Position numbers and translations under genes: made by a program. A stretch of DNA of 64,000 bases from Novakomyces olei (lineage: Eukaryota), in NCBI GenBank assembly GCA_016906335.1, contig JADEYG010000001.1:310001-374000 (forward strand), in the 5' to 3' direction. How positions within the stretch are numbered: position 1 is the first letter of the stretch; every line of letters starts with the position of its first letter. Below are positions 1-64,000 of this stretch, piece by piece. The notes beneath the pieces were generated by a model. It was given only the letters and a program-made list of their open reading frames with translations. It ran no database searches and was not told the origin of the DNA.

Positions 1-37
1 AAAAATATGCAAAGAAGGAACTTTAAATTACATATTT

Positions 38-1762
38 CTAAGGCTTGCAGCGTTCCGTAAAACGAGGGTAAAGCGACGTTTCTCGAACAGTGTAAAGATT
101 GAGCAGCCAAGCGAGAAAGCGCTCAAGTCCTATTCCGTAGCCGCCATGGTCGCAAGTGCCGTATTTGCGTTGGTCAGTAAACCAATAGTAAGGTGCTGGA
201 TCAATATTTTCCCGCTTGTAGCCCTCAGTAAGCTCATCTAGATCAGTTATACGCATACTGCCACCAGTGATTTCTCCAACGTTTGGCATCAACACATCAA
301 CACTCTCTGTGCACCTTTCATTTCCCGGGATTCGCTTCATGTAGAAGGATTTGATTTCCGCCGGGAAATTCACCAAAAAGATTGGCTTATTAATAAGATC
401 AGTCATTTGACGCTCAGCAGCTTCTCCGATATCATCACCAAACTCATGGTAATTTCCCTCCTTATCACGAATGTCATGTTCACGCAAATACTTGATAGCA
501 TCAGCATAGTCCAAGCGCATAAAAGGCCGAGTAGGCTTTTGGAATGTAGAGTTCAATTCGCGCACTGTTTTGCTGGCAAATGGATCAGCCAATATTTGAT
601 CAATCACAACGCAAATCAGCTCTTCTAAGTGCTCAAGAAATTCTGAAAAATCCAAAAAGGCCAGTTCTGCTTCAATGTGCGTATACTCAGAAAGGTGACG
701 ACGTGTATGAGCCTTTTCGGCGCGGAAACTCTCTTGAATGCAGAAAACATCGCCCAATGCGGGCAAACAGGTCTCCAAGTAGAGCTGGCTCGACTGGGTC
801 AAAAACGCGCGTTCACCGTAATAGTTGAGCTCAAACAGTGTCGAGCCGCCTTCAACCTGTGTTTGCACCATACAAGGCGGGGTAACCTCCGTCAGACCCA
901 ACATATCAAAAGCCGAACGAAACGCGCGAAGAGCAACTGCTCGCACTTTTAAAATTGACGAAGCAGTTTCCCCTCGGATGACCAGATGCCTTAAATCATA
1001 CAGTAGAGCGGGAGTGGCCTCAGCGTTAACCCGATTGGTAATAGACTCCTCGCCGGAAGGTGCCTTTTGGATAACTGTGTAATAATCGACCACCAGCTCC
1101 TGATCACCAGGTGCCTTTTTCCCTGGGGGCAATTCGTTCAGTATCCCATACACAGTAATTGTGCTTTCCAAAGTGAGCGTCAAGATATCGTAACTATCAG
1201 CCAGTTGGCCAGTCACAACGCATTGTAAGTAGCCGGTTCCATCGCGAAGAACAATGAAAGCAATTCCTTTCTGAAGCCGAAGCCTATGAACCCATCCGGA
1301 AACACGAACGCGACGGCCTCGATATTGTGAAGAACTTCCAATTTTAACTTTTTCCGCAGGCGCAAGGTCCGGATCTTGCTCCACCACTATATTTTTGGCT
1401 GCCTCAATACGCTCTGCTTCCGCTTTCTTATCAGCCAATAATTTGCTTTCGTGCTTTTTGGCGTTCTCTTCCGCTTTTGCACGTTTTTTAATAGCCGCTT
1501 CTACTATTTTGCGAGCTTTCTTTAAAGCTGCTCCAGAAATTTCTTGATATTCAGACTCACCTGCTTTTTTCACAAGGATGTTTGTTAGTTTTGGCACTGT
1601 TTCACAAGCAAAAATTGCCGTTTTGAACGGTGCTTCCTGAGAACCAGAATTCTTTTCATTGCTATCGCCGCCATTGGCCTCATCGACATAGACGACTAGC
1701 GGTTGCTTAGGTTCTTGGAGCTTTAGGGTGTCTATTTTTCCTTCCACAGAGGCAATTGCCAT
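38..1762 (-). CDS. DED81: Cytosolic asparaginyl-tRNA synthetase (class IIb)
   Basis: 574-aa ORF with eukaryotic N-terminal extension, OB-fold (RVRVSGWVHRLR, FIVLRDGTG), motif 2 (FRAEKAHTRRHLSEYTHIEAE) and motif 3 (HGGYGIGLERF); C-terminus YPRFTERCKP typical of eukaryotic AsnRS. Confidence 0.95.
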   Translation of the reverse strand: MAIASVEGKIDTLKLQEPKQPLVVYVDEANGGDSNEKNSGSQEAPFKTAIFACETVPKLTNILVKKAGESEYQEISGAALKKARKIVEAAIKKRAKAEENAKKHESKLLADKKAEAERIEAAKNIVVEQDPDLAPAEKVKIGSSSQYRGRRVRVSGWVHRLRLQKGIAFIVLRDGTGYLQCVVTGQLADSYDILTLTLESTITVYGILNELPPGKKAPGDQELVVDYYTVIQKAPSGEESITNRVNAEATPALLYDLRHLVIRGETASSILKVRAVALRAFRSAFDMLGLTEVTPPCMVQTQVEGGSTLFELNYYGERAFLTQSSQLYLETCLPALGDVFCIQESFRAEKAHTRRHLSEYTHIEAELAFLDFSEFLEHLEELICVVIDQILADPFASKTVRELNSTFQKPTRPFMRLDYADAIKYLREHDIRDKEGNYHEFGDDIGEAAERQMTDLINKPIFLVNFPAEIKSFYMKRIPGNERCTESVDVLMPNVGEITGGSMRITDLDELTEGYKRENIDPAPYYWFTDQRKYGTCDHGGYGIGLERFLAWLLNLYTVRETSLYPRFTERCKP

Positions 1763-2294
1763 TGCTTGGACGAATCTTTGAAATGATCAATCTCACTCGA
1801 AGAGATAATTTATGATAATGGACTTTATAATCGCAATTTGGTTGGCGCAGCAGAAACTTCAAGCGAGGAAGAATCCTATATTTATGATATACTGATAAAA
1901 GACGATAATAGTATTTAAAATGTCCGTTATCTGGCTTGTATGGGAAGGAAATTTAGACAGGTAATAGTTATACCAGTGCTGTATACTATCCATTAAATTA
2001 CCCCAATATGCCTTTATTTCGATTTTAATTCTCCATTATGCATTACGAAAAGTCGGCATGAAAGTAGTTGTAGGCTATTTATAAAAATCGAAAACGCAAA
2101 CTGAATTACTCGCATATATTAAAAGCTTATATTCCACCTTGCCTTCACACACATATATATATAAAACCCAAGCCGATTGCTCCACCGAATTATAAAATGC
2201 TTTAATTCCTCGTGCAAATTAATAAAACAGGGGATATTCCGATAAATTTCCAAAAAACAGAATGTAAAGAAAACTTTTGTTACACATAAATGTA

Positions 2295-3827
2295 TTAATG
2301 AACGCTTGCATACATTTTTTGAGCAATGGTAGTACTTGTGCGAATTCGTTCGCCGTACTTAAAAAAAATAAAAGGCAAGGGTAGCATGAGCACGGTAAGA
2401 AGTGCCAGTAACAGACTAGCGTACTGATAGCCCATTCCCTCATACATGTAATCACCAAATAATGGAAAGACAGCGCCCATAGTTGACCTATAGAGACTAT
2501 TGCTTGCTAATGCACTCGCCGCCCACGGCCGGTACCCTTCAACAAGGTACGTAAACACTCCAGTAAAAATAAAAACTGTCCCCGCAGCAAAGGGAACTGT
2601 AGCAATTATTGGTACGATCCAATGGACTGATTTATAAGTTGTAAAAGCAAACCACAATAAGCCAATCGGAACAAGAAATGAGCCCACCATTGCTGGCACA
2701 AGCCGTACTTCTGGAGCAGGCGTGTGAGTGCCAGGTGCCATTTTCTGATGAATTTTACGTTGTACAATAGATAACGGTGGAGTCAGGGCAGATCCAATCA
2801 CGAGCCCTACTGTGAGACCACAAAATGAAAGACCCGTTTGCCAAAGATTGAATCCGTGATTGTTCCCAAACACAAGAGGGAAAGCACCAAAAAACAAGTA
2901 AAGAATTCCGAGCAATAATGCAGTGTAAGAGTTAAGCAGAAACACGATAGGTTCAGCAAAAAGAAGGAAAGGCCGGTATAATTGGTGCTTCAAAGCAGAT
3001 GATAACTTTTTACCACTAATCTCTAAGGGCGCCCGATATATAATAGTTTTATTTTCGAGCTCTGCATCACCATCAAGGCCCCCTGCAACAGCAGCAGCAG
3101 CAGCAGCGAGCTGTTTCTTTTGCACGCGACGTAACTTTTGTGCCTTTATAACTTCCAGGCGGGGCTTGTACGTCTCTGGAACAAAGAAAAAGAGAACTAT
3201 AGAAGTAACTCCAGACCAAATAAGCAGTACATAAAAAGTCCAGCGCCATGATGTGAATGAATTGATAAACCCACCAACGATGGGCCCAAGACTGGGTCCT
3301 AGAAATGGAGAAGCAGAATATATAGCCATAGGCAGGATGACTTCATGTGGGTCAAACATATCGGCTACGGTACCACCCGCAACAGAAAGAAAAGCAGACC
3401 CCACAAAGCCCCCAAAAAAGCGGCCGATTAACAATGTTTGAATATTTTGTCCAACGGCGCAGGGAATCTGCCATATACAAAGCAGAGACATAGATACGAC
3501 ATAGATGATTCGTCGCCCGTAAAATTCCGATAGAGGAGACAAGAAAAGTGGACCAAATCCCATACTGAGAATGAACAAGCTAAGGCCGAGCGTATTTACC
3601 TCGCGACCATACCCAAACTCTCTCTCCAGGTTTCTATAAGTAGACGAAAAAATAGAACTGTCCCCGGTCACACATACAGATCCCATACAAACGGCAATTA
3701 AAATGAACCATTTGCGGAGATTTCCAAAATTTTTAGGGTTAGTTGTGTCGTCGGCCGAGAGCTCGACCACCACGATATCGTGGTGCGAAGCTGATGTCGA
3801 CGATTCTCGCCTTAGAGCGTGTTGCAT
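2295..3827 (-). CDS. MFS multidrug transporter, DHA1 family
   Basis: About 12 hydrophobic segments; DHA1 signatures NPKNF..LRKW, GPLFLSPLSEFYGRR, GGTVADMF, PETY, PEVRL. First in-frame ATG is 3827 (the ORF track starts at a GTG at 3860, and an in-frame TAA lies two codons upstream of it). Confidence 0.9.
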   Translation of the reverse strand: MQHALRRESSTSASHHDIVVVELSADDTTNPKNFGNLRKWFILIAVCMGSVCVTGDSSIFSSTYRNLEREFGYGREVNTLGLSLFILSMGFGPLFLSPLSEFYGRRIIYVVSMSLLCIWQIPCAVGQNIQTLLIGRFFGGFVGSAFLSVAGGTVADMFDPHEVILPMAIYSASPFLGPSLGPIVGGFINSFTSWRWTFYVLLIWSGVTSIVLFFFVPETYKPRLEVIKAQKLRRVQKKQLAAAAAAVAGGLDGDAELENKTIIYRAPLEISGKKLSSALKHQLYRPFLLFAEPIVFLLNSYTALLLGILYLFFGAFPLVFGNNHGFNLWQTGLSFCGLTVGLVIGSALTPPLSIVQRKIHQKMAPGTHTPAPEVRLVPAMVGSFLVPIGLLWFAFTTYKSVHWIVPIIATVPFAAGTVFIFTGVFTYLVEGYRPWAASALASNSLYRSTMGAVFPLFGDYMYEGMGYQYASLLLALLTVLMLPLPFIFFKYGERIRTSTTIAQKMYASVH

Positions 3828-4607
3828 TGTGTTCGCTTCAACTTCAGGTTCCTTTCCCACGAATTAGAAAAGTTGCGCAAGCCGGGCATGCCTTTTTTAA
3901 ACAATCGTCGGGCCTATCGGCTTGTTTTTATGACACTTGAAGCTCTATAAACCACTTGCAAACATGATTAGTAAGGATTTATGTCGCATTGACTAGCGAC
4001 GGGTTTCGGGTCTTTATGGTAAAATATTCGCTTCACGTATCATTACAGGCATCTACCGACGCTAAAATTATAGCCCGCAATTAACGGAGTTAATATCAAA
4101 TCGCCGTTTACCGGCATTTAATATTCGTTATGAAAATTTCGTATTAGGAAAATTGTGACTGGATATGGATTACAAAAGATGGTTTTCCAGAAAAATAGCA
4201 AATCACCTTCATAATATAATAACAGAGTATAATATAAAGTTAGGCCGTGCGAAAAAGCAGAAGTTAGTGCATGACCGCGGGATGTGCCAAAGTTATTTAA
4301 AACGAAAAATAAAATTTGTTTTATCGGCATCGGCAGTTTGGCATGAATAGGAATTTTGGGCGGCAGATAAAATTATTTATTATCGTTCCTATTTATTATA
4401 AAACTAGCCGGCAAAAGAGTCGGTACTGTAAGAAATAGAAGATGAGCTAGCTGAGTTAATTCAAATAAACAGAGTTTGCCGCGTCTTCATTTGTGAAAAA
4501 TGAGTCATCTGCTTTGGGCGAGCATATCATTTACCAGAAGAAGTTCCTGTGATCTGAAACAAATGCAACTGACCCATATTCTAGGCTTATATATAATATA
4601 GGCATCT

Positions 4608-4842
4608 AAAAATAAAATAAAACAAAATAAAATAAAATAAAATAAAATAAAATAAAATAAAATAAAATAAAATAAAATAAAATAAAATAAAATAAAATAA
4701 AATAAAATAAAATAAAATAAAATAAAATAAAATAAAATAAAATAAAATAAAATAAAATAAAATAAAATAAAATAAAATAAAATAAAATAAAATAAAATAA
4801 AATAGAATAGAATAAAATCAAATTAAATTAAATCAAATCAAA
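4608..4842. repeat. (AAAAT)n pentanucleotide microsatellite, degenerating to AGAAT/AAATT/AAATC at the right end
   Basis: Directly visible near-perfect tandem array of ~200 bp plus a degenerate tail. Confidence 0.97.
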
Positions 4843-5225
4843 TTGTTGGAAATATAGGTTTGAACTTGTTCTTATAGTAAAATGTTTGCCTTAGAAACTC
4901 ACGAAAGCTTTAGCTGAATCTACCAATAGATCTGGGAGTTCTTGGGTTACATATATGACTATTTATGTTCAAAATGAGATCCAGTAAAACTCAAGCCAAG
5001 AACTGACACGCACGATGATGTATCGAATTAGGAAGAAAGTAAACAAAGGTGATATGGGGATAATCAAATTTCAACAAAAATTAAATTAAACATTATTTAA
5101 TTGTTTTCCAAATTACAAAATAAAACAAAATAATTGCTAGTTGAATCAATGTACAGAAAGCAGTAGGCGCCTCGCTACCACCAATACCACGGGCAACTTG
5201 AGCTTACATGTAAAGCAATTCTCAA

Positions 5226-7871
5226 ATGCCGCCGGCTACTGCTGCCGCGCTCATTGAGCGTGCACGTGCGCACGAGCGTCGAGCCGCGGCGGCTGAAATG
5301 CTAGATCCTAGAGCGGCTCTCTTACACTTTACCAGCGCTGCTCAGCTTTACATGGACGCAATGCCTGCCTTGAACACCTTGCAACGATCCCAGGTGGCAA
5401 ATGCTTTCCGCACAGTGACGTCTAGAGCCCAAGTGCTCAAGGGTATGAGTAATTTTACTGAGCAAGAACATGGAATGTAAAAACGAATATTTAATAATTG
5501 ATGAATCGACAGAAAAACCATATTTATTCAATAATTGCCCATCTAATGACTAGATCGCTATTCTCAAAAACCCCGAGAAGCAGAGCCGGCTGATCCAGCG
5601 CTGGAAGCAGAACTAACTGCGGAACAGGCGGAGGCTGTATTTTTGCAAGCATTCGAGAAGCAAAGTCAGATTGAGTGCGGCAGCGATTTGGAATGGCATT
5701 CAATCCCCCGACCTCAAGTCCAAGATTGGCCTAGTCTTATTTCCGCTTTTAATGGGACACTGGTTCAAGGCGAACTGCCAGATTGTTCCCTTATTTCTTG
5801 CCTTATTGCACTTTCCGATCTGAGTAAGCGCAAAGGCAAAGTCTTACTTGCCGACTGCTTTTCCACTCCTCAAGATGACGCTCAAACAGAGACTATTGGC
5901 GTCAGGTTCTACCGTCAGGGCGTATGGAAGACAATTTGGGTAAACTGCTCTGTGCAAAACGTAAACGGCCGTACTGTATCTTTGCATTGCACAGATAAAG
6001 CTTTATACCCCTATTTTTGCCTTCTAGAAAAAGCATACTTTGCTTGTAAGGGCCAAGCTGCTAATTGTGGCGCTGATCCAGGCAGTGATGCTTCCTTGCT
6101 CACTGCCTGGATACCTCAAGTTTGTGATTTACGACATGTTGATGCTCCATTTTTTCAGCATCTGCGCCGTGATTGGGAACAGGGAAGGATTATTATTACA
6201 CTTGGTATTCCTGCAAGTGGTAATAATAGTGGACAAACCGAATCAAACGAGACTTCAAAAGTTGCTAGCTTTCCGAATAATGATCTGGGTTTGTCATCAA
6301 GCGTCAATGCAATGATTGAACGCCAAGACTCCACTGTCTCAGACATTCGAGCGGGACATTGTTATGCGGTGGTAGGTTTTTCTGATCCTGCAGAGCCGGA
6401 CGCGCTTAAACTACGGGACCCTGCCGACCAAAAAGCGAATTACCGTTGGCTTCAATGGTCGGAATTGTTAGCCGCGGCTTTTCTTTTGTATATAAATCGT
6501 GACCCGGCCAGCCTTCCAAATACCGTACAGAGCAATTTCAATTTTGTAGTACATGCATCGCCTTTGCTACAGCCTCAATTGGCTGTAAGAAATGAGTCGC
6601 ACAATCCGCAAGACTTTTTGTGTGTGTTTGAGCGTGAAGAATTGTCTTCTTCATATCCTTTAATTCTTTATGCTATGGATGTATATTACGACACGGCCAA
6701 AGATTTGCGCGTGATCGGGAACAAGCTACCCAACGTCTCAACGCCGTGGGTTCATGGCGAATACAATAGTGTGCGGCTATTTTTAGCTCCGCACAGTACT
6801 GCTACTATAGTGCCAAAGCTGCGAAAACTAGAAAAAGCTTGGAAAAAAACTATAGAAACAAATGTACAAACAAATGAACAAACACAAAACGAGGACCAGG
6901 ACCTGCACCTCGATTTCAAGCACAAATCATTCAGCTCAGAGGCAAATTTTCGAGCAGGAGAAAAAGAAAGCTTTGTCTGCCGTGTTTCCGCCTACTCTCC
7001 GGACAATCTAGACCTTGCACTCGTTCCGTCAAAGATCTATAAACACTCGCAAACCATCGACGGACGCTGGCCAGTTTTACAGACTCACGAGACTACCGTT
7101 TCCAGTTCTAATACTAGTGCTACTAATGGCTGTATCGGCAGTGTATGGTACCGTTTAAATCCGCAATACTTGCTCGAGACAGAATCTATTGCAGATATTG
7201 CGATCGTGTTCCAATTAATGCAGGGAGATGGCATTAATACAGCAGCCAATATCGTGCTCTGTCATGAACCGAACCACGGATCAACACGTACTGGAAATGA
7301 AGATTCTGGGCTCCGAATCACAGCTGTTACGTCTCGCAATTTAGTAGGGGCAAATACGGCTTATCGTACGGGCCAGCAGAGCATTTTGCTCAGTGATCTG
7401 CGGCCTGGAAGGTACGTGCTAGTGCCTTCCATACTTTTGCCTACCGGAGAATCCCGGTCCCGATATAAATTTCGTATTCATCTTCATGCAACTTCCACGT
7501 TCAAAATAACTGGCCTCGCAGATATATACGCAGGCAAATTTTCTTCTGTGGCAAAGAAAGACTTGCCTCAGGGCAATTCAGCGTTTCGGTTTCTTATCAA
7601 GCCAGTCGCACTTTCACGCTGTCAGGCCTCAGTTTACGTTGCCAACGATGAACTTACTGCCTGTTCATTGCAGGCAGCAATTTTTAATACCGTCCAGCAA
7701 GAAAAGATCGTTGCCGGTTCCGGGGTATCTGCTATTTTCCTCCAAGAGACGGATCTTTTACGAGGCAACGATTATATGCTAGATGCTACATGTAATGCCG
7801 CCTCACCCTCCAAATTGCAGGTCGAGTTGATTTCAGATACCCCCGTTTCTATCGTGCCTGTCGCCTTATGA
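5226..7871 (+). CDS. RIM13: Calpain-like cysteine protease of the pH-signalling pathway (PalB/Rim13); intron 5443-5553
   Basis: Exon 1 encodes a helical MIT-like segment; a GTATGA...CTAAT...TAG intron joins it in frame to the 742-aa ORF; catalytic Cys motif QGELPDCSLISCL, His motif GHCYAVVG, LLEKAY, and calpain domain III motifs (WYRLNPQY, PGRYVLVPS). Confidence 0.8.
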
Positions 7872-8559
7872 GATATTTCAGGTCTTATGATTTTTTTTTT
7901 TTTTTTTTTGCTTTGTTTTATTTTTCTTTGCCTTTGACTTATTTCATTGAACACAGCATAATAAGCAGTAAATCCAATTGATCCAAGCAATATTCACAGC
8001 CCATCTTATAAGACTGATCTTGCATGAACAACTTGTCTTGCAATCAGAATTAATCTGTTCTTCATCAGCCAGTCTCAGCCTTTGTGGACTTCGTCTCATA
8101 TCACTAAAGTATCACAAATCATAAAAAGTGCCAATTTCGTCTTCGTAGAAACATTAGATATAGTGAGTAAGTCTTAAGTTTGCAAACGAAATCGGTCTGG
8201 ATTTGTTCCATAAACGTTGTAAAACGACCACCTGCTCGTATTATTGGATTCCTCAAATAGATTGACGAACGGCGAAAGCAAAACAAACAAACAAACCAAA
8301 AGCGCGTAAAGTATAGCGTTTGCCATTTAGAACACCAAAAGATTCAGTCAAACATTTATCGTAACTCAATTAGCCAATAAACTTAATTGAGCTATTCAGC
8401 AGTCCTTTGGAGCGACTTCAATTGGATCTGATCTGTATTCTTATTTAGAATTATGGATTCTGGACAAATTCCCAGAATACATAACGATTATAAACTTAAC
8501 AATAGTAATCAGATATCAAACCCCAAAGCAGAACGTGAACATGCAAGCGGCAAGTCAGC

Positions 8560-9050
8560 CCAGCCTCAAAACACTAGAAGAACCCGCTTGAATCATCGAC
8601 CCAAAAAGCTAGCAACTCAATAATAAATTGTAACAGTAACAATTCAATTGACGCCCAAGAGTTTTAATTAAGTTTGTGAGCGGAATATTTGGCCATGCCC
8701 AAGCTCATAGAATAAGCAGAACCCCGCTTGAATCATCGAGCCAAGTACTAGCAATTCAATAAGTAACAATAACAATTCAACCGACAGCCCAAGAGTTCTA
8801 TTTTTGATCGTGAGCGACACCAGCTCATAGAAAAAGCAGAACCCCGCTTGGTACTAGCAACTCAATAAGTAACAATAACAATTCAACCGACAGCCCTAGA
8901 GTTTTATTTTTGATCGTGAGCGACACCAGCTCATAGAATAAGCAGAACCCCGCTTGAATCATCGAGCCAAGTACTAGCAAATCAATAATAAATTGTAACA
9001 ACAACAATTCAACCGACGCCTAAGAGTTTTAATTTTAGTTTACGAGCGTA
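8560..9050. repeat. Degenerate tandem repeat, ~4 units of ~105-135 bp
   Basis: Core AAG(C/-)AGAACCC(C)GCTTG...CTAGCAA.TCAATAA...AACAATTCAA recurs at about 8578, 8714, 8835 and 8940. Confidence 0.85.
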
Positions 9051-9630
9051 AGATTAGTTATGGCGTCGCTTGATCCTCCGCTCAACCTTAAACTAGTCGC
9101 ATGACAGCCGGCCCTTGAATTATAATTTTAGCTTGCTGGGGCATTCGTGTCCTTTATAGCTCAAGGCTGATGCTTTTCGGCGTGGAAATATTTGGATCAA
9201 GGCACGCTTTTATACAGCTTACACTGAATGAGGCATCAAAAGCAATTATGAGGACATTAATTTGTAAAGTCGCGTTTTCGTGATCGAGGTATTTCCGTTT
9301 TCGTGTGCATGGTCGCGTTTTCGAGATTACAGAAACGTGACTTTAGCCCAAACAGGAAATAGGAATTAGCTAAGTAACGACGCCCTTTTCGCTGAACTTC
9401 TGATATTAATTTAAGATATCGTTTATCTTAATCTTTTCTAGATTTAACGGTTTAACTATATAATCATCCTTTTTTTTTTGGGGTAAAAATACGAGTCTCT
9501 AGAATCTTATAAATGGAGTAGACTTTATTCTCTTCCTATTAACAGACATTCAACTAGGACAAGTATGACCGATAAAATAAACTTCAAAATGCACGAAAAG
9601 ATTGAGAGCGAAACTAGATAGACTCGCTTA

Positions 9631-12345
9631 ATGTATGACGAGTGGGCGTTCACGCAAGAAGACCTTGCCAGTGGGGCGCAGGTATATGCCCCGTATTTAT
9701 TCCCAGTTTGAATTGCCCAATTTTTTGGTACTAAAGCCTTTAAAAGGACAAGCTGGGCCATTTGCACCTGCAGAGTCAGCCGTCACTACCGCTACAAAGT
9801 CCAGGTCAATTAGAAACGGAAGCTTTACAAGGTGAATCGTCTCAAAACAAAGCCATTCCTAAGACACATATTTCGGTTCCACGTGCGTCTCTACGGCAAC
9901 GCGCCTCGACTATCTCTGCGCGTAACGTCCAATCAGCAGCTACAGAGACCTTGGGCCATCAGCCGGCAAAGGTATTAGATGCAATACTCGTCGTATTGAA
10001 GCAGAATAATATGTCTGAGATGGAGCAACGGCACAGAATTGATGCTTTGGTTGGCAAAGGCTGCAATGCCCATGCAATAATGGCCCGCGATCGATTGGAT
10101 GCTGAGCTAAGCTTTAGTCAGGGCCTAGAGGCTCAAGTTCACGAGCTTTCTGGCAAATTGCACAGACTCCATTCGGGATTCGCTCAGGTAGACGAGCGTA
10201 CTGGAGACTTTCAGAGTAAGTGCAGCGCGCTCGTCGATGAGCGCGATAAAGCTCAAATAATCCAATCACAAATTACGGCTGATTTAGAAATATATTCGGC
10301 GTACGGAAACATTTCGAGGAGATTGCACTCGCCACCTGTGACCTTTGTTGCTCACAAGACTTTTCCGGCACTATTAAACGGAATAATTAATGGCATTTCT
10401 TTCATGGAATCTCGTAAAAGCCTCGGCAATAACGATGCTGAAGCATTTGCTCACAAATATAGGACTCAGCTGGCTCGTGCTATTAATTTAATAGCTACAT
10501 TTGTGCGTAGCCGAATAGATTCAGTCACCGAGTCTGTAGAGGCGGATATGATGGCCTCTTCCCGTCTTACAAAGGCTGCAACAATGGCTTACGTTTACGC
10601 ACGGTTTGCTTCAATGTTGCAAGACGACGGGCTAACACATGTCTTGCGTTTGGTTCGAGAAAAATTAAGTCAATCAGAATTTCAATCACTTTATGAGGAT
10701 TGTATGGCTCGGTACTTTGTTGCCCGTGTTAAACTCCTTCGTTCTATGGTGACAACTACGTGTCGCGAAACTGCTCAGAAAAATAATAGCAATAATAATA
10801 ATAAAAGCGGAAATGCTGCGCAAGTTCGTGCGCTCTTACTTTTTGCACGGGAGACATGCGAGGAAGAGTTAGAGCTTTGCTATCAATTCTTTCTCCCTCC
10901 TCTTGATATCTCTCTGAGCCGGTACTTTGTCGAGATATTACAGCCTGTATTAGACAGTTTACGGTCAATTATACCACAAGAAGACTCAATCGATGAATTG
11001 TGTGATTACATTGCATTAATACGTGCTATGGCTAAGCCAGATGGTATAACCAAGGACTACTTGTCTTCATTATACGTTTATTTGTATACGTTTAACTTTA
11101 ATATCATATTTGGTATTTGGCTAATATTCATATTTCAATCCTTTTAAAGACACTACTATTTCCTTGTTTATTAACAACCCCTTATTATGCTTTATTTGCT
11201 AAAACTACAGATTCATATGATGGTGCGAATGTGAAAGACCTGGATAATGAGGTCTTATTTTCAACAGTTTTAAAATCTATCCAAGATCGGATTATTTTCA
11301 GGGTGAGACAAACCGTCAGTCTAGAAATTGATGGCTTTGAACCGGACAAAAATATTTTAAATTACCCGCAATTATTTATCGAGGCCAGAAATGCTTCTGT
11401 TTCTCCAATTAAAGACGAGGGAGTTGACTTGGAAGTGGTCTATGCAGGCTGGTACCCGACACTTCGGAAAGGCGTGTCTATACTGTCACGTGTTTATCAG
11501 AACGTGAATGTATGCAAATTTGAGATTGCCGTTTTAAAATAGAATTATTCGATTTAAGTTTTTTTTTTCACCGTATATATATTCGCCCTAAATTTTCTAA
11601 CGATTCTTATATTCCCTTATCCCGTTTCTATTTCTTACTTAAACTTAATACAAGTATTCTAATTTCAATTTTATTATAGTCTCAAGTATTCGATCGGCTG
11701 GCTCACGAAGTCGTTCATTCCACCGTTCAGTCTCTTTTGCGTGCGTCACAAAAGCTGGGTAATATCAAATCCCCAACGGACGGTGATCTTTTCCTTATGA
11801 AGCATCTTCTCTTGTTCAAAGAGCGCATTGCCTCCTTTGACATTGAGTATGTGCAGCCTGAAATCGGACTTGATTTTTCTTCAATTGTTGGTGCCTTTTT
11901 TGAAGCGCGTGAGCGTGGTGAGCTTTTGAGCACTTCTGGCGTCTATAAGATTGCGCACCAGGGTTTTCGGGGCATGGTAAAAAACATGGTCGATGCTAAA
12001 AAAGAGCTGGACGCGCTATTACGTAGGACAATCAACTCGTTTGTACGTACAAGTGCAGAGTTATTGTACAGTGGTGCTGGTAATATGCCATTGGAATCGG
12101 TAAATGCAGAAACTATCAAAGATCAGAGCGATCGATTAAGTCAGGCTGTGAAGCTTTGCCGTGAGCAAATAACGTCTTTTGTGGATGATGCACGAACTGC
12201 AAATATATTGTTTGGAATGGTACACGATTCTTTGGTTGATCATTTGGTGCAAGCGTGGCAGAAAGGCATAGGAAGATTAAATCAGACTTTTGTCACCGTA
12301 CAAGAGCTGGTGGACTGGATAGACGCTGAATTTGCAGCTGAATAA
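9631..12345 (+). CDS. COG3: Conserved oligomeric Golgi complex subunit 3 (Sec34); predicted introns 9682-9746, 11044-11210, 11510-11679
   Basis: Sec34 motifs (DAEAFAHKYRTQLARA, WYPTLRKGVSILSRVY, VFDRLAHEVV, DGDLFLMKHLLLFKERIASFDIEY); the three GT-AG introns restore one continuous frame from ATG 9631. Confidence 0.85.
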
Positions 12346-12968
12346 TCATTATTTTGTCTCTACATTTAGAATAGCAAATGCCGAAAATACATTTTTGAAT
12401 AGAGGACGATAGACCAACATGATCGACTTTAGGGTTAGTTTGTGTTAAACGTGAATTATATTGTCACAAAAGCCAATATGTATGTTAGTGGTCAAGTTAT
12501 AGTTTATTATCAATAACAATTCGCGCTTCTTCGTGTGCTTGCCCTTGTCCTTAGACAACGTAGAATAGCTTTAATAGGAGAAAACAATTAATTAAACTAT
12601 GAAGTTCTGTTGAAGAATGTGTCTCATATTTATAGGCTGTTTGCTAAACAAGGGATGCTCCTTGAAGGCCAGCTTTACAAGGGCAGAAGGTCAAGGGGCT
12701 CAAGGAAATACCCAAAGAGGTAGAAGGGGTTCCTCAAGTGAGTATAAGTCAGTGTTCCTTTATCGGTCAAGGTCATAACCCGAATATTGGTTTATAATAA
12801 TCTGTCTTTCGGATTATCATGATGGGGGGTCCTATCATGTATAAAAGCTCTTTTTGTATTATTGCTGAAATTAAAATAGTCACCGACGAACTAATGGCTG
12901 AATAAATAATAATTGAAGTATATTAAATATTTATTATATGTAGATAAAAGCAAGCTTCGATTGACCTC

Positions 12969-13638
12969 ATGGCCGACTACTGGAAGTCGACGCCGAAGTA
13001 TTATTGTACGCACTGCAAATGCGTATGTACATTAAGTCCAGCAACCGCTAATATTTCAGTATGTTACGGATACCAAATTTGGCCGCAGTGAACATGAAAA
13101 ATCAGATCGACACCAGTATCGTTTGAAGCGGTTTCTCAATGACCTTCATCGTCGTTCAGCTGCAGAAAAGAGACAAGAGCTCAACAGACAGGGTCCTAGT
13201 GCACCCGAAAAGCCATCGTCTCCATCACCTGAACCGGCCGCCAAATTAGTTATAACCAAGCGCAAAAAACCCGATACTCTGGACGAAAGTTATTACTTTG
13301 AGGATGCTATCAATCGAAATGCCGTTATAAATGATTCGCACAATCAAGATCTAGATGATCCGGCATTGCTGGCACTTTCAGACGAATGGAAAATTGTACA
13401 AAAGCCTAACAAAGAGGGAGCGGAAAAATATGAGGAGGAATTTAAGGCAGTTGAGCGTGCAGTTACACGAGATCGATTACAACCTGAGGACGAGGAAGGA
13501 CTGCGGGATTTCAAAATACAAGAGAGACAGATTCGGAGGGAGACTTCCGGGTCAGTCACTTCGAAAGCTGAAGGAGCAAGCGGCCTTTTCAAAAAGCGAA
13601 AGCCACGTGGCGAAAGGACCGCTCGATCAAAAACATGA
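12969..13638 (+). CDS. U1/matrin-type zinc-finger protein (WBP4/FBP21-like spliceosomal factor); intron ~13024-13059
   Basis: MADYWKSTPKYYCTHCKC / YVTDTKFGRSEHEKSDRH matches the WBP4-type N-terminal finger; basic C-terminus LFKKRK; GTATGT...CTAAT...CAG intron. Confidence 0.75.
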
Positions 13639-13875
13639 TTTCATGCATCTCTTTGATTCATGACTGGAGCGGGGTAGGTAGTATTTGTATATATAAATGT
13701 TTGCTGTGCAGTCTAGGATTGGTCCGCTGTTCAGATAACCAATTTAACAACGCTGATACATGGTGTATTTCCATGCCAAATGCAATCAATTATAAGGGGT
13801 AATCAGTCTTACCAAAAATTAAAAATTAAAAATAAATATATAAAAACCAAAAATAAAAAATTGCTAATTAACAAA

Positions 13876-14457
13876 TCAATCTATATCCATAATGCTCCCA
13901 TCTACACTCGAATTCTCTGACAGATCAACATCGCCAGACTGAGTCACCTGCTCAGCCTTTATGTATGATTGTGGATCCTTGAACAAAACAAGATCACGCA
14001 CTGGAGACGACGATGCCGGGTCTATCACGGACCGAGGCATTTTCATGATTCGCCTTTCTATGCTAGGCAGTAGCCTCATTTCACGCGATTTCTCTCTGCT
14101 ACCATCATTACCATAAATTTCATTAGTATCATTGTCATCATCTTCGTTCTCAGATTCGGAATCTTCCAACGTTTCCACAACGACAGTGTACGGGTCTTTC
14201 CAATACGAACTCGCTGCTGGACGCATAGAAAGATCGGCATTATCTGCCATATTGCAAGCCTTATCGGCCGCTTGCAATTCCTTAAACGATAGCCGCTCCA
14301 TCGGCTGGATTAAATGAACTATCCGCCTTTTTTGTGCAGACCGCGACGTGCCGGCATCGCCAGAGCTTTTGCGTTTTAGCCATGAATGTGCTTGTGAATT
14401 GCTGTTTCTATTGCTGCTATTGCTGCTATTGCTGCTATCGCTGCTGTTGCTATTCAT
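13876..14457 (-). CDS. Hypothetical protein (Ser/Asn-rich N-terminus, acidic middle, LVLF motif, ends MDID)
   Basis: 193-aa ATG-initiated ORF with coding-like composition between two genes; function not recognised. Confidence 0.6.
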   Translation of the reverse strand: MNSNSSDSSNSSNSSNRNSNSQAHSWLKRKSSGDAGTSRSAQKRRIVHLIQPMERLSFKELQAADKACNMADNADLSMRPAASSYWKDPYTVVVETLEDSESENEDDDNDTNEIYGNDGSREKSREMRLLPSIERRIMKMPRSVIDPASSSPVRDLVLFKDPQSYIKAEQVTQSGDVDLSENSSVDGSIMDID

Positions 14458-15235
14458 TACAACAAGGCTAAGCTGCTGTTCATTTCATAGTAGATTTGAC
14501 CCTTGTTACCCAAACTTTGTTTAAAATATGCGGCCGCGGGGATAGAAACACGTAGAATATATGACGGAAAGAGTCAGAGTAAAAACTGACGTCGAAAAAG
14601 CGATCGTAGGTGTGCAATTTGAAGACATTCAAGACATCCTCTAGAAAACCATTTGAATAATATTTGCCATTAATCAGGCAAATTAACAGTCGCAATTAGC
14701 TTTCGAAGTTCTTTGCGTGTTTAAAGGCCATAGCTCAATTAAATTATTATTTAATTGTACTCATACCTCAAACAGACGAGCACATAATATTAAAGACAAA
14801 AAAGCCAAACAAGCCTTTATAACAAGTCATGGTTTTGCGGACGGGCCCCATCTTCAAATTGTATTTATTATTAAACATAACTCTATATAGCCACCTAAAA
14901 TAGTTGTATCGTAGTTGCTTTATATTATTAGTAGCAAAGTCTAGAAGAATATGCTCACAGGTGTGGAAGATTGCGCATAAGCATACTTACACATAGTGAT
15001 AATAATCATAGTGATAATACACTTATCTAGCTTTAATGTCGAGAAAAAAAAGGAAAAAAGATCCTCCACAGAAACTTTAGACGTGCCTCGAATATTAAGT
15101 CTCCGGGCCTGCCCGTCTATATTAGGAGCACTTTTTGCTAGTGCCATAGAAAAACAAAACAGCACGGCTAGTCTCACTTGGAGGAGCAGGTGGGCCGGAA
15201 CCTTTGTGTACGACGCTCTGCGTAAAGTACGGAAA

Positions 15236-18211
15236 ATGTCAACGAAAAACGTTAACGGCGACGAAAATATCGCAAAAGTTTCTGTGTCAGCCGACACTAC
15301 GCCCACGTCCGTTCAGGCGCCAATTGAATGGCCGAGTAAAAAAGTCCGATCAACTTTTCTTGAATATTTCAAAGAACGCGGCCATAAGTTCGTACCGAGT
15401 TCAAGTGTCATTCCCTATGATGATCCAACACTGCTATTTGCTAATGCTGGAATGAACCAGTTCAAGCCACTCTTCCTTGGCACTGTGGACCCTAGCAGTG
15501 AAATGTCTCGGCTGCGAAGAGCCATGAATTCACAGAAATGTATTCGTGCAGGCGGTAAGCACAATGATCTGGAAGACGTGGGCAAAGACAGTTATCATCA
15601 TACAATGTTTGAGATGCTGGGAAACTGGTCGTTTGGTGATTATTTCAAGAAAGAAGCACTTGCATTTTCCTGGGATCTTTTGACACGGGTTTATGGATTG
15701 AACAAGGATGATTTGTACGTTACGTATTTCGGTGGTGATACTGCTACTGGACTCCCAGCCGATCTGGAAACAAAAGCGCTTTGGGCGGAATTGGGAGTAG
15801 CAGAGTCCCATATTATTCCGGGCAACATACATGATAACTTTTGGGAAATGGGAGATGTCGGTCCCTGCGGTCCTTGTTCCGAGATCCATTTTGATCGTAT
15901 TGGTGGCGGGAGGGACGCTTCGAGTTTAGTAAATATGGACGATCCAATGGTTATTGAAATATGGAACAACGTGTTCATCCAATTTAACCGTGAAAAGGAT
16001 GGAAGCCTTAAGCCTTTGCCAGCGAAGCACGTGGATACCGGAATGGGATTCGAACGGCTCGTTTCCATTCTGCAAAATAAGTACTCCAACTATGATACAG
16101 ATGTATTTACTCCCTTGTTCGCTCAAGTACAAAAATTGACAGGGGCACGTGCGTATACCGGTAAGTTTGGTGACGAGGACGTTGATGGGCTCGATACGGC
16201 TTACCGAGTTGTCGCGGATCATGTGCGCACGCTTTCTTTTGCTATTGCCGATGGAGGCGTCCCCAATAACGAGGGCCGGGGTTACGTATTGCGCAGGGTA
16301 CTGCGTCGAGGAGCTCGTTTTGTACGAAAAAAATTCGATTATGATATAGGCTCTTTCTTTTCTCAATTAGCGCCTACTCTGGTCGAAGAAATGGGCGATA
16401 TGTTTCCGGAGCTGGTTAAAGCGTTGCCGGATATAAAAGAAATCCTGGACGAGGAGGAGGCTTCTTTTGCACAGACACTTGATCGCGGAGAAAAAATGTT
16501 TGAACAATATGCACAGAAAGCTCTGGCCGATGGTGATAACAATAAAACTCTTAATGGACCCGATGTTTGGCGGCTGTATGAAACTTACGGTTTCCCCATT
16601 GATCTTACACAGATCATGGCGGACGAAAAAGGCCTTAAGATCGATTACGATGGCTTTTATAAGGCCCAGAAAGAGTCCAAGGATAAGAGCCGTGTGGCTC
16701 ATCAGCAGAGTAAGACAGGTACAGAAATGATCAGGCTAGATGCTTATGATCTCGACCGGTTGCGTAAGGAAATGCCGCATGTCCCACTGACCGATGACTC
16801 CGCAAAGTACCAGCTCGGAGTGATTATATCAGAGGTCAAGGCAGTATACAAAGACAGAGCTTTTCATTCCAGCACGAGTGGTTTTGCTTACGGTGAGCAG
16901 ATTGGTATCCTGCTTGATCGTACCAACTTCTATGCTGAACAAGGTGGTCAGGAAGCAGACCAAGGTCTTCTGATCATTGATGGGCAAACAGAATTTGAAG
17001 TGCAAGATGTGCAGCTTTATGGGGGTTATATTTTACATACTGGAGTCCTTTTGGAAGGTAACCTGTCAGTGGGCGACCGTGTTGTTTCTCAATACGAGGA
17101 ATTGCAGCGCCGATGGCCGATCAAAAACAATCATACAGGCACACACATTCTCAATTTTGCTCTAAGGCAAGTCCTAGGTGACGAAGTTCATCAACGAGGC
17201 TCACTTGTGGCTGCAGAAAAGCTACGCTTTGATTTCTCACATAAATCTGGAGTAACATCTCAGCAAATGGCCGAGATTGAGGCCATTTGTGAGGATCAGA
17301 TAAGGCAAAGTCTTAAAGTCTATTCCAAGGATTTGCCATTGTCTTTAGCCCACAATATCCCCGGCGTTCGTGCTGTTTTTGGTGAAACTTACCCGGATCC
17401 TGTGCGCGTAATTGCTGTGGGGGCTGATGTGAGTGCCATTGAGCAGGACTTGGAAAATCCTAAATGGCGCGGGTACAGTATAGAGTTTTGTGGAGGGACT
17501 CATGTCGCCAAAACCGGTGATATAAAGCGATTTGCCATTGTGGAAGAAACAGGAATTGCCAAGGGAATTCGTCGTATTGTCGCCTTTACCGGTGAGGATG
17601 CTCATCAAGCAGCTCTGCGAGCGCAACATTTACGACAAGAGATTGAGCATTTAGCGACAGTACCCGTGTCCCCAGCAAAAGAAGCAGCGGCTAAAAAGTT
17701 TAGTGTTGAGTTGCAGCAGGCTGTCATTTCTGTATTAGACAAGGCGCAGCTACAAACTGAATTTGCTCGAGTGCAAAAAGAGATTGCCGATATCGAAAAG
17801 GCGCGTAAAGCGGCCGAATTGAAATTGGCAACAGATACGATCAAGGAATACTTTGAAGAGCACCCGGATGCTAAGCATGTTTGCCTCATGATCCCAGGAA
17901 TTTCCGCTAATGCAAAGGCTCTTTCTTCAGCGGTAGCTTACTTGCGAACCCATCATCCTGGCGTTTGTGCTTACCTTTTCGCTGCTGATTCCGGAGTTGA
18001 TGATTGCAAAGTTGCTCATGTTAATATGGTTCCCAAGAACTTGACGGGTAAATTGAGCGCTCAAGACTGGGCTAAAGTAGCCACAGCTATTGTTGGAGGG
18101 AAGTGCGGAGGTAAACCGGACGGGTGCCAAGGTCAGGGTGTTGCTGTGGAAAAGACAGAGGAAGCTGTGCAGAAAGTAGAGGAGTTTCTCAGGGAAAAGA
18201 TTCATCTTTAA
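15236..18211 (+). CDS. ALA1: Alanyl-tRNA synthetase (cytosolic start at 15236; probable upstream non-AUG mitochondrial start at 15164)
   Basis: [42 protein letters not shown], editing motifs NHTGTH and IEFCGGTH, C-Ala GGKCGG. Confidence 0.96.
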
Positions 18212-19558
18212 AGATGACATAGATTCGGCCTTTGATATTTCATGATATTTCAGATAAAACTGATATTTCAGATAAAATTTAAATTTCCTGTTCTTTTCCT
18301 AATAGGAAGTTTTTGCTATGAAATTGAAGAATGGAGAACAAGAAAATAGAGCAACAAGCAGAAGTTGATTAAAAATAAATAGCGATTTTGAAAAATTAAG
18401 AATCTATGAATCTAAAAATTTTAATTATATATTGAATAGAAATGTACTCGCTGATTCTAGTCAGGATGCCATTCTGACGGTAATGCTCTAGCGATATAAA
18501 CAAATTAGCAAGCAAATGACATCAACATCTATCAGGCAAATACAGACAATTCTTTAGCTTTGCAAAGTTCATTCCAGCTCATCATTTAGCAAATTCAAAA
18601 GGCATGAAAGCTTCTAATCCCAGTATTGATTGAATTCATAATGGCGTAAAGATATGGAGAATTTTGTTTTTATCTTCATAAAAGCGGCAGCCAAAAGTAG
18701 TACCAACTTCCAGAGCCGATAGAGAATAGGATTGCAGCTATGGTGATTAGAATATTATGGAAACGTAACTTCAAATAAAAGGCATAGATCTGACAAACTC
18801 TGACAAGACTAACCCAGTTACCATACTATAGAGTGCTCAAATTGAAAGACATAAATAAATCAAAATGAAAAGGAGAAAACGGAGTTAAGATATGGATAAT
18901 AAGGCGACAAGAAAATTTGCCATGCCAAGGAAGATTCCGAACGAAGAATATAAAGCAGAATTGAGAAGGGAACTTTGATTTTAGTAAAAATAAGAAATAG
19001 AATAATATGGAACTTTCTATGAACCGAACCGTAATGCTAGAATAAGGTAATTACTAATTAATCGGATGCTCTTAATTCTATCTGATTACCAATTGATAGG
19101 AGACTCTTGATCCAACATCTTGGTAGTTATAATAAATTGCTAAGTTTCCTTCGCGAAATTCCATTTTGGAGGTTCCAACGGTTCTCTAAATAGTGGTTCA
19201 TAGGATATTTCCATATGTTATATAGTGGAATATCACTCCCTGTTATATATAACCTTTGGATTTATTAAAATCTAATTTTAAATTATGGACAACGTTGTCC
19301 TTTTATAGACTTCAAGGCTCAGCTTGTATTTATGTAAATTGCCAAGAAATAGTATCAAGAGTATCCGATCAATTAGTAATCACCTTATCATTAATAGGAT
19401 ACAGATTTCCCGATCAGTGGTGTGATATAATGATTAAATGTACCTCCAAATCTGTGAAGGTTCGCACCTGACATGGTGTAAGTACAGTGCAACTTGCACA
19501 GAACTTGCACCGAGTAAATTGGTTTAGCTTACTTGTTGAGGCTTAGCCTCTTCCTGTT

Positions 19559-19730
19559 TGTGAGGAAGGGGAAAGGAAGAAAGAAAGGCAAAGCGAAACT
19601 TAAGCGTCTGAAGGTAATGGAAATTAGAAAACCAAATAGAATAGAAATAGAAGAAAACAAATAGACAAATAAATTAAATAGATTAACCCGTGGGGAGCTG
19701 GGCTCACCACGGCGCTATTTATGAGCTACA
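19559..19730 (-). mobile_element. Partial LTR, family F (3' part)
   Basis: Reverse complement of the 3' halves of 33143-33581 and 40150-40594 (CCGTGGTGAGCCCAGCTCCCCACGGG...CCTCACA). Confidence 0.75.
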
Positions 19731-20119
19731 TGTAATGAACCGCGAAGTTCCATTACAGAAGTTCCATTTTGGAACTTTTAACGGTTCTTTTCAAAGTTGT
19801 TCGTAGGATCTTTTCATAGATCCGTGCGGAGGCTGTACTTTCCACACGAAGTAGGACCAGGCCCGACTGGGCAATTCAGCCACTCCGTGGTTGGACTTCG
19901 CCAGCCTCCCAACAGTCACGCCAAAAGTTCTATGAATAGTTCCGTACCCGGGAAGAGATTTCTCTTCAGGGGTTAACTCACTCTCGCACTCTCACATTTA
20001 CACACATCCCTTCTTTTTGCCGCGGCTACCTCCGCTCTTCGTAGCAACAGGACCTGTAGGGGCAGAATAGGCTCCGCCGAAGGTTCTTCGAACTTTGACG
20101 CCTGTCAGTGCGTGTCACA
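19731..20119 (+). mobile_element. LTR, family H (diverged copy)
   Basis: Starts TGTAATGAACCGCGAAGTTC; reverse complement of the copies at 27890, 29882 and 38950; no matching TSD seen. Confidence 0.7.
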
Positions 20120-21049
20120 GGCGAACCTCGACGCCTGAGTACAACTGCTTACTGGTACGCCGCTTGTCGTAACGGCTAGCAGGAAAAGGAAAAGTAGGAC
20201 AGAGTAATAACACAACAGTTATATTCACTAGTTGGCTAAGCGTACGTAAAGTAGATACCAGAAGGCCCTACTTATACTTTCGCTTAGCGTTCTAAATTAC
20301 TAAGCAAAAACTATCTGGAATATTCTAAACTAAACTAAAGCCTGCACAAATCCCTACCGTGGGGTCTTTCATTATTGTCCATGTTTAATTCCTTGGTAGT
20401 AAGATTGATAAAGTCACTCCTGACTTTCGTTCACTCGGTTTGTTCACATTATTAACGCAGTTCTGCGGAGGGCTTTCAAAGCTGTTAGCGGTCGAAATTA
20501 CTCTCGCGCTCTGTATTAATAAAACTAATAAGTTAACTTAAGAACAAGGCTGCCTCAAGGGAGCCTAACGATAGATAGTAACCAGACAATGACAATAGTT
20601 GTAAAACACAGTAAAACAGTTGAAAGCCCTGTCCAGCAGGGCCAAGGCCAAGGGCGCCTTATATACTAACTAAAACAAAGAAAATTACCTATTTGTCATA
20701 TCAATATGACATAATTCCGTTTTCATCGGAGATAATCCGTTCGATTGCGGATTATTTCCAATTCCGGAATTTTAGTTAGCCACTTTGTGGCTTAGACAGT
20801 CTTTTCCGTAGTTGTTTCTATTTTTAGTTATAGTTAGTTAGTTCCAGCAAGGATAAAAGGAGGCCCGTTCGCACTTTTATCCGACGCTGATTATCGACCG
20901 TGTTGACCGTGTAAACCGTTTTAAGTACTATTACCTTCCATTTGGCTTCCCACCACAGTTGCCGTGAAAGCAACACAGCCGTACCCAAACCAAACAAAGA
21001 AAAACACAACAGTATAATCAGCCCACGTTGTGGTGCCGAGCCGTTCGTC

Positions 21050-22060
21050 ATGGAAGGTGTCGACATGAATCGTCTGAACCAATTTGTTGAGGAAACAACA
21101 GCGAAGTTACAGCTACTGGAGCATGAGAACATGATGCTGAAGGTCAAATTGGAAAACGATCAGGAGAGTCGACATGCGACGTTCAACCGGGAGCCCAAGT
21201 TAGCCCCGCCACCTTTGTTTTTTGGCGAGAGAGCTAAGGCTCGTGAATTTATCACCCAAGTGAAAATGATAACCGACGCACTACCCTCGAGATACGGATC
21301 GGACCGCCAGAAGGTCACGTTTGCAGCAACCTATTTGCGAGGAACCGCGTTCAGGTGGATTGAGCCTCACATCCTAGGGGAAAACGAAGGAATACTCAAC
21401 GATTTTGAGACGTTTTGTGATTCATTCCTACAGATGTTTGGTGATCGAGATATTAGAAAGCAGGCGCAGAAGCAAATTCGCAATCTGAAGCAGTCTGGAG
21501 CTGTTGCTCAGTACGCAGCCGAGTTTGACAGACTCAGAGCGAACTTTAGCTGGAACGAAGAAGCGTTGATTTCGCAGTACTACGAGGGCCTTAGCGACAG
21601 GCTTAAGGACGAATTGGCAAGAACGACAGAGCCTAGTACCTTGCGAGAGATGATCGAGATGACGATCAGTATTGATAATCGTCTATTTGAGAGACGTAAA
21701 GAGAGACAGAGAACAAGTTACGAACCGAGAACGTATTATGAGCCGAGATTTACGGGCAGAAGTAACCAGACGACTGCACCGATGGAAATTGATTTGGCGG
21801 TTGCCGGTGCCAGAGGAGCAGGCAGACCCGCAAGAGAGTACAAGACGAATGACAGAGAGCACAAGACGAATTACAGAGACGCGAGAGACGCGAGAGAAAG
21901 AGAGAGAAGTCACGACAACAGAAACGTACAGTGTTATAATTGCCAGAAGAAAGGGCATATTGCAAAAGAGTGCAAAGAAAAGAGAATTCCGTTTGTAAGC
22001 CGTCAAGCTGCAATGACGACGAACGAGTTGAGCGACGACTCGGGAAAAGATTTCGCCTAG
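21050..22060 (+). CDS. gag: Gag of element A (retrotransposon capsid + CCHC zinc knuckle)
   Basis: ATG 21050 just after the PBS; FAATYLRGTAFRW, QYYEGLSDRLKDEL, PMEID, CYNCQKKGHIAKEC; G GGA AAA slippery site at 22042-22048. Confidence 0.92.
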   Translation: MEGVDMNRLNQFVEETTAKLQLLEHENMMLKVKLENDQESRHATFNREPKLAPPPLFFGERAKAREFITQVKMITDALPSRYGSDRQKVTFAATYLRGTAFRWIEPHILGENEGILNDFETFCDSFLQMFGDRDIRKQAQKQIRNLKQSGAVAQYAAEFDRLRANFSWNEEALISQYYEGLSDRLKDELARTTEPSTLREMIEMTISIDNRLFERRKERQRTSYEPRTYYEPRFTGRSNQTTAPMEIDLAVAGARGAGRPAREYKTNDREHKTNYRDARDARERERSHDNRNVQCYNCQKKGHIAKECKEKRIPFVSRQAAMTTNELSDDSGKDFA

Positions 22061-22713
22061 AGAAAGAAGTGGTTTCTCTAGGACAAGCTGAATTAAAAGC
22101 CACTGAAAGACGACGAGATACTGGAGTGAGACATTTGGAGACGGACGTCCAAATAAATGGGCTTAGACGAAAAGCTTTAGTGGATTCAGGAGCGAACCTA
22201 AATTTCATACACCCGCGATTAATATTGAATTTGAATCTAAAGACAGAAAGACTTCAGAGACCAATTGTGATACAGGTTGTCGATGGCCGAAGCCTGGCAT
22301 CAGGACCCGTGGCGAGAACTACGAAGATTATGGACATGAAGATAGGAAATTGTGTTACACCTACGAGATTTTATGTGGCAGATATTGGCCAGAGAGACAT
22401 CATTTTGGGTATTCAATGGTTGCAAGAGAACAATCCCATTATTGATTGGAAGAATCGTACATTATCATTTGAAGTACAGAATACAGAGCAAGATTATGCA
22501 GACGCAACTTGCACGCAGACGAGCGGATTAAAGGCAAGTTTTGCGATGAAACACAAGTGCCGCAAGAGAGCGGATTTTTTCCCGAAAAACCGGAAAGCGA
22601 TAACGTTGGAAAAATCCCCCAAATTCCTACAGAATATGAAGACTATCGTGATGTATTCGATGAGAGACGAGCAGACGTATTGCCACCGCATCGAAGCTAT
22701 GATCATGAAATAA
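22042..22713 (+). CDS. Aspartic protease frame of element A (-1 relative to gag)
   Basis: ALVDSGANLNFI active site and DIILGIQWLQENNPIIDW; frame entered by a -1 shift at GGGAAAA. Confidence 0.88.
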   Translation, partial: GKRFRLEKEVVSLGQAELKATERRRDTGVRHLETDVQINGLRRKALVDSGANLNFIHPRLILNLNLKTERLQRPIVIQVVDGRSLASGPVARTTKIMDMKIGNCVTPTRFYVADIGQRDIILGIQWLQENNPIIDWKNRTLSFEVQNTEQDYADATCTQTSGLKASFAMKHKCRKRADFFPKNRKAITLEKSPKFLQNMKTIVMYSMRDEQTYCHRIEAMIMK

Positions 22714-25367
22714 TATTGGAAAAGGGATCGAAGGTACCTTTTGGACCTATCTACAACATATCTGCAGACGAGCAGAGAGAGTTGCTCAAGTATATTGAGG
22801 AAAACTTGTATAAGAAATTCATCAGAAAATCGAAGTCACCAGCAGGAGCACCCATATTGTTTGTGAAAAAGAAGGACGGGAGCTTACGACTCTGCGTGGA
22901 CTACAGAGCACTAAATGCGATTACAGTCAAGAATCGATATCCTATTCCGAGAATTGATGGACTCATCGATAAGTTAAGTGGAAGTCGTATATTTACTAAG
23001 ATCGATTTGAAAGGCGCTTACAATCTGATACGTATTCGAAATGGCGACGAGTGGAAAACCGCATTTCGTACAAGATACGGACATTTTGAATACAGAGTGA
23101 TGCCTTTTGGACTCACTAATGCGCCAGCAACTTTCCAAAACCTTATGAATGACGTATTCCGAGATATCCTGGATAGATATGTCTTAGTCTATCTGGATGA
23201 CATCCTCATTTACTCGAGAAATAAAGAGGAACATATACAGCATGCCAGAGAAGTGTTTAAGCGATTACGAGCAAGACAGCTGTTCGCAAAGGCAAGCAAA
23301 TGTGAATTTCACAAGACAAAAGTGGAATTTCTAGGATTTATTATATCGACAGAAGGAGTTTCGATGAGCTCGGACAAGACCAAGCCTATTAATGACTGGC
23401 CCACACCAAAGAACGTCAAGGACGTACAGTCGTTTCTTGGACTATGCAATTATTACAGAAGATTCATTCCTGGATTTTCAAAGATTGTGACACCAATAAC
23501 AAGTCTATTAAAGAAGGATAATACATTTAGCTGGGGAGCAGACCAAGAGAAGGCTTTTGAACAATTGAAAGACAGCTTTCGAAGAGACGTTACGTTAAAG
23601 CATTACGATCCAGAACTCGAGTGCATTGTCGAAACAGATGCCTCAGATTTCGCTATAGGAGCCGTACTGTTACAAGAACAAGGAGGCGAAAAGAGACCGA
23701 TTGCTTTTATAAGCAGAAAGCTTGAACCAGCCGAGATCAATTATGATATACACGATAAAGAGTTACTTGCGATTGTCTATGCATTCGGAATATGGAGACA
23801 CTATTTGCAAGGACATCCAAAGCCAATTATTGTATATACTGATCATCGGAACTTGCAGACGTTTACTACGACAAAGAAACTATCGAGGAGACAAGCACGT
23901 TGGTCGGAACTATTAGGAGAATATGAATTTAAGATTCGATACAGAAAAGGATCAGGAAACGCAGCAGCAGACGCGTTGAGCAGAAGAGTTGATTTTAATA
24001 ATGTTGACTTGAAGGAATACCAAATTGATAAGCCGTTGATCGATCCAGCAAGATTTGATCTAAGTATGACAACAGTCGAACATATAGATACGGACGAGAA
24101 GCTGGAAATATTGCGAGCATGCCATGATCACCCATTAGCAGGACATTTTGGACAACATCGAACGTTAGAACTAGTACAGCGTTTTAAGAAGTGGAAAAAT
24201 ATGTCGCAGGATGTTAGGGATTACGTAGCATCATGTGCGACGTGCTGGAGAAGCAAGAAATCGAGGAAGAAACCTGCAGGATTATTAAACCCGCTACAAG
24301 TACCGTCAAGACCATGGGAATCTGTTTCAATGGATTTTATCGTTAAACTTCCCGAATCCGAAGGTTTTGATTCAATACTAGTGGTTGTTGACAGATTTTC
24401 TAAAATGTGTCATTTAATCCCTTGCAAAGAATCATCCACAGCAACGGATGTAGCGAGACTATACATTGACAAGGTATTTAAACACCACGGACTACCAAAT
24501 GAAATCGTATCAGACAGAGATCCAAAGTTTTTGAGCAAATTTTGGCAAGGCATGTACCAGAACCTTGGAGTTAAGCTATTGCATTCGACGAGTCACCACC
24601 CACAAACAGATGGACAGACTGAGAGAACCAATCAAACACTCGAGCAATACTTAAGAGCCTATGTCAATTACAACCAAAACAATTGGAGCAAGCTATTGTC
24701 TTTTGCGGAATTCGCAATGAACAATGCAACAAACAGCAGTACAAGACTATCACCGTTTTACATTTGCAACGGTTATCATCCAAAGGGAATACAGATCACA
24801 ACTTCCCAGAGTGACAATCCAGCAGCAAATCAAACTACACGAGACTGGAACGAATTATTTGAACGAGTCAAAAGCAACATTCAATCTGCAAATAAAGTAT
24901 CAAAGCTACATTATGACAAAAAGAAAACAGCAGCAAATACATTTGTGCCTGGAGACAACGTGTGGATCCAGAGAAGACACATACACAGCGAGCGACCATC
25001 GGATAAACTAGATCATACAAGACTGGGACCTTTCAAAATTATTGAGGCTATAGGAAATAGCGCTTACAGGATTGAGCTTCCCCAACATATCAAAATACAC
25101 AACGTATTTAATGAAACTTTACTGGAAAAGTGTTTACCAGACCGATTTCAGAGAGACCCAACAGATGTACACGTTCCCGATGTTCTAGTGGACACGACTG
25201 AATACGAAGTCGATTACATTTGCAATCATACAGGCAGAGGCCGAAACCGCAAATATTTAGTGCATTGGAAAGGTTATGGAGTACAAGACCGTACATGGGA
25301 ACCTTTTGGAAACCTGACAAATGCAACAGAGGCAGTTAAAGCATACTGGAATAACCAAAAACATTGA
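22509..25367 (+). CDS. pol: Pol of element A: reverse transcriptase, RNase H, integrase, chromodomain
   Basis: [28 protein letters not shown] (HDHPLAGH...CATC), MDFI / SDRD / TDGQTERTN, GPF, EYEVDYI...YLVHWKGY...TWEP. Frame is -1 relative to the protease frame; start coordinate is nominal. Confidence 0.95.
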   Translation: MHADERIKGKFCDETQVPQESGFFPEKPESDNVGKIPQIPTEYEDYRDVFDERRADVLPPHRSYDHEIILEKGSKVPFGPIYNISADEQRELLKYIEENLYKKFIRKSKSPAGAPILFVKKKDGSLRLCVDYRALNAITVKNRYPIPRIDGLIDKLSGSRIFTKIDLKGAYNLIRIRNGDEWKTAFRTRYGHFEYRVMPFGLTNAPATFQNLMNDVFRDILDRYVLVYLDDILIYSRNKEEHIQHAREVFKRLRARQLFAKASKCEFHKTKVEFLGFIISTEGVSMSSDKTKPINDWPTPKNVKDVQSFLGLCNYYRRFIPGFSKIVTPITSLLKKDNTFSWGADQEKAFEQLKDSFRRDVTLKHYDPELECIVETDASDFAIGAVLLQEQGGEKRPIAFISRKLEPAEINYDIHDKELLAIVYAFGIWRHYLQGHPKPIIVYTDHRNLQTFTTTKKLSRRQARWSELLGEYEFKIRYRKGSGNAAADALSRRVDFNNVDLKEYQIDKPLIDPARFDLSMTTVEHIDTDEKLEILRACHDHPLAGHFGQHRTLELVQRFKKWKNMSQDVRDYVASCATCWRSKKSRKKPAGLLNPLQVPSRPWESVSMDFIVKLPESEGFDSILVVVDRFSKMCHLIPCKESSTATDVARLYIDKVFKHHGLPNEIVSDRDPKFLSKFWQGMYQNLGVKLLHSTSHHPQTDGQTERTNQTLEQYLRAYVNYNQNNWSKLLSFAEFAMNNATNSSTRLSPFYICNGYHPKGIQITTSQSDNPAANQTTRDWNELFERVKSNIQSANKVSKLHYDKKKTAANTFVPGDNVWIQRRHIHSERPSDKLDHTRLGPFKIIEAIGNSAYRIELPQHIKIHNVFNETLLEKCLPDRFQRDPTDVHVPDVLVDTTEYEVDYICNHTGRGRNRKYLVHWKGYGVQDRTWEPFGNLTNATEAVKAYWNNQKH

Positions 25368-25618
25368 ATCCGCAATATCAACACATAATCCGCTAAGATA
25401 CGGATCAGATATATCTATATTATTGCTTTTATTGTTATTCTATGCTACGACTATTACTTAATAAAATAATTAAGTATATACTATTATTATCATTATTATT
25501 TTTATGGAACGTCAAAGAATTATTACTTGTCGAAGTCAAGTATAACGAAGTCTATATATATGTGGGCTACCCCCACCAAATCCGCAACTTAGACATCAAA
25601 TCCGCAAATTTACGGACA

Positions 25619-26674
25619 ATGAACAATAACGTTCTTGAAGAGGGGAGGCAGCGCAAGCGATACGCGCTGGACAGCGGTAAGTTCCAATGTGTTGTGTGCA
25701 CTCGACAGTACACCCGAAAGCACGACCGCGACCGTCACATGGAGATGCACGACCCTGATCTGGTTGGCTGGGCCGAAGAGTGGTTTAAGGAGGAAGACCG
25801 ACCGAACAAACAGTTGGCGAGAGACATTTTTACTCTGCTCGCATCGGTTGATTTCGAAAAGCTCAAGCCCCATAGCGAAAGGTTTGTTTTCGATTGCAAG
25901 CCAACATGGGCACATGTCTTCGAGGACCTTTTGGAGGATGAGACAGCTTTGTTTATGGACATACGGGTTCGCGTGCATGATGACGAAATACGAATCGCCC
26001 AGGTCCTCGCATCATTCGTCCAGCCGGGGACTACGAGATACGCAGCCTACAATTTGAGGCCGATCAGCGAATACGGTTTATCGTCAGTGGGCCTTCGCGC
26101 GCAAGGATTGTTGAAGGAAAGTTATTTGAATGAACTTGGATGGAACGGGACTGCCACACCGTCGGGCACAATCACGGACGTTCACGTGGATCCGGTTCTG
26201 TGCGAAACCGTCATTGTGGGAATTCTTGGGAGAAAGCTGGTCTTTACGTGGGCCAATTCAGAGGCCAATTTACAGAAGTTGGAGCCCTATCATCGCAGGC
26301 CAGGAGACTTTATATTACCTGAAGCTCTTCGCAGCCTCGAAGGGTTAAAGATTGGAGTACTAGAGCCGGGAGTTATTTTTCGATTAAGGTCTGGGACACC
26401 ACATGCGGTGATGTCTTTTGAGAAAGCAGTCTTGATGGGTTACTATATTGCTAGCGAAGACCAGGCTTTATACCGAGTGGCAAAGTGGGAATCGTCGTGG
26501 GCTAGTACACAGTTCCCAACTATTCGAGACGAGGTAAAGGAAGATCACGAACGTTGCTTGATGGCATATCGTGATTGGGCAGGAGAAGACAGCAGGAGAC
26601 AAGGCTGGTACAAAAAGGCACAGGCGGCAGTGTCTACGTTTTTGGAAGAGGAGGATAGTGTCATATCAATATGA
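25619..26674 (+). CDS. Retrotransposon-encoded C2H2 zinc finger + JmjC-domain protein (putative histone demethylase/hydroxylase), 351 aa
   Basis: Basic patch RQRKR; C2H2 FQCVVCTRQYTRKHDRDRHMEMH; JmjC TDVHVD...GRKLVF...SGTPHAV...LMGYY. TATA-like TATATATAT at ~25553. Stop codon lies inside the 3' LTR. The frame is open from 25442 but the upstream part is low-complexity. Confidence 0.85.
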   Translation: MNNNVLEEGRQRKRYALDSGKFQCVVCTRQYTRKHDRDRHMEMHDPDLVGWAEEWFKEEDRPNKQLARDIFTLLASVDFEKLKPHSERFVFDCKPTWAHVFEDLLEDETALFMDIRVRVHDDEIRIAQVLASFVQPGTTRYAAYNLRPISEYGLSSVGLRAQGLLKESYLNELGWNGTATPSGTITDVHVDPVLCETVIVGILGRKLVFTWANSEANLQKLEPYHRRPGDFILPEALRSLEGLKIGVLEPGVIFRLRSGTPHAVMSFEKAVLMGYYIASEDQALYRVAKWESSWASTQFPTIRDEVKEDHERCLMAYRDWAGEDSRRQGWYKKAQAAVSTFLEEEDSVISI

Positions 26675-26980
26675 CATAATTCCGTTTTCATCGGAGATAA
26701 TCCGTTCGATTGCGGATTATTTCCAATTCCGGAATTTTAGTTAGCCACTTTGTGGCTTAGACAGTCTTTTCCGTAGTTGTTTCTATTTTTAGTTATAGTT
26801 AGTTAGTTCCAGCAAGGATAAAAGGAGGCCCGTTCGCACTTTTATCCGACGCTGATTATCGACCGTGTTGACCGTGTAAACCGTTTTAAGTACTATTACC
26901 TTCCATTTGGCTTCCCACCACAGTTGCCGTGAAAGCAACACAGCCGTACCCAAACCAAACAAAGAAAAACACAACACTAT

Positions 26981-27352
26981 TGTAAAGAACGTCCAGGACA
27001 CTGTAGGCACTCTAGGCCGAAGAGGAATTGATAGAAACACAAACACAAATAGGAAGGAAGTAAATATATTAAGTGAAGAGCGGAAGCCCTTCACGCTAGC
27101 CTACATACTTTGTTTACTTCGCAGTCACTACTGCTAAGTAAACATTCTACCCTAATTGCGTGTAATCCCGAACCCTACCGGACTACCGGAGTTACCGCTT
27201 ACGCCGAAGTTCCGATACGGAACTTCGTAACTAAAACTAATCGAAACAACTATAAACTACCGAAGTCCGTAATCGGGACTTCGGTCCGAACAAACTACGA
27301 ACAATCTATAAGAAAGCCGGAGGCTCGAGCCTCCGAACAGCCGATCATCACA
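26981..27352. mobile_element. Solo LTR (family I); element A inserted at its left edge
   Basis: TGTAAAG...CATCACA; removing element A restores the TSD CCTAT (20688-20692 and 27353-27357). Confidence 0.7.
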
Positions 27353-27678
27353 CCTATTTAGTCTACAAGGGAGATTAAGATAGGTCTTAATCTTTCGTCC
27401 TGGTCTCTCCCGTTTGTGGAAGATCTAAACGGAATGTGGCATTGCATATCCACGTAACGATCCATTGCATATCCACGTAACGATCGTAGACTGATCCAGC
27501 GTGGTTCTTCGTTTGGGAAACGAACGAGGAAGCGGTTGTATCGTTTGCGAATGATAACTGGCTTGCGTTTGTAATGATATGGTAATTCGAATTGTCTCAG
27601 CCGTTGAGGTTCAATAAAGTTCACGAGTGCACCTTTTGTGCAAGGCACATGTCAGCTCCTGACATTACCCCCCTCTTC
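27353..27678 (-). mobile_element. PPT and start of a 3' LTR of an older Gypsy-like element (family J), probably continuing at ~20512-20692
   Basis: Minus strand reads GAAGAGGGGGGTAA then TGTCAGGAGCTGACA starting at 27664; internal 23-bp tandem duplication at ~27440-27485. Confidence 0.6.
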
Positions 27679-27889
27679 AAAGTCCAAACAGTCCTGCAAT
27701 AGATGTAGCACTATGTGCAGTGTAAAGCATGTATATGTGTTTTTGTTTTTATTATTATTATTACTGTTCTTATTCTTATTCTTATTATTTTTGCCAGATC
27801 ACTCCGAATAAAATCTGCGTTACGATATGGGGTTCGCAGTTATGGCGGTTCAGATCCGGTTTCCGTCCGTATATGCCTTCGGGCACACT

Positions 27890-28161
27890 TGTGAGAAACT
27901 GAAAGGTCGCCGAAGTTCGAAGAACCTTCGGCGGAGCCTATCCTGCGTCTACAGGTACTATTCGGTTCGAGGCGGAGGTAGCCGCAGCAAAAGGAAGGGA
28001 GATGATGATTGAATTGCCCAATCGGGCCTAGTCCCACTTCGTGCGGAAGATACAGCCAGGTTCCGCACGGAACTATGAAAAGATCCTACGAACAACTATG
28101 AAAAAAACCGTTAAAAGTTCCAAAATGGAACTTCGCGAATGGAACTTCGCGGTTCATTACA
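27890..28161 (-). mobile_element. LTR, family H (internally deleted)
   Basis: TGTGAGAAACTGAAAGG...GCGGTTCATTACA, shorter than the other copies. Confidence 0.75.
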
Positions 28162-28189
28162 GTTGTCTTTCTTTGAATTTTTGAGGTTG

Positions 28190-28800
28190 TATTTAATCAA
28201 AGTAGAATTACGTTCATTATTCCATGATCTTGGTGATTGTTTAAGACCATATAGACTTTTTTCTAACTTGCAAACTTGATCTTTATTACCTTTTATGCCT
28301 TAAGGTAATTTCATATATACAGTTTCTTTCAGTTTTCCGTTGAGGAAGGCTGTATCCACATCGACATGAAAAATATTGTAATTATTTATAACACTTAGTG
28401 ACAATAGCTTTCTTATCGTATCCGGTCGCGCAACTGGTGCGTAAGTTTCCTCGTAATCCTGGTTGAAAATTTGGGTATATCCTTGGGCGACTAATCTAGC
28501 TTTGTAGATTGTCTCATTCGTATCAATGTTGTATTTTATTTTGAAAACCCAGCGACATCCCACTACACGCTGATTGTTAGGTTTCGTAGTTATTTTCCAT
28601 ACATTATTTCTGGTCATTGCCTCAAGTTCTTTATTAATTGCCTTTTTTCACTCAGAACTGTATGGACCATTGACAGCTTCATAGTAGCTTTGTGGTTCCA
28701 CAGGTAGATCTGTAACATGGTTCACTTGTTCGTCCGGTTTTGTCCGTATTTTGAGGTAATCGTCTCCCTCCAATAAAGGCGATAGCACTTTTCTCAGTTT
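28190..28800 (-). pseudogene. Ty1/Copia reverse transcriptase remnant
   Basis: VGCRWVFKIK, YKARLVAQGYTQ, DYEETYAPVA, DVDTAFLNG; in-frame stops. Confidence 0.88.
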
Positions 28801-28964
28801 TTCATTGGATATACCTGGAAACTTTAAATTTCTTTCCAGATAAGATCTCAGTCAACTCATTATCAACCCTTTTTTCATCTGCCATTTCAATATCATTAAT
28901 ATCAGTGGTTTTGTCTTCTTCACTAATATTTTGGATATTTTTAGTCACATCGTCCGCACCATTT

Positions 28965-29691
28965 TGTCATGATCCCCGCCTCGAGTGTCATGATCCCCGG
29001 CTCGCGCGAACCACGACAACGAACGACGCCTGAAGTCCTGTAGCGCCAAAGGCGATGACTTCAGGCTAGATAGATCTAAATAGCTCGCGCGAGGTAATGT
29101 TGGACATTACTCGCGCGAAGCGCGTAAGTGGCCTAGCTCGCGAGCAGGTTGGACCTGGCTCGCGCGAAGCAGGTCCACGTCCATGCCCGCGCGACGTAGG
29201 CACGTCGCGGCGCATGACAGTAGTAGTAGCGATCGCGCATCGCTACGAAGCTAGATAGATCGATCCATAGAGTTCATAGCTCGCCACCGCTTTCCCAATG
29301 CGGATGGTCTGGGACCATCGCATTGCGATCGTGGTGGGATGAGGCTTAGGCCGCGAAGTGGCTGAGCGAGCCGCTAAGCCTCATAGGATAGTCTACATAG
29401 TCGCCCATGGAGAGAACTTTCTCCACGGGCTTATAATCTCAAAGTTGCTACATAGCCTTGTAGCAGGTAAGCTTTAGAGAAGCGCCGTCGCCTTTTCAAG
29501 GACAACGTCCTTTTCCTTTTCTTTAGTTCTTGCGCCGGGCGCAAGTCTACGTTCCCGTTTCTCGGTACTCGCTTCGCGCGGTACCCGATTGAACTTCTTT
29601 TGTCGAGCGGTCTCGCAAAGGACGGTCCGTGTTCGCCTGTAGCGACACGCGAGTTTACACCGCGGTGCTCCCCTCTAAGGTCCACCTTACA
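28965..29691 (+). mobile_element. Solo LTR, family B, with a duplicated 21-bp 5' terminus
   Basis: Matches the LTRs of element B; TSD CATTT (28960-28964, 29692-29696). Confidence 0.92.
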
Positions 29692-29881
29692 CATTTGAAG
29701 ATAAAACAGTTGCAACATTCATTTCATTATTTGTAACATCTGATTTAATTTCATATGACGTTTTTTCTTGTGCAGTAGATTCAGCCTTTTCTGAATTATT
29801 TGTAGATGTGTCCGCTGTATAATTATTCGATAATTTATCGCCATTTTCCAAATCATTTCGTATTTGGGACTCATTTGTAGG

Positions 29882-30282
29882 TGTGAGAAACTGAAAGGTC
29901 GCCGAAGTTCGAAGAACTTTCGGCGGAGCCTATCCTGCCTCTATAGGTACTGTTGCTTAAACCGCAGCAAAATGGAGGAGAGTTCGTAGAACTCGTAAAT
30001 TGAATTCTATTCTTGTTTTAAAGAGAGAGAGAGAGAGTTAACCCGTGAAGAGAAATCTCTTACCGGGTGCGGAACTATTTATAGAACCTTGGCGTGACTG
30101 TTGCGTGGCTGGCGAAGTCCAGCCACGCGGTGGCCGAATTGCCCAGTCGGGCCTAGTCCCACTTCATGCGGAAGATACAGCTTCCGCACGGAACTATGAA
30201 AAGATCTTATGAACAACTATGAAAAAAACCGTTAAAAGTTCCAAATTCGAACTTCGCGAATGGAACTTCGCGGTTCATTACA
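29882..30282 (-). mobile_element. Solo LTR, family H
   Basis: TG...CA ends; near-TSD GTAGG/GTAGA. Confidence 0.82.
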
Positions 30283-30739
30283 GTAGAAGAAACGGTAGTT
30301 TCATTTAAATTGTTCTTTAAAGAGCGTTCCAAAAAATTGCTGTTGTTATGGTTGTTGAAGGCGAAAGCCTAAAGGAGAACCCAATTGCCGGATTTCACGC
30401 CGGCTCTGGGACTATGAGAAAATTAAGAGATAGAACTGGTTTTAAAAGATTGGGTTTCCCCAAAGTTCGATTACACGTAGCGAGAAAAGTAGAAGCAGGA
30501 CCTCTATTTATATCCTCGCTACGTAGAATATTCTAAAAACACTAACTACTTAAACGATTAGACAAACTAACAAGTAAAAGCAGTCAAAACAATAATAGTC
30601 AATAAATAATAGATAATAGATAATAGATAATAAATAAATATTAAATAAAGACAACAAACAAACAATAAAATAGCGCTTTCAATAGCGTCGGTGCTATCGA
30701 AGACGCAATAACAATATAGAAATAAATTCAATCGTAACA

Positions 30740-30980
30740 GATATCGTAGTTGTTGAGTGAACTATTGAAAAAGTCTTGTTCAAGAAAAATGACATCTCTT
30801 GATACAATACGTTTCCCACTTTTCAACTCAGACAAAACATAACCTTTTTGAGTTTCAGAATATCCTAGGAATATATATTCTTTCCCTCTCTGTTTCAACT
30901 TAGATTTTTCTTCTGTTTGCTTATTTTTTCAATTGCTAAACATCCAAAAATCTTTAAATTATCCAAGTTCGGTGCTTTTC
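30740..30980 (-). pseudogene. Ty1/Copia integrase C-terminal (GKGY/SH3-like) remnant
   Basis: Minus strand translates to LKIFGCLA...YIFLGYSETQKGY...IVSRDVIF. Confidence 0.7.
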
Positions 30981-32207
30981 TGTCATGAAATGACATAGTA
31001 CAGCAGTTGGCGTTGTCGACAATGTTGTAAGGTGGCCCTTAGAGGGGAGCACCGCGGTGTAAACTCGCGTGTCGCTACAGGCGAACACGGACTGTCCTTT
31101 GCGAGACCGCTCGACAGAAGAAGTTCAATCGGGTACCGCGCGAAGCGAGTACCGAGAAACGGGAACGTAGACTTGCGCCCGGCGCAAGAACTAAGGAAAA
31201 GGAAAAGGACGTTGTCCTTGAAAAGGCGACGGCGCTTCTCTAAAGCTTACCTGCTACAAGGCTATGTAGCAACTTTGCGATTATAAGCCCGTGGAGAAAG
31301 TTCTCTCCATGGGCGACTATGTAGACTATCCTATGAGGCTTAACGGCTCGCTTAGCCACTTCGCGGCCTAAGCCTCATCCCACCACGATCTCAATGCGAT
31401 GGTCCCAGACCATCCGCATTGGGAAAGCGGTGGCGAGCTATGAACTCTATGGATCGATCTATCTAGCTTCGTAGCGATGCGCGATCGCTACTACTACTGT
31501 CATGCGCCGCGACGTGCCTACGTCGCGCGGGCATGGACGTGGACCTGCTTCGCGCGAGCCAGGTCCAACCTGCTCGCGAGCTAGGCCACTTACGCGCTTC
31601 GCGCGAGTAATGTCCAACATTACCTCGCGCGAGCTGTTTAGATCTATCTAGCCTGAAGTCATCGCCTTTGGCGCTACAGGACTTCAGGCGTCGTTCGCTG
31701 TCGTGGTTCACGCGAGGCGGGGATCATGACAGTTGTCTGCTGAGTGTTCGTTGTTTAAAGTTTCGTATTTGTTTTATAGTATAAGAGTCTCTATTAGAGG
31801 CTTGAGCACTAAGTTCGTAGTTTTTGTTAGCTTAGTATTTTAGTGTGCTTGACCCTTTTAGAGTCATATGCACTATAGTGTTTCAGCCCACTTATACTCA
31901 ACTATAAGGAGGCTTAGTTAGTTTAGGATCACGCCACTCTTGCGTGATCGGAAGGATTATATATAGAGGACCCAACTCCTCTTAGTCCTTCGTGCGATAT
32001 ATTATTATTCATTATTATTGTTCCTAACTATTATTTCTAATTAACGCTATTCTATTAGTATGCGTTTAGTACCACTCAGTTTTCCTGGCAACTCCCTGCT
32101 GGAAGGTCAGCGTGCTTACTGACCGCAGTGGCACTGAACCAGACAGAGAGGTTGTGTTAAGCCCGGAAAGGAGGACCTCCAACGACAATCGTCCCCCTTT
32201 TTTAACA
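30981..32207. mobile_element. Probable LTR (family D) interrupted by a family B LTR
   Basis: Begins TGTCATGAAATGACA, ends TTTTAACA; TATA-like core near 31957; flanks do not give a clean TSD. Confidence 0.45.
31026..31731 (-). mobile_element. LTR, family B (706 bp)
   Basis: Reverse complement of 45534-46239; flanks AATGT/GTTGT do not match fully. Confidence 0.9.
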
Positions 32208-32583
32208 TTCTCGCACGCTAGCGAGTGCAACCCTTTGCACTCCGCTAGCGCGAGAACAATTCATAGTTATTTCGTAGACTAGTTTAGGACGAGAGCTTTC
32301 CGCTCTAACTTGTGCGACCTTCGCATAAGTTAGCTTGGGAAGAGTAGTTTAGTATGCGAAGAAGCATCCGCTCCTCCGCAACTAAATTCAGTTTACAGTT
32401 GCCTGTGAAGGCCTCTCGCCCTTCACGGGTTGATTATCTCAAAGTGGGAGTAATATATTATATTACTCCTGGTAAGCCTAATAGTAATCGCTTTCTGTGT
32501 CTTGGGTCTCTTTACTCTTTTGACTTCTGTTTAACTATACACGACCGGCCTCCAGCGGTTGTGGCTGTAAGGAGCGCCTTACA
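32208..32583 (+). mobile_element. Partial LTR, family C (3' half, diverged)
   Basis: Similar to 55620-55961; ends CCTTACA. Confidence 0.8.
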
Positions 32584-33142
32584 CTTATTCTCAATATTAT
32601 TATTATTCTAATTATCTCTTATTATGAGTTTTATCATTTACTGTGAATTACTTAATTACTTCTTACTATATGTTAGCGAATATATACACAGCTCATATTT
32701 CGTTATAACAGATTTAATATATTATTATATATGGTGCTCACAACATTACTCATTGTTTTTATCTTTGCGGGATCTTGTTAAAAATATTTTCACGGCGCTA
32801 CAAACACCGTTACAGAACATATAGCGCGATGACGGAGCTCACGCGTCCGAGGGAGGAGAGTGGCGAAGAGCCCAGTGGTCGGAAGCGCAGACAGCGCAAC
32901 GGAGGTTCGTTTAAATGTGAAGTGTGCGATCAGCCCTTTTACTATTCGAAAGATCTGAGAAAACACGAGCAGTCGTTCCATTCGATCAACCTAACGGAAA
33001 TAATAAATGGATGGAAGAAGAAAGCAGACAAGGCTATCAACTACGATATCGGATTATTGGCCTTAAAACGCGCTTTTGAATCTCCACATCATCTCATCGA
33101 AGTGGAAAAACAGGACGCGAAAATAACAATTAATCAGATCAT

Positions 33143-33581
33143 TGTAATGAACCATTTAGGGTTAGTTAGGGTTAGCGTTATAGATATAGTTTAGGGTTAT
33201 GGTTAGGGTTTACCCCACCTAGGATCCCTACCTAGGATCCCCTCTTCATTACTTACCTTTTTCCCCTCTTTTATTTCGTCTATACACTTCCGCGCGTTTA
33301 TTTACTTTGCGCTATTTATTTGTTTACTTTTTTCCGTTTTCGGCGCAGCCCCTTCGCAGCGTGCTGCGCCTTTCTCCTCCGTCCGTAGCTTATAAATAGC
33401 ACCGTGGTGAGCCCAGCTCCCCACGGGTAAATCTATTCTATATAATTTCTATTCTATTTTCTATCTATTTATTTTCTATTCTATTCAATTTCTCTATTTA
33501 ATTTTCTAATATATTTTCTTTTACTTTCAGACGCCTACGTTTCGCTCCGCCTTTCTTCCCTCCTTTTCCCCTTTCCTCACA
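33143..33581 (+). mobile_element. Solo LTR, family F (TTAGGG-containing)
   Basis: TGTAATG...CCTCACA; TSD ATCAT. Confidence 0.9.
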
Positions 33582-34055
33582 ATCATTGAGGTCTTTTTTA
33601 AGGAGAAACAATGTATCCTATTGAAAACTTATACGCGAACGGCCGACCCAGATCTGACAGTGACAAAATTTGTGACTAGTCTTATTGACAGTACAAAGAA
33701 GATTGCTATCTACAATATCAGTGGCGGAAACGAGCTTGTCCAGCCAGCGAGAGGCATGTTGGAATCTCGGATTTTTGGCTACACGCGATAACGCCCGCGT
33801 CCACTATCACCGACGTGCGCGTGGACAACATATCGCTCGGGCATACGATTTATTGTTTATCGGGAAAAAAGCTATTGTTTCTGTGGCCCGGTTTTGAGGA
33901 TCATCTGACACAGTTTGCCACATACCATCGGGCAGATGGAGATCTTTACTTACCAAAGGCGATCAAAGAATTGCGCGATTTGAAATTGGCTATATTGGGG
34001 GCGGGAGATTTTGTGATACTTCCGGCGGGTCACTGCATGCGGTTATAACCGTTGA

Positions 34056-34406
34056 TGTTAGGGGGTGACCCTGGGTGATGGACTAGCCCGATATCGCGCG
34101 GGCGGAGGCAGGAAGATGGGACGAACCAGAGTACTGTCGGGGATTATTGCAACAAGGAAACTAAGGAGCCTACAGTTGCGAAGTATAGGCGTAACCTAAA
34201 TTGATTTCACACAAGGGACAAGTAGAAGACAAGCCTCTATTTATAAGCTTGACCCTTGTGGTTAAACTATGAGAAAAACTATTCTAGAACTATCTAAGCC
34301 ACGTTAAACGAATAACTAAAAGTAATAAAGTAATAAACTGAAAAGTAGAATAAGACTCGTCGCTATATCAACCGTTCATAGCGGCATAAATAGCGACTCC
34401 CTAACA
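34056..34406. mobile_element. Solo LTR, family G
   Basis: Terminal inverted repeat TGTTAGGG...CCCTAACA; TSD GTTGA. Confidence 0.88.
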
Positions 34407-35179
34407 GTTGAGATCTCTATGATTACCGGCTACATGTTTGTCGACAAGTGCGCCGATTGGAAAAATCTAGCGCTTTGGGACGCAAAGGCTGCTCGAGATG
34501 ATGCCGCGGTGGCTGCTGTTTTTAGCGAGCACCAGGAGGCCTTGGAGCTGCTATCCTCGTGCAACCTGCTTACCCCAAATATCGAAGGAGACGTCAAGGC
34601 AGGAATTGAATACCTCGAGTCTTGAGGAGAGGGTAGTTACGGTGCGCTATATGAGGCGCTAGCTAGCGCTGAAGATAGCGCTTTTTCATTCTTTAATTTG
34701 TTTTTTTAAACTTTGTGTTACGACTTCTATTTTTAATTCTATTTTTAACTATCAGCTTCTATTATTAGTTAGCAACTTAGTTTAGTTTTATTAGTTAGTT
34801 TGATTAGTTAGTTTGATAAGTTTTTCGGGCTAAGCCCCACGGAGCGTCATAAGAATGGCACACTCCCCTCTTATGTTTGCTACGTGTAATCAAATTTTGG
34901 TGTGCAATATTTGTGTGTTCAATTTCTAGGTTCCCTACTTTCTACGTATCCTCAACAGAGCCAGCGTGAGATCTGGCATCATCACCTTATTGCACATTTA
35001 CGACTTATTGGAAGTAAAACCCCCATAACAAAATACCTTTACAAAAAGAGAATGTGCAACATGTTAAACCCACTAATTTACAAGATTTTTAAGCAACATG
35101 GCATGAACGTCTCGCCTATGCAAGTAAACAATATTGGTTGAATTTAAAAATGGAATGGCAGCCGGCAAAATACAGAACT

Positions 35180-35560
35180 TACCGACTGATTAGACTGAAA
35201 CATGCATTACGTGCAAACTTTCAAATATTACAAGGACACAATTTCCCACAGATAATAGAACTAGGCCAACCAAATCATTTGGTTCATAGCGATGTTTGCG
35301 GTCTAATAATGTTCAATCAAAATAAAATTCAAATCTTTTACTACATTTAATGAAGACATTTCTAAATACACGTTTTTTTATCTAGTGAAAAATACAAGTA
35401 TCAAAACTGGTTTCAGAATTTTTTCCATTAATTAAAACTTAACTTGGAGAAAAATAAAACTATTCAAAACAGAGAATCGGCTTGAATTTTTAAATTCAAA
35501 AATGTCAATGTTAACAAACAATTTGGCATTATACATCAAACTTCCACGATTTATAGGTTT
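35180..35560 (+). pseudogene. Decayed Ty1/Copia integrase fragment
   Basis: HLVHSDVCG motif and a degenerate xDNGxEF-like segment; multiple stops. Confidence 0.6.
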
Positions 35561-36413
35561 TAACCCTAACCTAGAAGGTGTGACATGATTCAATATCATT
35601 AAGTTTGACTAAACTTTGTTTTCCCTATGGCGGTTATAACGCGGAATGATACTCACTATTATAACTCAATGTATTAAAATAGATAATAAAAAGAATAGAA
35701 AAGCTAGGTCCTAAAATATGGGAAACCGTGTTCTTTTATAAACACCCATATTAATCTGTTGTCCGAAATATCGAAATGGCGTGATAAAGTATGTGTCAGC
35801 CTCCGTCGTAGTGTGATTAATTAATAATCATATGCTACATGTAATCAAATCTTGTGTGCAATATTTTGGTATCCAATTACTAGGTTTTGTATTTTCCGCG
35901 TATCCTCGTCAAAGCCATCGTGAGATCTGGCATTCCTACCTTATTGCACCTTTACGACTTATTAAAAGTAAAGCCCCCATAACAATGACAGTTCCCCGCA
36001 ATTTGTTTTGGTAGCGCAGACAGTATACTATAGTATGTAAAATAAGTAAGTTCCGTGAACCCGAGTCGTACAAGATTGCCACAATTGTTCTGTATTCGGC
36101 GATAAACCGTTCAGCGTCTCCTCCCCACAATTTTTGAGGAGCCATGAGTTTGGCTGTTACCGCTTCGATCACTTGATTTTTCTTTTTTTCAAATTCCGAA
36201 TCTAGAGTTTTCAATAATTCTCTAGGTGATTTAATTCCGTCAATGCAGGGGTTCAAGCAATCATCCGCATATTGCTCCAATTATTTCGGCAGTGATTGTT
36301 AGCACTATAGTTCTAGGAAAACTAGATTCTTGTTCGGGTCCAATAATGAGGAGAACCTATGTAGTTCCAATGTTATGTTGCTACCCAGCACGCTTGCTTA
36401 AATACATGTGGAA

Positions 36414-36702
36414 TGTTATAAAGCGGGCGGAATTGGACTCACTGTTATAACTTTTGTAAATTAAAATAAGAAATAAAAATAGAAAAACTATGTCCTAAAC
36501 TATGGGAAACCGTGTCCTTTTATAGACTCTTTATTGGATTAGTAATCTATTGTCCGAAAGTCCAAAATGGCATGATAAATTATAAGTCAGCTTATATTAA
36601 TTATTTATCAAATGCCAAAGTTAACCGAGTTTTGGACTAATTCGTACAATTTAAAGTAATTTAATATATTTCTAATTAGATTTACTATCTACACTCTTAG
36701 CA
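36414..36702. mobile_element. Solo LTR, family M
   Basis: Similar to 40683-40957 and ~35630-35830; near-TSD TGGAA/TAGAA. Confidence 0.7.
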
Positions 36703-37710
36703 TAGAACTCTTAAATGCGCGTAGTAACGAAAGCTTTTATTACTATAAGGCTCTGCCAGTCGTACGCGGCTGGCTACAGCAGGGAACTCCAGATGGAAAT
36801 TATTTCTTCCAACAAAGTTGATTAACCGTAAAGCTAAAAGAGAGAAGCCCCTTTATATCCTTTACGGACTACGTACTAACTAATGTCACTAACTATAAAA
36901 TAACTCAAGGACTATCTCAAGCAGGGTTTAAAAAGGCTAAGCCTCAACATGTAAGCTAAACTACTTTACTCGGTGCAAGTTCTTTGCAAGTTGCACTGTA
37001 CTAGCACCATGTCAGATGCGAACCATGAAATAAGGGGTCTTTTACCCAAGCCAAGCATCCAAATGGTTTTTCATAAATTAAACGATTGTCGCGATTAAAC
37101 CACATTTGATAAGGAGTTTTATCGTAGCCTTTGATTGGCTGTTGATTTCTCAAAACTATGGCGTGCTCGAATGCGTCCTCCCAAAATGTATCCGTTAGTT
37201 TAGAATCAATTAATATGCATCTTGCGATTTCTTGGATCGTACGATTAAGACGCTCAGCCACTCTATTTTGTTCTTGATTGTATGGTACTGAGGTTTCGTG
37301 CCGAATTCCCTTTTCTATAAAATAATTATTTAATTTTGTATTAACAAATTCTCGTCCATTATCAGACCGTAGTCTTTTAATTGTGATTTTCTTTTGGTTT
37401 TCAATATAGGAAATAATATTTATCAGCGCTTTAGCTGTATCTCCTTCAGTTTTCAAGATAATCCAAAACACAATTTTTTCGACCACCCATAGCGAGTAGA
37501 ATCCGTTTGTTTCCATTTCTTGACGAAGGAAAGGTCCCATAACGTCAGTATGAAGTAGGTCACATGGTTCTCGTTTTGTTTTACTATTCTCTGGAAATGG
37601 ATTTCTTGTAATTTTTCCTTTTGCACATACTTCACAATTTTTAATTTCTCCTGCACTGGCTTCAGATATTGGTTCAATTTGTGTTCTCTTAGACATTTCA
37701 ATCATCTTGG

Positions 37711-38404
37711 TGTAATGGCCCTTAGAGGGGAGCACCGCGGTGTAAACTCGCGTGTCGCTACAGGCGAACACGGACCGTCCTTTGCGAGACCGCTCGACAA
37801 AAGAAGTTCAATCGGGTACCGCGCAAAGCGAGTACCGAGAAACGGGAACGTAGACTTGCGCCCGGCGCAAGAACTAAGGAAAAGGAAAGGGATGTTGTCC
37901 TTGAAAAGGCGACGGCGCTTCTCTAAAGCTTACCTGCTACAAGGCTATGTAGCAACTTTGCGATTATAAGCCCGTGGAGAAAGTTCTCTCCATGGGCGAC
38001 TATGTAGACTATCCTATGAGGCTTAGCGGCTCGCTTAGCCACTTCGCGGTCTAAGCCTCATCCCACCACGATCTCAATGCGATGGTCCCAGACCATCCGC
38101 ATTGGGAAAGCGGTGGCGAGCTATGTACTCTATGGATCGACCTATCTAGCCTCGTAGCGATGCGCGATCGCTACTACTACTGGCATGCGCCGCGACGTGC
38201 CTACGTCGCGCGGGCATGGACGTGGACCTGCTTCGCGCGAGCCAGGTCCAACCTGCTCGCGAGCTAGGCCACTAACGCGCTTCGCGCGAGTAATGTCCAA
38301 CATTACCTCGCGCGAGCTATTCAAAGCTACCTAGCCTGAAGTCATCGCCCTTGGCGCTGCACGTCGTTCGCTGTCGTGGTTCGCGCGAGGCGGGGATCAT
38401 GACA
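37711..38404 (-). mobile_element. Solo LTR, family B (diverged)
   Basis: Matches the family B LTR; TSD CTTGG; splits the Copia HHCC region. Confidence 0.92.
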
Positions 38405-38949
38405 CTTGGTCAGTAAGGCATGCCCTTGACTTCTGTGAATATCGTAGCCATTATTTTTTGATAAATTAAAAACAAAAGTAGCCTTAAGCAATTCAGAAAT
38501 ATAAATTTCGCCATTTGATAAGCGCGTAATTCCCGTCAAGAATTTTCCTTTTTGTTTTGTTTTAAGATTTTAAAAATCAACTTTTAGATTATTATCCAGT
38601 AGAAGACCAAGAGAAATCAGATTGCAAGGTGCACTCTCAACGTAGCAGACATTATAGATTGTTGCCTCTTTACCATTAAGAATTATCTCAATGTCACCTT
38701 GTGTGTCCGCTGTAATACTTTGTCCATTGGCTATCTTTAATGATTTTTTAATTGATTTTGTATTAACAAGCCAATCCAGACGATTTGTAATATGTACGCC
38801 AGCTCCAGAGTCAATAATAAATGTAGCGCTATCACTTTCAGTAGGCTCAGCTTCATTTGTTGCAAAGTCATTGGTTAAATCTCACCATTAATGCTATTTT
38901 CTCAGAATCGGTTTTTGTATTTTTCTTCTTTAAGAACCAGCATTGTTTG

Positions 38950-39347
38950 TGTGAGAAACTGAGAGGGCGCCGAAGTTCAAAAAACCTTTGGCGGAGCCTA
39001 TCTTGCCTCTACAGGTACTATTTGCTTCGAGGCGGAGGTAGCCGCAGCAAAAGGAAGGGAGATGTATTGAAATGATGATTTAATTGTTTGCAGTTAACCC
39101 GTGAAAAAAAATTTCTTTCCGGGCGCGGAACTATTTATTAAACTTTGGCGTGACTGTCGCGAGGCTGGAGAAGACCAGCCACGCAATGGCTGGATTGCCT
39201 AGTTGGGCATAGCCCTACTTCGTGCGGAAGCTGTATCTTCCGCACGGAACTATGGGAAGGACTATGAAAGATCCTATGAGCATCTATGAAAAGAACCGTT
39301 AAAATTCCAAAATAGAACTTCGCGAATGAACTTCGCGGTTCATTACA
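38950..39347 (-). mobile_element. Solo LTR, family H
   Basis: TG...CA ends; TSD GTTTG. Confidence 0.88.
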
Positions 39348-40149
39348 GTTTGACAGAATGACCAGGCTTCTTGAAATAAAAGCATTTGTGTTAGGCCATA
39401 GTGTAGATAGTAAAATTAAAATTAAAAATGACATAATTAAATTAAATTAATTCACTCCAAATACGGAATCTAACCGATTTGGAGGAACATTTAATTACTA
39501 ATCATTAAATCAAGCCACTGATCGGGTATCTGTATCTTATCAATGATAAGGTGATTACTAATTGATCGGTTACTTCTGATCCTATCTGATTACTAATTGA
39601 TAGGAAAGTCTTAATCCTATCTCTTGGCAAATTACGAAGATAAGAGCTGAGCCTTGACGTCTATAAAAGGACAAGGTTTTCCATAGTTTAAGGGTAGATT
39701 TAATTAATCTAAAAGTTATAACAGTGAGTAATTTCCACAGTTATAACAATTTGACCCTTTTTATTATTATTTCCAGCATAATTGACTACTTCAGAAATTT
39801 CATCCCCTTCAGAGCCCTTGCTGAGAGTGGTTGCTCTGTCGATCATTTGAATTCGAACAGTTTGGAGATCCACATTTGGAATACCAACCAGATCTTTTAT
39901 TCCTTGGTATTCTTGTGGTAGGCCGTTGACATATTTTAGCATTTTATCTTCCTCGTTCATTATGGCGCCAGCCGATATCGCCTCCGTTTCGAGCTCGTCG
40001 ACTTTATTCATGCATGAATAAATATCTTTAAAGTTTTCAAGTTTCAAAGAATCCAAATTTCTCATTACTTCTCGTAGGTGAGTCTTCGAATTCTTCCCAT
40101 AGAGCTGTTTGAGGAAATCCAGAACTTCAGTGCCAGTATCGTGGCTTCT

Positions 40150-40594
40150 TGTAATGAATCTTTTAGGGTTAGTTAGGGTTAGGGTCATAGATATAGTTTA
40201 GGGTCATGGTTAGGGTTTACCTAACCAAGGATCCCTTCCTAGGATCCCTTCCTAGGATCCCCTCTTTATTACTTACCTTTTTCTCCTCTTTTATTTCGTC
40301 TATACACTTCCGCGCGTTTATTTACTTTGCGCTATTCATTTGTTTACTTCTTTCCGTTTCCGGCGCAGCCCCTTCCAAACGTGCTGCGCCTTCCGCCTCC
40401 GTCCGTAGTTTATAAATAGCGCCGTGGTGAGCCCAGCTCCCCACGGGTTAATCTATTCATTCTCTATATATTTTTCTATTCATTTTCTAATTTCTATTTA
40501 CTTTTCTCTATATATTTTCATATGTATTTTCTCTATTTTCAGACGCCTACGTTCCGCTCCACCTTTCTATCTTCCTTTCCCCCCCTTCCTCACA
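40150..40594 (+). mobile_element. Solo LTR, family F (TTAGGG-containing)
   Basis: TGTAATG...CCTCACA; TSD CTTCT; interrupts Copia gag. Confidence 0.9.
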
Positions 40595-40682
40595 CTTCTG
40601 AAGCTAAAGATCAACTCGGGGGTAACTGATGATGCAATCATTCTTAACAATTGTTTTTCTTTTCTTTTATATTCAAGTTGAG

Positions 40683-40957
40683 TGTGAGGATAACTCACTG
40701 TTGTAACTAATAAATTAAAAAGATAGAAAAACTATGTATCTAAACTATGGGAAACCGTGTCCTTTTATAGACTCCTGTAATGGATTAATAATCCATTGTC
40801 CGAAAGCCCAAAATGGCGTGATTAATTATGAGTCAGCTTCCGCTATGGCGTGATTAATTATTAATCAAATGCCGAGGTTTTAGATTTAATCCGTACACGT
40901 TTAGGACCCTTTAAGTAATTCGATGTTTAATTATTTTTATTATCTACACTCCTAACA
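40683..40957. mobile_element. Solo LTR, family M
   Basis: TGTGAGG...CCTAACA; TSD TTGAG. Confidence 0.82.
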
Positions 40958-42646
40958 TTGAGATTTTGCAAAATTGTTTTCTTTGAGCTGCAAAATCGAC
41001 ACATCATTTAGCTTGTTAGGTGGTGACTCAATACAAAGCAATTTAAAGTCCGCCAAGATTACACGTTGGCCTTGACAGGGAGTAGCAAAGGATAGGCAGA
41101 TAGAAGAACTAATCTCAAAACACTTATATTAAGCGGAACCTTGGTTTTTGTAACGTTCCGAACCCAGTAGAAGGATATCCCCTTCTTGTACTTGAGCTCT
41201 GCTCGTTACTTGCCGAAGATCCCATTCTACGAAACTACTAAAGTAACTAGCTTATTGCAGAAGTGCTATAGTCAGCGCTCTAAGCGCTACTCTAAGCAAC
41301 TTCCTACAATACTACTAACTAAACTAGCTAAACTAAACTAAACTACGAAGTTGCTTACTCAAGTGCTCCCAGCACCTTTCTAAGCAACCCCTGACACAGC
41401 TCTTTCGATCTCCTATGTATTTCGAAAATACTTTTCCATGCTCTATAGTTATAGGATTGATGTCATGATCCTCGCCTTGGCGAGTCCCTGACAGCCGCGT
41501 TGGGAAGCGAGGGGCGACGCCTGTAGTTGGAGTTGGGTTGTCCGCGCGTCGCAAGCTTCGCCAACGCGGCCCAAGACCAGTCGGCGCGTAACGCGATGGT
41601 CTTGGGATGTAGAAGTTGTCTTAGTGCGCATGTAGGTACGCGCACTAAGCCAGCTTGGCCCACGAGAGCGAGGGGCTCCATGCACAATGTGCACGGACCT
41701 CGCTTCCCGTTCTCATTCTCGCACGCTAGCGAGTGCGACCCTTCGCACTCCGCTTGTAAGACGGTCCTTACAGCTACAATCGCTGGAGGCCGGCCGTGTA
41801 TAGTTTAAATAAAGTAAAGGAATAAGAAAGACCAGGAAAGCAGAAAGCGATTACTGTAAAGCTTACCAGGAGTAATATAATATATTACTCCCACTTTGAG
41901 ATAATCAACCCGTGAAGGGCGAGAGGCCTTCACGGGCAACTATAAACTAAACTAAGTTGCGGAGGAGCGGATGCTCCTTCGCATTCTAAACTACTCTTCC
42001 CAAGCTAACTTATGCGAAGGTCGCACAAGTTAGAGAGGGAAGCTCTCAGCCTAAACTAATCTATGAAATAACTATGAATGTTCTCGCGCTAGCGGAGTGC
42101 GAAGGGTCGCACTCGCTAGCGTGCGAGAATGAGAACGGGAAGCGAGGTCCGTGCACATTGTGCATGGAGCCCCTCGCTCCCGTGGGCCAAGCTGGCTTAG
42201 TGCGCGTACCTACATGCGCACTAAGACAACTTCTACGTCCCAAGACCATCGCATTACGCGCCGACTGGTCTTGGGCCGCGTTGGCGAAGCTTGCGACGCG
42301 CGGACATCCCAAGTCCGACTACAGGCGTCGCCCCTCGCTTCCCAACGCGGTTGTCAGGGACTCGCCAAGGCGAGGATCATGACAGTATCCCCCCCTCCCT
42401 TGGGCGAGGTCCCCGCGCCCGCAAAACATAAAATATTCCATAAAAATAGAAAGGCGAACAAAATAAACGCTAATTTCAATTGCCGCGTGTCACAATAATA
42501 TTTTCTCCTCAGTAAACGCGTAAATAAACATATAGAATAGCATGGGAAATAAAAGGGGTGTTCGCGTTTTGTTGCAGAGGGGTAAAGAGGCAAAACGCGA
42601 AGATAAATAGTATCCAGTCGCGTTCGCAAAGACAGTTCTGAACGCG

Positions 42647-43078
42647 ATGTCGCTTGCACGTGTGACTGTGTCCGAGAAGCCGTGCGGCTATTGTGTTTCG
42701 CAGGGGAGGCGCTGTGAGTTCTTCATGACAGCCATCCCTCGCGTCCGTCGCTGCTTAGCGTGTGCGGCGCGTAAAACCAAGTGCGAGGGCGCGATGTTTA
42801 TGTCGCCGACCCTGTTGAATTCGCGCATACGCGGGTCGATCGTCGAGCGCGAGTATCGTAAGTATGATAACGCTCGTAAGGCAAAGTTGGCCTCCACTGT
42901 TCCTCGCGTTGCGACGCCCGTTGTAGAAGTCGCCCAATGCGCGGCAACCGATTCGTCTGAGGGCCTCGGGGTTGCTGTTGAAAGAGCATTGGCCGCTAAA
43001 GATCGCGAAATCGATTCGCTCCGTCAGCAGGTCCTAGAGCTGAAAGCGGAAATTTCGGCTTTGCGCGGCTTGGAATGA
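42647..43078 (+). CDS. Antisense accessory ORF of element C: Zn(II)2Cys6-like cluster + C-terminal coiled coil
   Basis: C-x2-C-x6-C-x12-C-x2-C-x6-C (CGYCVSQGRRC...CLACAARKTKC); heptad-like KDREIDSLRQQVLELKAEISALR; homologous to 51113-51568. Confidence 0.8.
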   Translation: MSLARVTVSEKPCGYCVSQGRRCEFFMTAIPRVRRCLACAARKTKCEGAMFMSPTLLNSRIRGSIVEREYRKYDNARKAKLASTVPRVATPVVEVAQCAATDSSEGLGVAVERALAAKDREIDSLRQQVLELKAEISALRGLE

Positions 43079-43290
43079 GCGCCAAAATTCTTCAAATATG
43101 CGATACATCTTGTTTTGATTTTAATAATTTTTAATACATTTTCAAAAAAAAATTTCCAAATAGCGATAAATAACTAGTGCGAATTGTGTATTATATCGCA
43201 GTCGTAAACAAAAATCAAGAGTTGAGTCTCGCGATTGCGTAAGATTACGTGAGTTGAATGACGTAACCTGTATCGCGATTAACGTAAACA

Positions 43291-45533
43291 TCATAGCTTC
43301 GGCTTAGCCGGGTGTAATCTGTGAAATTCTTTCACTAAATCGTCGCAATTTGTCAAATTGCCTGCCGGCTCCCAAGTGCGATTAGCACTATCGTATCCCT
43401 TCCAATGTACAAAATATTCCAATTTATTTCTTCGCTTCCTGGAGTCCAACACTTTCTCTACCTCCCACTCTGGTGTATTCTCAATTATTATTGGTGGTGG
43501 TGGTGCTGTCTGCTGTCGCACAATCGTAGACGTAGACTTGTACGATTCCAATAAAGAAGCATGGAATACAGGATGTATTTTCATCGTGTTCGGTAAATCC
43601 AACTTGTATGCACGTAAACCGATACGTTCCAAGATTGTAAAAGGTCCAATTTTCTTGTAATCCAACTTGTCGCTTGGCCTAGTGGTACTGATGTTCTTTC
43701 TCACTAGCCATACTTTTTGGCCGACTTCAAAATCCTTGTCGACACGGTGCGTATTAGCAAACCGTGCTTGATCGCTAATGGCGTGCTTGATCTCAATCTG
43801 TAAAAGGCGATGTAGTGTCCTCAAAAAATCAATCCGATTGTCCGCCGATGGGCATTGCCGTGCTGTTGCTATCGTAAAACGGCATTTGGGGTGATACCCA
43901 TACAAAGCATAACTAGGTGTCGCTTTTGTCGATGATTGCTCAGTATTGTTATATGCGAACTGTGCAAAAGGTAGCAAGTTTACCCAATTCGTTTGTTGGT
44001 AATTGCTGTAAATTCTCAAATATTGTTCGAGGCTCTGATTAAGCCTTTCCGTTTGTCCATCGCTCTGGGGATGGTACGCAGTTGATAACCTTTGCTTGAT
44101 ATCACAATGTGCGAGTAAATGCTTCGTAAAATGTGATACGAAAACTGATCCACGATCTGAGATAATTTCTTCTGGCAGTCCAAAGTTAGCAAATACTCTG
44201 TGAGCGTATAGCAATGCTAGTTCTTTCGCGCTCATGGTCTCGCATATTGGTACAAAGATGCCTATCTTCGTAAAGCGACATACTATAACCCAAATTGAGT
44301 CGTAGTCTTTGCCTGTGATGACATCTCTTGACACCGGGAGCTTCACAATGAAGTCCATAGCAATGCTTTCCCAAGGCTTTGTAGGTACTCGCAACGAATG
44401 TAATAGACCGTAGGGAGCATGATGCGATGATTTACTTCGTGCGCAAGTGTCGCATGACTCCACATAGTTAAATACGTCCTTTCGCATCCTTGGCCAGTAA
44501 TAGTTCCTTGTCACAAGCTCTAGCGTCTTAGCCTGTCCGGGGTGACCTGAAGTCTGCGAATCATGACATTCTTGCATGATTGATAATCGCAAATCGTTGT
44601 CTCTGGGTATGTAAATCAAACCCGAGAACATTAAAAGACCTTCCTTGTCCATTGTATAATTCTCCAAATGAGCAGCATCGGGCTTGCTCTTTAACTCCTC
44701 AATGATATTCTTGCAAATGCTGTCCTTCTCGTAGCATTTCTTAACATCCTGTGCTAGCGTTTTGTTGTCCTCAATCGCAAACACAAATTGCGATTTGTCC
44801 AAAAGCACCATTGTTCGTTCTGGCTTTTCCTCCTCTTCGCTGCTAACGTAATCGCTTCTTCGCGATAAGGAGTCAGCCTTGTGGTTAAACTTTCCCGCAC
44901 GATACACGATCACAAAATCGTAAGACGCAAGTAACTGCGACCAGCGCATTTGCCGTCTATTCAGGACACGCGCGGTCCAAAAGTACACAAGATTGCGATG
45001 ATCCGTGTATATCGTGGTTTTGTGAAGGGGACTCTCCAAGTATACCCTCCATTCCCGAAGACATACAACAATAGCTAATAGCTCCTTGTCGTGAATGTCG
45101 TAGTTCGTCTCTGCGCTTGTCATCTTGCGCGAGTAAAATGCGATTGGTCTCATGTCGCCGTTTTCATCCTTTTGCGAAAGGATCCCGCCTATCGCAAAAT
45201 CTGAGGCGTCCGTTTCCAAGAAGCTCGGCTTTTGTGGATCGAAGTGCACAAGAATAGGTGCGCCTAAGAATGCATCCTTCAACGCATTGAATGACTCCCT
45301 GCATTCGTCGCTAAACACGAACTTTGTATCCTTCTTTAAAAGCCGGGTAAGAGGTGCCGTAATCTTGCTGTAGTTGGCGATGAATCTTCGGTAATAGTTC
45401 GCCAGTCCCAGGAACGACATAACCTCCTTAACATTCTTTGGCTCGGGCCATGTTTCAATCGATTTGACCTTCGTATTTTCCATCGACAGACCTTTCGTTG
45501 AAATCACGAAGCCAAGAAACTCCGTTGTGTCGG
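43291..45533 (-). CDS. pol: Pol of element C, 3' part (RT end, RNase H, integrase, chromodomain)
   Basis: ETDASD, HHCC, MDFI / SDRG / SDGQTERLN, GPF, EWEVEKVLDSR...WKGY...TWEP; frame is continuous with 52438-53748 once element B and one TSD copy are removed (CEFHTD|TTEFLG). Confidence 0.93.
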
Positions 45534-46409
45534 TGTCATGATCCCCGCCTCGCGTGAACCACGACAGCGAACGACGCCTGAAGTCCTGTAGCGCCAAAGG
45601 CGATGACTTCAGGCTAGATAGATCTAAATAGCTCGCGCGAGGTAATGTTGGACATTACTCGCGCGAAGCGCGTAAGTGGCCTAGCTCGCGAGCAGGTTGG
45701 ACCTGGCTCGCGCGAAGCAGGTCCACGTCCATGCCCGCGCGACGTAGGCACGTCGCGGCGCATGACAGTAGTAGTAGCGATCGCGCATCGCTACGAAGCT
45801 AGATAGATCGATCCATAGAGTTCATAGCTCGCCACCGCTTTCCCAATGCGGATGGTCTGGGACCATCGCATTGAGATCGTGGTGGGATGAGGCTTAGGCC
45901 GCGAAGTGGCTAAGCGAGCCGCTAAGCCTCATAGGATAGTCTACATAGTCGCCCATGGAGAGAACTCTCTCCACGGGCTTATAATCTCAAAGTTGCTACA
46001 TAACCTTGTAGCAGGTAAGCTTTAGAGAAGCGCCGTCGCCTTTTCAAGGACAACGTCCTTTTCCTTTTCCTTAGTTCTTGCGCCGGGCGCAAGTCTACGT
46101 TCCCGTTTCTCGGTACTCGCTTCGCGCGGTACCCGATTGAACTTCCTTTGTCGAGCGGTCTCGCAAAGGACAGTCCGTGTTCGCCTGTAGCGACACGCGA
46201 GTTTACACCGCGGTGCTCCCCTCTAAGGGCCACCTTACACTATTATAAGCCCGTGAGCTCGTCTAAGCTACAGATTTACACGGCGTTGAAAGGTGTCACG
46301 CACGGAGGCGTACACAAATTTCGATTTACAAGTTTTATTTCGCACTAAGTTGTTGCGACGAAGGGTGCTTTGCTACGGTTTAGCAGCACAAACGAATTAT
46401 TGAATTACG

Positions 46410-47357
46410 ATGAGTCAAGAGGACTTGAACGCGTTTCTGCAGACGCTGCAGGCGCAGATCGCGTCGCTCCAAGAGGAGCGCGTTAAGGACAAATCGGTTA
46501 TTGAAGGCCTTCGCCAGGAAATGGGATCCCGGGGATCTCGACGATCAGGAGTCAGCGAAGGGCCAAGCATTTCGAAGCCGGATACATTCAGAGGTGATCG
46601 CAGATCGGTGGATACTTTCCTTGCACAGGTTCGCTTATACGTGAGACTCAAGCCACATGAGTTTCGCAACGACGAAGCGAAGGTCCTGTTTGCGGTATCT
46701 TATCTGCGCGGTGCCGCTTTTGCGTGGTTTGAACCCCACTTGCGCGACCACGATGAAAGCCTAATTACCAGTGACTTTGCCCTGTTTTGCGACGAGCTCT
46801 CCACGACATTTGGGAGCGTCGACCGCATTAGTCAGGCTGAGCGGGAGCTAGCATTGCTCAAACAGCGAGGATCTGTTGCTGAGTATACTTCGCGTTTTCA
46901 GCAGATCACTTCGCACTTGGATTTTAGCGATCACAGTTTACGCTACGAATATTATCAAGGATTGAAAGATCGAATTAAGGACGAATTATCTCGGTTGGAA
47001 AAATCGCGTACATTGTCAGACTTAATTGAGAAGTCTGTACGCGTGGACGAAAGGTTGTCGGATCGTTACTACGAAAGCGCTAGCCGTACGAACGCCAAGG
47101 GCGCTTCAGGCTATAGGGGCGCGACGATCGCGAACAAAGGATACACTCCCATGGAGGTAGATGCTACCAGTTACGAAAAGAAGAGCATTACCAGCGACGA
47201 ACGCCAGCGTCGAAAGAAAGAGAACAGATGTTTTACGTGCGGACGCGAAGGTCATCGCGCACGTGATTGCAAACAGAAGCAACGCAATTATGAGCAACGC
47301 ATCTCGGTGGTTATGGACAGTATCACGGAACCGGGAAAAGCGAGAGCCCAGGTCTAA
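46410..47357 (+). CDS. gag: Gag of element B
   Basis: [53 protein letters not shown] at 47333-47339. Confidence 0.93.
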   Translation: MSQEDLNAFLQTLQAQIASLQEERVKDKSVIEGLRQEMGSRGSRRSGVSEGPSISKPDTFRGDRRSVDTFLAQVRLYVRLKPHEFRNDEAKVLFAVSYLRGAAFAWFEPHLRDHDESLITSDFALFCDELSTTFGSVDRISQAERELALLKQRGSVAEYTSRFQQITSHLDFSDHSLRYEYYQGLKDRIKDELSRLEKSRTLSDLIEKSVRVDERLSDRYYESASRTNAKGASGYRGATIANKGYTPMEVDATSYEKKSITSDERQRRKKENRCFTCGREGHRARDCKQKQRNYEQRISVVMDSITEPGKARAQV

Positions 47358-50300
47358 AAGAAAGGCCTGATCTGGGCGTTAATGACACGAGGCTTTCGGA
47401 GGTGATGTCAGTGGTACCCGAACCTGACAGAGGAATACATCTCACAGTTACTGCAAATTTGAGAACTAGCAAGGGCCAGCTGGACGCGAAGGCGCTGATC
47501 GACTCAGGCGCGACGTCGAATTTTATCAGCCAGAGCCTTGCTACGAGAAGCATAATCGATATAACGAAGAAGGCGAAGATTGAGCCACTACGAGTTGTGG
47601 ATGGAAGAGCGATTCGCACCGGAGGTGTTCGCTTCCAGACTGAAAACATGGAGGTCACCATAGGCGAACATCGCGAGACTATGATGTTTAACGTGATACC
47701 GCTCTCTGGACACGACGTTATTTTAGGAAAGCCATGGCTCGACAAACATGAGCCAAGGATTGCATGGAGACGTGCAAAAGTCGAATTCGAGTCTTCCTAT
47801 TGCTTAGCAAACTGCCTCAAGAAGCCCGAGGCACAAGACGAACCATCGCAAATCAGTGCGACGGAATTTGCTAAGCTATCGCGAGGCAACGACTCGGGAT
47901 TGCTGTGCGTATACGCGACCGACGCTAAAAGCGAGGACAAAAACGTCGCTATACCTCCCGAGTATGCAGACTTTCGCGATCTTTTTGAGAAAAGAAATGC
48001 AGACATTCTACCACAGCATCAGGCGTGGGATCACGCAATACCGTTGACAGAAGGCGCGAAGCCGCCGTTCGGGCCTATATATCCTCTGGCCGAACGCGAG
48101 CTACAAACACTACGCGACTACATTAAAGACAATCTAGCGAAGGGATTCATTAGGCCGTCTTCATCGCCCGCGGGGGCTCCAATTCTTTTTGTGAAAAAGA
48201 AGGACGGTTCGCTGAGACTGTGCGTAGATTATCGCGGGCTAAACGCGGTAACTGTCAAAAATCGCTATGCGCTGCCGCTCATATCGGAGCTATTGGATCG
48301 CATTCGTCAGTCGACGATATTTACGCGATTAGATCTCCGTGGCGCGTATAATCTTGTCCGTATACGCGAAGGCGACGAGTGGAAAACCGCCTTCCGTACG
48401 CGTTATGGACATTACGAATATCAGGTTATGCCTTTCGGGCTCACGAACGCCCCGGCATCTTTCCAAGCTCTTGCGAACGACACATTACGCGATTGTCTGG
48501 ATCGCTTTGCTGTTGTATACTTGGACGACATCTTGATCTATTCGGACACCGAGGAGGAGCATGTGACGCATGTTCGCGAAGTACTGAAACGACTTCGCAA
48601 AGCAAACTTATTTGTGAAACTAGAGAAATGCGAGTTCCACACAGACACGACAGAGTTCCTAGGCTTTGTTGTCTCTACGAAAGGAGTGTCTATGGAGAAA
48701 GCGAAAGTTGATTCTATTGAGACATGGCCTGAACCCAAGAACGCGAAAGACGTTATGTCGTTCTTAGGCCTATCAAATTACTATCGCAGATTTATTGCAA
48801 ACTACAGCAAAATTACCATCCCTCTCACCCGCTTACTGAAGAAGGATGCGCAGTTTAATTTCTCCAAGGAGTGCATTGACTCTTTCCAAACTCTGAAGAA
48901 CGCTTTTCTGGGTGCGCCGATCCTTGCGCATTTCGACCCGCAGAAGCCAAGTTATTTGGAAACCGACGCATCGGACTTCGCGATCGGTGGGATTCTCTCG
49001 CAGAAAGACAACAGCGACGAAATGAGACCCATCGCGTTCTACTCGCGAAAAATGACTAGCGCGGAAGTAAACTATGATATCTACGACAAAGAGCTGTTAG
49101 CTATTGTCGCATGTCTTCGCGAATGGCGAGTTTACCTGGAGAGTCCGTTACATCGCACTACAATTTATACGGATCACCGCAATCTCATGTACTTTCTTAC
49201 AGCAAGAGTACTTAGCCGTAGACAGATGCGATGGTCGCAATTGATCGCTTCCTATGATTTCGTTATTGAATACCGTGCTGGAAAGCTAAATCACAAAGCG
49301 GATGCCTTGTCTAGGCGAAGCGATTATGTCGGCGATAAGGAACAGGAGAAACCAGAGCGAACTATGGCACTATTGGACAGATCGCACTTCCTGTTCGCGA
49401 CCGTAGAAGATACAGGCATTGATGATCAGATTAAACAATGTTACGGCAAAGACAAGACTTGCAAGGTTGTCATGGAGGACCTCGGCAAGCAGCCAGTGTC
49501 GGAACATCTGCGAAACTACAGTATAAACGAAAAGGGTCTTCTAACGTTTTCGGGTTTGCTATACATCCCAAACGACAATCGTTTGCGATTAGCTATACTA
49601 CAGACATGCCATGATTCGCATGTCGCGGGTCACCCTGGCCAGGCCAAAACGTTGGACTTAGTCATGCGAAACTACTATTGGCCACGCATGCGAAAAGAGA
49701 TATTTAGCTACGTCGAGTCGTGCGATACTTGTGCGCGAAACAAGCCTTCGCGACATGCACCGTATGGACTACTACACCCACTGAGAGTACCAGCGAGACC
49801 CTGGGAAAGTATCTCAATGGACTTCATTGTGAAATTACCGGAGTCGCGCGATGCGATTACACAAAAAACCTACGACTCCATATGGGTAATCACCTGTCGA
49901 TTTACGAAAATCGGAATATTTATACCAATACGCGAATCTATTAAGGCTACTGAGCTAGCTTTGATTTACGCCCATCGCGTATTTGCCAACTATGGCCTAC
50001 CAGACGAAATAGTCTCTGACAGGGGTTCGGTATTTGTATCGCAGTTTACACGACACTTGCTTTCGCAATGCGATATACAGCAGAAGTTGTCTACCGCGTA
50101 CCACCCACAGAGCGACGGCCAAACAGAGAGGCTTAACCAGATCTTAGAGCAATATCTGAGGATCTACAGCAACTATCAGCAAAGCAATTGGGTCAATTTG
50201 TTACCTTTTGCTCAATTCGCGTACAACAATTCAGAGCAGTCGTCTACAAAGACAACACCGTTTTACGCTTTTTACGGCTACAACCCGAAATGTCGCTTTA

Positions 50301-50885
50301 CGATTTCATCTTCGCGACAATGCCCATCCGCGGATGAACGTATCGAATACCTACGGAATCTACATCGCTTATTGAAAGTCGAAATCGAAAAGTCTCTCAG
50401 CGACCAGGCGCGCTTTGCAAATGAGCATCGCGTCGACAAAAGTTTTGCTATTGGCGATCAAGTCTGGCTAGTGCGAAAAAAATATTAGCACTACGCGGCC
50501 ATGCGATAAGCTGGATGCCAAGAAGCTGGGACCGTTTAGGATTATCGCACGCGTTGGTTTGCGTGCATATCGCTTGGAACTATCGAAGGCAATGCGTATA
50601 CATCCTGTCTTCCACGCTTCATTGCTAGAGCGACATAACGCAGTGTCGCAGATCGCGCGAGAACAGATCGCGCCACCACCTCCAGTTATATTGGATGCTA
50701 ACCCGGAATGGGAAGTCGAGCAAGTTCTAGACTCGCGCATCCGACGCAAGCAACTTCAATATTATGTGCATTGGAAAGGCTACGACGCCTCCGACCGCAC
50801 GTGGGAGCCTGCGAAACATTTACACAACTGCATGGATTTGGTAAACGAATTCCACCGTGCACACCCGAACAAACCTGGTTCTTAA
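47333..50885 (+). CDS. pol: Pol of element B (PR-RT-RH-IN-chromodomain) with one extra base in the A-run at 50476-50482
   Basis: LIDSGA, YLDD, ETDASD, HHCC, DDE; the frame stops at 50488 and the GPF motif and chromodomain continue in the next frame to 50885. Confidence 0.92.
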
Positions 50886-51112
50886 ATGGGAATGCTAAGC
50901 GAGCTCCCTATTCGGGCGACGACCTTCAACTTTCGTCACCCACGCGAAACTAAGACTCAACTCTTAAAGTGATTTATTGATTTATTGATTATACCGCGAT
51001 TATTATTGTTTAAATTATTACGAGAAAATTATACAAAAACATATTCAATTACTTGTCGAACAAATAATATGGGACAACGCAAGGAGGAATGGCTGTTGAG
51101 TCACGCACACAA

Positions 51113-51568
51113 TTACGGACGAGCGGCACGGAGCGAAAGAATCTCGCGCTCCAACGCACGGTTGCGGCGCTCGAGGCGAGCGATAGTCGCATCGCGCTGG
51201 GCCAGCGCACTCGAAACCGAACCGACGATCGAATTTGTTGACGGAGGACCGTCATCGGCAATTACATGCACCTCGAATGGTGCCTGACGTCTTTCCTCCT
51301 GCGCTCGCTGTCGCGCGCGACGTCTTTCGCGGCGACGCTGCAGCTCCCCGCGCTCTCTCACACGCTGTTCTTCACGCGCGGCAACAAGGCGCTCGTTCTC
51401 CTCATTGTCATGAAGAAAACGGCCTCCTTCGCAACGGGTGCGACGTGCCGCGCAGACCATACAGCGACGCACAAACGGTGCAGTGCCGAGAACGAAGCGG
51501 CACGGCAAAGAGTTTGCCACGCAATACTCGCAGGGCACGATAGCATCTCTGACATGAACAAGCGACAT
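51113..51568 (-). CDS. Antisense accessory ORF of element B: Zn(II)2Cys6-like cluster + Arg/Glu-rich helix + coiled coil
   Basis: MSL start as in the element C homologue; CEYCVANSLPC...CMVCAARRTRC with identical Cys spacing; RDATIARLERRNRALEREILSLR; TATATAA on the minus strand at ~51662-51668. Confidence 0.8.
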   Translation of the reverse strand: MSLVHVRDAIVPCEYCVANSLPCRFVLGTAPFVRRCMVCAARRTRCEGGRFLHDNEENERLVAAREEQRVRERGELQRRRERRRARQRAQEERRQAPFEVHVIADDGPPSTNSIVGSVSSALAQRDATIARLERRNRALEREILSLRAARP

Positions 51569-52437
51569 GTTGTTGTTGATCCGGAACGCAGAGCGAAAAT
51601 TCTTGTTTTGCATCCGCAAATTACTTTATATTACTTAGATAGTTTATTGCCGAAAGCGCACTTATATAGCAGTCTAGTAGCTAACGTGGTTTTCATAGGC
51701 GCGGAGACCTCGCCCTAGAAAGGGGGGATAGTGTCATGATCCCCGCCTCGCGTGAACCACGACAGCGAACGACGCCTGAAGTCCTGTAGCGCCAAAGGCG
51801 ATGACTTCAGGCTAGATAGATCTAAATAGCTCGCGCGAGGTAATGTTGGACATTACTCGCGCGAAGCGCGTAAGTGGCCTAGCTCGCGAGCAGGTTGGAC
51901 CTGGCTCGCGCGAAGCAGGTCCACGTCCATGCCCGCGCGACGTAGGCACGTCGCGGCGCATGACAGTAGTAGTAGCGATCGCGCATCGCTACGAAGCTAG
52001 ATAGATCGATCCATAGAGTTCATAGCTCGCCACCGCTTTCCCAATGCGGATGGTCTGGGACCATCGCATTGAGATCGTGGTGGGATGAGGCTTAGGCCGC
52101 GAAGTGGCTAAGCGAGCCGCTAAGCCTCATAGGATAGTCTACATAGTCGCCCATGGAGAGAACTCTCTCCACGGGCTTATAATCTCAAAGTTGCTACATA
52201 ACCTTGTAGCAGGTAAGCTTTAGAGAAGCGCCGTCGCCTTTTCAAGGACAACGTCCTTTTCCTTTTCCTTAGTTCTTGCGCCGGGCGCAAGTCTACGTTC
52301 CCGTTTCTCGGTACTCGCTTCGCGCGGTACCCGATTGAACTTCCTTTGTCGAGCGGTCTCGCAAAGGACAGTCCGTGTTCGCCTGTAGCGACACGCGAGT
52401 TTACACCGCGGTGCTCCCCTCTAAGGGCCACCTTACA

Positions 52438-53748
52438 GTCGGTATGGAATTCGCATTTCTCCAATTTGACAAATAAATTTGCCTTGCGAAGTCTCTCCAA
52501 TACTCCGCGCACGTGCTCCACGTGTTCTTCCTCTGTATTCGAGTAAATCAGTATATCGTCCAAGTAAACGACAACGTATCGATCAAGGCAATCTCGCAAA
52601 GTATCATTGGCGAGTGCTTGAAACGAAGCCGGGGCATTCGTAAGCCCAAACGGCATGACTTGGTACTCGTAGTGGCCGTACCTTGTACGAAAGGCCGTTT
52701 TCCATTCGTCGCCTTTTCGTATCCTAACCAAATTATATGCACCGCGAAGATCCAATCGCGTAAAAATAGTTGCTTGGCGAATGCGATCTAGAAGTTCCGA
52801 GATAAGCGGTAATGCATATCTGTTTTTGACAGTGATCGCGTTCAGACCGCGGTAATCGACGCATAATCTGAGCGATCCATCTTTCTTTTTGACAAATAAG
52901 ATCGGCGCCCCCGCGGGCGACGACGACGGTCGTATAAAACCTTTAGCGAGGTTTTCCTTGATATAATCTCTCAGCGTTTGCAATTCGCGTTCGGCGAGCG
53001 GGTAGATCGGGCCAAAAGGCGGCTTCGCATTTTCGACCAAGGGTATCGCATGATCCCAAGGTTGATGTTTCGGCAAAACGTCCGCGTTCTTCTTCTCAAA
53101 TAGGTCGCGATATCCCTCGTAGAATCCAGGCAATGTAACGCGAGGCTTGATATCTTGCTCGTCCATAGCGTACACACATAAAATACCTGATTCTCCAGAA
53201 CGGGCCAATCTTGCAAATTCGGTTGCGCTGACTTGCATGGATTCGGATAATGTACTGCACTTCAAACAGTTCGCCAAACAGTAGTTCGACTTGAACTCGA
53301 CGTTTGCGCGACTCCATCCGATCGTAGGCTCATGCTTGTCCAACCATGGCTTGCCCAAGATAGCATCGTATCCACGAAGAGGTATGACATTGAAGGTCAT
53401 CCTTTCTCGATGTTCGCCAATTGATATATCCATCTCGCTGGTGTGAAAGCGAATACCTCCTGACTTGATTGTCCTTCCATCAACGACTCTGATGGGCTCG
53501 GTCTCGCTCTTCTCCGTAAGCTTAATAAAAGCATGCGATGCGAGCTTCTCGCTGATAAAATTAGAGGTAGCTCCTGAGTCAATCAGGGCTCTCGCGTTCA
53601 ACTCTCCATCCTCTGTCTTGACTTTCACGACGACAGTCAGATGCTTTGCTTTGTCCGGTTCCGTAAAAACTGTCATAACTTCTGGTGGCCTAAATAGTTG
53701 TTTGCCCAGATCAGGCCTTTTCATTGGACCTGGGCGTTCGCTTTTCCC
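52438..53748 (-). CDS. pol: Pol of element C, 5' part (protease and RT)
   Basis: [37 protein letters not shown] slippery site at 53748-53742. Confidence 0.93.
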
Positions 53749-54653
53749 AAATCGGAAAATTCGTGCGTGAATGCAGCGACGTGTTGCTGATTGTACGTCT
53801 TCTTCTTCTGCTTGCATTCTCTTGCTCGATGACCCACGCGTCCACAGTTAAAGCATTTGATGTTGCTTTTGCGATGGTTGTCATCTTCCTTTTCTAAACT
53901 AATCGCGTCCACATCCATAGGAGTAAAACTTGTACTCGCGTTTGCAGCCGGGCGGTTGTTGGAATATTTCACGGAACCGCGGCTTGCACTCTCGATGTGC
54001 CTGTCGGATATTCTTCCATCCACGCGAACTGATATCTCAATCATTTCATTCAAAGTGCGGGGTCTGTCCATCCTGGAAAGCTCATCCTTGATGCGATCCT
54101 TCAGCCCCTGATAATACATAAACGTCAGCGCACTGTCATTGAAATCCAAATACGAAGCAATTCTTTGAAAAATGCTCGCATAAGATGCTGCTGATCCACG
54201 TTGTCTCAAGGCGGCTAACTCTCTTTGCGCCTGACTCACCCTGTCGACCTTGCCGAAATTCGCGGCCAACGCTTCGCAAAAGGCTTCAAAAGTAGGTACT
54301 ACCGAAGCGAAGTCGTTGTTGCGAAGGTGTGGTTCGAACCACGCAAATGCGGCGTCCCGCAAATACGAAGCTGCGAACAAAACCTTCGAACGCTCGTCGC
54401 GAAACTCGTGCGGTTTCAACATGATGTAAAGGCGAAGCTGCGCCAAAAAATTCTCGACCATTTTGCGGTCCCCACGAAACGCGTCGGGCTTCATCACCGC
54501 TGGTCCGTCACTCGTCGGGGCTCTCTTAGCTCGCGAACCGATCTCCTGGGTCAGATGCGCAATGTGCGATCGCCCTTTCTCGTTCTCTGCCTTCAACTCG
54601 GCAATCTGAGTTTGCAGGGATTGCAAAAAGGTGTTAAGCTCCTCTTGCGACAT
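53721..54653 (-). CDS. gag: Gag of element C
   Basis: Clearly homologous to element B gag; [14 protein letters not shown] knuckle. Confidence 0.93.
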
Positions 54654-56401
54654 CTTGTCCCTCGTACCGCAAATATCGTAATCGTAATCGTTCTTCCAGA
54701 ACCGTTCTTCGTAAATTGTTCACTCAATCGTCGACTATCCAAGCCGATACTCAATAACTCAAAATAACTGTGTTTCACCGGAACACTCGATAACTCAAAA
54801 TTCTCAAACTCGAATCCACGTCGTTCACTCGACGCTTTAACCGTTTTAACTTCCGTAAAAATCCGTAAAAATAAGTACCGAACCGCGTCTTTGACTCGAC
54901 GTCCGAAACTCTCTCGAATCCGAAGGAAATAAAACACAAACAATTCCAAAAAACTTCAAACTTCAACGACCGGGACGGGTTGATTATAGTGTAAGACGGT
55001 CCTTACAGCTACAATCGCTGGAGGCCGGCCGTGTATAGTTTAAATAAAGTAAAGGAATAAGAAAGACCAGGAAAGCAGAAAGCGATTACTGTAAAGCTTA
55101 CCAGGAGTAATATAATATATTACTCCCACTTTGAGATAATCAACCCGTGAAGGGCGAGAGGCCTTCACGGGCAACTATAAACTAAACTAAGTTGCGGAGG
55201 AGCGGATGCTCCTTCGCATTCTAAACTACTCTTCCCAAGCTAACTTATGCGAAGGTCGCACAAGTTAGAGAGGGAAGCTCTCAGCCTAAACTAATCTATG
55301 AAATAACTATGAATGTTCTCGCGCTAGCGGAGTGCGAAGGGTCGCACTCGCTAGCGTGCGAGAATGAGAACGGGAAGCGAGGTCCGTGCACATTGTGCAT
55401 GGAGCCCCTCGCTCCCGTGGGCCAAGCTGGCTTAGTGCGCGTACCTACATGCGCACTAAGACAACTTCTACGTCCCAAGACCATCGCATTACGCGCCGAC
55501 TGGTCTTGGGCCGCGTTGGCGAAGCTTGCGACGCGCGGACATCCCAAGTCCGACTACAGGCGTCGCCCCTCGCTTCCCAACGCGGTTGTCAGGGACTCGC
55601 CAAGGCGAGGATCATGACACCGCTAGCACGAGAACAATTCATAGTATTTCATAGATTAGTTTAGGTTGAAAGCTTCCCTCTCTAACTTGTGCGAAGGTCG
55701 CACAAGTTAGCTTGGGAAGAGTAGTTTAGAGTGCGAAGGAGCATCCGCTCCTCCGTAGCTTAGTTTAGTTTATAGTTGCCCGTGAAGGCCTCTCGTCCTT
55801 CACGGGTTGATTATCTCAAAGTGGGAGTAATATATTATATTACTCCTGGTAAGCTTTACAGTAATCGCTTTCTGCTCTCTTGGTTTTCTTTATTCCTTTA
55901 CTTCAATTTGAACTATACACGGCCGGCCTCCAGCGGTTGTAGCTGTAAGGACCGTCTTACAATTGGGAACAGGAAGCTTAATCAGCATTTCGTTATTAAG
56001 AGAGTTCATTATTTAAATCTTTGATTCTTTCTCTGAGGGCTCCATGCTCATAAACTGTTGGATCTTTGAACAGGGAGAGAATAAAGTGAATTAGCTTACC
56101 CAAGGTTGAAGATTCTATGGACTTGTATTTATATAAAATGAATAGATGGTTAAACCATTAAAGAGAGAATTAGTTTAACATAAATGGGATCTTCGATTAA
56201 AATCTGAAGTAGTTCAACAAGTTATATAGAGTCCAGAGTCCACTTCTCGACATTATTAAAAGCCGCTTGCTGTTGGGTACATAAGCTTACTTGACAACAC
56301 GTAGGATAGACTTGAAGAGTCTGTTCGTTGACATTTTAAGGATACAATCTTAAGTAAAGCAGAGCAGCACCCCGCGAAGATCACGGACCTGAGCCAATAA
56401 C

Positions 56402-58045
56402 ATGGAACAGCACGTGGATAAAGTGCCGCAGAACGAGCTAGGAATTCTCGACAAACTTATATCTCTGCGGCAGCGTCTTACTATTTTGAAGCTTGACCGG
56501 ACGCAGTAAGTGCAAAGTGGGAAAAAGTGGACGCCGCGGCTGAAGTTGAGAGGGGAAAAGAGAAGCAAGGGGAAATCCTTTATCCCAGCAACAGAACATA
56601 ACCCATCTTTTCAAGCCATGCCACTTATTCTCTGATAATTATCAAGTTAGCTCACATTTATACAGGTATATAAAGTCTTCGGATGTTTTAAAGATCTACG
56701 ATGATCTAGTGGGACAAGGTACGAAGAGATTTGAAGGCAAAAAGAAAAGAAAGAAAAGCGAAAGAGATATATACCGAGCTCAATAATAACTTTGCAGTGT
56801 CAAAATTGAATGAGATTCGGCAGCAGACGCATTCTCACAGGGAAGAAAATAGGGTGGATGTTGTACTGGACGATATTTTTCAGTTGATCTCATTATTCTT
56901 TCTCGCTATCGGCCGGAACACTTCGCCACCGGCTTGCTATATACAAATTACGACGGTCAAAAGGCTTCTTGATCATCTTAATGAATCAGGGGTATTTACC
57001 GAGAGCGATCTGAAAACGATCCGTCATCGCTTGGACGAAATGACAAAAATAATCAAGCAAGAGCAGGAAACTTTACCGCCGGCGCTTTCCACATTGTTTT
57101 TAGCAAAATTGGAAACGTGTGAAGTGGCATTTCGTCTTTCGGAGGAAAAACTATCTCACTTGTCCCCTCAATTAATGCCGATTCAACAACGACTGGTGTC
57201 GATAAAACGGCATTTAGCTGGACTCGCATCGAAAACAAATTTCCGACCGGAATGCTCTGAACAACTTGAGCAATTGAAGGCTGAGCTAAAAAAGATAGAG
57301 TCATTACGATCAGACGAAGGTTTATTTGTGGACAAGAATGGCAAAGCTTTAGTGGGCCAGGAAATATGCAACGGCCTGCTAACAGAGGCGTATGATTTTG
57401 CTCAAGAGCTCACTGTGCAAAAGGGAGTGAGTTCTGCCATTTTGAACGATCCGGCTTTGCGCAGTATATATGACAGGCTCTTCGAACTCAAGTCCCAGCT
57501 TGAGCGGCTAACGCTTACTCATCGATGGACGCTACGTGAAACCGATCTGTACACTTATCAAACTAGGCTGGCGGAAATTGATGCAATTAGGGTTAACGGA
57601 AAGTTTTTGGACTCAAACGGAAATGCTTCAAAGGATCAAAAAGTAATATTAATTGTTCTGTGTTTTGTGCTAACGTGTTCAAAGGTTTTGCTTTATATGC
57701 TGCGGCGCTGTTATGCGTATATTTACCAGCTTTTGTCGGCAAGTGAGCCTGTATCCGAAGGTAAGGGTAATTTTTATAATCGTACTAATTCCAGCTTTAA
57801 CGCCTATTCATAATCAATTGAAAACCGTGAGGCGCTGTCTCATCGAGGTTCGAAACAGCGGTGGCCCATTTAACGCTCGTGAGCTTTATCCGTATCAGAT
57901 GAAGCTAGCTAGTATCGATAATTTGCGTGTGGACGGAAAGTTCCTGGCTGATAATGAAGTAATTCCCGAAGGCCAAGGAGCTGTACACGCGCTTCTTGAG
58001 GAATGCTACGATCTAGTGGCCGAATTGCAGGCGGAATGTGAATAA
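56402..58045 (+). CDS. Conserved fungal UPF0662/DUF2408-like protein (YPL260W-like); four predicted introns (~56506-56665, ~56719-56797, ~57644-57684, ~57761-57794)
   Basis: NRVDVVLDDIFQLISLFFL, LTLTHRWTLRETDLY, repeated RV(N/D)GKF motifs, ELYPYQMKLASID, PEGQG; GT-AG introns with CTAAC/CTAAT branch sites. Confidence 0.8.
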
Positions 58046-59106
58046 GCTGTTTTATTTAGGCATGCAACCTTTTTTTTTTTTTTTTTTGGCACTGGTTATG
58101 CCGGTTGGTTCTTTATAAATATTTGTATTAATCCGAGTTTTGTTGTTTTGTAATGGTGTTGGCTTACCTTGTGTAATTATATTCGTAGTTTTTGACTGTC
58201 TTGAATAAAGGATATGAGTGCGTGCGCTTGGGCAGTCTGTGGTGCACTGTTTCTATTCCCGCGTCTTCTGTAATAATTTGCGGGAGAGGTAGATTTAAAA
58301 ACTACGTTGAGGCGAAGCAACCTCAATTGCGCACAGCTTGTCTAATCGAGAGATACGTCTGTAAGGAATTATGGGTAATATGTGTACAATATATATATAC
58401 AAAGATTATTAATAAGATCTGTTCAACATGAATATGCCACAGTTTATGCGCTGTTCATGACGATCTAACCAGGATCCAGGCCAAGTGATATATGTACGGA
58501 ATTAGTTCAAATATTATTGTAAAATACAATTCTAATATACTAATATTCATCGCACAATGTGGGGCATTGGCATAAACACAATTTGTTTCAGCAAGAAGAA
58601 GCAACAAAATTATTCTACAGGTATGAATGAACAGAACGGGTTAATGACGGATTAATACATAATTTCCCTCACACAAAGACGTTCACTCAGACTTATTGCC
58701 AGTACACAGGCCAAGGGTGTAGAATAATTGCCTATTAGCAATTGCTCACTTATTGACACATCTCAGCAAGCGGCCTTTAACTTTTAGAGTGCCCGACTGC
58801 ATGTAATGATGCTGCACACGTGTAGAGCAAAATTATGTAATCAACAAGCAGATACTATGTAATGCCATCGATCGTGTATGGGACGTATGGGACCCCCATT
58901 CACCACTTTCTCAGTAACAACTAAACGCGGGGGCGTGCGTTTATTGTCGCAATATGGTTGGCTGGCGAGCTACGTGCTATAAAGCAACAATAATAAACCC
59001 GTTCAATCATATTCTGTGGACTGTTCCATATATTAATCCTACCACTCTCAAACTACGTCTCTCGTACTCTCTATAACAATTAATTGACGGCACTACGAAC
59101 GAACGG

Positions 59107-59522
59107 GTAAGCCAGTAACCTTATGAACTCCATGTCCGTTACGAGGAGACGTATGCCAATTTGGCTTTTTCTGCCCCTTTCCCCAGCTTATCATTATTCT
59201 TCTAGCACCCTTCTTTCAATCTATTTTAATGGTTGTTTAGTGATGTATGTGAATCTGGTTATAATGTTTTATGCACCCGATTCAACTGACTACAAAATTT
59301 TGCAACAGAATACGTGACAATGAAACATACAGTTTTGCACGTTGATATTTGCACGTTGATATTTCCCCACTGTCTCATCTGCCTTATCTCGACTTTTCTT
59401 GCTTTTGTCTTTTTTCCAATCTCTCACGCTGCACTCTACGTAACGGACTTGTGAATCGAATCAGAAAACCCTAACTTTACGGGTATTGGGTAACCGATGA
59501 GTTTGCTAACCTTTTGTTGCAG
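59107..59522 (+). other. Probable 5' UTR intron of the porin gene
   Basis: GTAAGC donor, GCTAAC branch point and TTGTTGCAG acceptor ending 41 nt before the ATG; TATAAA at ~58978. Confidence 0.6.
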
Positions 59523-59563
59523 AAACACCTACATCTAGCAAACGTTCACCGTAACACTAGAAA

Positions 59564-60415
59564 ATGGCTACTCCCGCATACAGTGATATTCCCAAGTTGG
59601 CCAATGATCTACTGGCCAAAGACTTTCCAGTGGGCTTTACTAAACTGGATGTCAAGACCCGGGCTCCGAACGGAGTGCAGTTTGCTGTGGCTGGAACCCA
59701 AGTTCCGGCAGGCGTAATCAATGGCCGTTTGGAGGCCAAGTACCCCGACCCAGCAAACGGCCTCACGCTTACGCAAGCGTGGGACACTGCCAATAAGCTG
59801 GATACCAAGATTGAAGTTCAGGATCAAATCGCAAAGGGACTTAAAGTCGACTTCAACAGCCGTTTCGTCCCGGACAATGCAAAGGACAAGAGCGCCAGTG
59901 TAGCTCTTGCATACAAGTATCCCAACTTGCACTCTCGCGCTTTTGTTGACGTGCTTAAGCGCTCCTTCCTCGGTGATATCACTGTCGGCCATGATGGCTT
60001 TTTGGCAGGTGCACAGGTCGGATACGATGTGCCTCTAGGCCAAATTTCCAACTATGCTGCTACTATCGGCTATGCTGCATTGCCTTATACTGTAGCGCTT
60101 CAGGCCACCAATAACCTTAGCGTTTTTGCTGCCTCGTACCACCACCGAGTGAACCCATTTGTGGAGGCTGCTGGAAAGGTTACTTGGGACGCCAAGGCAG
60201 CAGCTAACGCTGTCAACTTGGAGATTGGTACAAAGTACCGGTTGGACAGTGCTACTTTTGTCAAGGGCAAAATTAATAATGTCGGTTTGGCCAGCCTTTC
60301 ATATTTCCAAACCATTCGCCCTGGCGTGCTGGTTGGACTGGGTATGCAGCTTGATACCCAGCGTCTGAACGAGCCGGCTCACAAGCTTGGTCTGTCCCTC
60401 ACTTTTGAGGGTTAA
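59564..60415 (+). CDS. POR1: Mitochondrial outer membrane porin (VDAC)
   Basis: 283 aa; [15 protein letters not shown]-terminal helix, [30 protein letters not shown]. Confidence 0.96.
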
Positions 60416-61089
60416 GTTTGTAAAGAATAATCTATCGGAATAAAGTCGAACGGGGTGTTAGCATTTTTATTTTTATGCAAAGAGAAGCACGCGTATACAT
60501 GCTATCGTCAATCAACGCTTCTGATTTTAAATTAGTCTATGTTGTCAACAGAAAGGCAGGATCTGTTTTTGTTACTATCTGTTTCAAATAACTGTACTTC
60601 TGCTTTTCTTTCTTTGGGTGTAAACTCAAGGTTTGTACCGTTTTGTACCGTTTGCGTTGCTTTTCTTTTGTTGTTGCAATGTGGTTCTTTTCACCACGAA
60701 ATACTAGTATTACGTTATTAATGTTAATCGCCCTTCGATTTTACAATATATCAAAGTGTGACTGTAGACGCAAGCCCTCTATTTTTTCTATGTGTAGCTG
60801 TAATGTTGTAGTATAACCGATACTGACAAATGCACGGCAAGTCAGGGACCGCAAAAACCAATACTGATAGTAAAAATATTGTTAGATGAGACTAGCGGAG
60901 AATATAGAAAAACAGTTTTACGTGCGGCCCCCAAACTTAGTGTGATATGTTTTATCGAAACAGTTCACGAGCTTGTCTATAAATATCAATCAAAGTCATA
61001 CAAAGCATTGCTGCATCAACCTGCAAATGGCGTTGAACGTTTAGTTAAAATGCTTATAATGGATTAGAAATCAAGTGAGCAAATGATAT

Positions 61090-62004
61090 CTATCTATAAT
61101 CTCCATCCTCATACACTCCATCATCAGCCCCTATTCGCTCTACCAGCGAATATACGAAAACAGTGATAAGCGAGACACCGGCAAGAAAACCTATCGAATG
61201 CTTGCGCCGCAACTCGTCGTCATGTGCAGTACGAGCCCTTACGGCTTCACGGGCGGCCGCTGCTCTGGGACTATTCTCTCGTCGTTTTATATCTGCATCA
61301 TGCCGCGCAAAATGCTCGCTAAAATTAAAATGCTCATTGTTTGCATCATCGTGCCGTCCCCGGGAAACAAAAGAGCCATCGGCATTCATAAATGGCTCTT
61401 TACGAACAGAAGGAGAACTTGGACGTGGTGGGGGCCGTCTTCGTGACAGGCCTATAATAGCAATGTTAATAAAAATTTAGCGACAATGTAAGCTCCAAGT
61501 CAAAGATTTAGGATCGAAGGCTGGAAAAAATAATCATGACAACAATGAATAATAATATGACTTGGCCAACGTCTTGAGCAGTATAATAAACGCAATGATT
61601 CCTCTGCTAACTCAACCTTTGTTGATTCCGTATTGTTGATTCCGTAAAGTAAGAAAATAACAAGAGAATAATATATTTTAGCAAAATGTTGACTTACCTG
61701 ACGCTTGGCGCCCGCCAACTGGGCCCATCCGCGGCGCGTGCAATTGCAGCTCTTGATCGAATCGGCGCCTCCGTGATTCGTCCTTCAGAATATCGTACGA
61801 AGCACTGATCCGCGCAAACCGCTCTGTCGCCGTTTCATCGCCAGGATTGACGTCAGGATGTAATTGTTTAGTGAGACGGAAAAAGCTCTCACGGATCTGT
61901 TTGCGCGTCGCTTGCGGGGAAACATTTAGGACTTTATAATGATCCACATACTCGTTTCGTACAGTGGTGCAAGTGAAACAACGAATGAACTTTTGCGCCC
62001 ACAT
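61090..62004 (-). CDS. J-domain (DnaJ) protein with C-terminal transmembrane helix, probably mitochondrial; intron 61452-61697
   Basis: DHYKVLNV...LHPDVN...AYDIL-like (SYDILKD) J domain; the GTAAGT...TAG intron joins it in frame to the exon with IGFLAGVSLITVFVYSLV. Confidence 0.82.
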
Positions 62005-62836
62005 ACAATTGGCACTTCACTTTCATCATTAGCTCGGTAGGCAGAAACGGGAGAAATTAATATTAATATTTTCCTGTCTTTGGACATCACTGATAAAATA
62101 GAGGTTTATGCTATTTTAAAATCTGTGGTTAGTTAGGGTTAAACTGGCTGGGGTTAAGGTTGTGGCAATGACGTTTACGCCCGTATAGTATGGGACTACG
62201 GCTAATGGGAATTTTATACACTATTCCGACAAGTAATTCGAACGCGACTTTGGAGTAAGCAGTCAACGTCCCGCCAAGGCCTTGATCAGTAAGAAAACCC
62301 TGAATTATCCTTAAATTTCGAAAACCCTAAAACACGTGATTCGGCCTTACTAAGAGATGGAGCGTTTAGCCATAAACCGGATTAAGACCTGAATCATACG
62401 GTGTTCGAGACTTTGAGACACAAAGCCGTTTAGACTCGTTAAAGAAGTGCGAGACAAAAGCACGTATTCACTGGCGCCAGGCCACTATAAAATCGAGATC
62501 GATACTTCAGGCAGAAAGGAGTAGGCGGGTATTTAAACAGCCGGATCGAAAAGGGTTAAATGACCTGAGAGGCTATGGTCAACTAGCTTTACGTGTGCTG
62601 ATCCTGCAACAAGTCTCGTAAGCAGCGGGCTTCCACATCAAGCTTCCCTTTCTTTGAGACAGCTGGAAAGAAAGGGAAGCAGAGAAACGAGAGTGCCACC
62701 TTCTCGAGAGGAAGTGACTCATTGAACTTGGGAGCAAACGGCCAAGAATTAGAGCAAATCAAACCGCAAAATCGAATAGCAAACAAGGAGCAAAGGCAAC
62801 AAGAAACATTCAAAGCACAAACCTCATCACTTCAAG

Positions 62837-64000
62837 ATGAAAACACTTGCATTGCTATTTGCTTCTGCCCTATGTCTCTCTGCACAGCAAGTCTCCGCTC
62901 AGTCTTCTTCTACAATACATCCTTCGTCGTCTTCGACTGCTAGCGCCGCACCGTCTTCAACTACTACAGCAAGCGGACACGGAGGCGGTGGAGGAGGCGT
63001 TTCCTCTTCGCCTCTGCTATTCTTTGTGGCATTAGGCTTTGGAGTCCTCTTTACAAATCTGTGGATCGTTGTTGGGATCAAGTATTGCTTCCGCTACAAT
63101 GCACGAAGGCAGCGGATCCTTAACGGTACTATAACAGAAGCAGAATTAGCTCAGATGGGCGGTGGCAATGGGTCCCGTCGTCGAAGGGAAAAGAAGCTTA
63201 TGACGATTGAAGACGTAAATGAACGGTTCCCTATTTTAAAGTACAAGCAGTGGAGATCTGAGCGTGAAGCAGCCGGCTTACCCAGCCAGGGCGGATTCGA
63301 CCCTCAGCAGTCTCTATCACGTGCAGCCAGTATAAAATCGCGTCTAGAACAAGACGAAGGGCAAAACGCGCCGGCTGGATCTGGCCAGTATCCAGAGGAG
63401 TTACGCAATAGTGACTATAATGCAGAGACGCAAGAGCAGTCGACAGCCTATTCCAGTAATGATGAAAAGCTTGAAAAGACCCCCGTGATTCGACAAGTTT
63501 CGGCGGCAGGAACAGATATTTCTAGTGTCCAGGATAGGGAACCCGAGAGGCTTGGCAATGGTATTGAGATTGGCAGCAATAACATACATAATACAAGCAA
63601 TATCAATAGTGACGGATCTGGCCTTGTTGAGTGTATCAAGACGAAAGGAGAAACTAAACAAACCGGGACTGACGACGCTGATTCTAAAGCAGCCGCTGCA
63701 ACTTCTACAATAATAGTACCAAATTCAGCAACTGCAGTCAATACAATCGCAGAAGAAGAAGTAAAAGAGCAAGCTGACGAGGAAAGAAACTCTTTAAGCG
63801 CAGATATCGTCTCTGGCGACACTTGTGCCATTTGCATCGATGTTCTTGAGGATGACGATGACGTACGTGCCCTAACTTGCAGTCACGTGTTCCATGCCTC
63901 GTGCATTGATCCCTGGCTCACGAGTCGAAGGGCTATTTGCCCGCTTTGCAAGGCTGATTATTATGTCGGCGGCAATTTTGATCATGACGATCATGAACAC
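62837..64000 (+). CDS. Membrane-anchored RING-H2 E3 ubiquitin ligase (runs off the window end)
   Basis: Not in the ORF track because there is no stop in the window. Signal peptide MKTLALLFASALCLSA, TM SSPLLFFVALGFGVLFTNLWIVVGIKYCFRY, RING-H2 CAICIDVLEDDDDVRALTCSHVFHASCIDPWLTSRRAICPLCK. Confidence 0.9.
   Translation, partial: MKTLALLFASALCLSAQQVSAQSSSTIHPSSSSTASAAPSSTTTASGHGGGGGGVSSSPLLFFVALGFGVLFTNLWIVVGIKYCFRYNARRQRILNGTITEAELAQMGGGNGSRRRREKKLMTIEDVNERFPILKYKQWRSEREAAGLPSQGGFDPQQSLSRAASIKSRLEQDEGQNAPAGSGQYPEELRNSDYNAETQEQSTAYSSNDEKLEKTPVIRQVSAAGTDISSVQDREPERLGNGIEIGSNNIHNTSNINSDGSGLVECIKTKGETKQTGTDDADSKAAAATSTIIVPNSATAVNTIAEEEVKEQADEERNSLSADIVSGDTCAICIDVLEDDDDVRALTCSHVFHASCIDPWLTSRRAICPLCKADYYVGGNFDHDDHEH

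Follow-up and report, generated by a model that had tools for sequence, protein, structure and literature searches.

A dead C2H2-JmjC gene copy, probably an LTR-retrotransposon accessory gene, and its relative in a neighbouring chromovirus

The window analyzed here is a stretch of 64 kb of DNA, and positions 32829–34636 (+ strand) contain a broken gene that ends at a polypurine tract (PPT). The original prediction described it as a second, divergent C2H2 and JmjC gene, with homology to the extra open reading frame (ORF) of a retrotransposon in the same window, element A. The question is whether this locus represents a host gene surrounded by transposons or a gene that a transposon carried. Profile and fold evidence, together with homology to element A, bears out the identity of the gene. 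The locus is probably a dead copy of an LTR-retrotransposon accessory gene, related to the ORF found in the same slot and the same orientation in the chromovirus A.

Element A and the layout of the interrupted gene

Element A (positions 20694–26976, + strand) is a Ty3/gypsy chromovirus. It has a pair of LTRs (20694–21011 and 26659–26976) with the TSD CTATT, gag, PR, a region encoding RT, RNase H, IN and a chromodomain, a 251 bp AT-rich spacer, an extra ORF and a PPT. The LTRs are identical at 318/318 bases and the full gag-pol with its chromodomain is present; thus element A is young and whole. The extra ORF (25619–26674, + strand) encodes 351 aa and its last five codons lie inside the 3' LTR. 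The protein displays a basic patch, a C2H2 finger and a JmjC domain (T186, H189, D191, K206 and H262).

The second gene, termed the B gene, consists of three pieces, all on the + strand. Piece 1 (32829–33142) has the start codon, the basic patch RKRRQR and one C2H2 finger (C-x2-C-x12-H-x4-H), and is aligned by tblastn to residues 7–85 of the A protein (E 0.003, 31% over 80 aa). Piece 2 (33582–34055) represents the JmjC core. It aligns to A residues 175–259 by tblastn (E 8.6e-14, 39% over 85 aa) and to the family profile by hhalign (probability 98.9, E 1.8e-17), but it contains two frameshifts and the HxD motif reads RVD. Piece 3 (34407–34624) encodes the C-terminal helical part and ends with the stop codon TGA, as seen in the excised reading frame and the alignment to A.

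The pieces are separated by two solo LTRs of the form TG..CA, both on the + strand, each with a direct TSD on both sides: insert 1 at 33143–33581 (TSD ATCAT) and insert 2 at 34056–34406 (TSD GTTGA). Both are repeated in run X1, at ~17–35 times the single-copy word depth. Sibling copies of the B gene lack them, with joints at 33141>33600 for insert 1 (X1 and X2) and at 34029>34408 for insert 2 (X1, X2 and X3). The ends, TSDs, repeat depth and absence from siblings all agree with the two solo LTR insertions that had been proposed. Insert 1 was also considered as the 3' LTR of a minus-strand Copia remnant with a 5' LTR at 40149–40594. This was rejected on the basis of the insert's own TSD, the in-frame read-through, siblings that lack exactly insert 1 and an LTR identity of only 86%.

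The reading frame is continuous across each LTR excision, and the two frameshifts that are left are near position 33747 and within the G run 34027–34029. The codon for the HxD histidine is CGC (33818–33820). With two LTR insertions, two frameshifts and an arginine in place of the first iron-binding histidine, the window copy is dead, as originally stated.

An AT-rich spacer with TATA-like runs (32587–32828, + strand) precedes the gene, and it had been anticipated. It has 27% GC over 242 bp, compared with 30% GC over 251 bp for the spacer of element A, and a sibling copy has the spacer from position 32595 on. At the 3' end of the gene is the purine tract GAGGAGAGGG (34624–34633). The PPT, GAGGAGAGGGTAG (34624–34636, + strand), overlaps the stop codon, in a layout as in element A, where GGAAGAGGAGGATAG is found before TGTCAT. 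The predicted end of the gene at a PPT is therefore present, and in the siblings an LTR follows. In the window copy the PPT is followed by the 3' LTR of the B element (34637–35031, + strand), identified from repeat depth, contig ends and siblings; its first two bases (TG) are missing and its end is ..ATAACA. On the other side, the B element is cut off by a 380 bp 3' fragment of an element-D family LTR (32206–32586, + strand), which shows 90% identity to 41755–42131 and 54988–55366 (reverse) and 88% to 55617–55964. This fragment was rejected as the 5' LTR of a small, gene-only non-autonomous element: the 3' LTR is unrelated to it, and a sibling is without the fragment.

Homology to the element A protein and the JmjC assignment

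With both LTRs excised, the B gene was aligned to the ORF at 25619–26674 and compared with shuffled controls, a check proposed with the original prediction. The Smith-Waterman score is 268, far beyond chance (500 shuffles: mean 33.7, sd 5.0, maximum 53; z 47), and 83 of the 274 aligned residues are identical and collinear. In a set of 71 database proteins, relatives drawn from a library of 1.84 billion, together with A itself, each of A and B has the other as its best hit. B finds A with 94 bits (next 58) and A finds B with 93 bits (82 for the next true family member). Judged from these comparisons, the B gene is a diverged homologue and the closest known relative of the 351 aa ORF. Seven of the motif pairs proposed between A and B hold up. 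The pair PARGMLES / RAQGLLKES is doubtful because the window copy is there already off the frame of the siblings, which have one extra base after position 33747.

Assignment of the JmjC domain required profile and fold evidence because Pfam alone fails. Even at E 10, neither A nor B matches the Pfam JmjC model. In a Pfam scan of 31 homologues, P0003 alone passes the JmjC_2 cut-off (24.4 bits, cut-off 22) and one other is below it. Comparison of the single A sequence with the PDB gives nothing significant. A profile of 47 family members, in contrast to the single sequence, matches ceKDM7A (2.1e-12), KDM2A (7.6e-11) and PHF8 (4.7e-9), with the HxD motif, the GxK lysine and the second histidine aligned. 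An AF2 model of the A protein (pLDDT 88.1, pTM 0.86) displays the double-stranded beta-helix (JmjC) fold; its top Foldseek matches are all KDM7, KDM2A, PHF2 or PHF8 (E 1e-11 to 1e-9). The nearest cluster in the Atlas is annotated as 'JmjC domain-containing protein', from Ascomycota (score 0.96). With this, a protein family widespread in fungi but mostly missed by Pfam has an assigned fold.

The iron triad of A (H189, D191 and H262) is invariant in alignment A2 and is aligned to the triad of KDM7/KDM2A, whereas in window copy B the first histidine is an arginine. T186 and K206 of A are presumably the 2-oxoglutarate ligands, by the KDM2/7 structures, and the lysine is retained in B (GKK). A C-x2-4-C-x12-H-x3-5-H pattern is present in both A and B, with Pfam zf-C2H2 scores below the cut-off of 25.2 (B 23.4 bits, E 7.5e-5; A 13.6 bits). 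The predicted product of the B gene is a protein of nuclear type, in which a basic patch and a single C2H2 finger were combined with a JmjC domain, an Fe(II)/2-oxoglutarate dioxygenase of the KDM2/KDM7/PHF8 type. There are clear differences from the KDM2/KDM7 subfamily (KDM2A/JHDM1A, KIAA1718/KDM7A, PHF8, PHF2, ceKDM7A). Identity is only 10–15%, and the A protein, a predicted enzyme encoded by a retrotransposon, is only 351 aa in length. It is without the PHD, CXXC, F-box and LRR reader modules and has a single N-terminal C2H2 finger and basic patch instead.

Sibling copies and the LTR element that probably carried the B gene

A search for uninterrupted relatives in contigs of public runs, as had been suggested, reveals about three sibling copies that are roughly 90% identical. 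Both LTR inserts are absent from them, and the frame is kept at both frameshift sites. The depth of sibling variants is ~3x that of single-copy sequence, 3450–3585 vs 1100–1230 in X1 and 15 vs 5 in X2; X1 is not independent, as it is probably the sample behind the window. Of the 13 changed codons among the differences between siblings and window listed over positions 32914–33005, 8 are synonymous, and the cysteine of the finger is retained. This substitution pattern may be taken as a sign of constraint on the B gene.

Relative to the window copy, the siblings have two extra bases after position 34635, which results in a PPT followed by TGTTACGG, a canonical TG-start LTR. The word depth of 34637–35031 in X1 is 26000–62000 vs ~1200 for single-copy sequence (25–50x), with sharp ends and a drop after 35031, and a contig from X3 matches 34636–35030 exactly. 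Depth, contig ends and the TG start in the siblings show that element B has a PPT and then a repeated TG..CA LTR. Because the PPT is directly before this LTR in the siblings and 34637–35031 is highly repeated, copy B is a 3' remnant, truncated on the 5' side, of a second family of LTR elements and consists of spacer, gene, PPT and 3' LTR. The window copy ends on the 5' side at ~32587. In a sibling contig from X2, the match to the window ends left of 32595 and the contig extends 2088 bp further upstream.

An ordinary host gene in a transposon graveyard, with the purine tract and the 3' LTR as chance neighbours, might account for the lack of gag, pol and a 5' LTR of the B element within the 64-kb window. 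G-rich purine runs of at least 10 are also not rare, with 34 on the same strand within the 64 kb. However, gene, PPT and LTR start are common to siblings at ~3x depth, the LTR begins with TG exactly after the PPT, and the closest relative belongs to a genuine retrotransposon, so that a host gene here is very improbable. The accessory gene of an LTR retrotransposon is found in two families with unalignable LTRs and spacers, the second of which is multicopy in the genome, which argues that the gene has been kept by the elements and was not dragged along once.

Origin and possible role of the gene

The original prediction placed the gene as an old cargo of one retrotransposon clade. Siblings and LTR depth sustain the retrotransposon context, but a shared clade and one old capture are more tentative, given the absence of gag and pol of B from the window and a support value of 74. 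In the maximum likelihood tree A and B are sisters with this SH-aLRT of 74, and A is about equally far from B (path length 2.89) and from P0005 (2.95). Comparison of spacers and LTRs between A and B shows no significant DNA similarity (z 1.5 and z 2.2, respectively). A short motif near position 120 is common to both LTRs; it is marginal and was reached by 9 of 300 shuffles.

One type of protein homology search gave no match for the A ORF or for the B core piece, and only two JGI proteins with profile A1. A narrow alignment (A3) around P0041, which represents a distant branch of the family, identified 29 metagenome loci. All are standalone genes with no gag, PR or pol beside the gene; 11 of the 29 have at least 1.5 kb of upstream sequence, and at one locus (L027) a 50 aa RT-like match is 4.2 kb away on the opposite strand. 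Neighbours at these loci are TPR, kinase, GT90 and ankyrin genes. Because these loci are standalone genes, the C2H2-JmjC family is not confined to retrotransposons. An N-terminal C2H2-like finger is found in the standalone members P0009 and P0042 by pattern and in P0004 and P0016 by eye.

Such standalone genes, common and in some cases with an N-terminal finger, are what would be expected if A and B had each captured a different host paralogue of the C2H2-JmjC subfamily, both into the usual accessory slot between pol and PPT. The similar path lengths, the clade support of only 74 and the unalignable LTRs and spacers are also in line with two captures. Against this, A and B find each other first in a library of that size and are sisters in the best tree, and they are alike in orientation, in the abutment of stop codon and PPT and in spacer length (251 bp vs at least 242 bp). 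Two independent captures are considered unlikely, and we infer a single origin of the A and B cargo.

As the distant sister gene of B is intact and occupies the same slot in a live-looking neighbour element, these retrotransposons may carry their own chromatin-modifying enzyme. One mechanism, which we rate at somewhat under an even chance, is that an element-expressed JmjC protein opposes heterochromatin and keeps chromodomain-targeted insertions transcribable. Expression would be from the AT-rich spacer, through either an internal promoter or RNA splicing, and the C2H2 finger and basic patch would bring the protein to chromatin. The JmjC domain would then remove repressive lysine methylation, or oppose heterochromatin otherwise, as Epe1 does in fission yeast, and insertions in heterochromatin would remain transcribable. 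Demethylation of H3K9, H3K27 or H3K36 by the protein, if it occurs, would explain the activity of chromodomain elements inserted in heterochromatin, and the protein would then be a compact, naturally targeted demethylase for study.

The cargo may be real but have another role: it could hydroxylate proteins or nucleic acids, bind chromatin without catalysis or be a neutral passenger. Window copy B differs from the family at three invariant or nearly invariant sites (G183S, H189R and N217H), the first iron-binding histidine among them, and catalysis may be dispensable in the B lineage. Epe1 itself is described in one report as acting non-enzymatically (PMC7192584). However, A retains all five residues that bind iron and 2-oxoglutarate in its relatives. 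Its best matches in both sequence and fold are KDM2/7 demethylases and extend to the C-terminal helical part, and the element that carries this intact ORF has identical LTRs. These other roles are possible but rather doubtful. Turning again to an anti-silencing enzyme, it is a tentative proposal that a KDM2/7-type histone demethylase with a DNA-binding finger has been part of an ascomycete LTR-retrotransposon lineage for a long time. As a counter-defence, the enzyme would clear heterochromatin marks from copies of the element itself. The large group of fast-evolving 'orphan' small JmjC genes of Ascomycota would exchange members with this cargo by capture and domestication.

Epe1 of fission yeast and DMM-1 of Neurospora are fungal JmjC anti-silencing factors that limit heterochromatin. 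They are host genes, much larger than the A ORF, and their products are HP1-recruited. They are a functional model for what the transposon would gain, likened to it by function and not by sequence. Among DNA transposons, those of plants can carry VANC-type factors that act on the silencing marks of the host. Full-text literature searches turned up no retrotransposon reported to encode a JmjC demethylase-like protein. Fungal DNA transposons and Helitrons are described as carrying TET/JBP genes, which also encode Fe(II)/2-oxoglutarate dioxygenases and are thought to counter silencing of their own transposon family, but these belong to another dioxygenase family, with DNA 5mC as substrate and different carriers (PMC12730594). 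Orchid Ty3/Gypsy elements are described with an ALKBH-type RNA demethylase domain, likewise a 2-oxoglutarate dioxygenase gained by Ty3/gypsy, but in a plant and of the AlkB family acting on m6A RNA, not JmjC (PMC9289625).

Extra ORFs occur in both fungal and plant Ty3/gypsy elements. One such gene between pol and the 3' LTR is brtn, the antisense gene of Boty-like elements in Botrytis (Zhao 2011, in PMC8365987), which has no assigned function. In contrast to brtn, the genes of A and B read in the sense direction, with a recognizable enzyme fold. In the window, elements C and D have an antisense ORF between pol and the 3' LTR.

Copy B and its homology to the element A protein

The window is DNA of fungal type. 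Nested LTR elements form a 37-kb island that is flanked on both sides by housekeeping genes: AsnRS, an MFS transporter, a calpain-like protease, COG3 and AlaRS at 1–18.3 kb, and DUF2408, porin and a RING protein at 56.7–64 kb. A tandem repeat with a 10-bp period (about 24 overlapping copies, 28% GC) is located at 4549–4898, between the MFS and calpain-like genes. Element A (20694–26976, plus strand) is a Ty3/gypsy chromovirus with gag, protease and RT-RNaseH-integrase-chromodomain. Its two LTRs, each 318 bp long, show no differences (318 of 318 positions), and its target site duplication is CTATT. Pol is followed by a spacer of 251 bp and 30% GC and then by an extra ORF of 351 aa (25619–26674), the 3' end of which crosses the polypurine tract (PPT) and enters the 3' LTR. 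The protease and RT frames of element A differ, with the switch between 22512 and 22587 (region 22441–22600); T TTT TTC at about 22573–22579 would suit a second programmed -1 frameshift, besides that at gag/PR. Unlike in element A, protease and RT share one frame in element C, a further LTR element of the window.

Copy B (32829–34636) is a C2H2-JmjC gene cut by solo LTRs at 33143–33581 and 34056–34406. Both have a TG start and a CA end, and the 5-bp duplications ATCAT and GTTGA, respectively, are present on each side. With both LTRs removed in silico, the B reading frame runs on across each excision; the coordinates and details of the original prediction are correct. The copy is dead, as had been proposed: two frameshifts remain after excision, besides the two inserts, and the first His of HxD is replaced by Arg (CGC at 33818–33820).

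The proposed collinearity with the element A protein is borne out. In a tblastn comparison the core has an E value of 8.6e-14 and the N-terminus one of 0.003. Local alignment of the A protein with the three exposed pieces of B (X at each break) scores 268, compared with 33.7 +/- 5.0 and a maximum of 53 for 500 shuffles, and the similarity is therefore clearly significant against shuffled controls. The alignment is collinear across 274 positions, 83 of which are identical.

Retrotransposon context of copy B

The window by itself is ambiguous as to the retrotransposon setting of B. Gag/pol of a third Ty3 element was not found upstream of B within the window, what lies to the left of the B spacer comes from an element-D-family LTR (its 3' 380 bp), and G-rich purine runs are not rare in the window. 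Much of this context is settled by contigs from public sequencing runs. Run X1 is probably the source sample, with window-identical contigs at a word depth of 1100–1230; the depth in run X2 is about 5. Both contain a second form of the B gene, 87–90% identical to the window copy and at about three times single-copy depth (3450–3585 in X1, 15–16.5 in X2). This sibling form runs from 33141 to 33600 and from 34029 to 34408, in each case via substitute letters whose length is just what is expected, and therefore is without both LTR inserts. It has one additional base after 33747 and one additional G in the run at 34027–34029, which place the whole sibling gene in one frame. All four lesions (two LTR inserts, two frameshifts) are absent from it, although stop codons may still be present. 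At 32914–33005 the finger cysteine is kept and 8 of the 13 changed codons are synonymous, among the differences listed; this is a small hint of constraint.

After 34635 the sibling form has two additional bases and shows the tract GAGGAGAGGGTAG and then TGTTACGG. This is the tract-LTR layout of element A, where GGAAGAGGAGGATAG is followed by TGTCAT. Positions 34637–35031 are at 25–50x single-copy depth, with a return to single copy immediately after 35031, and a contig of a third run, X3, matches exactly 34636–35030. These results mark 34637–35031 as a genuine LTR, some 395 bp long and running TG..CA, that starts directly 3' of the PPT. The gene-PPT-LTR unit is present in several copies, and the predicted position of B in a PPT/LTR slot is upheld by the sibling contigs, in which the PPT precedes a repeated LTR with a TG start. 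One X2 contig contains 2088 bp upstream of 32595 that have no match to the window. The terminal 153 bp of this B-type LTR (34878–35031) recur 955 bp downstream at 35833–35985 with 83% identity, likewise ending in ..ATAACA, and this second stretch may represent a fragment of another B-type LTR.

JmjC identity, capture and possible function

Neither A nor B matches the Pfam JmjC models, even at E 10, and A alone finds nothing significant among PDB sequences; the JmjC label therefore depends on deeper searches. A phmmer search with A of 1.84 billion representative proteins gives 70 matches with E <= 0.001, nine at <= 1e-10 and none at <= 1e-30. Pfam analysis of 31 matches shows one that passes JmjC_2 and one just under. 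When A is aligned with 46 of these matches (alignment A1), H189 (A numbering) is invariant and D191, G183, W211 and N217 are nearly so; a set of 11 closer sequences adds K206 and H262 to the invariant positions. The A1 profile matches ceKDM7A (2.1e-12), KDM2A (7.6e-11), KDM7 and PHF8 (3e-9 to 8e-9) and PHF2 (3e-4), and the iron triad and 2OG lysine are in register with the KDM2/7-group matches. An AlphaFold2 model from A1 has a pLDDT of 88.1 and a pTM of 0.86; its top Foldseek matches (E 1e-11 to 1e-9) are without exception KDM2/7/PHF2/PHF8-group proteins. The nearest Atlas cluster is 'JmjC domain-containing protein' from Ascomycota (score 0.96). The B core matches the A1 profile with a probability of 98.9 and E 1.8e-17. 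The JmjC identity holds on these profile, fold, Foldseek and Atlas results. Both proteins have an N-terminal C-x2-C-x12-H-x3/4-H finger, under the Pfam cut-off in each.

Among A and 71 database proteins, the best match of B is A (94 bits; next P0004, 58). The best true family match of A is B (93 bits; P0003, 82); P0002, with 85 bits to A, is a zinc-finger repeat protein. A maximum likelihood tree of 65 rows was made with nine proteins left out: P0001, which is the same ORF as A with its leader, the zinc-finger-only matches P0002, P0015, P0023, P0054 and P0070, and P0021, P0024 and P0039. A and B are sisters, with B on a long branch. The simplest explanation is that a host C2H2-JmjC gene was captured by a retrotransposon and then diverged as the elements did. 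It is also possible that close paralogues were captured separately, in two events, in that the sister grouping reaches an SH-aLRT of only 74 and neither the spacers nor the LTRs of the two elements align. The original prediction of an old, selected cargo of a retrotransposon clade is thus supported in part, for the JmjC identity, the homology, the PPT/LTR slot and the death of B; support does not extend to membership of one clade or to there having been a single, old capture event.

The family as a whole is not transposon-bound. No gag/pol similarity was found among the 72 family-search proteins (best E 0.14), and no gag/PR/pol is beside the JmjC-family gene in 29 metagenome loci found via a distant sub-alignment; 11 of these loci include 1.5 kb or more of upstream sequence. 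In locus L027 an RT-like match of 50 aa is located 4.2 kb away on the opposite strand. Among ORFs of at least 130 aa from these loci (63 of 88, from 13 of the 29 loci), retroelement domains are absent; the domains seen are TPR, kinase, GT90, GATA-like and ankyrin. A few standalone family members likewise have an N-terminal C2H2-like finger. In L009 and L019, standalone JmjC-family genes adjoin TPR-repeat genes of a type found in fungal NOD-like receptor regions.

Extra ORFs 3' of pol are already known, including brtn in Botrytis elements (cited in PMC8365987). According to PMC12730594, TET/JBP dioxygenases are cargo of fungal DNA transposons but of no retrotransposon. No JmjC-bearing retrotransposon was found in full-text literature searches. 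Figure S1 of PMC8365987 draws unnamed extra ORFs of Botrytis elements, among which there may already be a relative of the A/B gene with no function given.

In the A protein none of the iron and 2OG ligand positions has been lost; the element that encodes it is so young that its LTRs are still identical, and has a chromodomain on its integrase. In chromoviruses the chromodomain steers insertion into H3K9-methylated chromatin. An element that targets such chromatin would need a way to stay transcribed, and this need would be served by a demethylase-like protein that combines a DNA-binding finger and a basic patch of nuclear type. The closest solved relatives are the KDM7/PHF8 and KDM2 demethylases; KDM7/PHF8 substrates are H3K9me2/1, H3K27me2/1 and H4K20me1, and that of KDM2 is H3K36me2/1. 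An anti-silencing role for the element-borne protein is a serious but tentative proposal. A non-catalytic, Epe1-like mode of action is a live alternative, which gains weight from the loss of the conserved G183, H189 and N217 in the window copy of B.

Other LTR elements of the island

Three levels of nesting are present at 41461–55964. Element C (45533–52437, plus strand) is inserted within pol of element D (41755–55619, minus strand), and D in turn is inserted in a solo LTR that is older, inverted and a member of the D family (41461–41754 and 55617–55964). The LTRs of C and those of D are each 100% identical. A TATAATCA(G/A)CCC-like motif is common to A, C and D just inside the 5' LTR (21012–21030, 46240–46260 and, on the minus strand, 54970–54989), rather than a primer binding site with obvious complementarity to a tRNA. 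By analogy, it might represent self-priming; Tf1 is a self-priming element.

Both C and D have an antisense ORF between pol and the 3' LTR (51113–51625, minus strand, and 42611–43078, plus strand, respectively), with 32% identity over 169 aa and no Pfam matches. These resemble the antisense gene brtn of Boty-like elements, as cited in PMC8365987. Copia-type remnants (integrase core, copia gag) are found on the minus strand at 37001–37807 and 39709–40197, broken by a 708-bp element-C-family LTR at 37708–38408.

Follow-up and report, generated by a model that had tools for sequence, protein, structure and literature searches.

Organisation of the locus

The 64-kb window (i.e. the whole stretch of DNA that was analysed) contains a Ty3/gypsy chromovirus, termed element C (Chromo domain, 59.7 bits in Pfam), into which a second chromovirus, element N, is nested. 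Both are recent insertions, the LTRs of each element being identical and its target duplication intact. The pol gene of element C is located on the minus strand with its stop at 43291, and the polypurine tract (PPT) and 3' LTR begin at 42402 and 42384, respectively. Between the chromodomain and the PPT, antisense to pol, lies an ORF whose translation starts with MSLARVTVSEKPCGYCVSQGRRCEFFMTAIPRVRRCLACAARKTKCEG. The first-pass annotation had described a 143-aa ORF opposite gag-pol at this position with an exact C-x2-C-x6-C-x12-C-x2-C-x6-C spacing, and both observations are borne out by the translation, in which the Cys residues are arranged as C13-x2-C16-x6-C23-x12-C36-x2-C39-x6-C46. The features of the locus are as follows:

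41750-41754 and 55620-55624: 5-bp target duplication of element C
41755..42384, minus strand: 630-bp 3' LTR of element C (TG..CA), with the same sequence as the 5' LTR
41909..41936, no strand: perfect palindrome with 10-bp arms in the LTR of element C, just upstream of a conserved TATA-like block
42385..42402, minus strand: PPT of element C, adjoining the 3' LTR on its upstream side and homologous to the element N tract
42403..42646, plus strand: spacer from the PPT to the ATG of the antisense ORF, AT 0.58; putative promoter/5' UTR, judged from sequence
42647..43078, plus strand: accessory ORF carried in antisense by element C, 143 aa and a stop codon; homologous to the element N ORF
42683..42784, plus strand: six-Cys domain of the element C ORF, C13 to C46
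42959..43072, plus strand: C-terminal helix of the element C ORF, residues 105-142; predicted parallel, in-register dimerisation coil
43079..43290, no strand: AT-rich gap (0.68) separating the stop of the antisense ORF from that of the converging pol; the antisense transcript putatively ends here
43291..45528, minus strand: 3' part of element C pol (RNase H, integrase, SH3 and chromodomain, Pfam), cut by the nested insertion
45529-45533 and 52438-52442: target duplication of element N, GTCGG
45534..52437, plus strand: nested chromovirus N, inside element C
45534-46239 and 51732-52437: LTRs of element N, 706 bp, identical
46410-47357: gag of element N
47405 to 50885: pol of element N, with one frameshift near 50480 and its stop at 50883-50885
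51113..51568, minus strand: homologue of the antisense ORF in element N, flanked by the pol stop on one side and the PPT/3' LTR on the other
52443..54653, minus strand: gag of element C (53721-54653) and the 5' part of its pol (protease, RT)
54990..55619, minus strand: 5' LTR of element C, identical to the 3' LTR

The antisense ORF of element C forms a GC-rich island (AT 0.43) flanked by AT-rich spacers. TATA-like AT-rich runs are present in the spacer preceding its ATG, of which approximately 100 nt are missing from element N in the alignment. The element N ORF comprises 151 aa from a conserved MSL start, or 166 aa if an upstream ATG at 51613 is used.

Conservation and coding constraint

The antisense ORFs of elements C and N display 44% identity over 61 aa (blastp E 1e-16), and all six Cys residues of the former are conserved in the latter. 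It had previously been proposed that the ORF is an element-encoded gene, and conservation of the Cys residues had been set beforehand as a test: a homologous antisense ORF does occupy the same place in the nested element, with 6/6 Cys kept, and these residues are invariant in 36 sequences of a wider family (see below). The pol proteins of the two elements are approximately 77% identical, with synonymous sites saturated. Within the Cys domain, identical nucleotides at codon positions 1, 2 and 3 number 33, 33 and 16, respectively, of 52 codons (Fisher p 1.6e-4), a pattern which indicates purifying selection at the protein level in the antisense frame. Additionally, the antisense ORF evolves fast, with a dN of 0.87 between elements C and N as compared to 0.35 for gag and approximately 0.16 for pol.

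The six-Cys pattern occurs exactly twice in a six-frame translation of the window, in both cases in an antisense ORF, and in none of 200 block shuffles of the window. When the 906-nt pol-to-LTR region of element C was shuffled 5000 times, an ATG-initiated ORF of at least 143 aa was encountered in 27 cases; for element N, 16 of 5000 shuffles contained an ORF of at least 166 aa. Comparable lengths thus arise in 0.3-0.5% of spacer shuffles, as would be expected if the ORF were a chance product of non-coding spacer DNA; however, this explanation is effectively refuted by the homologous ORF in the nested element with all Cys residues kept, by the absence of the motif from all 200 shuffles, and by a codon pattern typical of a constrained protein. 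On these sequence comparisons, the antisense ORF is a genuine, conserved, element-encoded gene.

We also considered that the functional product may be the antisense RNA, with the peptide being incidental; by overlapping the sense transcript, such an RNA would control copy number or serve as a precursor of small RNAs. An overlap of the ORF with the 3' part of the sense genomic RNA is unavoidable, and retrotransposon-derived small RNAs are described as important in Botrytis in the available passages of PMC8365987. We nevertheless regard this as very unlikely, since the codon-position pattern, the invariant Cys residues and a frame that is intact over saturated synonymous divergence show selection on the protein, and since frame-restoring introns are kept in family members. 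From three raw RNA runs labelled with the same species, 0 reads mapped to 18.6 kb that included the host porin gene (Pfam Porin_3); as no reads of this organism are present in them, these runs do not constitute a test of antisense ORF expression.

Similarity of the six-Cys domain to Zn2Cys6 clusters

The Cys spacing of the Zn_clus domain is C-x2-C-x6-C-x5-12-C-x2-C-x6-8-C, and both window ORFs, with a spacing of 2,6,12,2,6, are inside this canonical range. Zn_clus (PF00172) is the top Pfam match of the element C ORF at 16.5 bits (E 0.0095), which is below the curated gathering cut-off of 21 bits, while the sister ORF of element N gave no match to Zn_clus at E<=0.1. Three of nine metagenome ORFs matched this domain at E<=1, the highest score being 19.5 bits and hence below the cut-off, as did 3/36 members of the wider family at the same E threshold. 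The earlier statement that the spacing 'defines' a Gal4-type cluster was therefore too strong.

The profile and structure comparison with Zn_clus that the first-pass annotation had proposed gave a divided outcome, in that formal membership fell below the Pfam cut-off but the neighbours retrieved from the PDB and by Foldseek were almost exclusively Zn2Cys6 domains. A domain-only profile built from 15 sequences produced 12 PDB matches at E<=10, of which ten (the top nine included) were Zn2Cys6 DNA-binding domains, the best being Lac9 (E 0.0027); profiles of the full-length C and N pair and of the full-length family retrieved coiled coils only. Foldseek searches with two AlphaFold2 (AF2) models (pLDDT 54-67) returned Pho7, Put3, Gal4, Leu3, Hap1, Ppr1, Cep3, AlcR and Lac9, and in one search 14 of the 15 matches listed were Zn2Cys6 domains; the fold matches, like those of the profiles, are all weak (Foldseek E 0.11 or worse, TM <=0.44). 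The AF2 models place a short helix after the first CxxC of each half, the domain-only model being poor (pLDDT 54), and in a wide VIA-align search with the full model the results were taken up by the C-terminal helix. Similarly, the Atlas model of one family member (P0030) had as its first neighbour a cluster automatically named 'Zn(2)-C6 fungal-type domain-containing protein' (TM 0.48), and five further rows among the nine listed were clusters carrying Zn_clus.

Alignment of the Gal4, Lac9 and Leu3 chains located their basic residues directly after the second Cys (C-x2-C-R/K-x-K/R-K-x-K-C). Such residues are absent from this position in the window ORFs, whose first loops read VSQGRR and VANSLP, and the basic run is instead found in the second Cys loop (AARKTK and AARRTR). 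This unusual placement had been pointed out in the earlier reading of the sequence, and it holds true across the family. Furthermore, the first half of the six-Cys domain resembles the canonical second half (P-C-x2-C-x6-C followed by a hydrophobic residue), while its second half (R-C-x2-C-..R/K..-C-D/E-G) resembles the canonical first half. Relative to Gal4-type clusters, the two CX2CX6C halves thus apparently occur in swapped order, and the location of the basic residues in the second loop fits such an arrangement. To our knowledge, the Zn2Cys6 fold is thought to have one fixed topology; a half-swapped Zn2Cys6 domain, if true, would add to the binuclear zinc cluster a topology that has so far gone unrecognised. 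A simple zinc ribbon built on four Cys was set aside as a candidate fold, given that all six Cys are invariant in 36 sequences.

Predicted dimerisation of the C-terminal helix

AF2 modelled residues 105-142 of the element C ORF as one helix (pLDDT 81-92), in which I122, L125, V129, L132, I136 and L139 occupy the a/d heptad positions and form the predicted dimer interface. A homodimer prediction for residues 100-143 scored 0.48, against 0.03 for the best of three controls, although a pass may possibly stem from the predictor's memory of solved coiled coils; the runs agreed in at least 96% of contacts, with a partner pLDDT of at least 79. In the calibration of this score, 21 of 30 microbial proteins with a solved pair structure attained the mark, as opposed to none of 23 solved as single chains; for eukaryotic proteins, the figures were 17 of 29 pairs and none of 30 single chains. 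The C-terminal helix is consequently predicted to form a parallel homodimer, in keeping with the leucine-zipper-like helix noted at the outset. A dimerisation coil C-terminal to the cluster is usual for Zn2Cys6 proteins, but is not a defining feature of them.

A wider family of antisense six-Cys and coil ORFs

An exact look-up of seven window proteins in the protein collection found none of them (0/7), and a 'near' homologue search with the element C ORF, alone or paired with that of element N, returned no protein match. An exhaustive phmmer search of 1.84 billion representatives (E<=0.001) yielded one spurious match, a Cys-free repeat protein; an Atlas search with the window ORF gave scores of at most 0.77 and no relative; and a first metagenome scan by ORF peptide patterns gave 104 pattern matches with no relative among them.

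A family HMM matched 19 of 80 metagenomic chromovirus loci, in every case antisense and within -73 to +489 bp of the end of the pol match. In five loci a GT..AG intron of 47-56 nt is present at the same position on the antisense strand, and once it is taken out, the reading frame is restored, giving ORFs that span 184-210 aa (HMM E 1e-28 to 1e-37). The family includes 59 database proteins from Pyricularia, Colletotrichum, Cryphonectria and others, all unnamed 'hypothetical proteins', of which 53 carry the six-Cys motif, with 2,7,9,2,7 as the dominant spacing (46/59); examples are 'hypothetical protein MGG_18021' of Pyricularia oryzae and the ORFs of metagenomic loci L012-L056. A literature search on MGG_18021, MGG_15916 and MGG_15807 retrieved nothing relevant. 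All 59 relatives are without a Pfam domain and the window ORFs are not in protein collections, illustrating how such genes escape annotation. Typical members possess a basic leader, a signature coil motif (..RLRKQKK.W.EKM.RAVRRGID..EELD..) and an acidic aromatic tail, and their gene is often interrupted by one intron.

The window ORFs share with this family their antisense position just downstream of a chromovirus pol and the succession of six Cys residues and a coiled coil. They differ in their spacing (2,6,12,2,6) and in being devoid of the leader, tail and intron, their sequence stopping right after the coil; both the family coil motif and the acidic aromatic tail are absent from them in the alignment. 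An HMM of 13 metagenomic Cys domains placed the window ORFs at ranks 1 and 2 of 1207 window segments (E 8e-4 and 5.6e-3), while comparisons with the family by hhalign (E 0.011, probability 3.9%) and tblastn (E 0.15 or worse) were weak. In a short pol tree, the window elements fell outside the group rich in such antisense ORFs (aORFs), among 26 loci that have at least 1 kb of downstream sequence and no such ORF. The evidence for homology is suggestive, and the window ORF probably belongs with this large, unnamed family, which is multi-copy in model fungi.

The window forms ending directly after the coil, together with the position of the window pair away from the aORF-bearing group on the pol tree, which would allow independent acquisition, could also be explained by the capture of a host DNA-binding module. 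According to this explanation, a stub made up of a DNA-binding domain and a dimerisation region, but no activation domain, would be turned against the host: by competing with a host Zn2Cys6 factor, or by poisoning it, the stub would rewire host genes, for example those of defence or stress, in favour of the element. We consider this improbable, as the phmmer search of 1.84 billion representatives (E<=0.001) revealed no host-like Zn2Cys6 protein, and as the half-swapped order is that of the retroelement family and not that of host factors.

Proposed function of the antisense gene

The first-pass annotation had interpreted the ORF as encoding a DNA-binding regulator. The conserved antisense gene, the predicted dimer coil and the Gal4-type resemblance lend it partial support, while its reliance on spacing as the definition of the Gal4 class was too strong. 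The reading that we favour, with evenly balanced confidence, is that the ORF represents a real chromovirus accessory gene for a divergent Zn2Cys6 and coil protein, likely a dimeric DNA-binding regulator of the LTR. The gene would be expressed from its own transcript opposite gag-pol, between the chromodomain and the PPT, with a putative promoter and terminator in the flanking spacers. In the product of approximately 145 aa, the N-terminal six-Cys module would constitute a divergent Zn2Cys6-type binuclear zinc cluster, presumably zinc-binding and with its halves apparently swapped, and the C-terminal helix would form a parallel homodimer. Its most likely function would be that of a nuclear, dimeric, sequence-specific DNA-binding regulator, with the LTR of its own element as the putative target. 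The longer relatives with their acidic, aromatic tail may act as activators, while the short window form, lacking the tail, may act as a repressor, competitor or adaptor.

The perfect palindrome in the LTR of element C (41909..41936) is, speculatively, a candidate binding site for such a dimer. As inverted repeats are abundant in both LTRs (13 pairs and 9 pairs), palindromes of this kind acting as operators should be viewed as a lead only. The LTR of element N has a positional counterpart at 52149-52176, the arm sequence of which differs. A more far-reaching model, which we advance tentatively and hold to be possible but doubtful, is that ascomycete chromoviruses carry their own transcription factor, encoded by an intron-bearing antisense gene and consisting of a circularly permuted (half-swapped) Zn2Cys6 cluster and a dimerisation coil (with an acidic activation tail in the long forms), which would bind palindromes of the cognate LTR and co-evolve with them.

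The same gene may alternatively encode a real accessory protein that is not a transcription factor, its zinc module and coil binding protein or RNA in the replication cycle, e.g. as a Gag or integrase partner, as a targeting or chromatin adaptor together with the chromodomain, or as a shield against silencing. Such a role would equally account for a conserved and constrained gene, and the six conserved Cys residues could bind zinc for a purpose other than DNA binding. It is also in line with the failure of formal Zn_clus membership, with a first Cys loop devoid of the DNA-contacting basic residues of Gal4, Lac9 and Leu3, and with fast evolution, as expected of a host-interaction factor. Furthermore, antisense ORFs between pol and the 3' LTR are known, none with an assigned function in the available passages of PMC7264820. 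However, the structural and profile neighbours are almost all DNA-binding Zn2Cys6 domains, and the layout of cluster, coil and acidic tail in the long members is that of Gal4-type activators, on account of which we judge this alternative to be rather unlikely.

Whichever role applies, the window ORF has a recognisable biochemical architecture, a zinc-cluster-like domain with a predicted dimer coil, that is conserved between diverged elements. If the protein does bind its own LTR, as the favoured LTR-regulator reading would have it, no transcription factor encoded by a fungal retrotransposon would have preceded it, and such binding could help to explain family-specific bursts and escape from silencing.

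Comparison with known systems

The closest published precedent, among the portions of the literature that were available, is the antisense gene brtn of the Botrytis Boty elements. Its original report is said to have appeared in 2011 (Virology 417:248). According to the available passages of PMC8365987, PMC7264820, PMC4227169 and PMC5987419, brtn is antisense and located between pol and the 3' LTR of a chromodomain-bearing gypsy element, and it is missing from the current B05.10 annotation (PMC8365987). The window ORF occupies the same antisense pol-to-3' LTR place and is likewise absent from protein databases, a comparison of position and description. The passages of the searched literature describe no zinc cluster, coiled coil or wide distribution for brtn, and those of two surveys of fungal LTR elements (PMC3248453, PMC2864245) contain nothing on antisense or additional ORFs. 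Antisense ORFs at the same pol-to-3' LTR position are also described in the plant LTR retrotransposons Grande, RIRE2 and Retand (passages of PMC7264820).

In terms of protein architecture, the Gal4-type factors (Gal4, Lac9, Put3, Ppr1, Leu3, Hap1, Pho7; PF00172) are the only consistent profile and fold neighbours of the window ORF. They have in common with it a spacing within the canonical range, a short helix starting each half and a dimerising coiled coil C-terminal to the cluster (both helix and coil being predicted in the window ORF), and the long family members, with zinc cluster, coil and acidic tail in succession, reproduce the layout of Gal4-type activators. The window ORF differs in scoring below the Pfam cut-off, in the apparently swapped order of its halves, in being without the middle homology region, in its short length (143 aa) with a coil approximately 60 residues after the cluster, and in being encoded by a retrotransposon.

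The HBZ protein of HTLV-1 is a dimerising nuclear regulator of the bZIP type. Its gene resembles that of the window ORF as an accessory gene opposite gag-pol near the 3' LTR, although the sequences and folds of both HBZ and the plant ORFs are unrelated to the window ORF and their hosts are different, making the HBZ parallel one of analogy only. Should the more far-reaching model of a transcription factor that binds and co-evolves with the cognate LTR prove true, a private on/off switch for each retrotransposon family would constitute the fungal counterpart of the retroviral Tax, Tas or HBZ.

Antisense frames in elements C and N

The open reading frame under study (C ORF, 143 aa) lies in element C, a minus-strand Ty3/gypsy chromovirus recognised by self-comparison of the window and inspection of the element ends, while a second chromovirus nested within it, element N, carries a homologous frame (N ORF). 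The place, antisense orientation and exact Cys spacing that the first-pass annotation ascribed to the C ORF were confirmed by the ORF listing and the anatomy of the element, the features of which are as follows.

41755-42384 and 54990-55619, minus strand: LTRs of element C, 630 bp, identical, TG..CA
42647-43078, plus strand: C ORF, between the pol stop (43291) and the PPT/3' LTR (42402/42384)
45534-52437, plus strand: element N, the chromovirus interrupting element C
51113-51568, minus strand: N ORF, in the same position and antisense orientation in element N as the C ORF in element C

Element C is flanked by a 5-bp target duplication, and its pol contains RNase H, integrase, SH3 and chromodomain (Pfam). 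Element N is inserted in the reverse-transcriptase region of element C and possesses identical LTRs of 706 bp and a 5-bp duplication of its own. Despite these identical LTRs and the intact duplication, the pol of element N displays one frame change in an A-rich run (~50478-50488) just before the SH3/chromodomain part, which could represent a very recent mutation, a homopolymer error of the assembly or something else.

Partial inverted copies of the element C LTR (94-98% identical) adjoin both ends of the element (41461-41754 and 55617-55962), placing it amid LTR remnants of its own family that are older and point the other way, in a palindromic LTR arrangement. The N-type LTR occurs three more times (28981-29695, 31021-31735 and 37708-38408; 95-99% identical, one inverted) in a transposon-dense stretch that includes copia-like integrase remains at 37001-37771. 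A third gypsy element (20694-26980; LTRs 20694-21015 and 26659-26980, 322 bp, 99.7% identical) carries an extra sense-strand ORF of 410 aa between pol and the 3' LTR (25442-26674, plus strand) with a C2H2-like CxxC..HxxxH stretch; in Pfam this ORF had no match at E<=0.01, and it was absent from the protein collection. Additionally, a short-period tandem repeat is present at 4609-4843 (self-matches offset by 35-80 bases, ~95-96% identity), and at 56710-57813, 59561-60415 and 62780-64000 the transposon nest is bordered by host genes: one for a DUF2408 protein, one for a mitochondrial porin (259 bits to Porin_3) and a C-terminal RING-like ORF extending past the window edge.

The antisense ORF as a gene

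The C and N ORF products share an MSL start, six Cys residues of identical spacing and a heptad-repeat helix at the C-terminal end, and their first 61 residues are 44% identical (blastp E 1e-16). In all genes synonymous divergence has reached saturation, and on this sequence comparison the two elements are old relatives.

Divergence between elements C and N (region: protein identity; dN)
pol, protease to integrase: 77%; 0.15-0.17
pol, SH3-chromodomain end: 67%; 0.27
gag: 58%; 0.35
antisense ORF, whole: 34%; 0.87
antisense ORF, Cys domain: 48%; 0.53

The antisense ORF evolves faster than the core genes gag and pol; accessory genes usually evolve faster than core genes. Frames as long as the C and N ORFs arose in 27/5000 and 16/5000 shuffles of the respective spacers. 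The Cys motif of these two ORFs is found nowhere else in the window and in 0/200 shuffles. Within the Cys domain (52 codons), the two ORFs agree at 33 first, 33 second and 16 third codon positions (Fisher p 1.6e-4), a pattern indicating selection on the protein in this frame. Furthermore, both ORFs form GC-rich islands amid AT-rich spacers. The C ORF is a gene, real and unusual, and not a chance frame.

Relationship of the Cys domain to zinc clusters

The first-pass annotation had taken the Cys spacing to define a Gal4-type binuclear cluster; formally, however, the domain does not qualify for Pfam Zn_clus, the C ORF scoring 16.5 bits against a cut-off of 21, nine metagenome ORFs reaching 19.5 bits at best, the N ORF giving no match and only 3 of 36 members of the wider family (described below) matching at E<=1. 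As regards fold, all independent searches point to a likeness to Zn2Cys6. A domain-only profile retrieved 12 PDB matches at E<=10, ten of which are Zn2Cys6 DNA-binding domains; these include all nine best-ranked matches, led by Lac9 (E 0.0027) with Gal4, Pho7, Leu3 and Cep3 next. Foldseek searches with both AF2 models returned nearly exclusively Zn2Cys6 domains (14/15 among the rows listed in one search), but at E 0.11 or worse. For the Atlas model of the family protein P0030, six of nine structural rows indicate this fold: a cluster with the automatic name 'Zn(2)-C6 fungal-type domain-containing protein' heads the list (TM 0.48), and the other five are clusters carrying Zn_clus.

The alignments to Zn2Cys6 proteins are mostly crosswise, in that the first half of the family domain (P-C-x2-C-x6-C plus a hydrophobic residue) aligns to the second half of Gal4, Lac9, Pho7 and Leu3, and its second half (R-C-x2-C-basic-C-D/E-G) to their first. 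This was observed in the domain-only PDB profile and in the Pfam matches of the C ORF (residues 36-48 on profile positions 3-15) and of the metagenomic loci L012 and L041, L020 being collinear. Such an arrangement would account for the basic residues that had been remarked upon in the second Cys loop. It suggests that the domain may be a half-swapped variant of the pseudo-symmetric cluster, which is put forward as a hypothesis only since confidence in the AF2 models is low (pLDDT 54-67).

The C-terminal coil

Residues 105-142 of the C ORF product are predicted by AF2 as a confident helix. Homodimer prediction for residues 100-143 passed (0.48 versus 0.03 for the best of three controls), with contacts agreeing at least 96% between runs and a partner pLDDT of at least 79. 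The mark was reached by 21/30 solved homodimers and 0/23 single chains in a microbial calibration, and by 17/29 and 0/30, respectively, in a eukaryote one; resemblance to coiled coils of solved structure may explain the pass. The predicted contacts are in register (132-132, 125-125 and 129-129), indicating a parallel dimer.

A wider family of antisense six-Cys proteins

No relatives were found with the C ORF as query in the protein-collection and metagenome searches; metagenome contigs were therefore searched with the conserved pol C-terminus of elements C and N, and 80 loci were kept. The strict six-Cys motif was present downstream of pol in 12 of these, on the antisense strand every time. 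An alignment of long versions of these ORFs retrieved 59 relatives from the protein collection (E<=1e-3), each unnamed, a 'hypothetical protein' or, for one, bearing an automatic DUF465-family name, and none with a Pfam domain. Named sources include Pyricularia oryzae (many copies), Colletotrichum, Cryphonectria, Gaeumannomyces and Microdochium. The motif occurs in 53/59 (spacing 2,7,9,2,7 in 46 of them), and all six Cys are conserved without exception across an alignment of 36 sequences. The HMM derived from this alignment matches 19/80 loci, of which L032/L033, L042 and L050-L052 (near-identical copies) match by construction, as three of its 36 rows come from L032, L042 and L050 themselves; where at least 1 kb is available downstream of pol, 13/44 loci match. 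All 25 matched segments are antisense and lie between -73 and +489 bp relative to the end of the pol match. The C ORF gene probably belongs with this large unrecognised family.

In long family forms a basic leader precedes the Cys domain, which is followed by a coiled coil containing a conserved RLRKQ-type motif and then by an acidic aromatic tail. In five loci (L012, L020, L040, L041 and L045) the gene is interrupted directly after the Cys domain by 47-56 nt that, on the antisense strand, are bounded by GT..AG and contain branch-site-like motifs (in L020 a 74-nt alternative scores slightly higher), and removal of this putative intron yields ORFs of 184-210 aa matching the family at E 1e-28 to 1e-37. 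The candidate in L028 is ambiguous, and none was found in L053. An antisense-strand intron could not be spliced from sense genomic RNA, and that it persists across copies implies that intron-bearing family genes are expressed as antisense mRNAs.

The window ORFs resemble the family in position and strand, but are without the leader, signature coil motif, tail and intron. An HMM of 13 metagenomic Cys domains, from which window sequences were excluded, ranked the N ORF first (E 8e-4) and the C ORF second (E 5.6e-3) among 1207 six-frame window segments, and hhalign aligned all six Cys, but at E 0.011 and a probability of 3.9%; this likeness is only suggestive of membership. Evidence against membership also comes from a quick, poorly resolved tree of the pol end (133 columns), in which C and N pair (support 99) within a 49-row group whose 26 loci with at least 1 kb downstream include no family match, while another, 27-row group holds 16/19 family loci. 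Both common descent with losses and independent acquisition are possible. Among the pol sequences closest to those of C and N, many are followed by the next gag after only ~400-1300 bp, leaving little or no room for an antisense ORF. This same-strand arrangement (L001, L005, L007, L008, L010, L011, L015-L019, L021 and L023) suggests tandem elements with one common LTR, or circular/two-LTR forms collapsed by assembly.

Proposed role and known systems

On the best-supported reading, the C ORF product would be translated from an antisense transcript and act as a dimeric DNA-binding regulator of the zinc-cluster type, encoded by the element itself. The regulator proposed in the first-pass annotation is retained in part, with a real gene, a Zn2Cys6-like Cys domain and a predicted dimer coil, but not with Zn_clus membership. 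Its promoter would lie in the AT-rich spacer (42403-42646) or the 3' LTR, and its transcript would end within 43079-43290; the target and sign of regulation are likewise inferred. Palindromes at 41909-41936 (LTR C) and 52149-52176 (LTR N) occupy homologous positions just upstream of a conserved TATA-like block and differ in arm sequence, the LTRs being 44% identical apart from them. They are a lead only and may mean nothing, since both LTRs are rich in inverted repeats.

The literature searched contained no account of a fungal retrotransposon that has an antisense zinc-cluster gene, and the function of antisense ORFs between pol and the 3' LTR is given as unknown in a review (PMC7264820). Within that literature, the sole precedent found is brtn, an additional antisense gene that occupies the same interval, between pol and the 3' LTR, in Boty-like elements of Botrytis and Sclerotinia.
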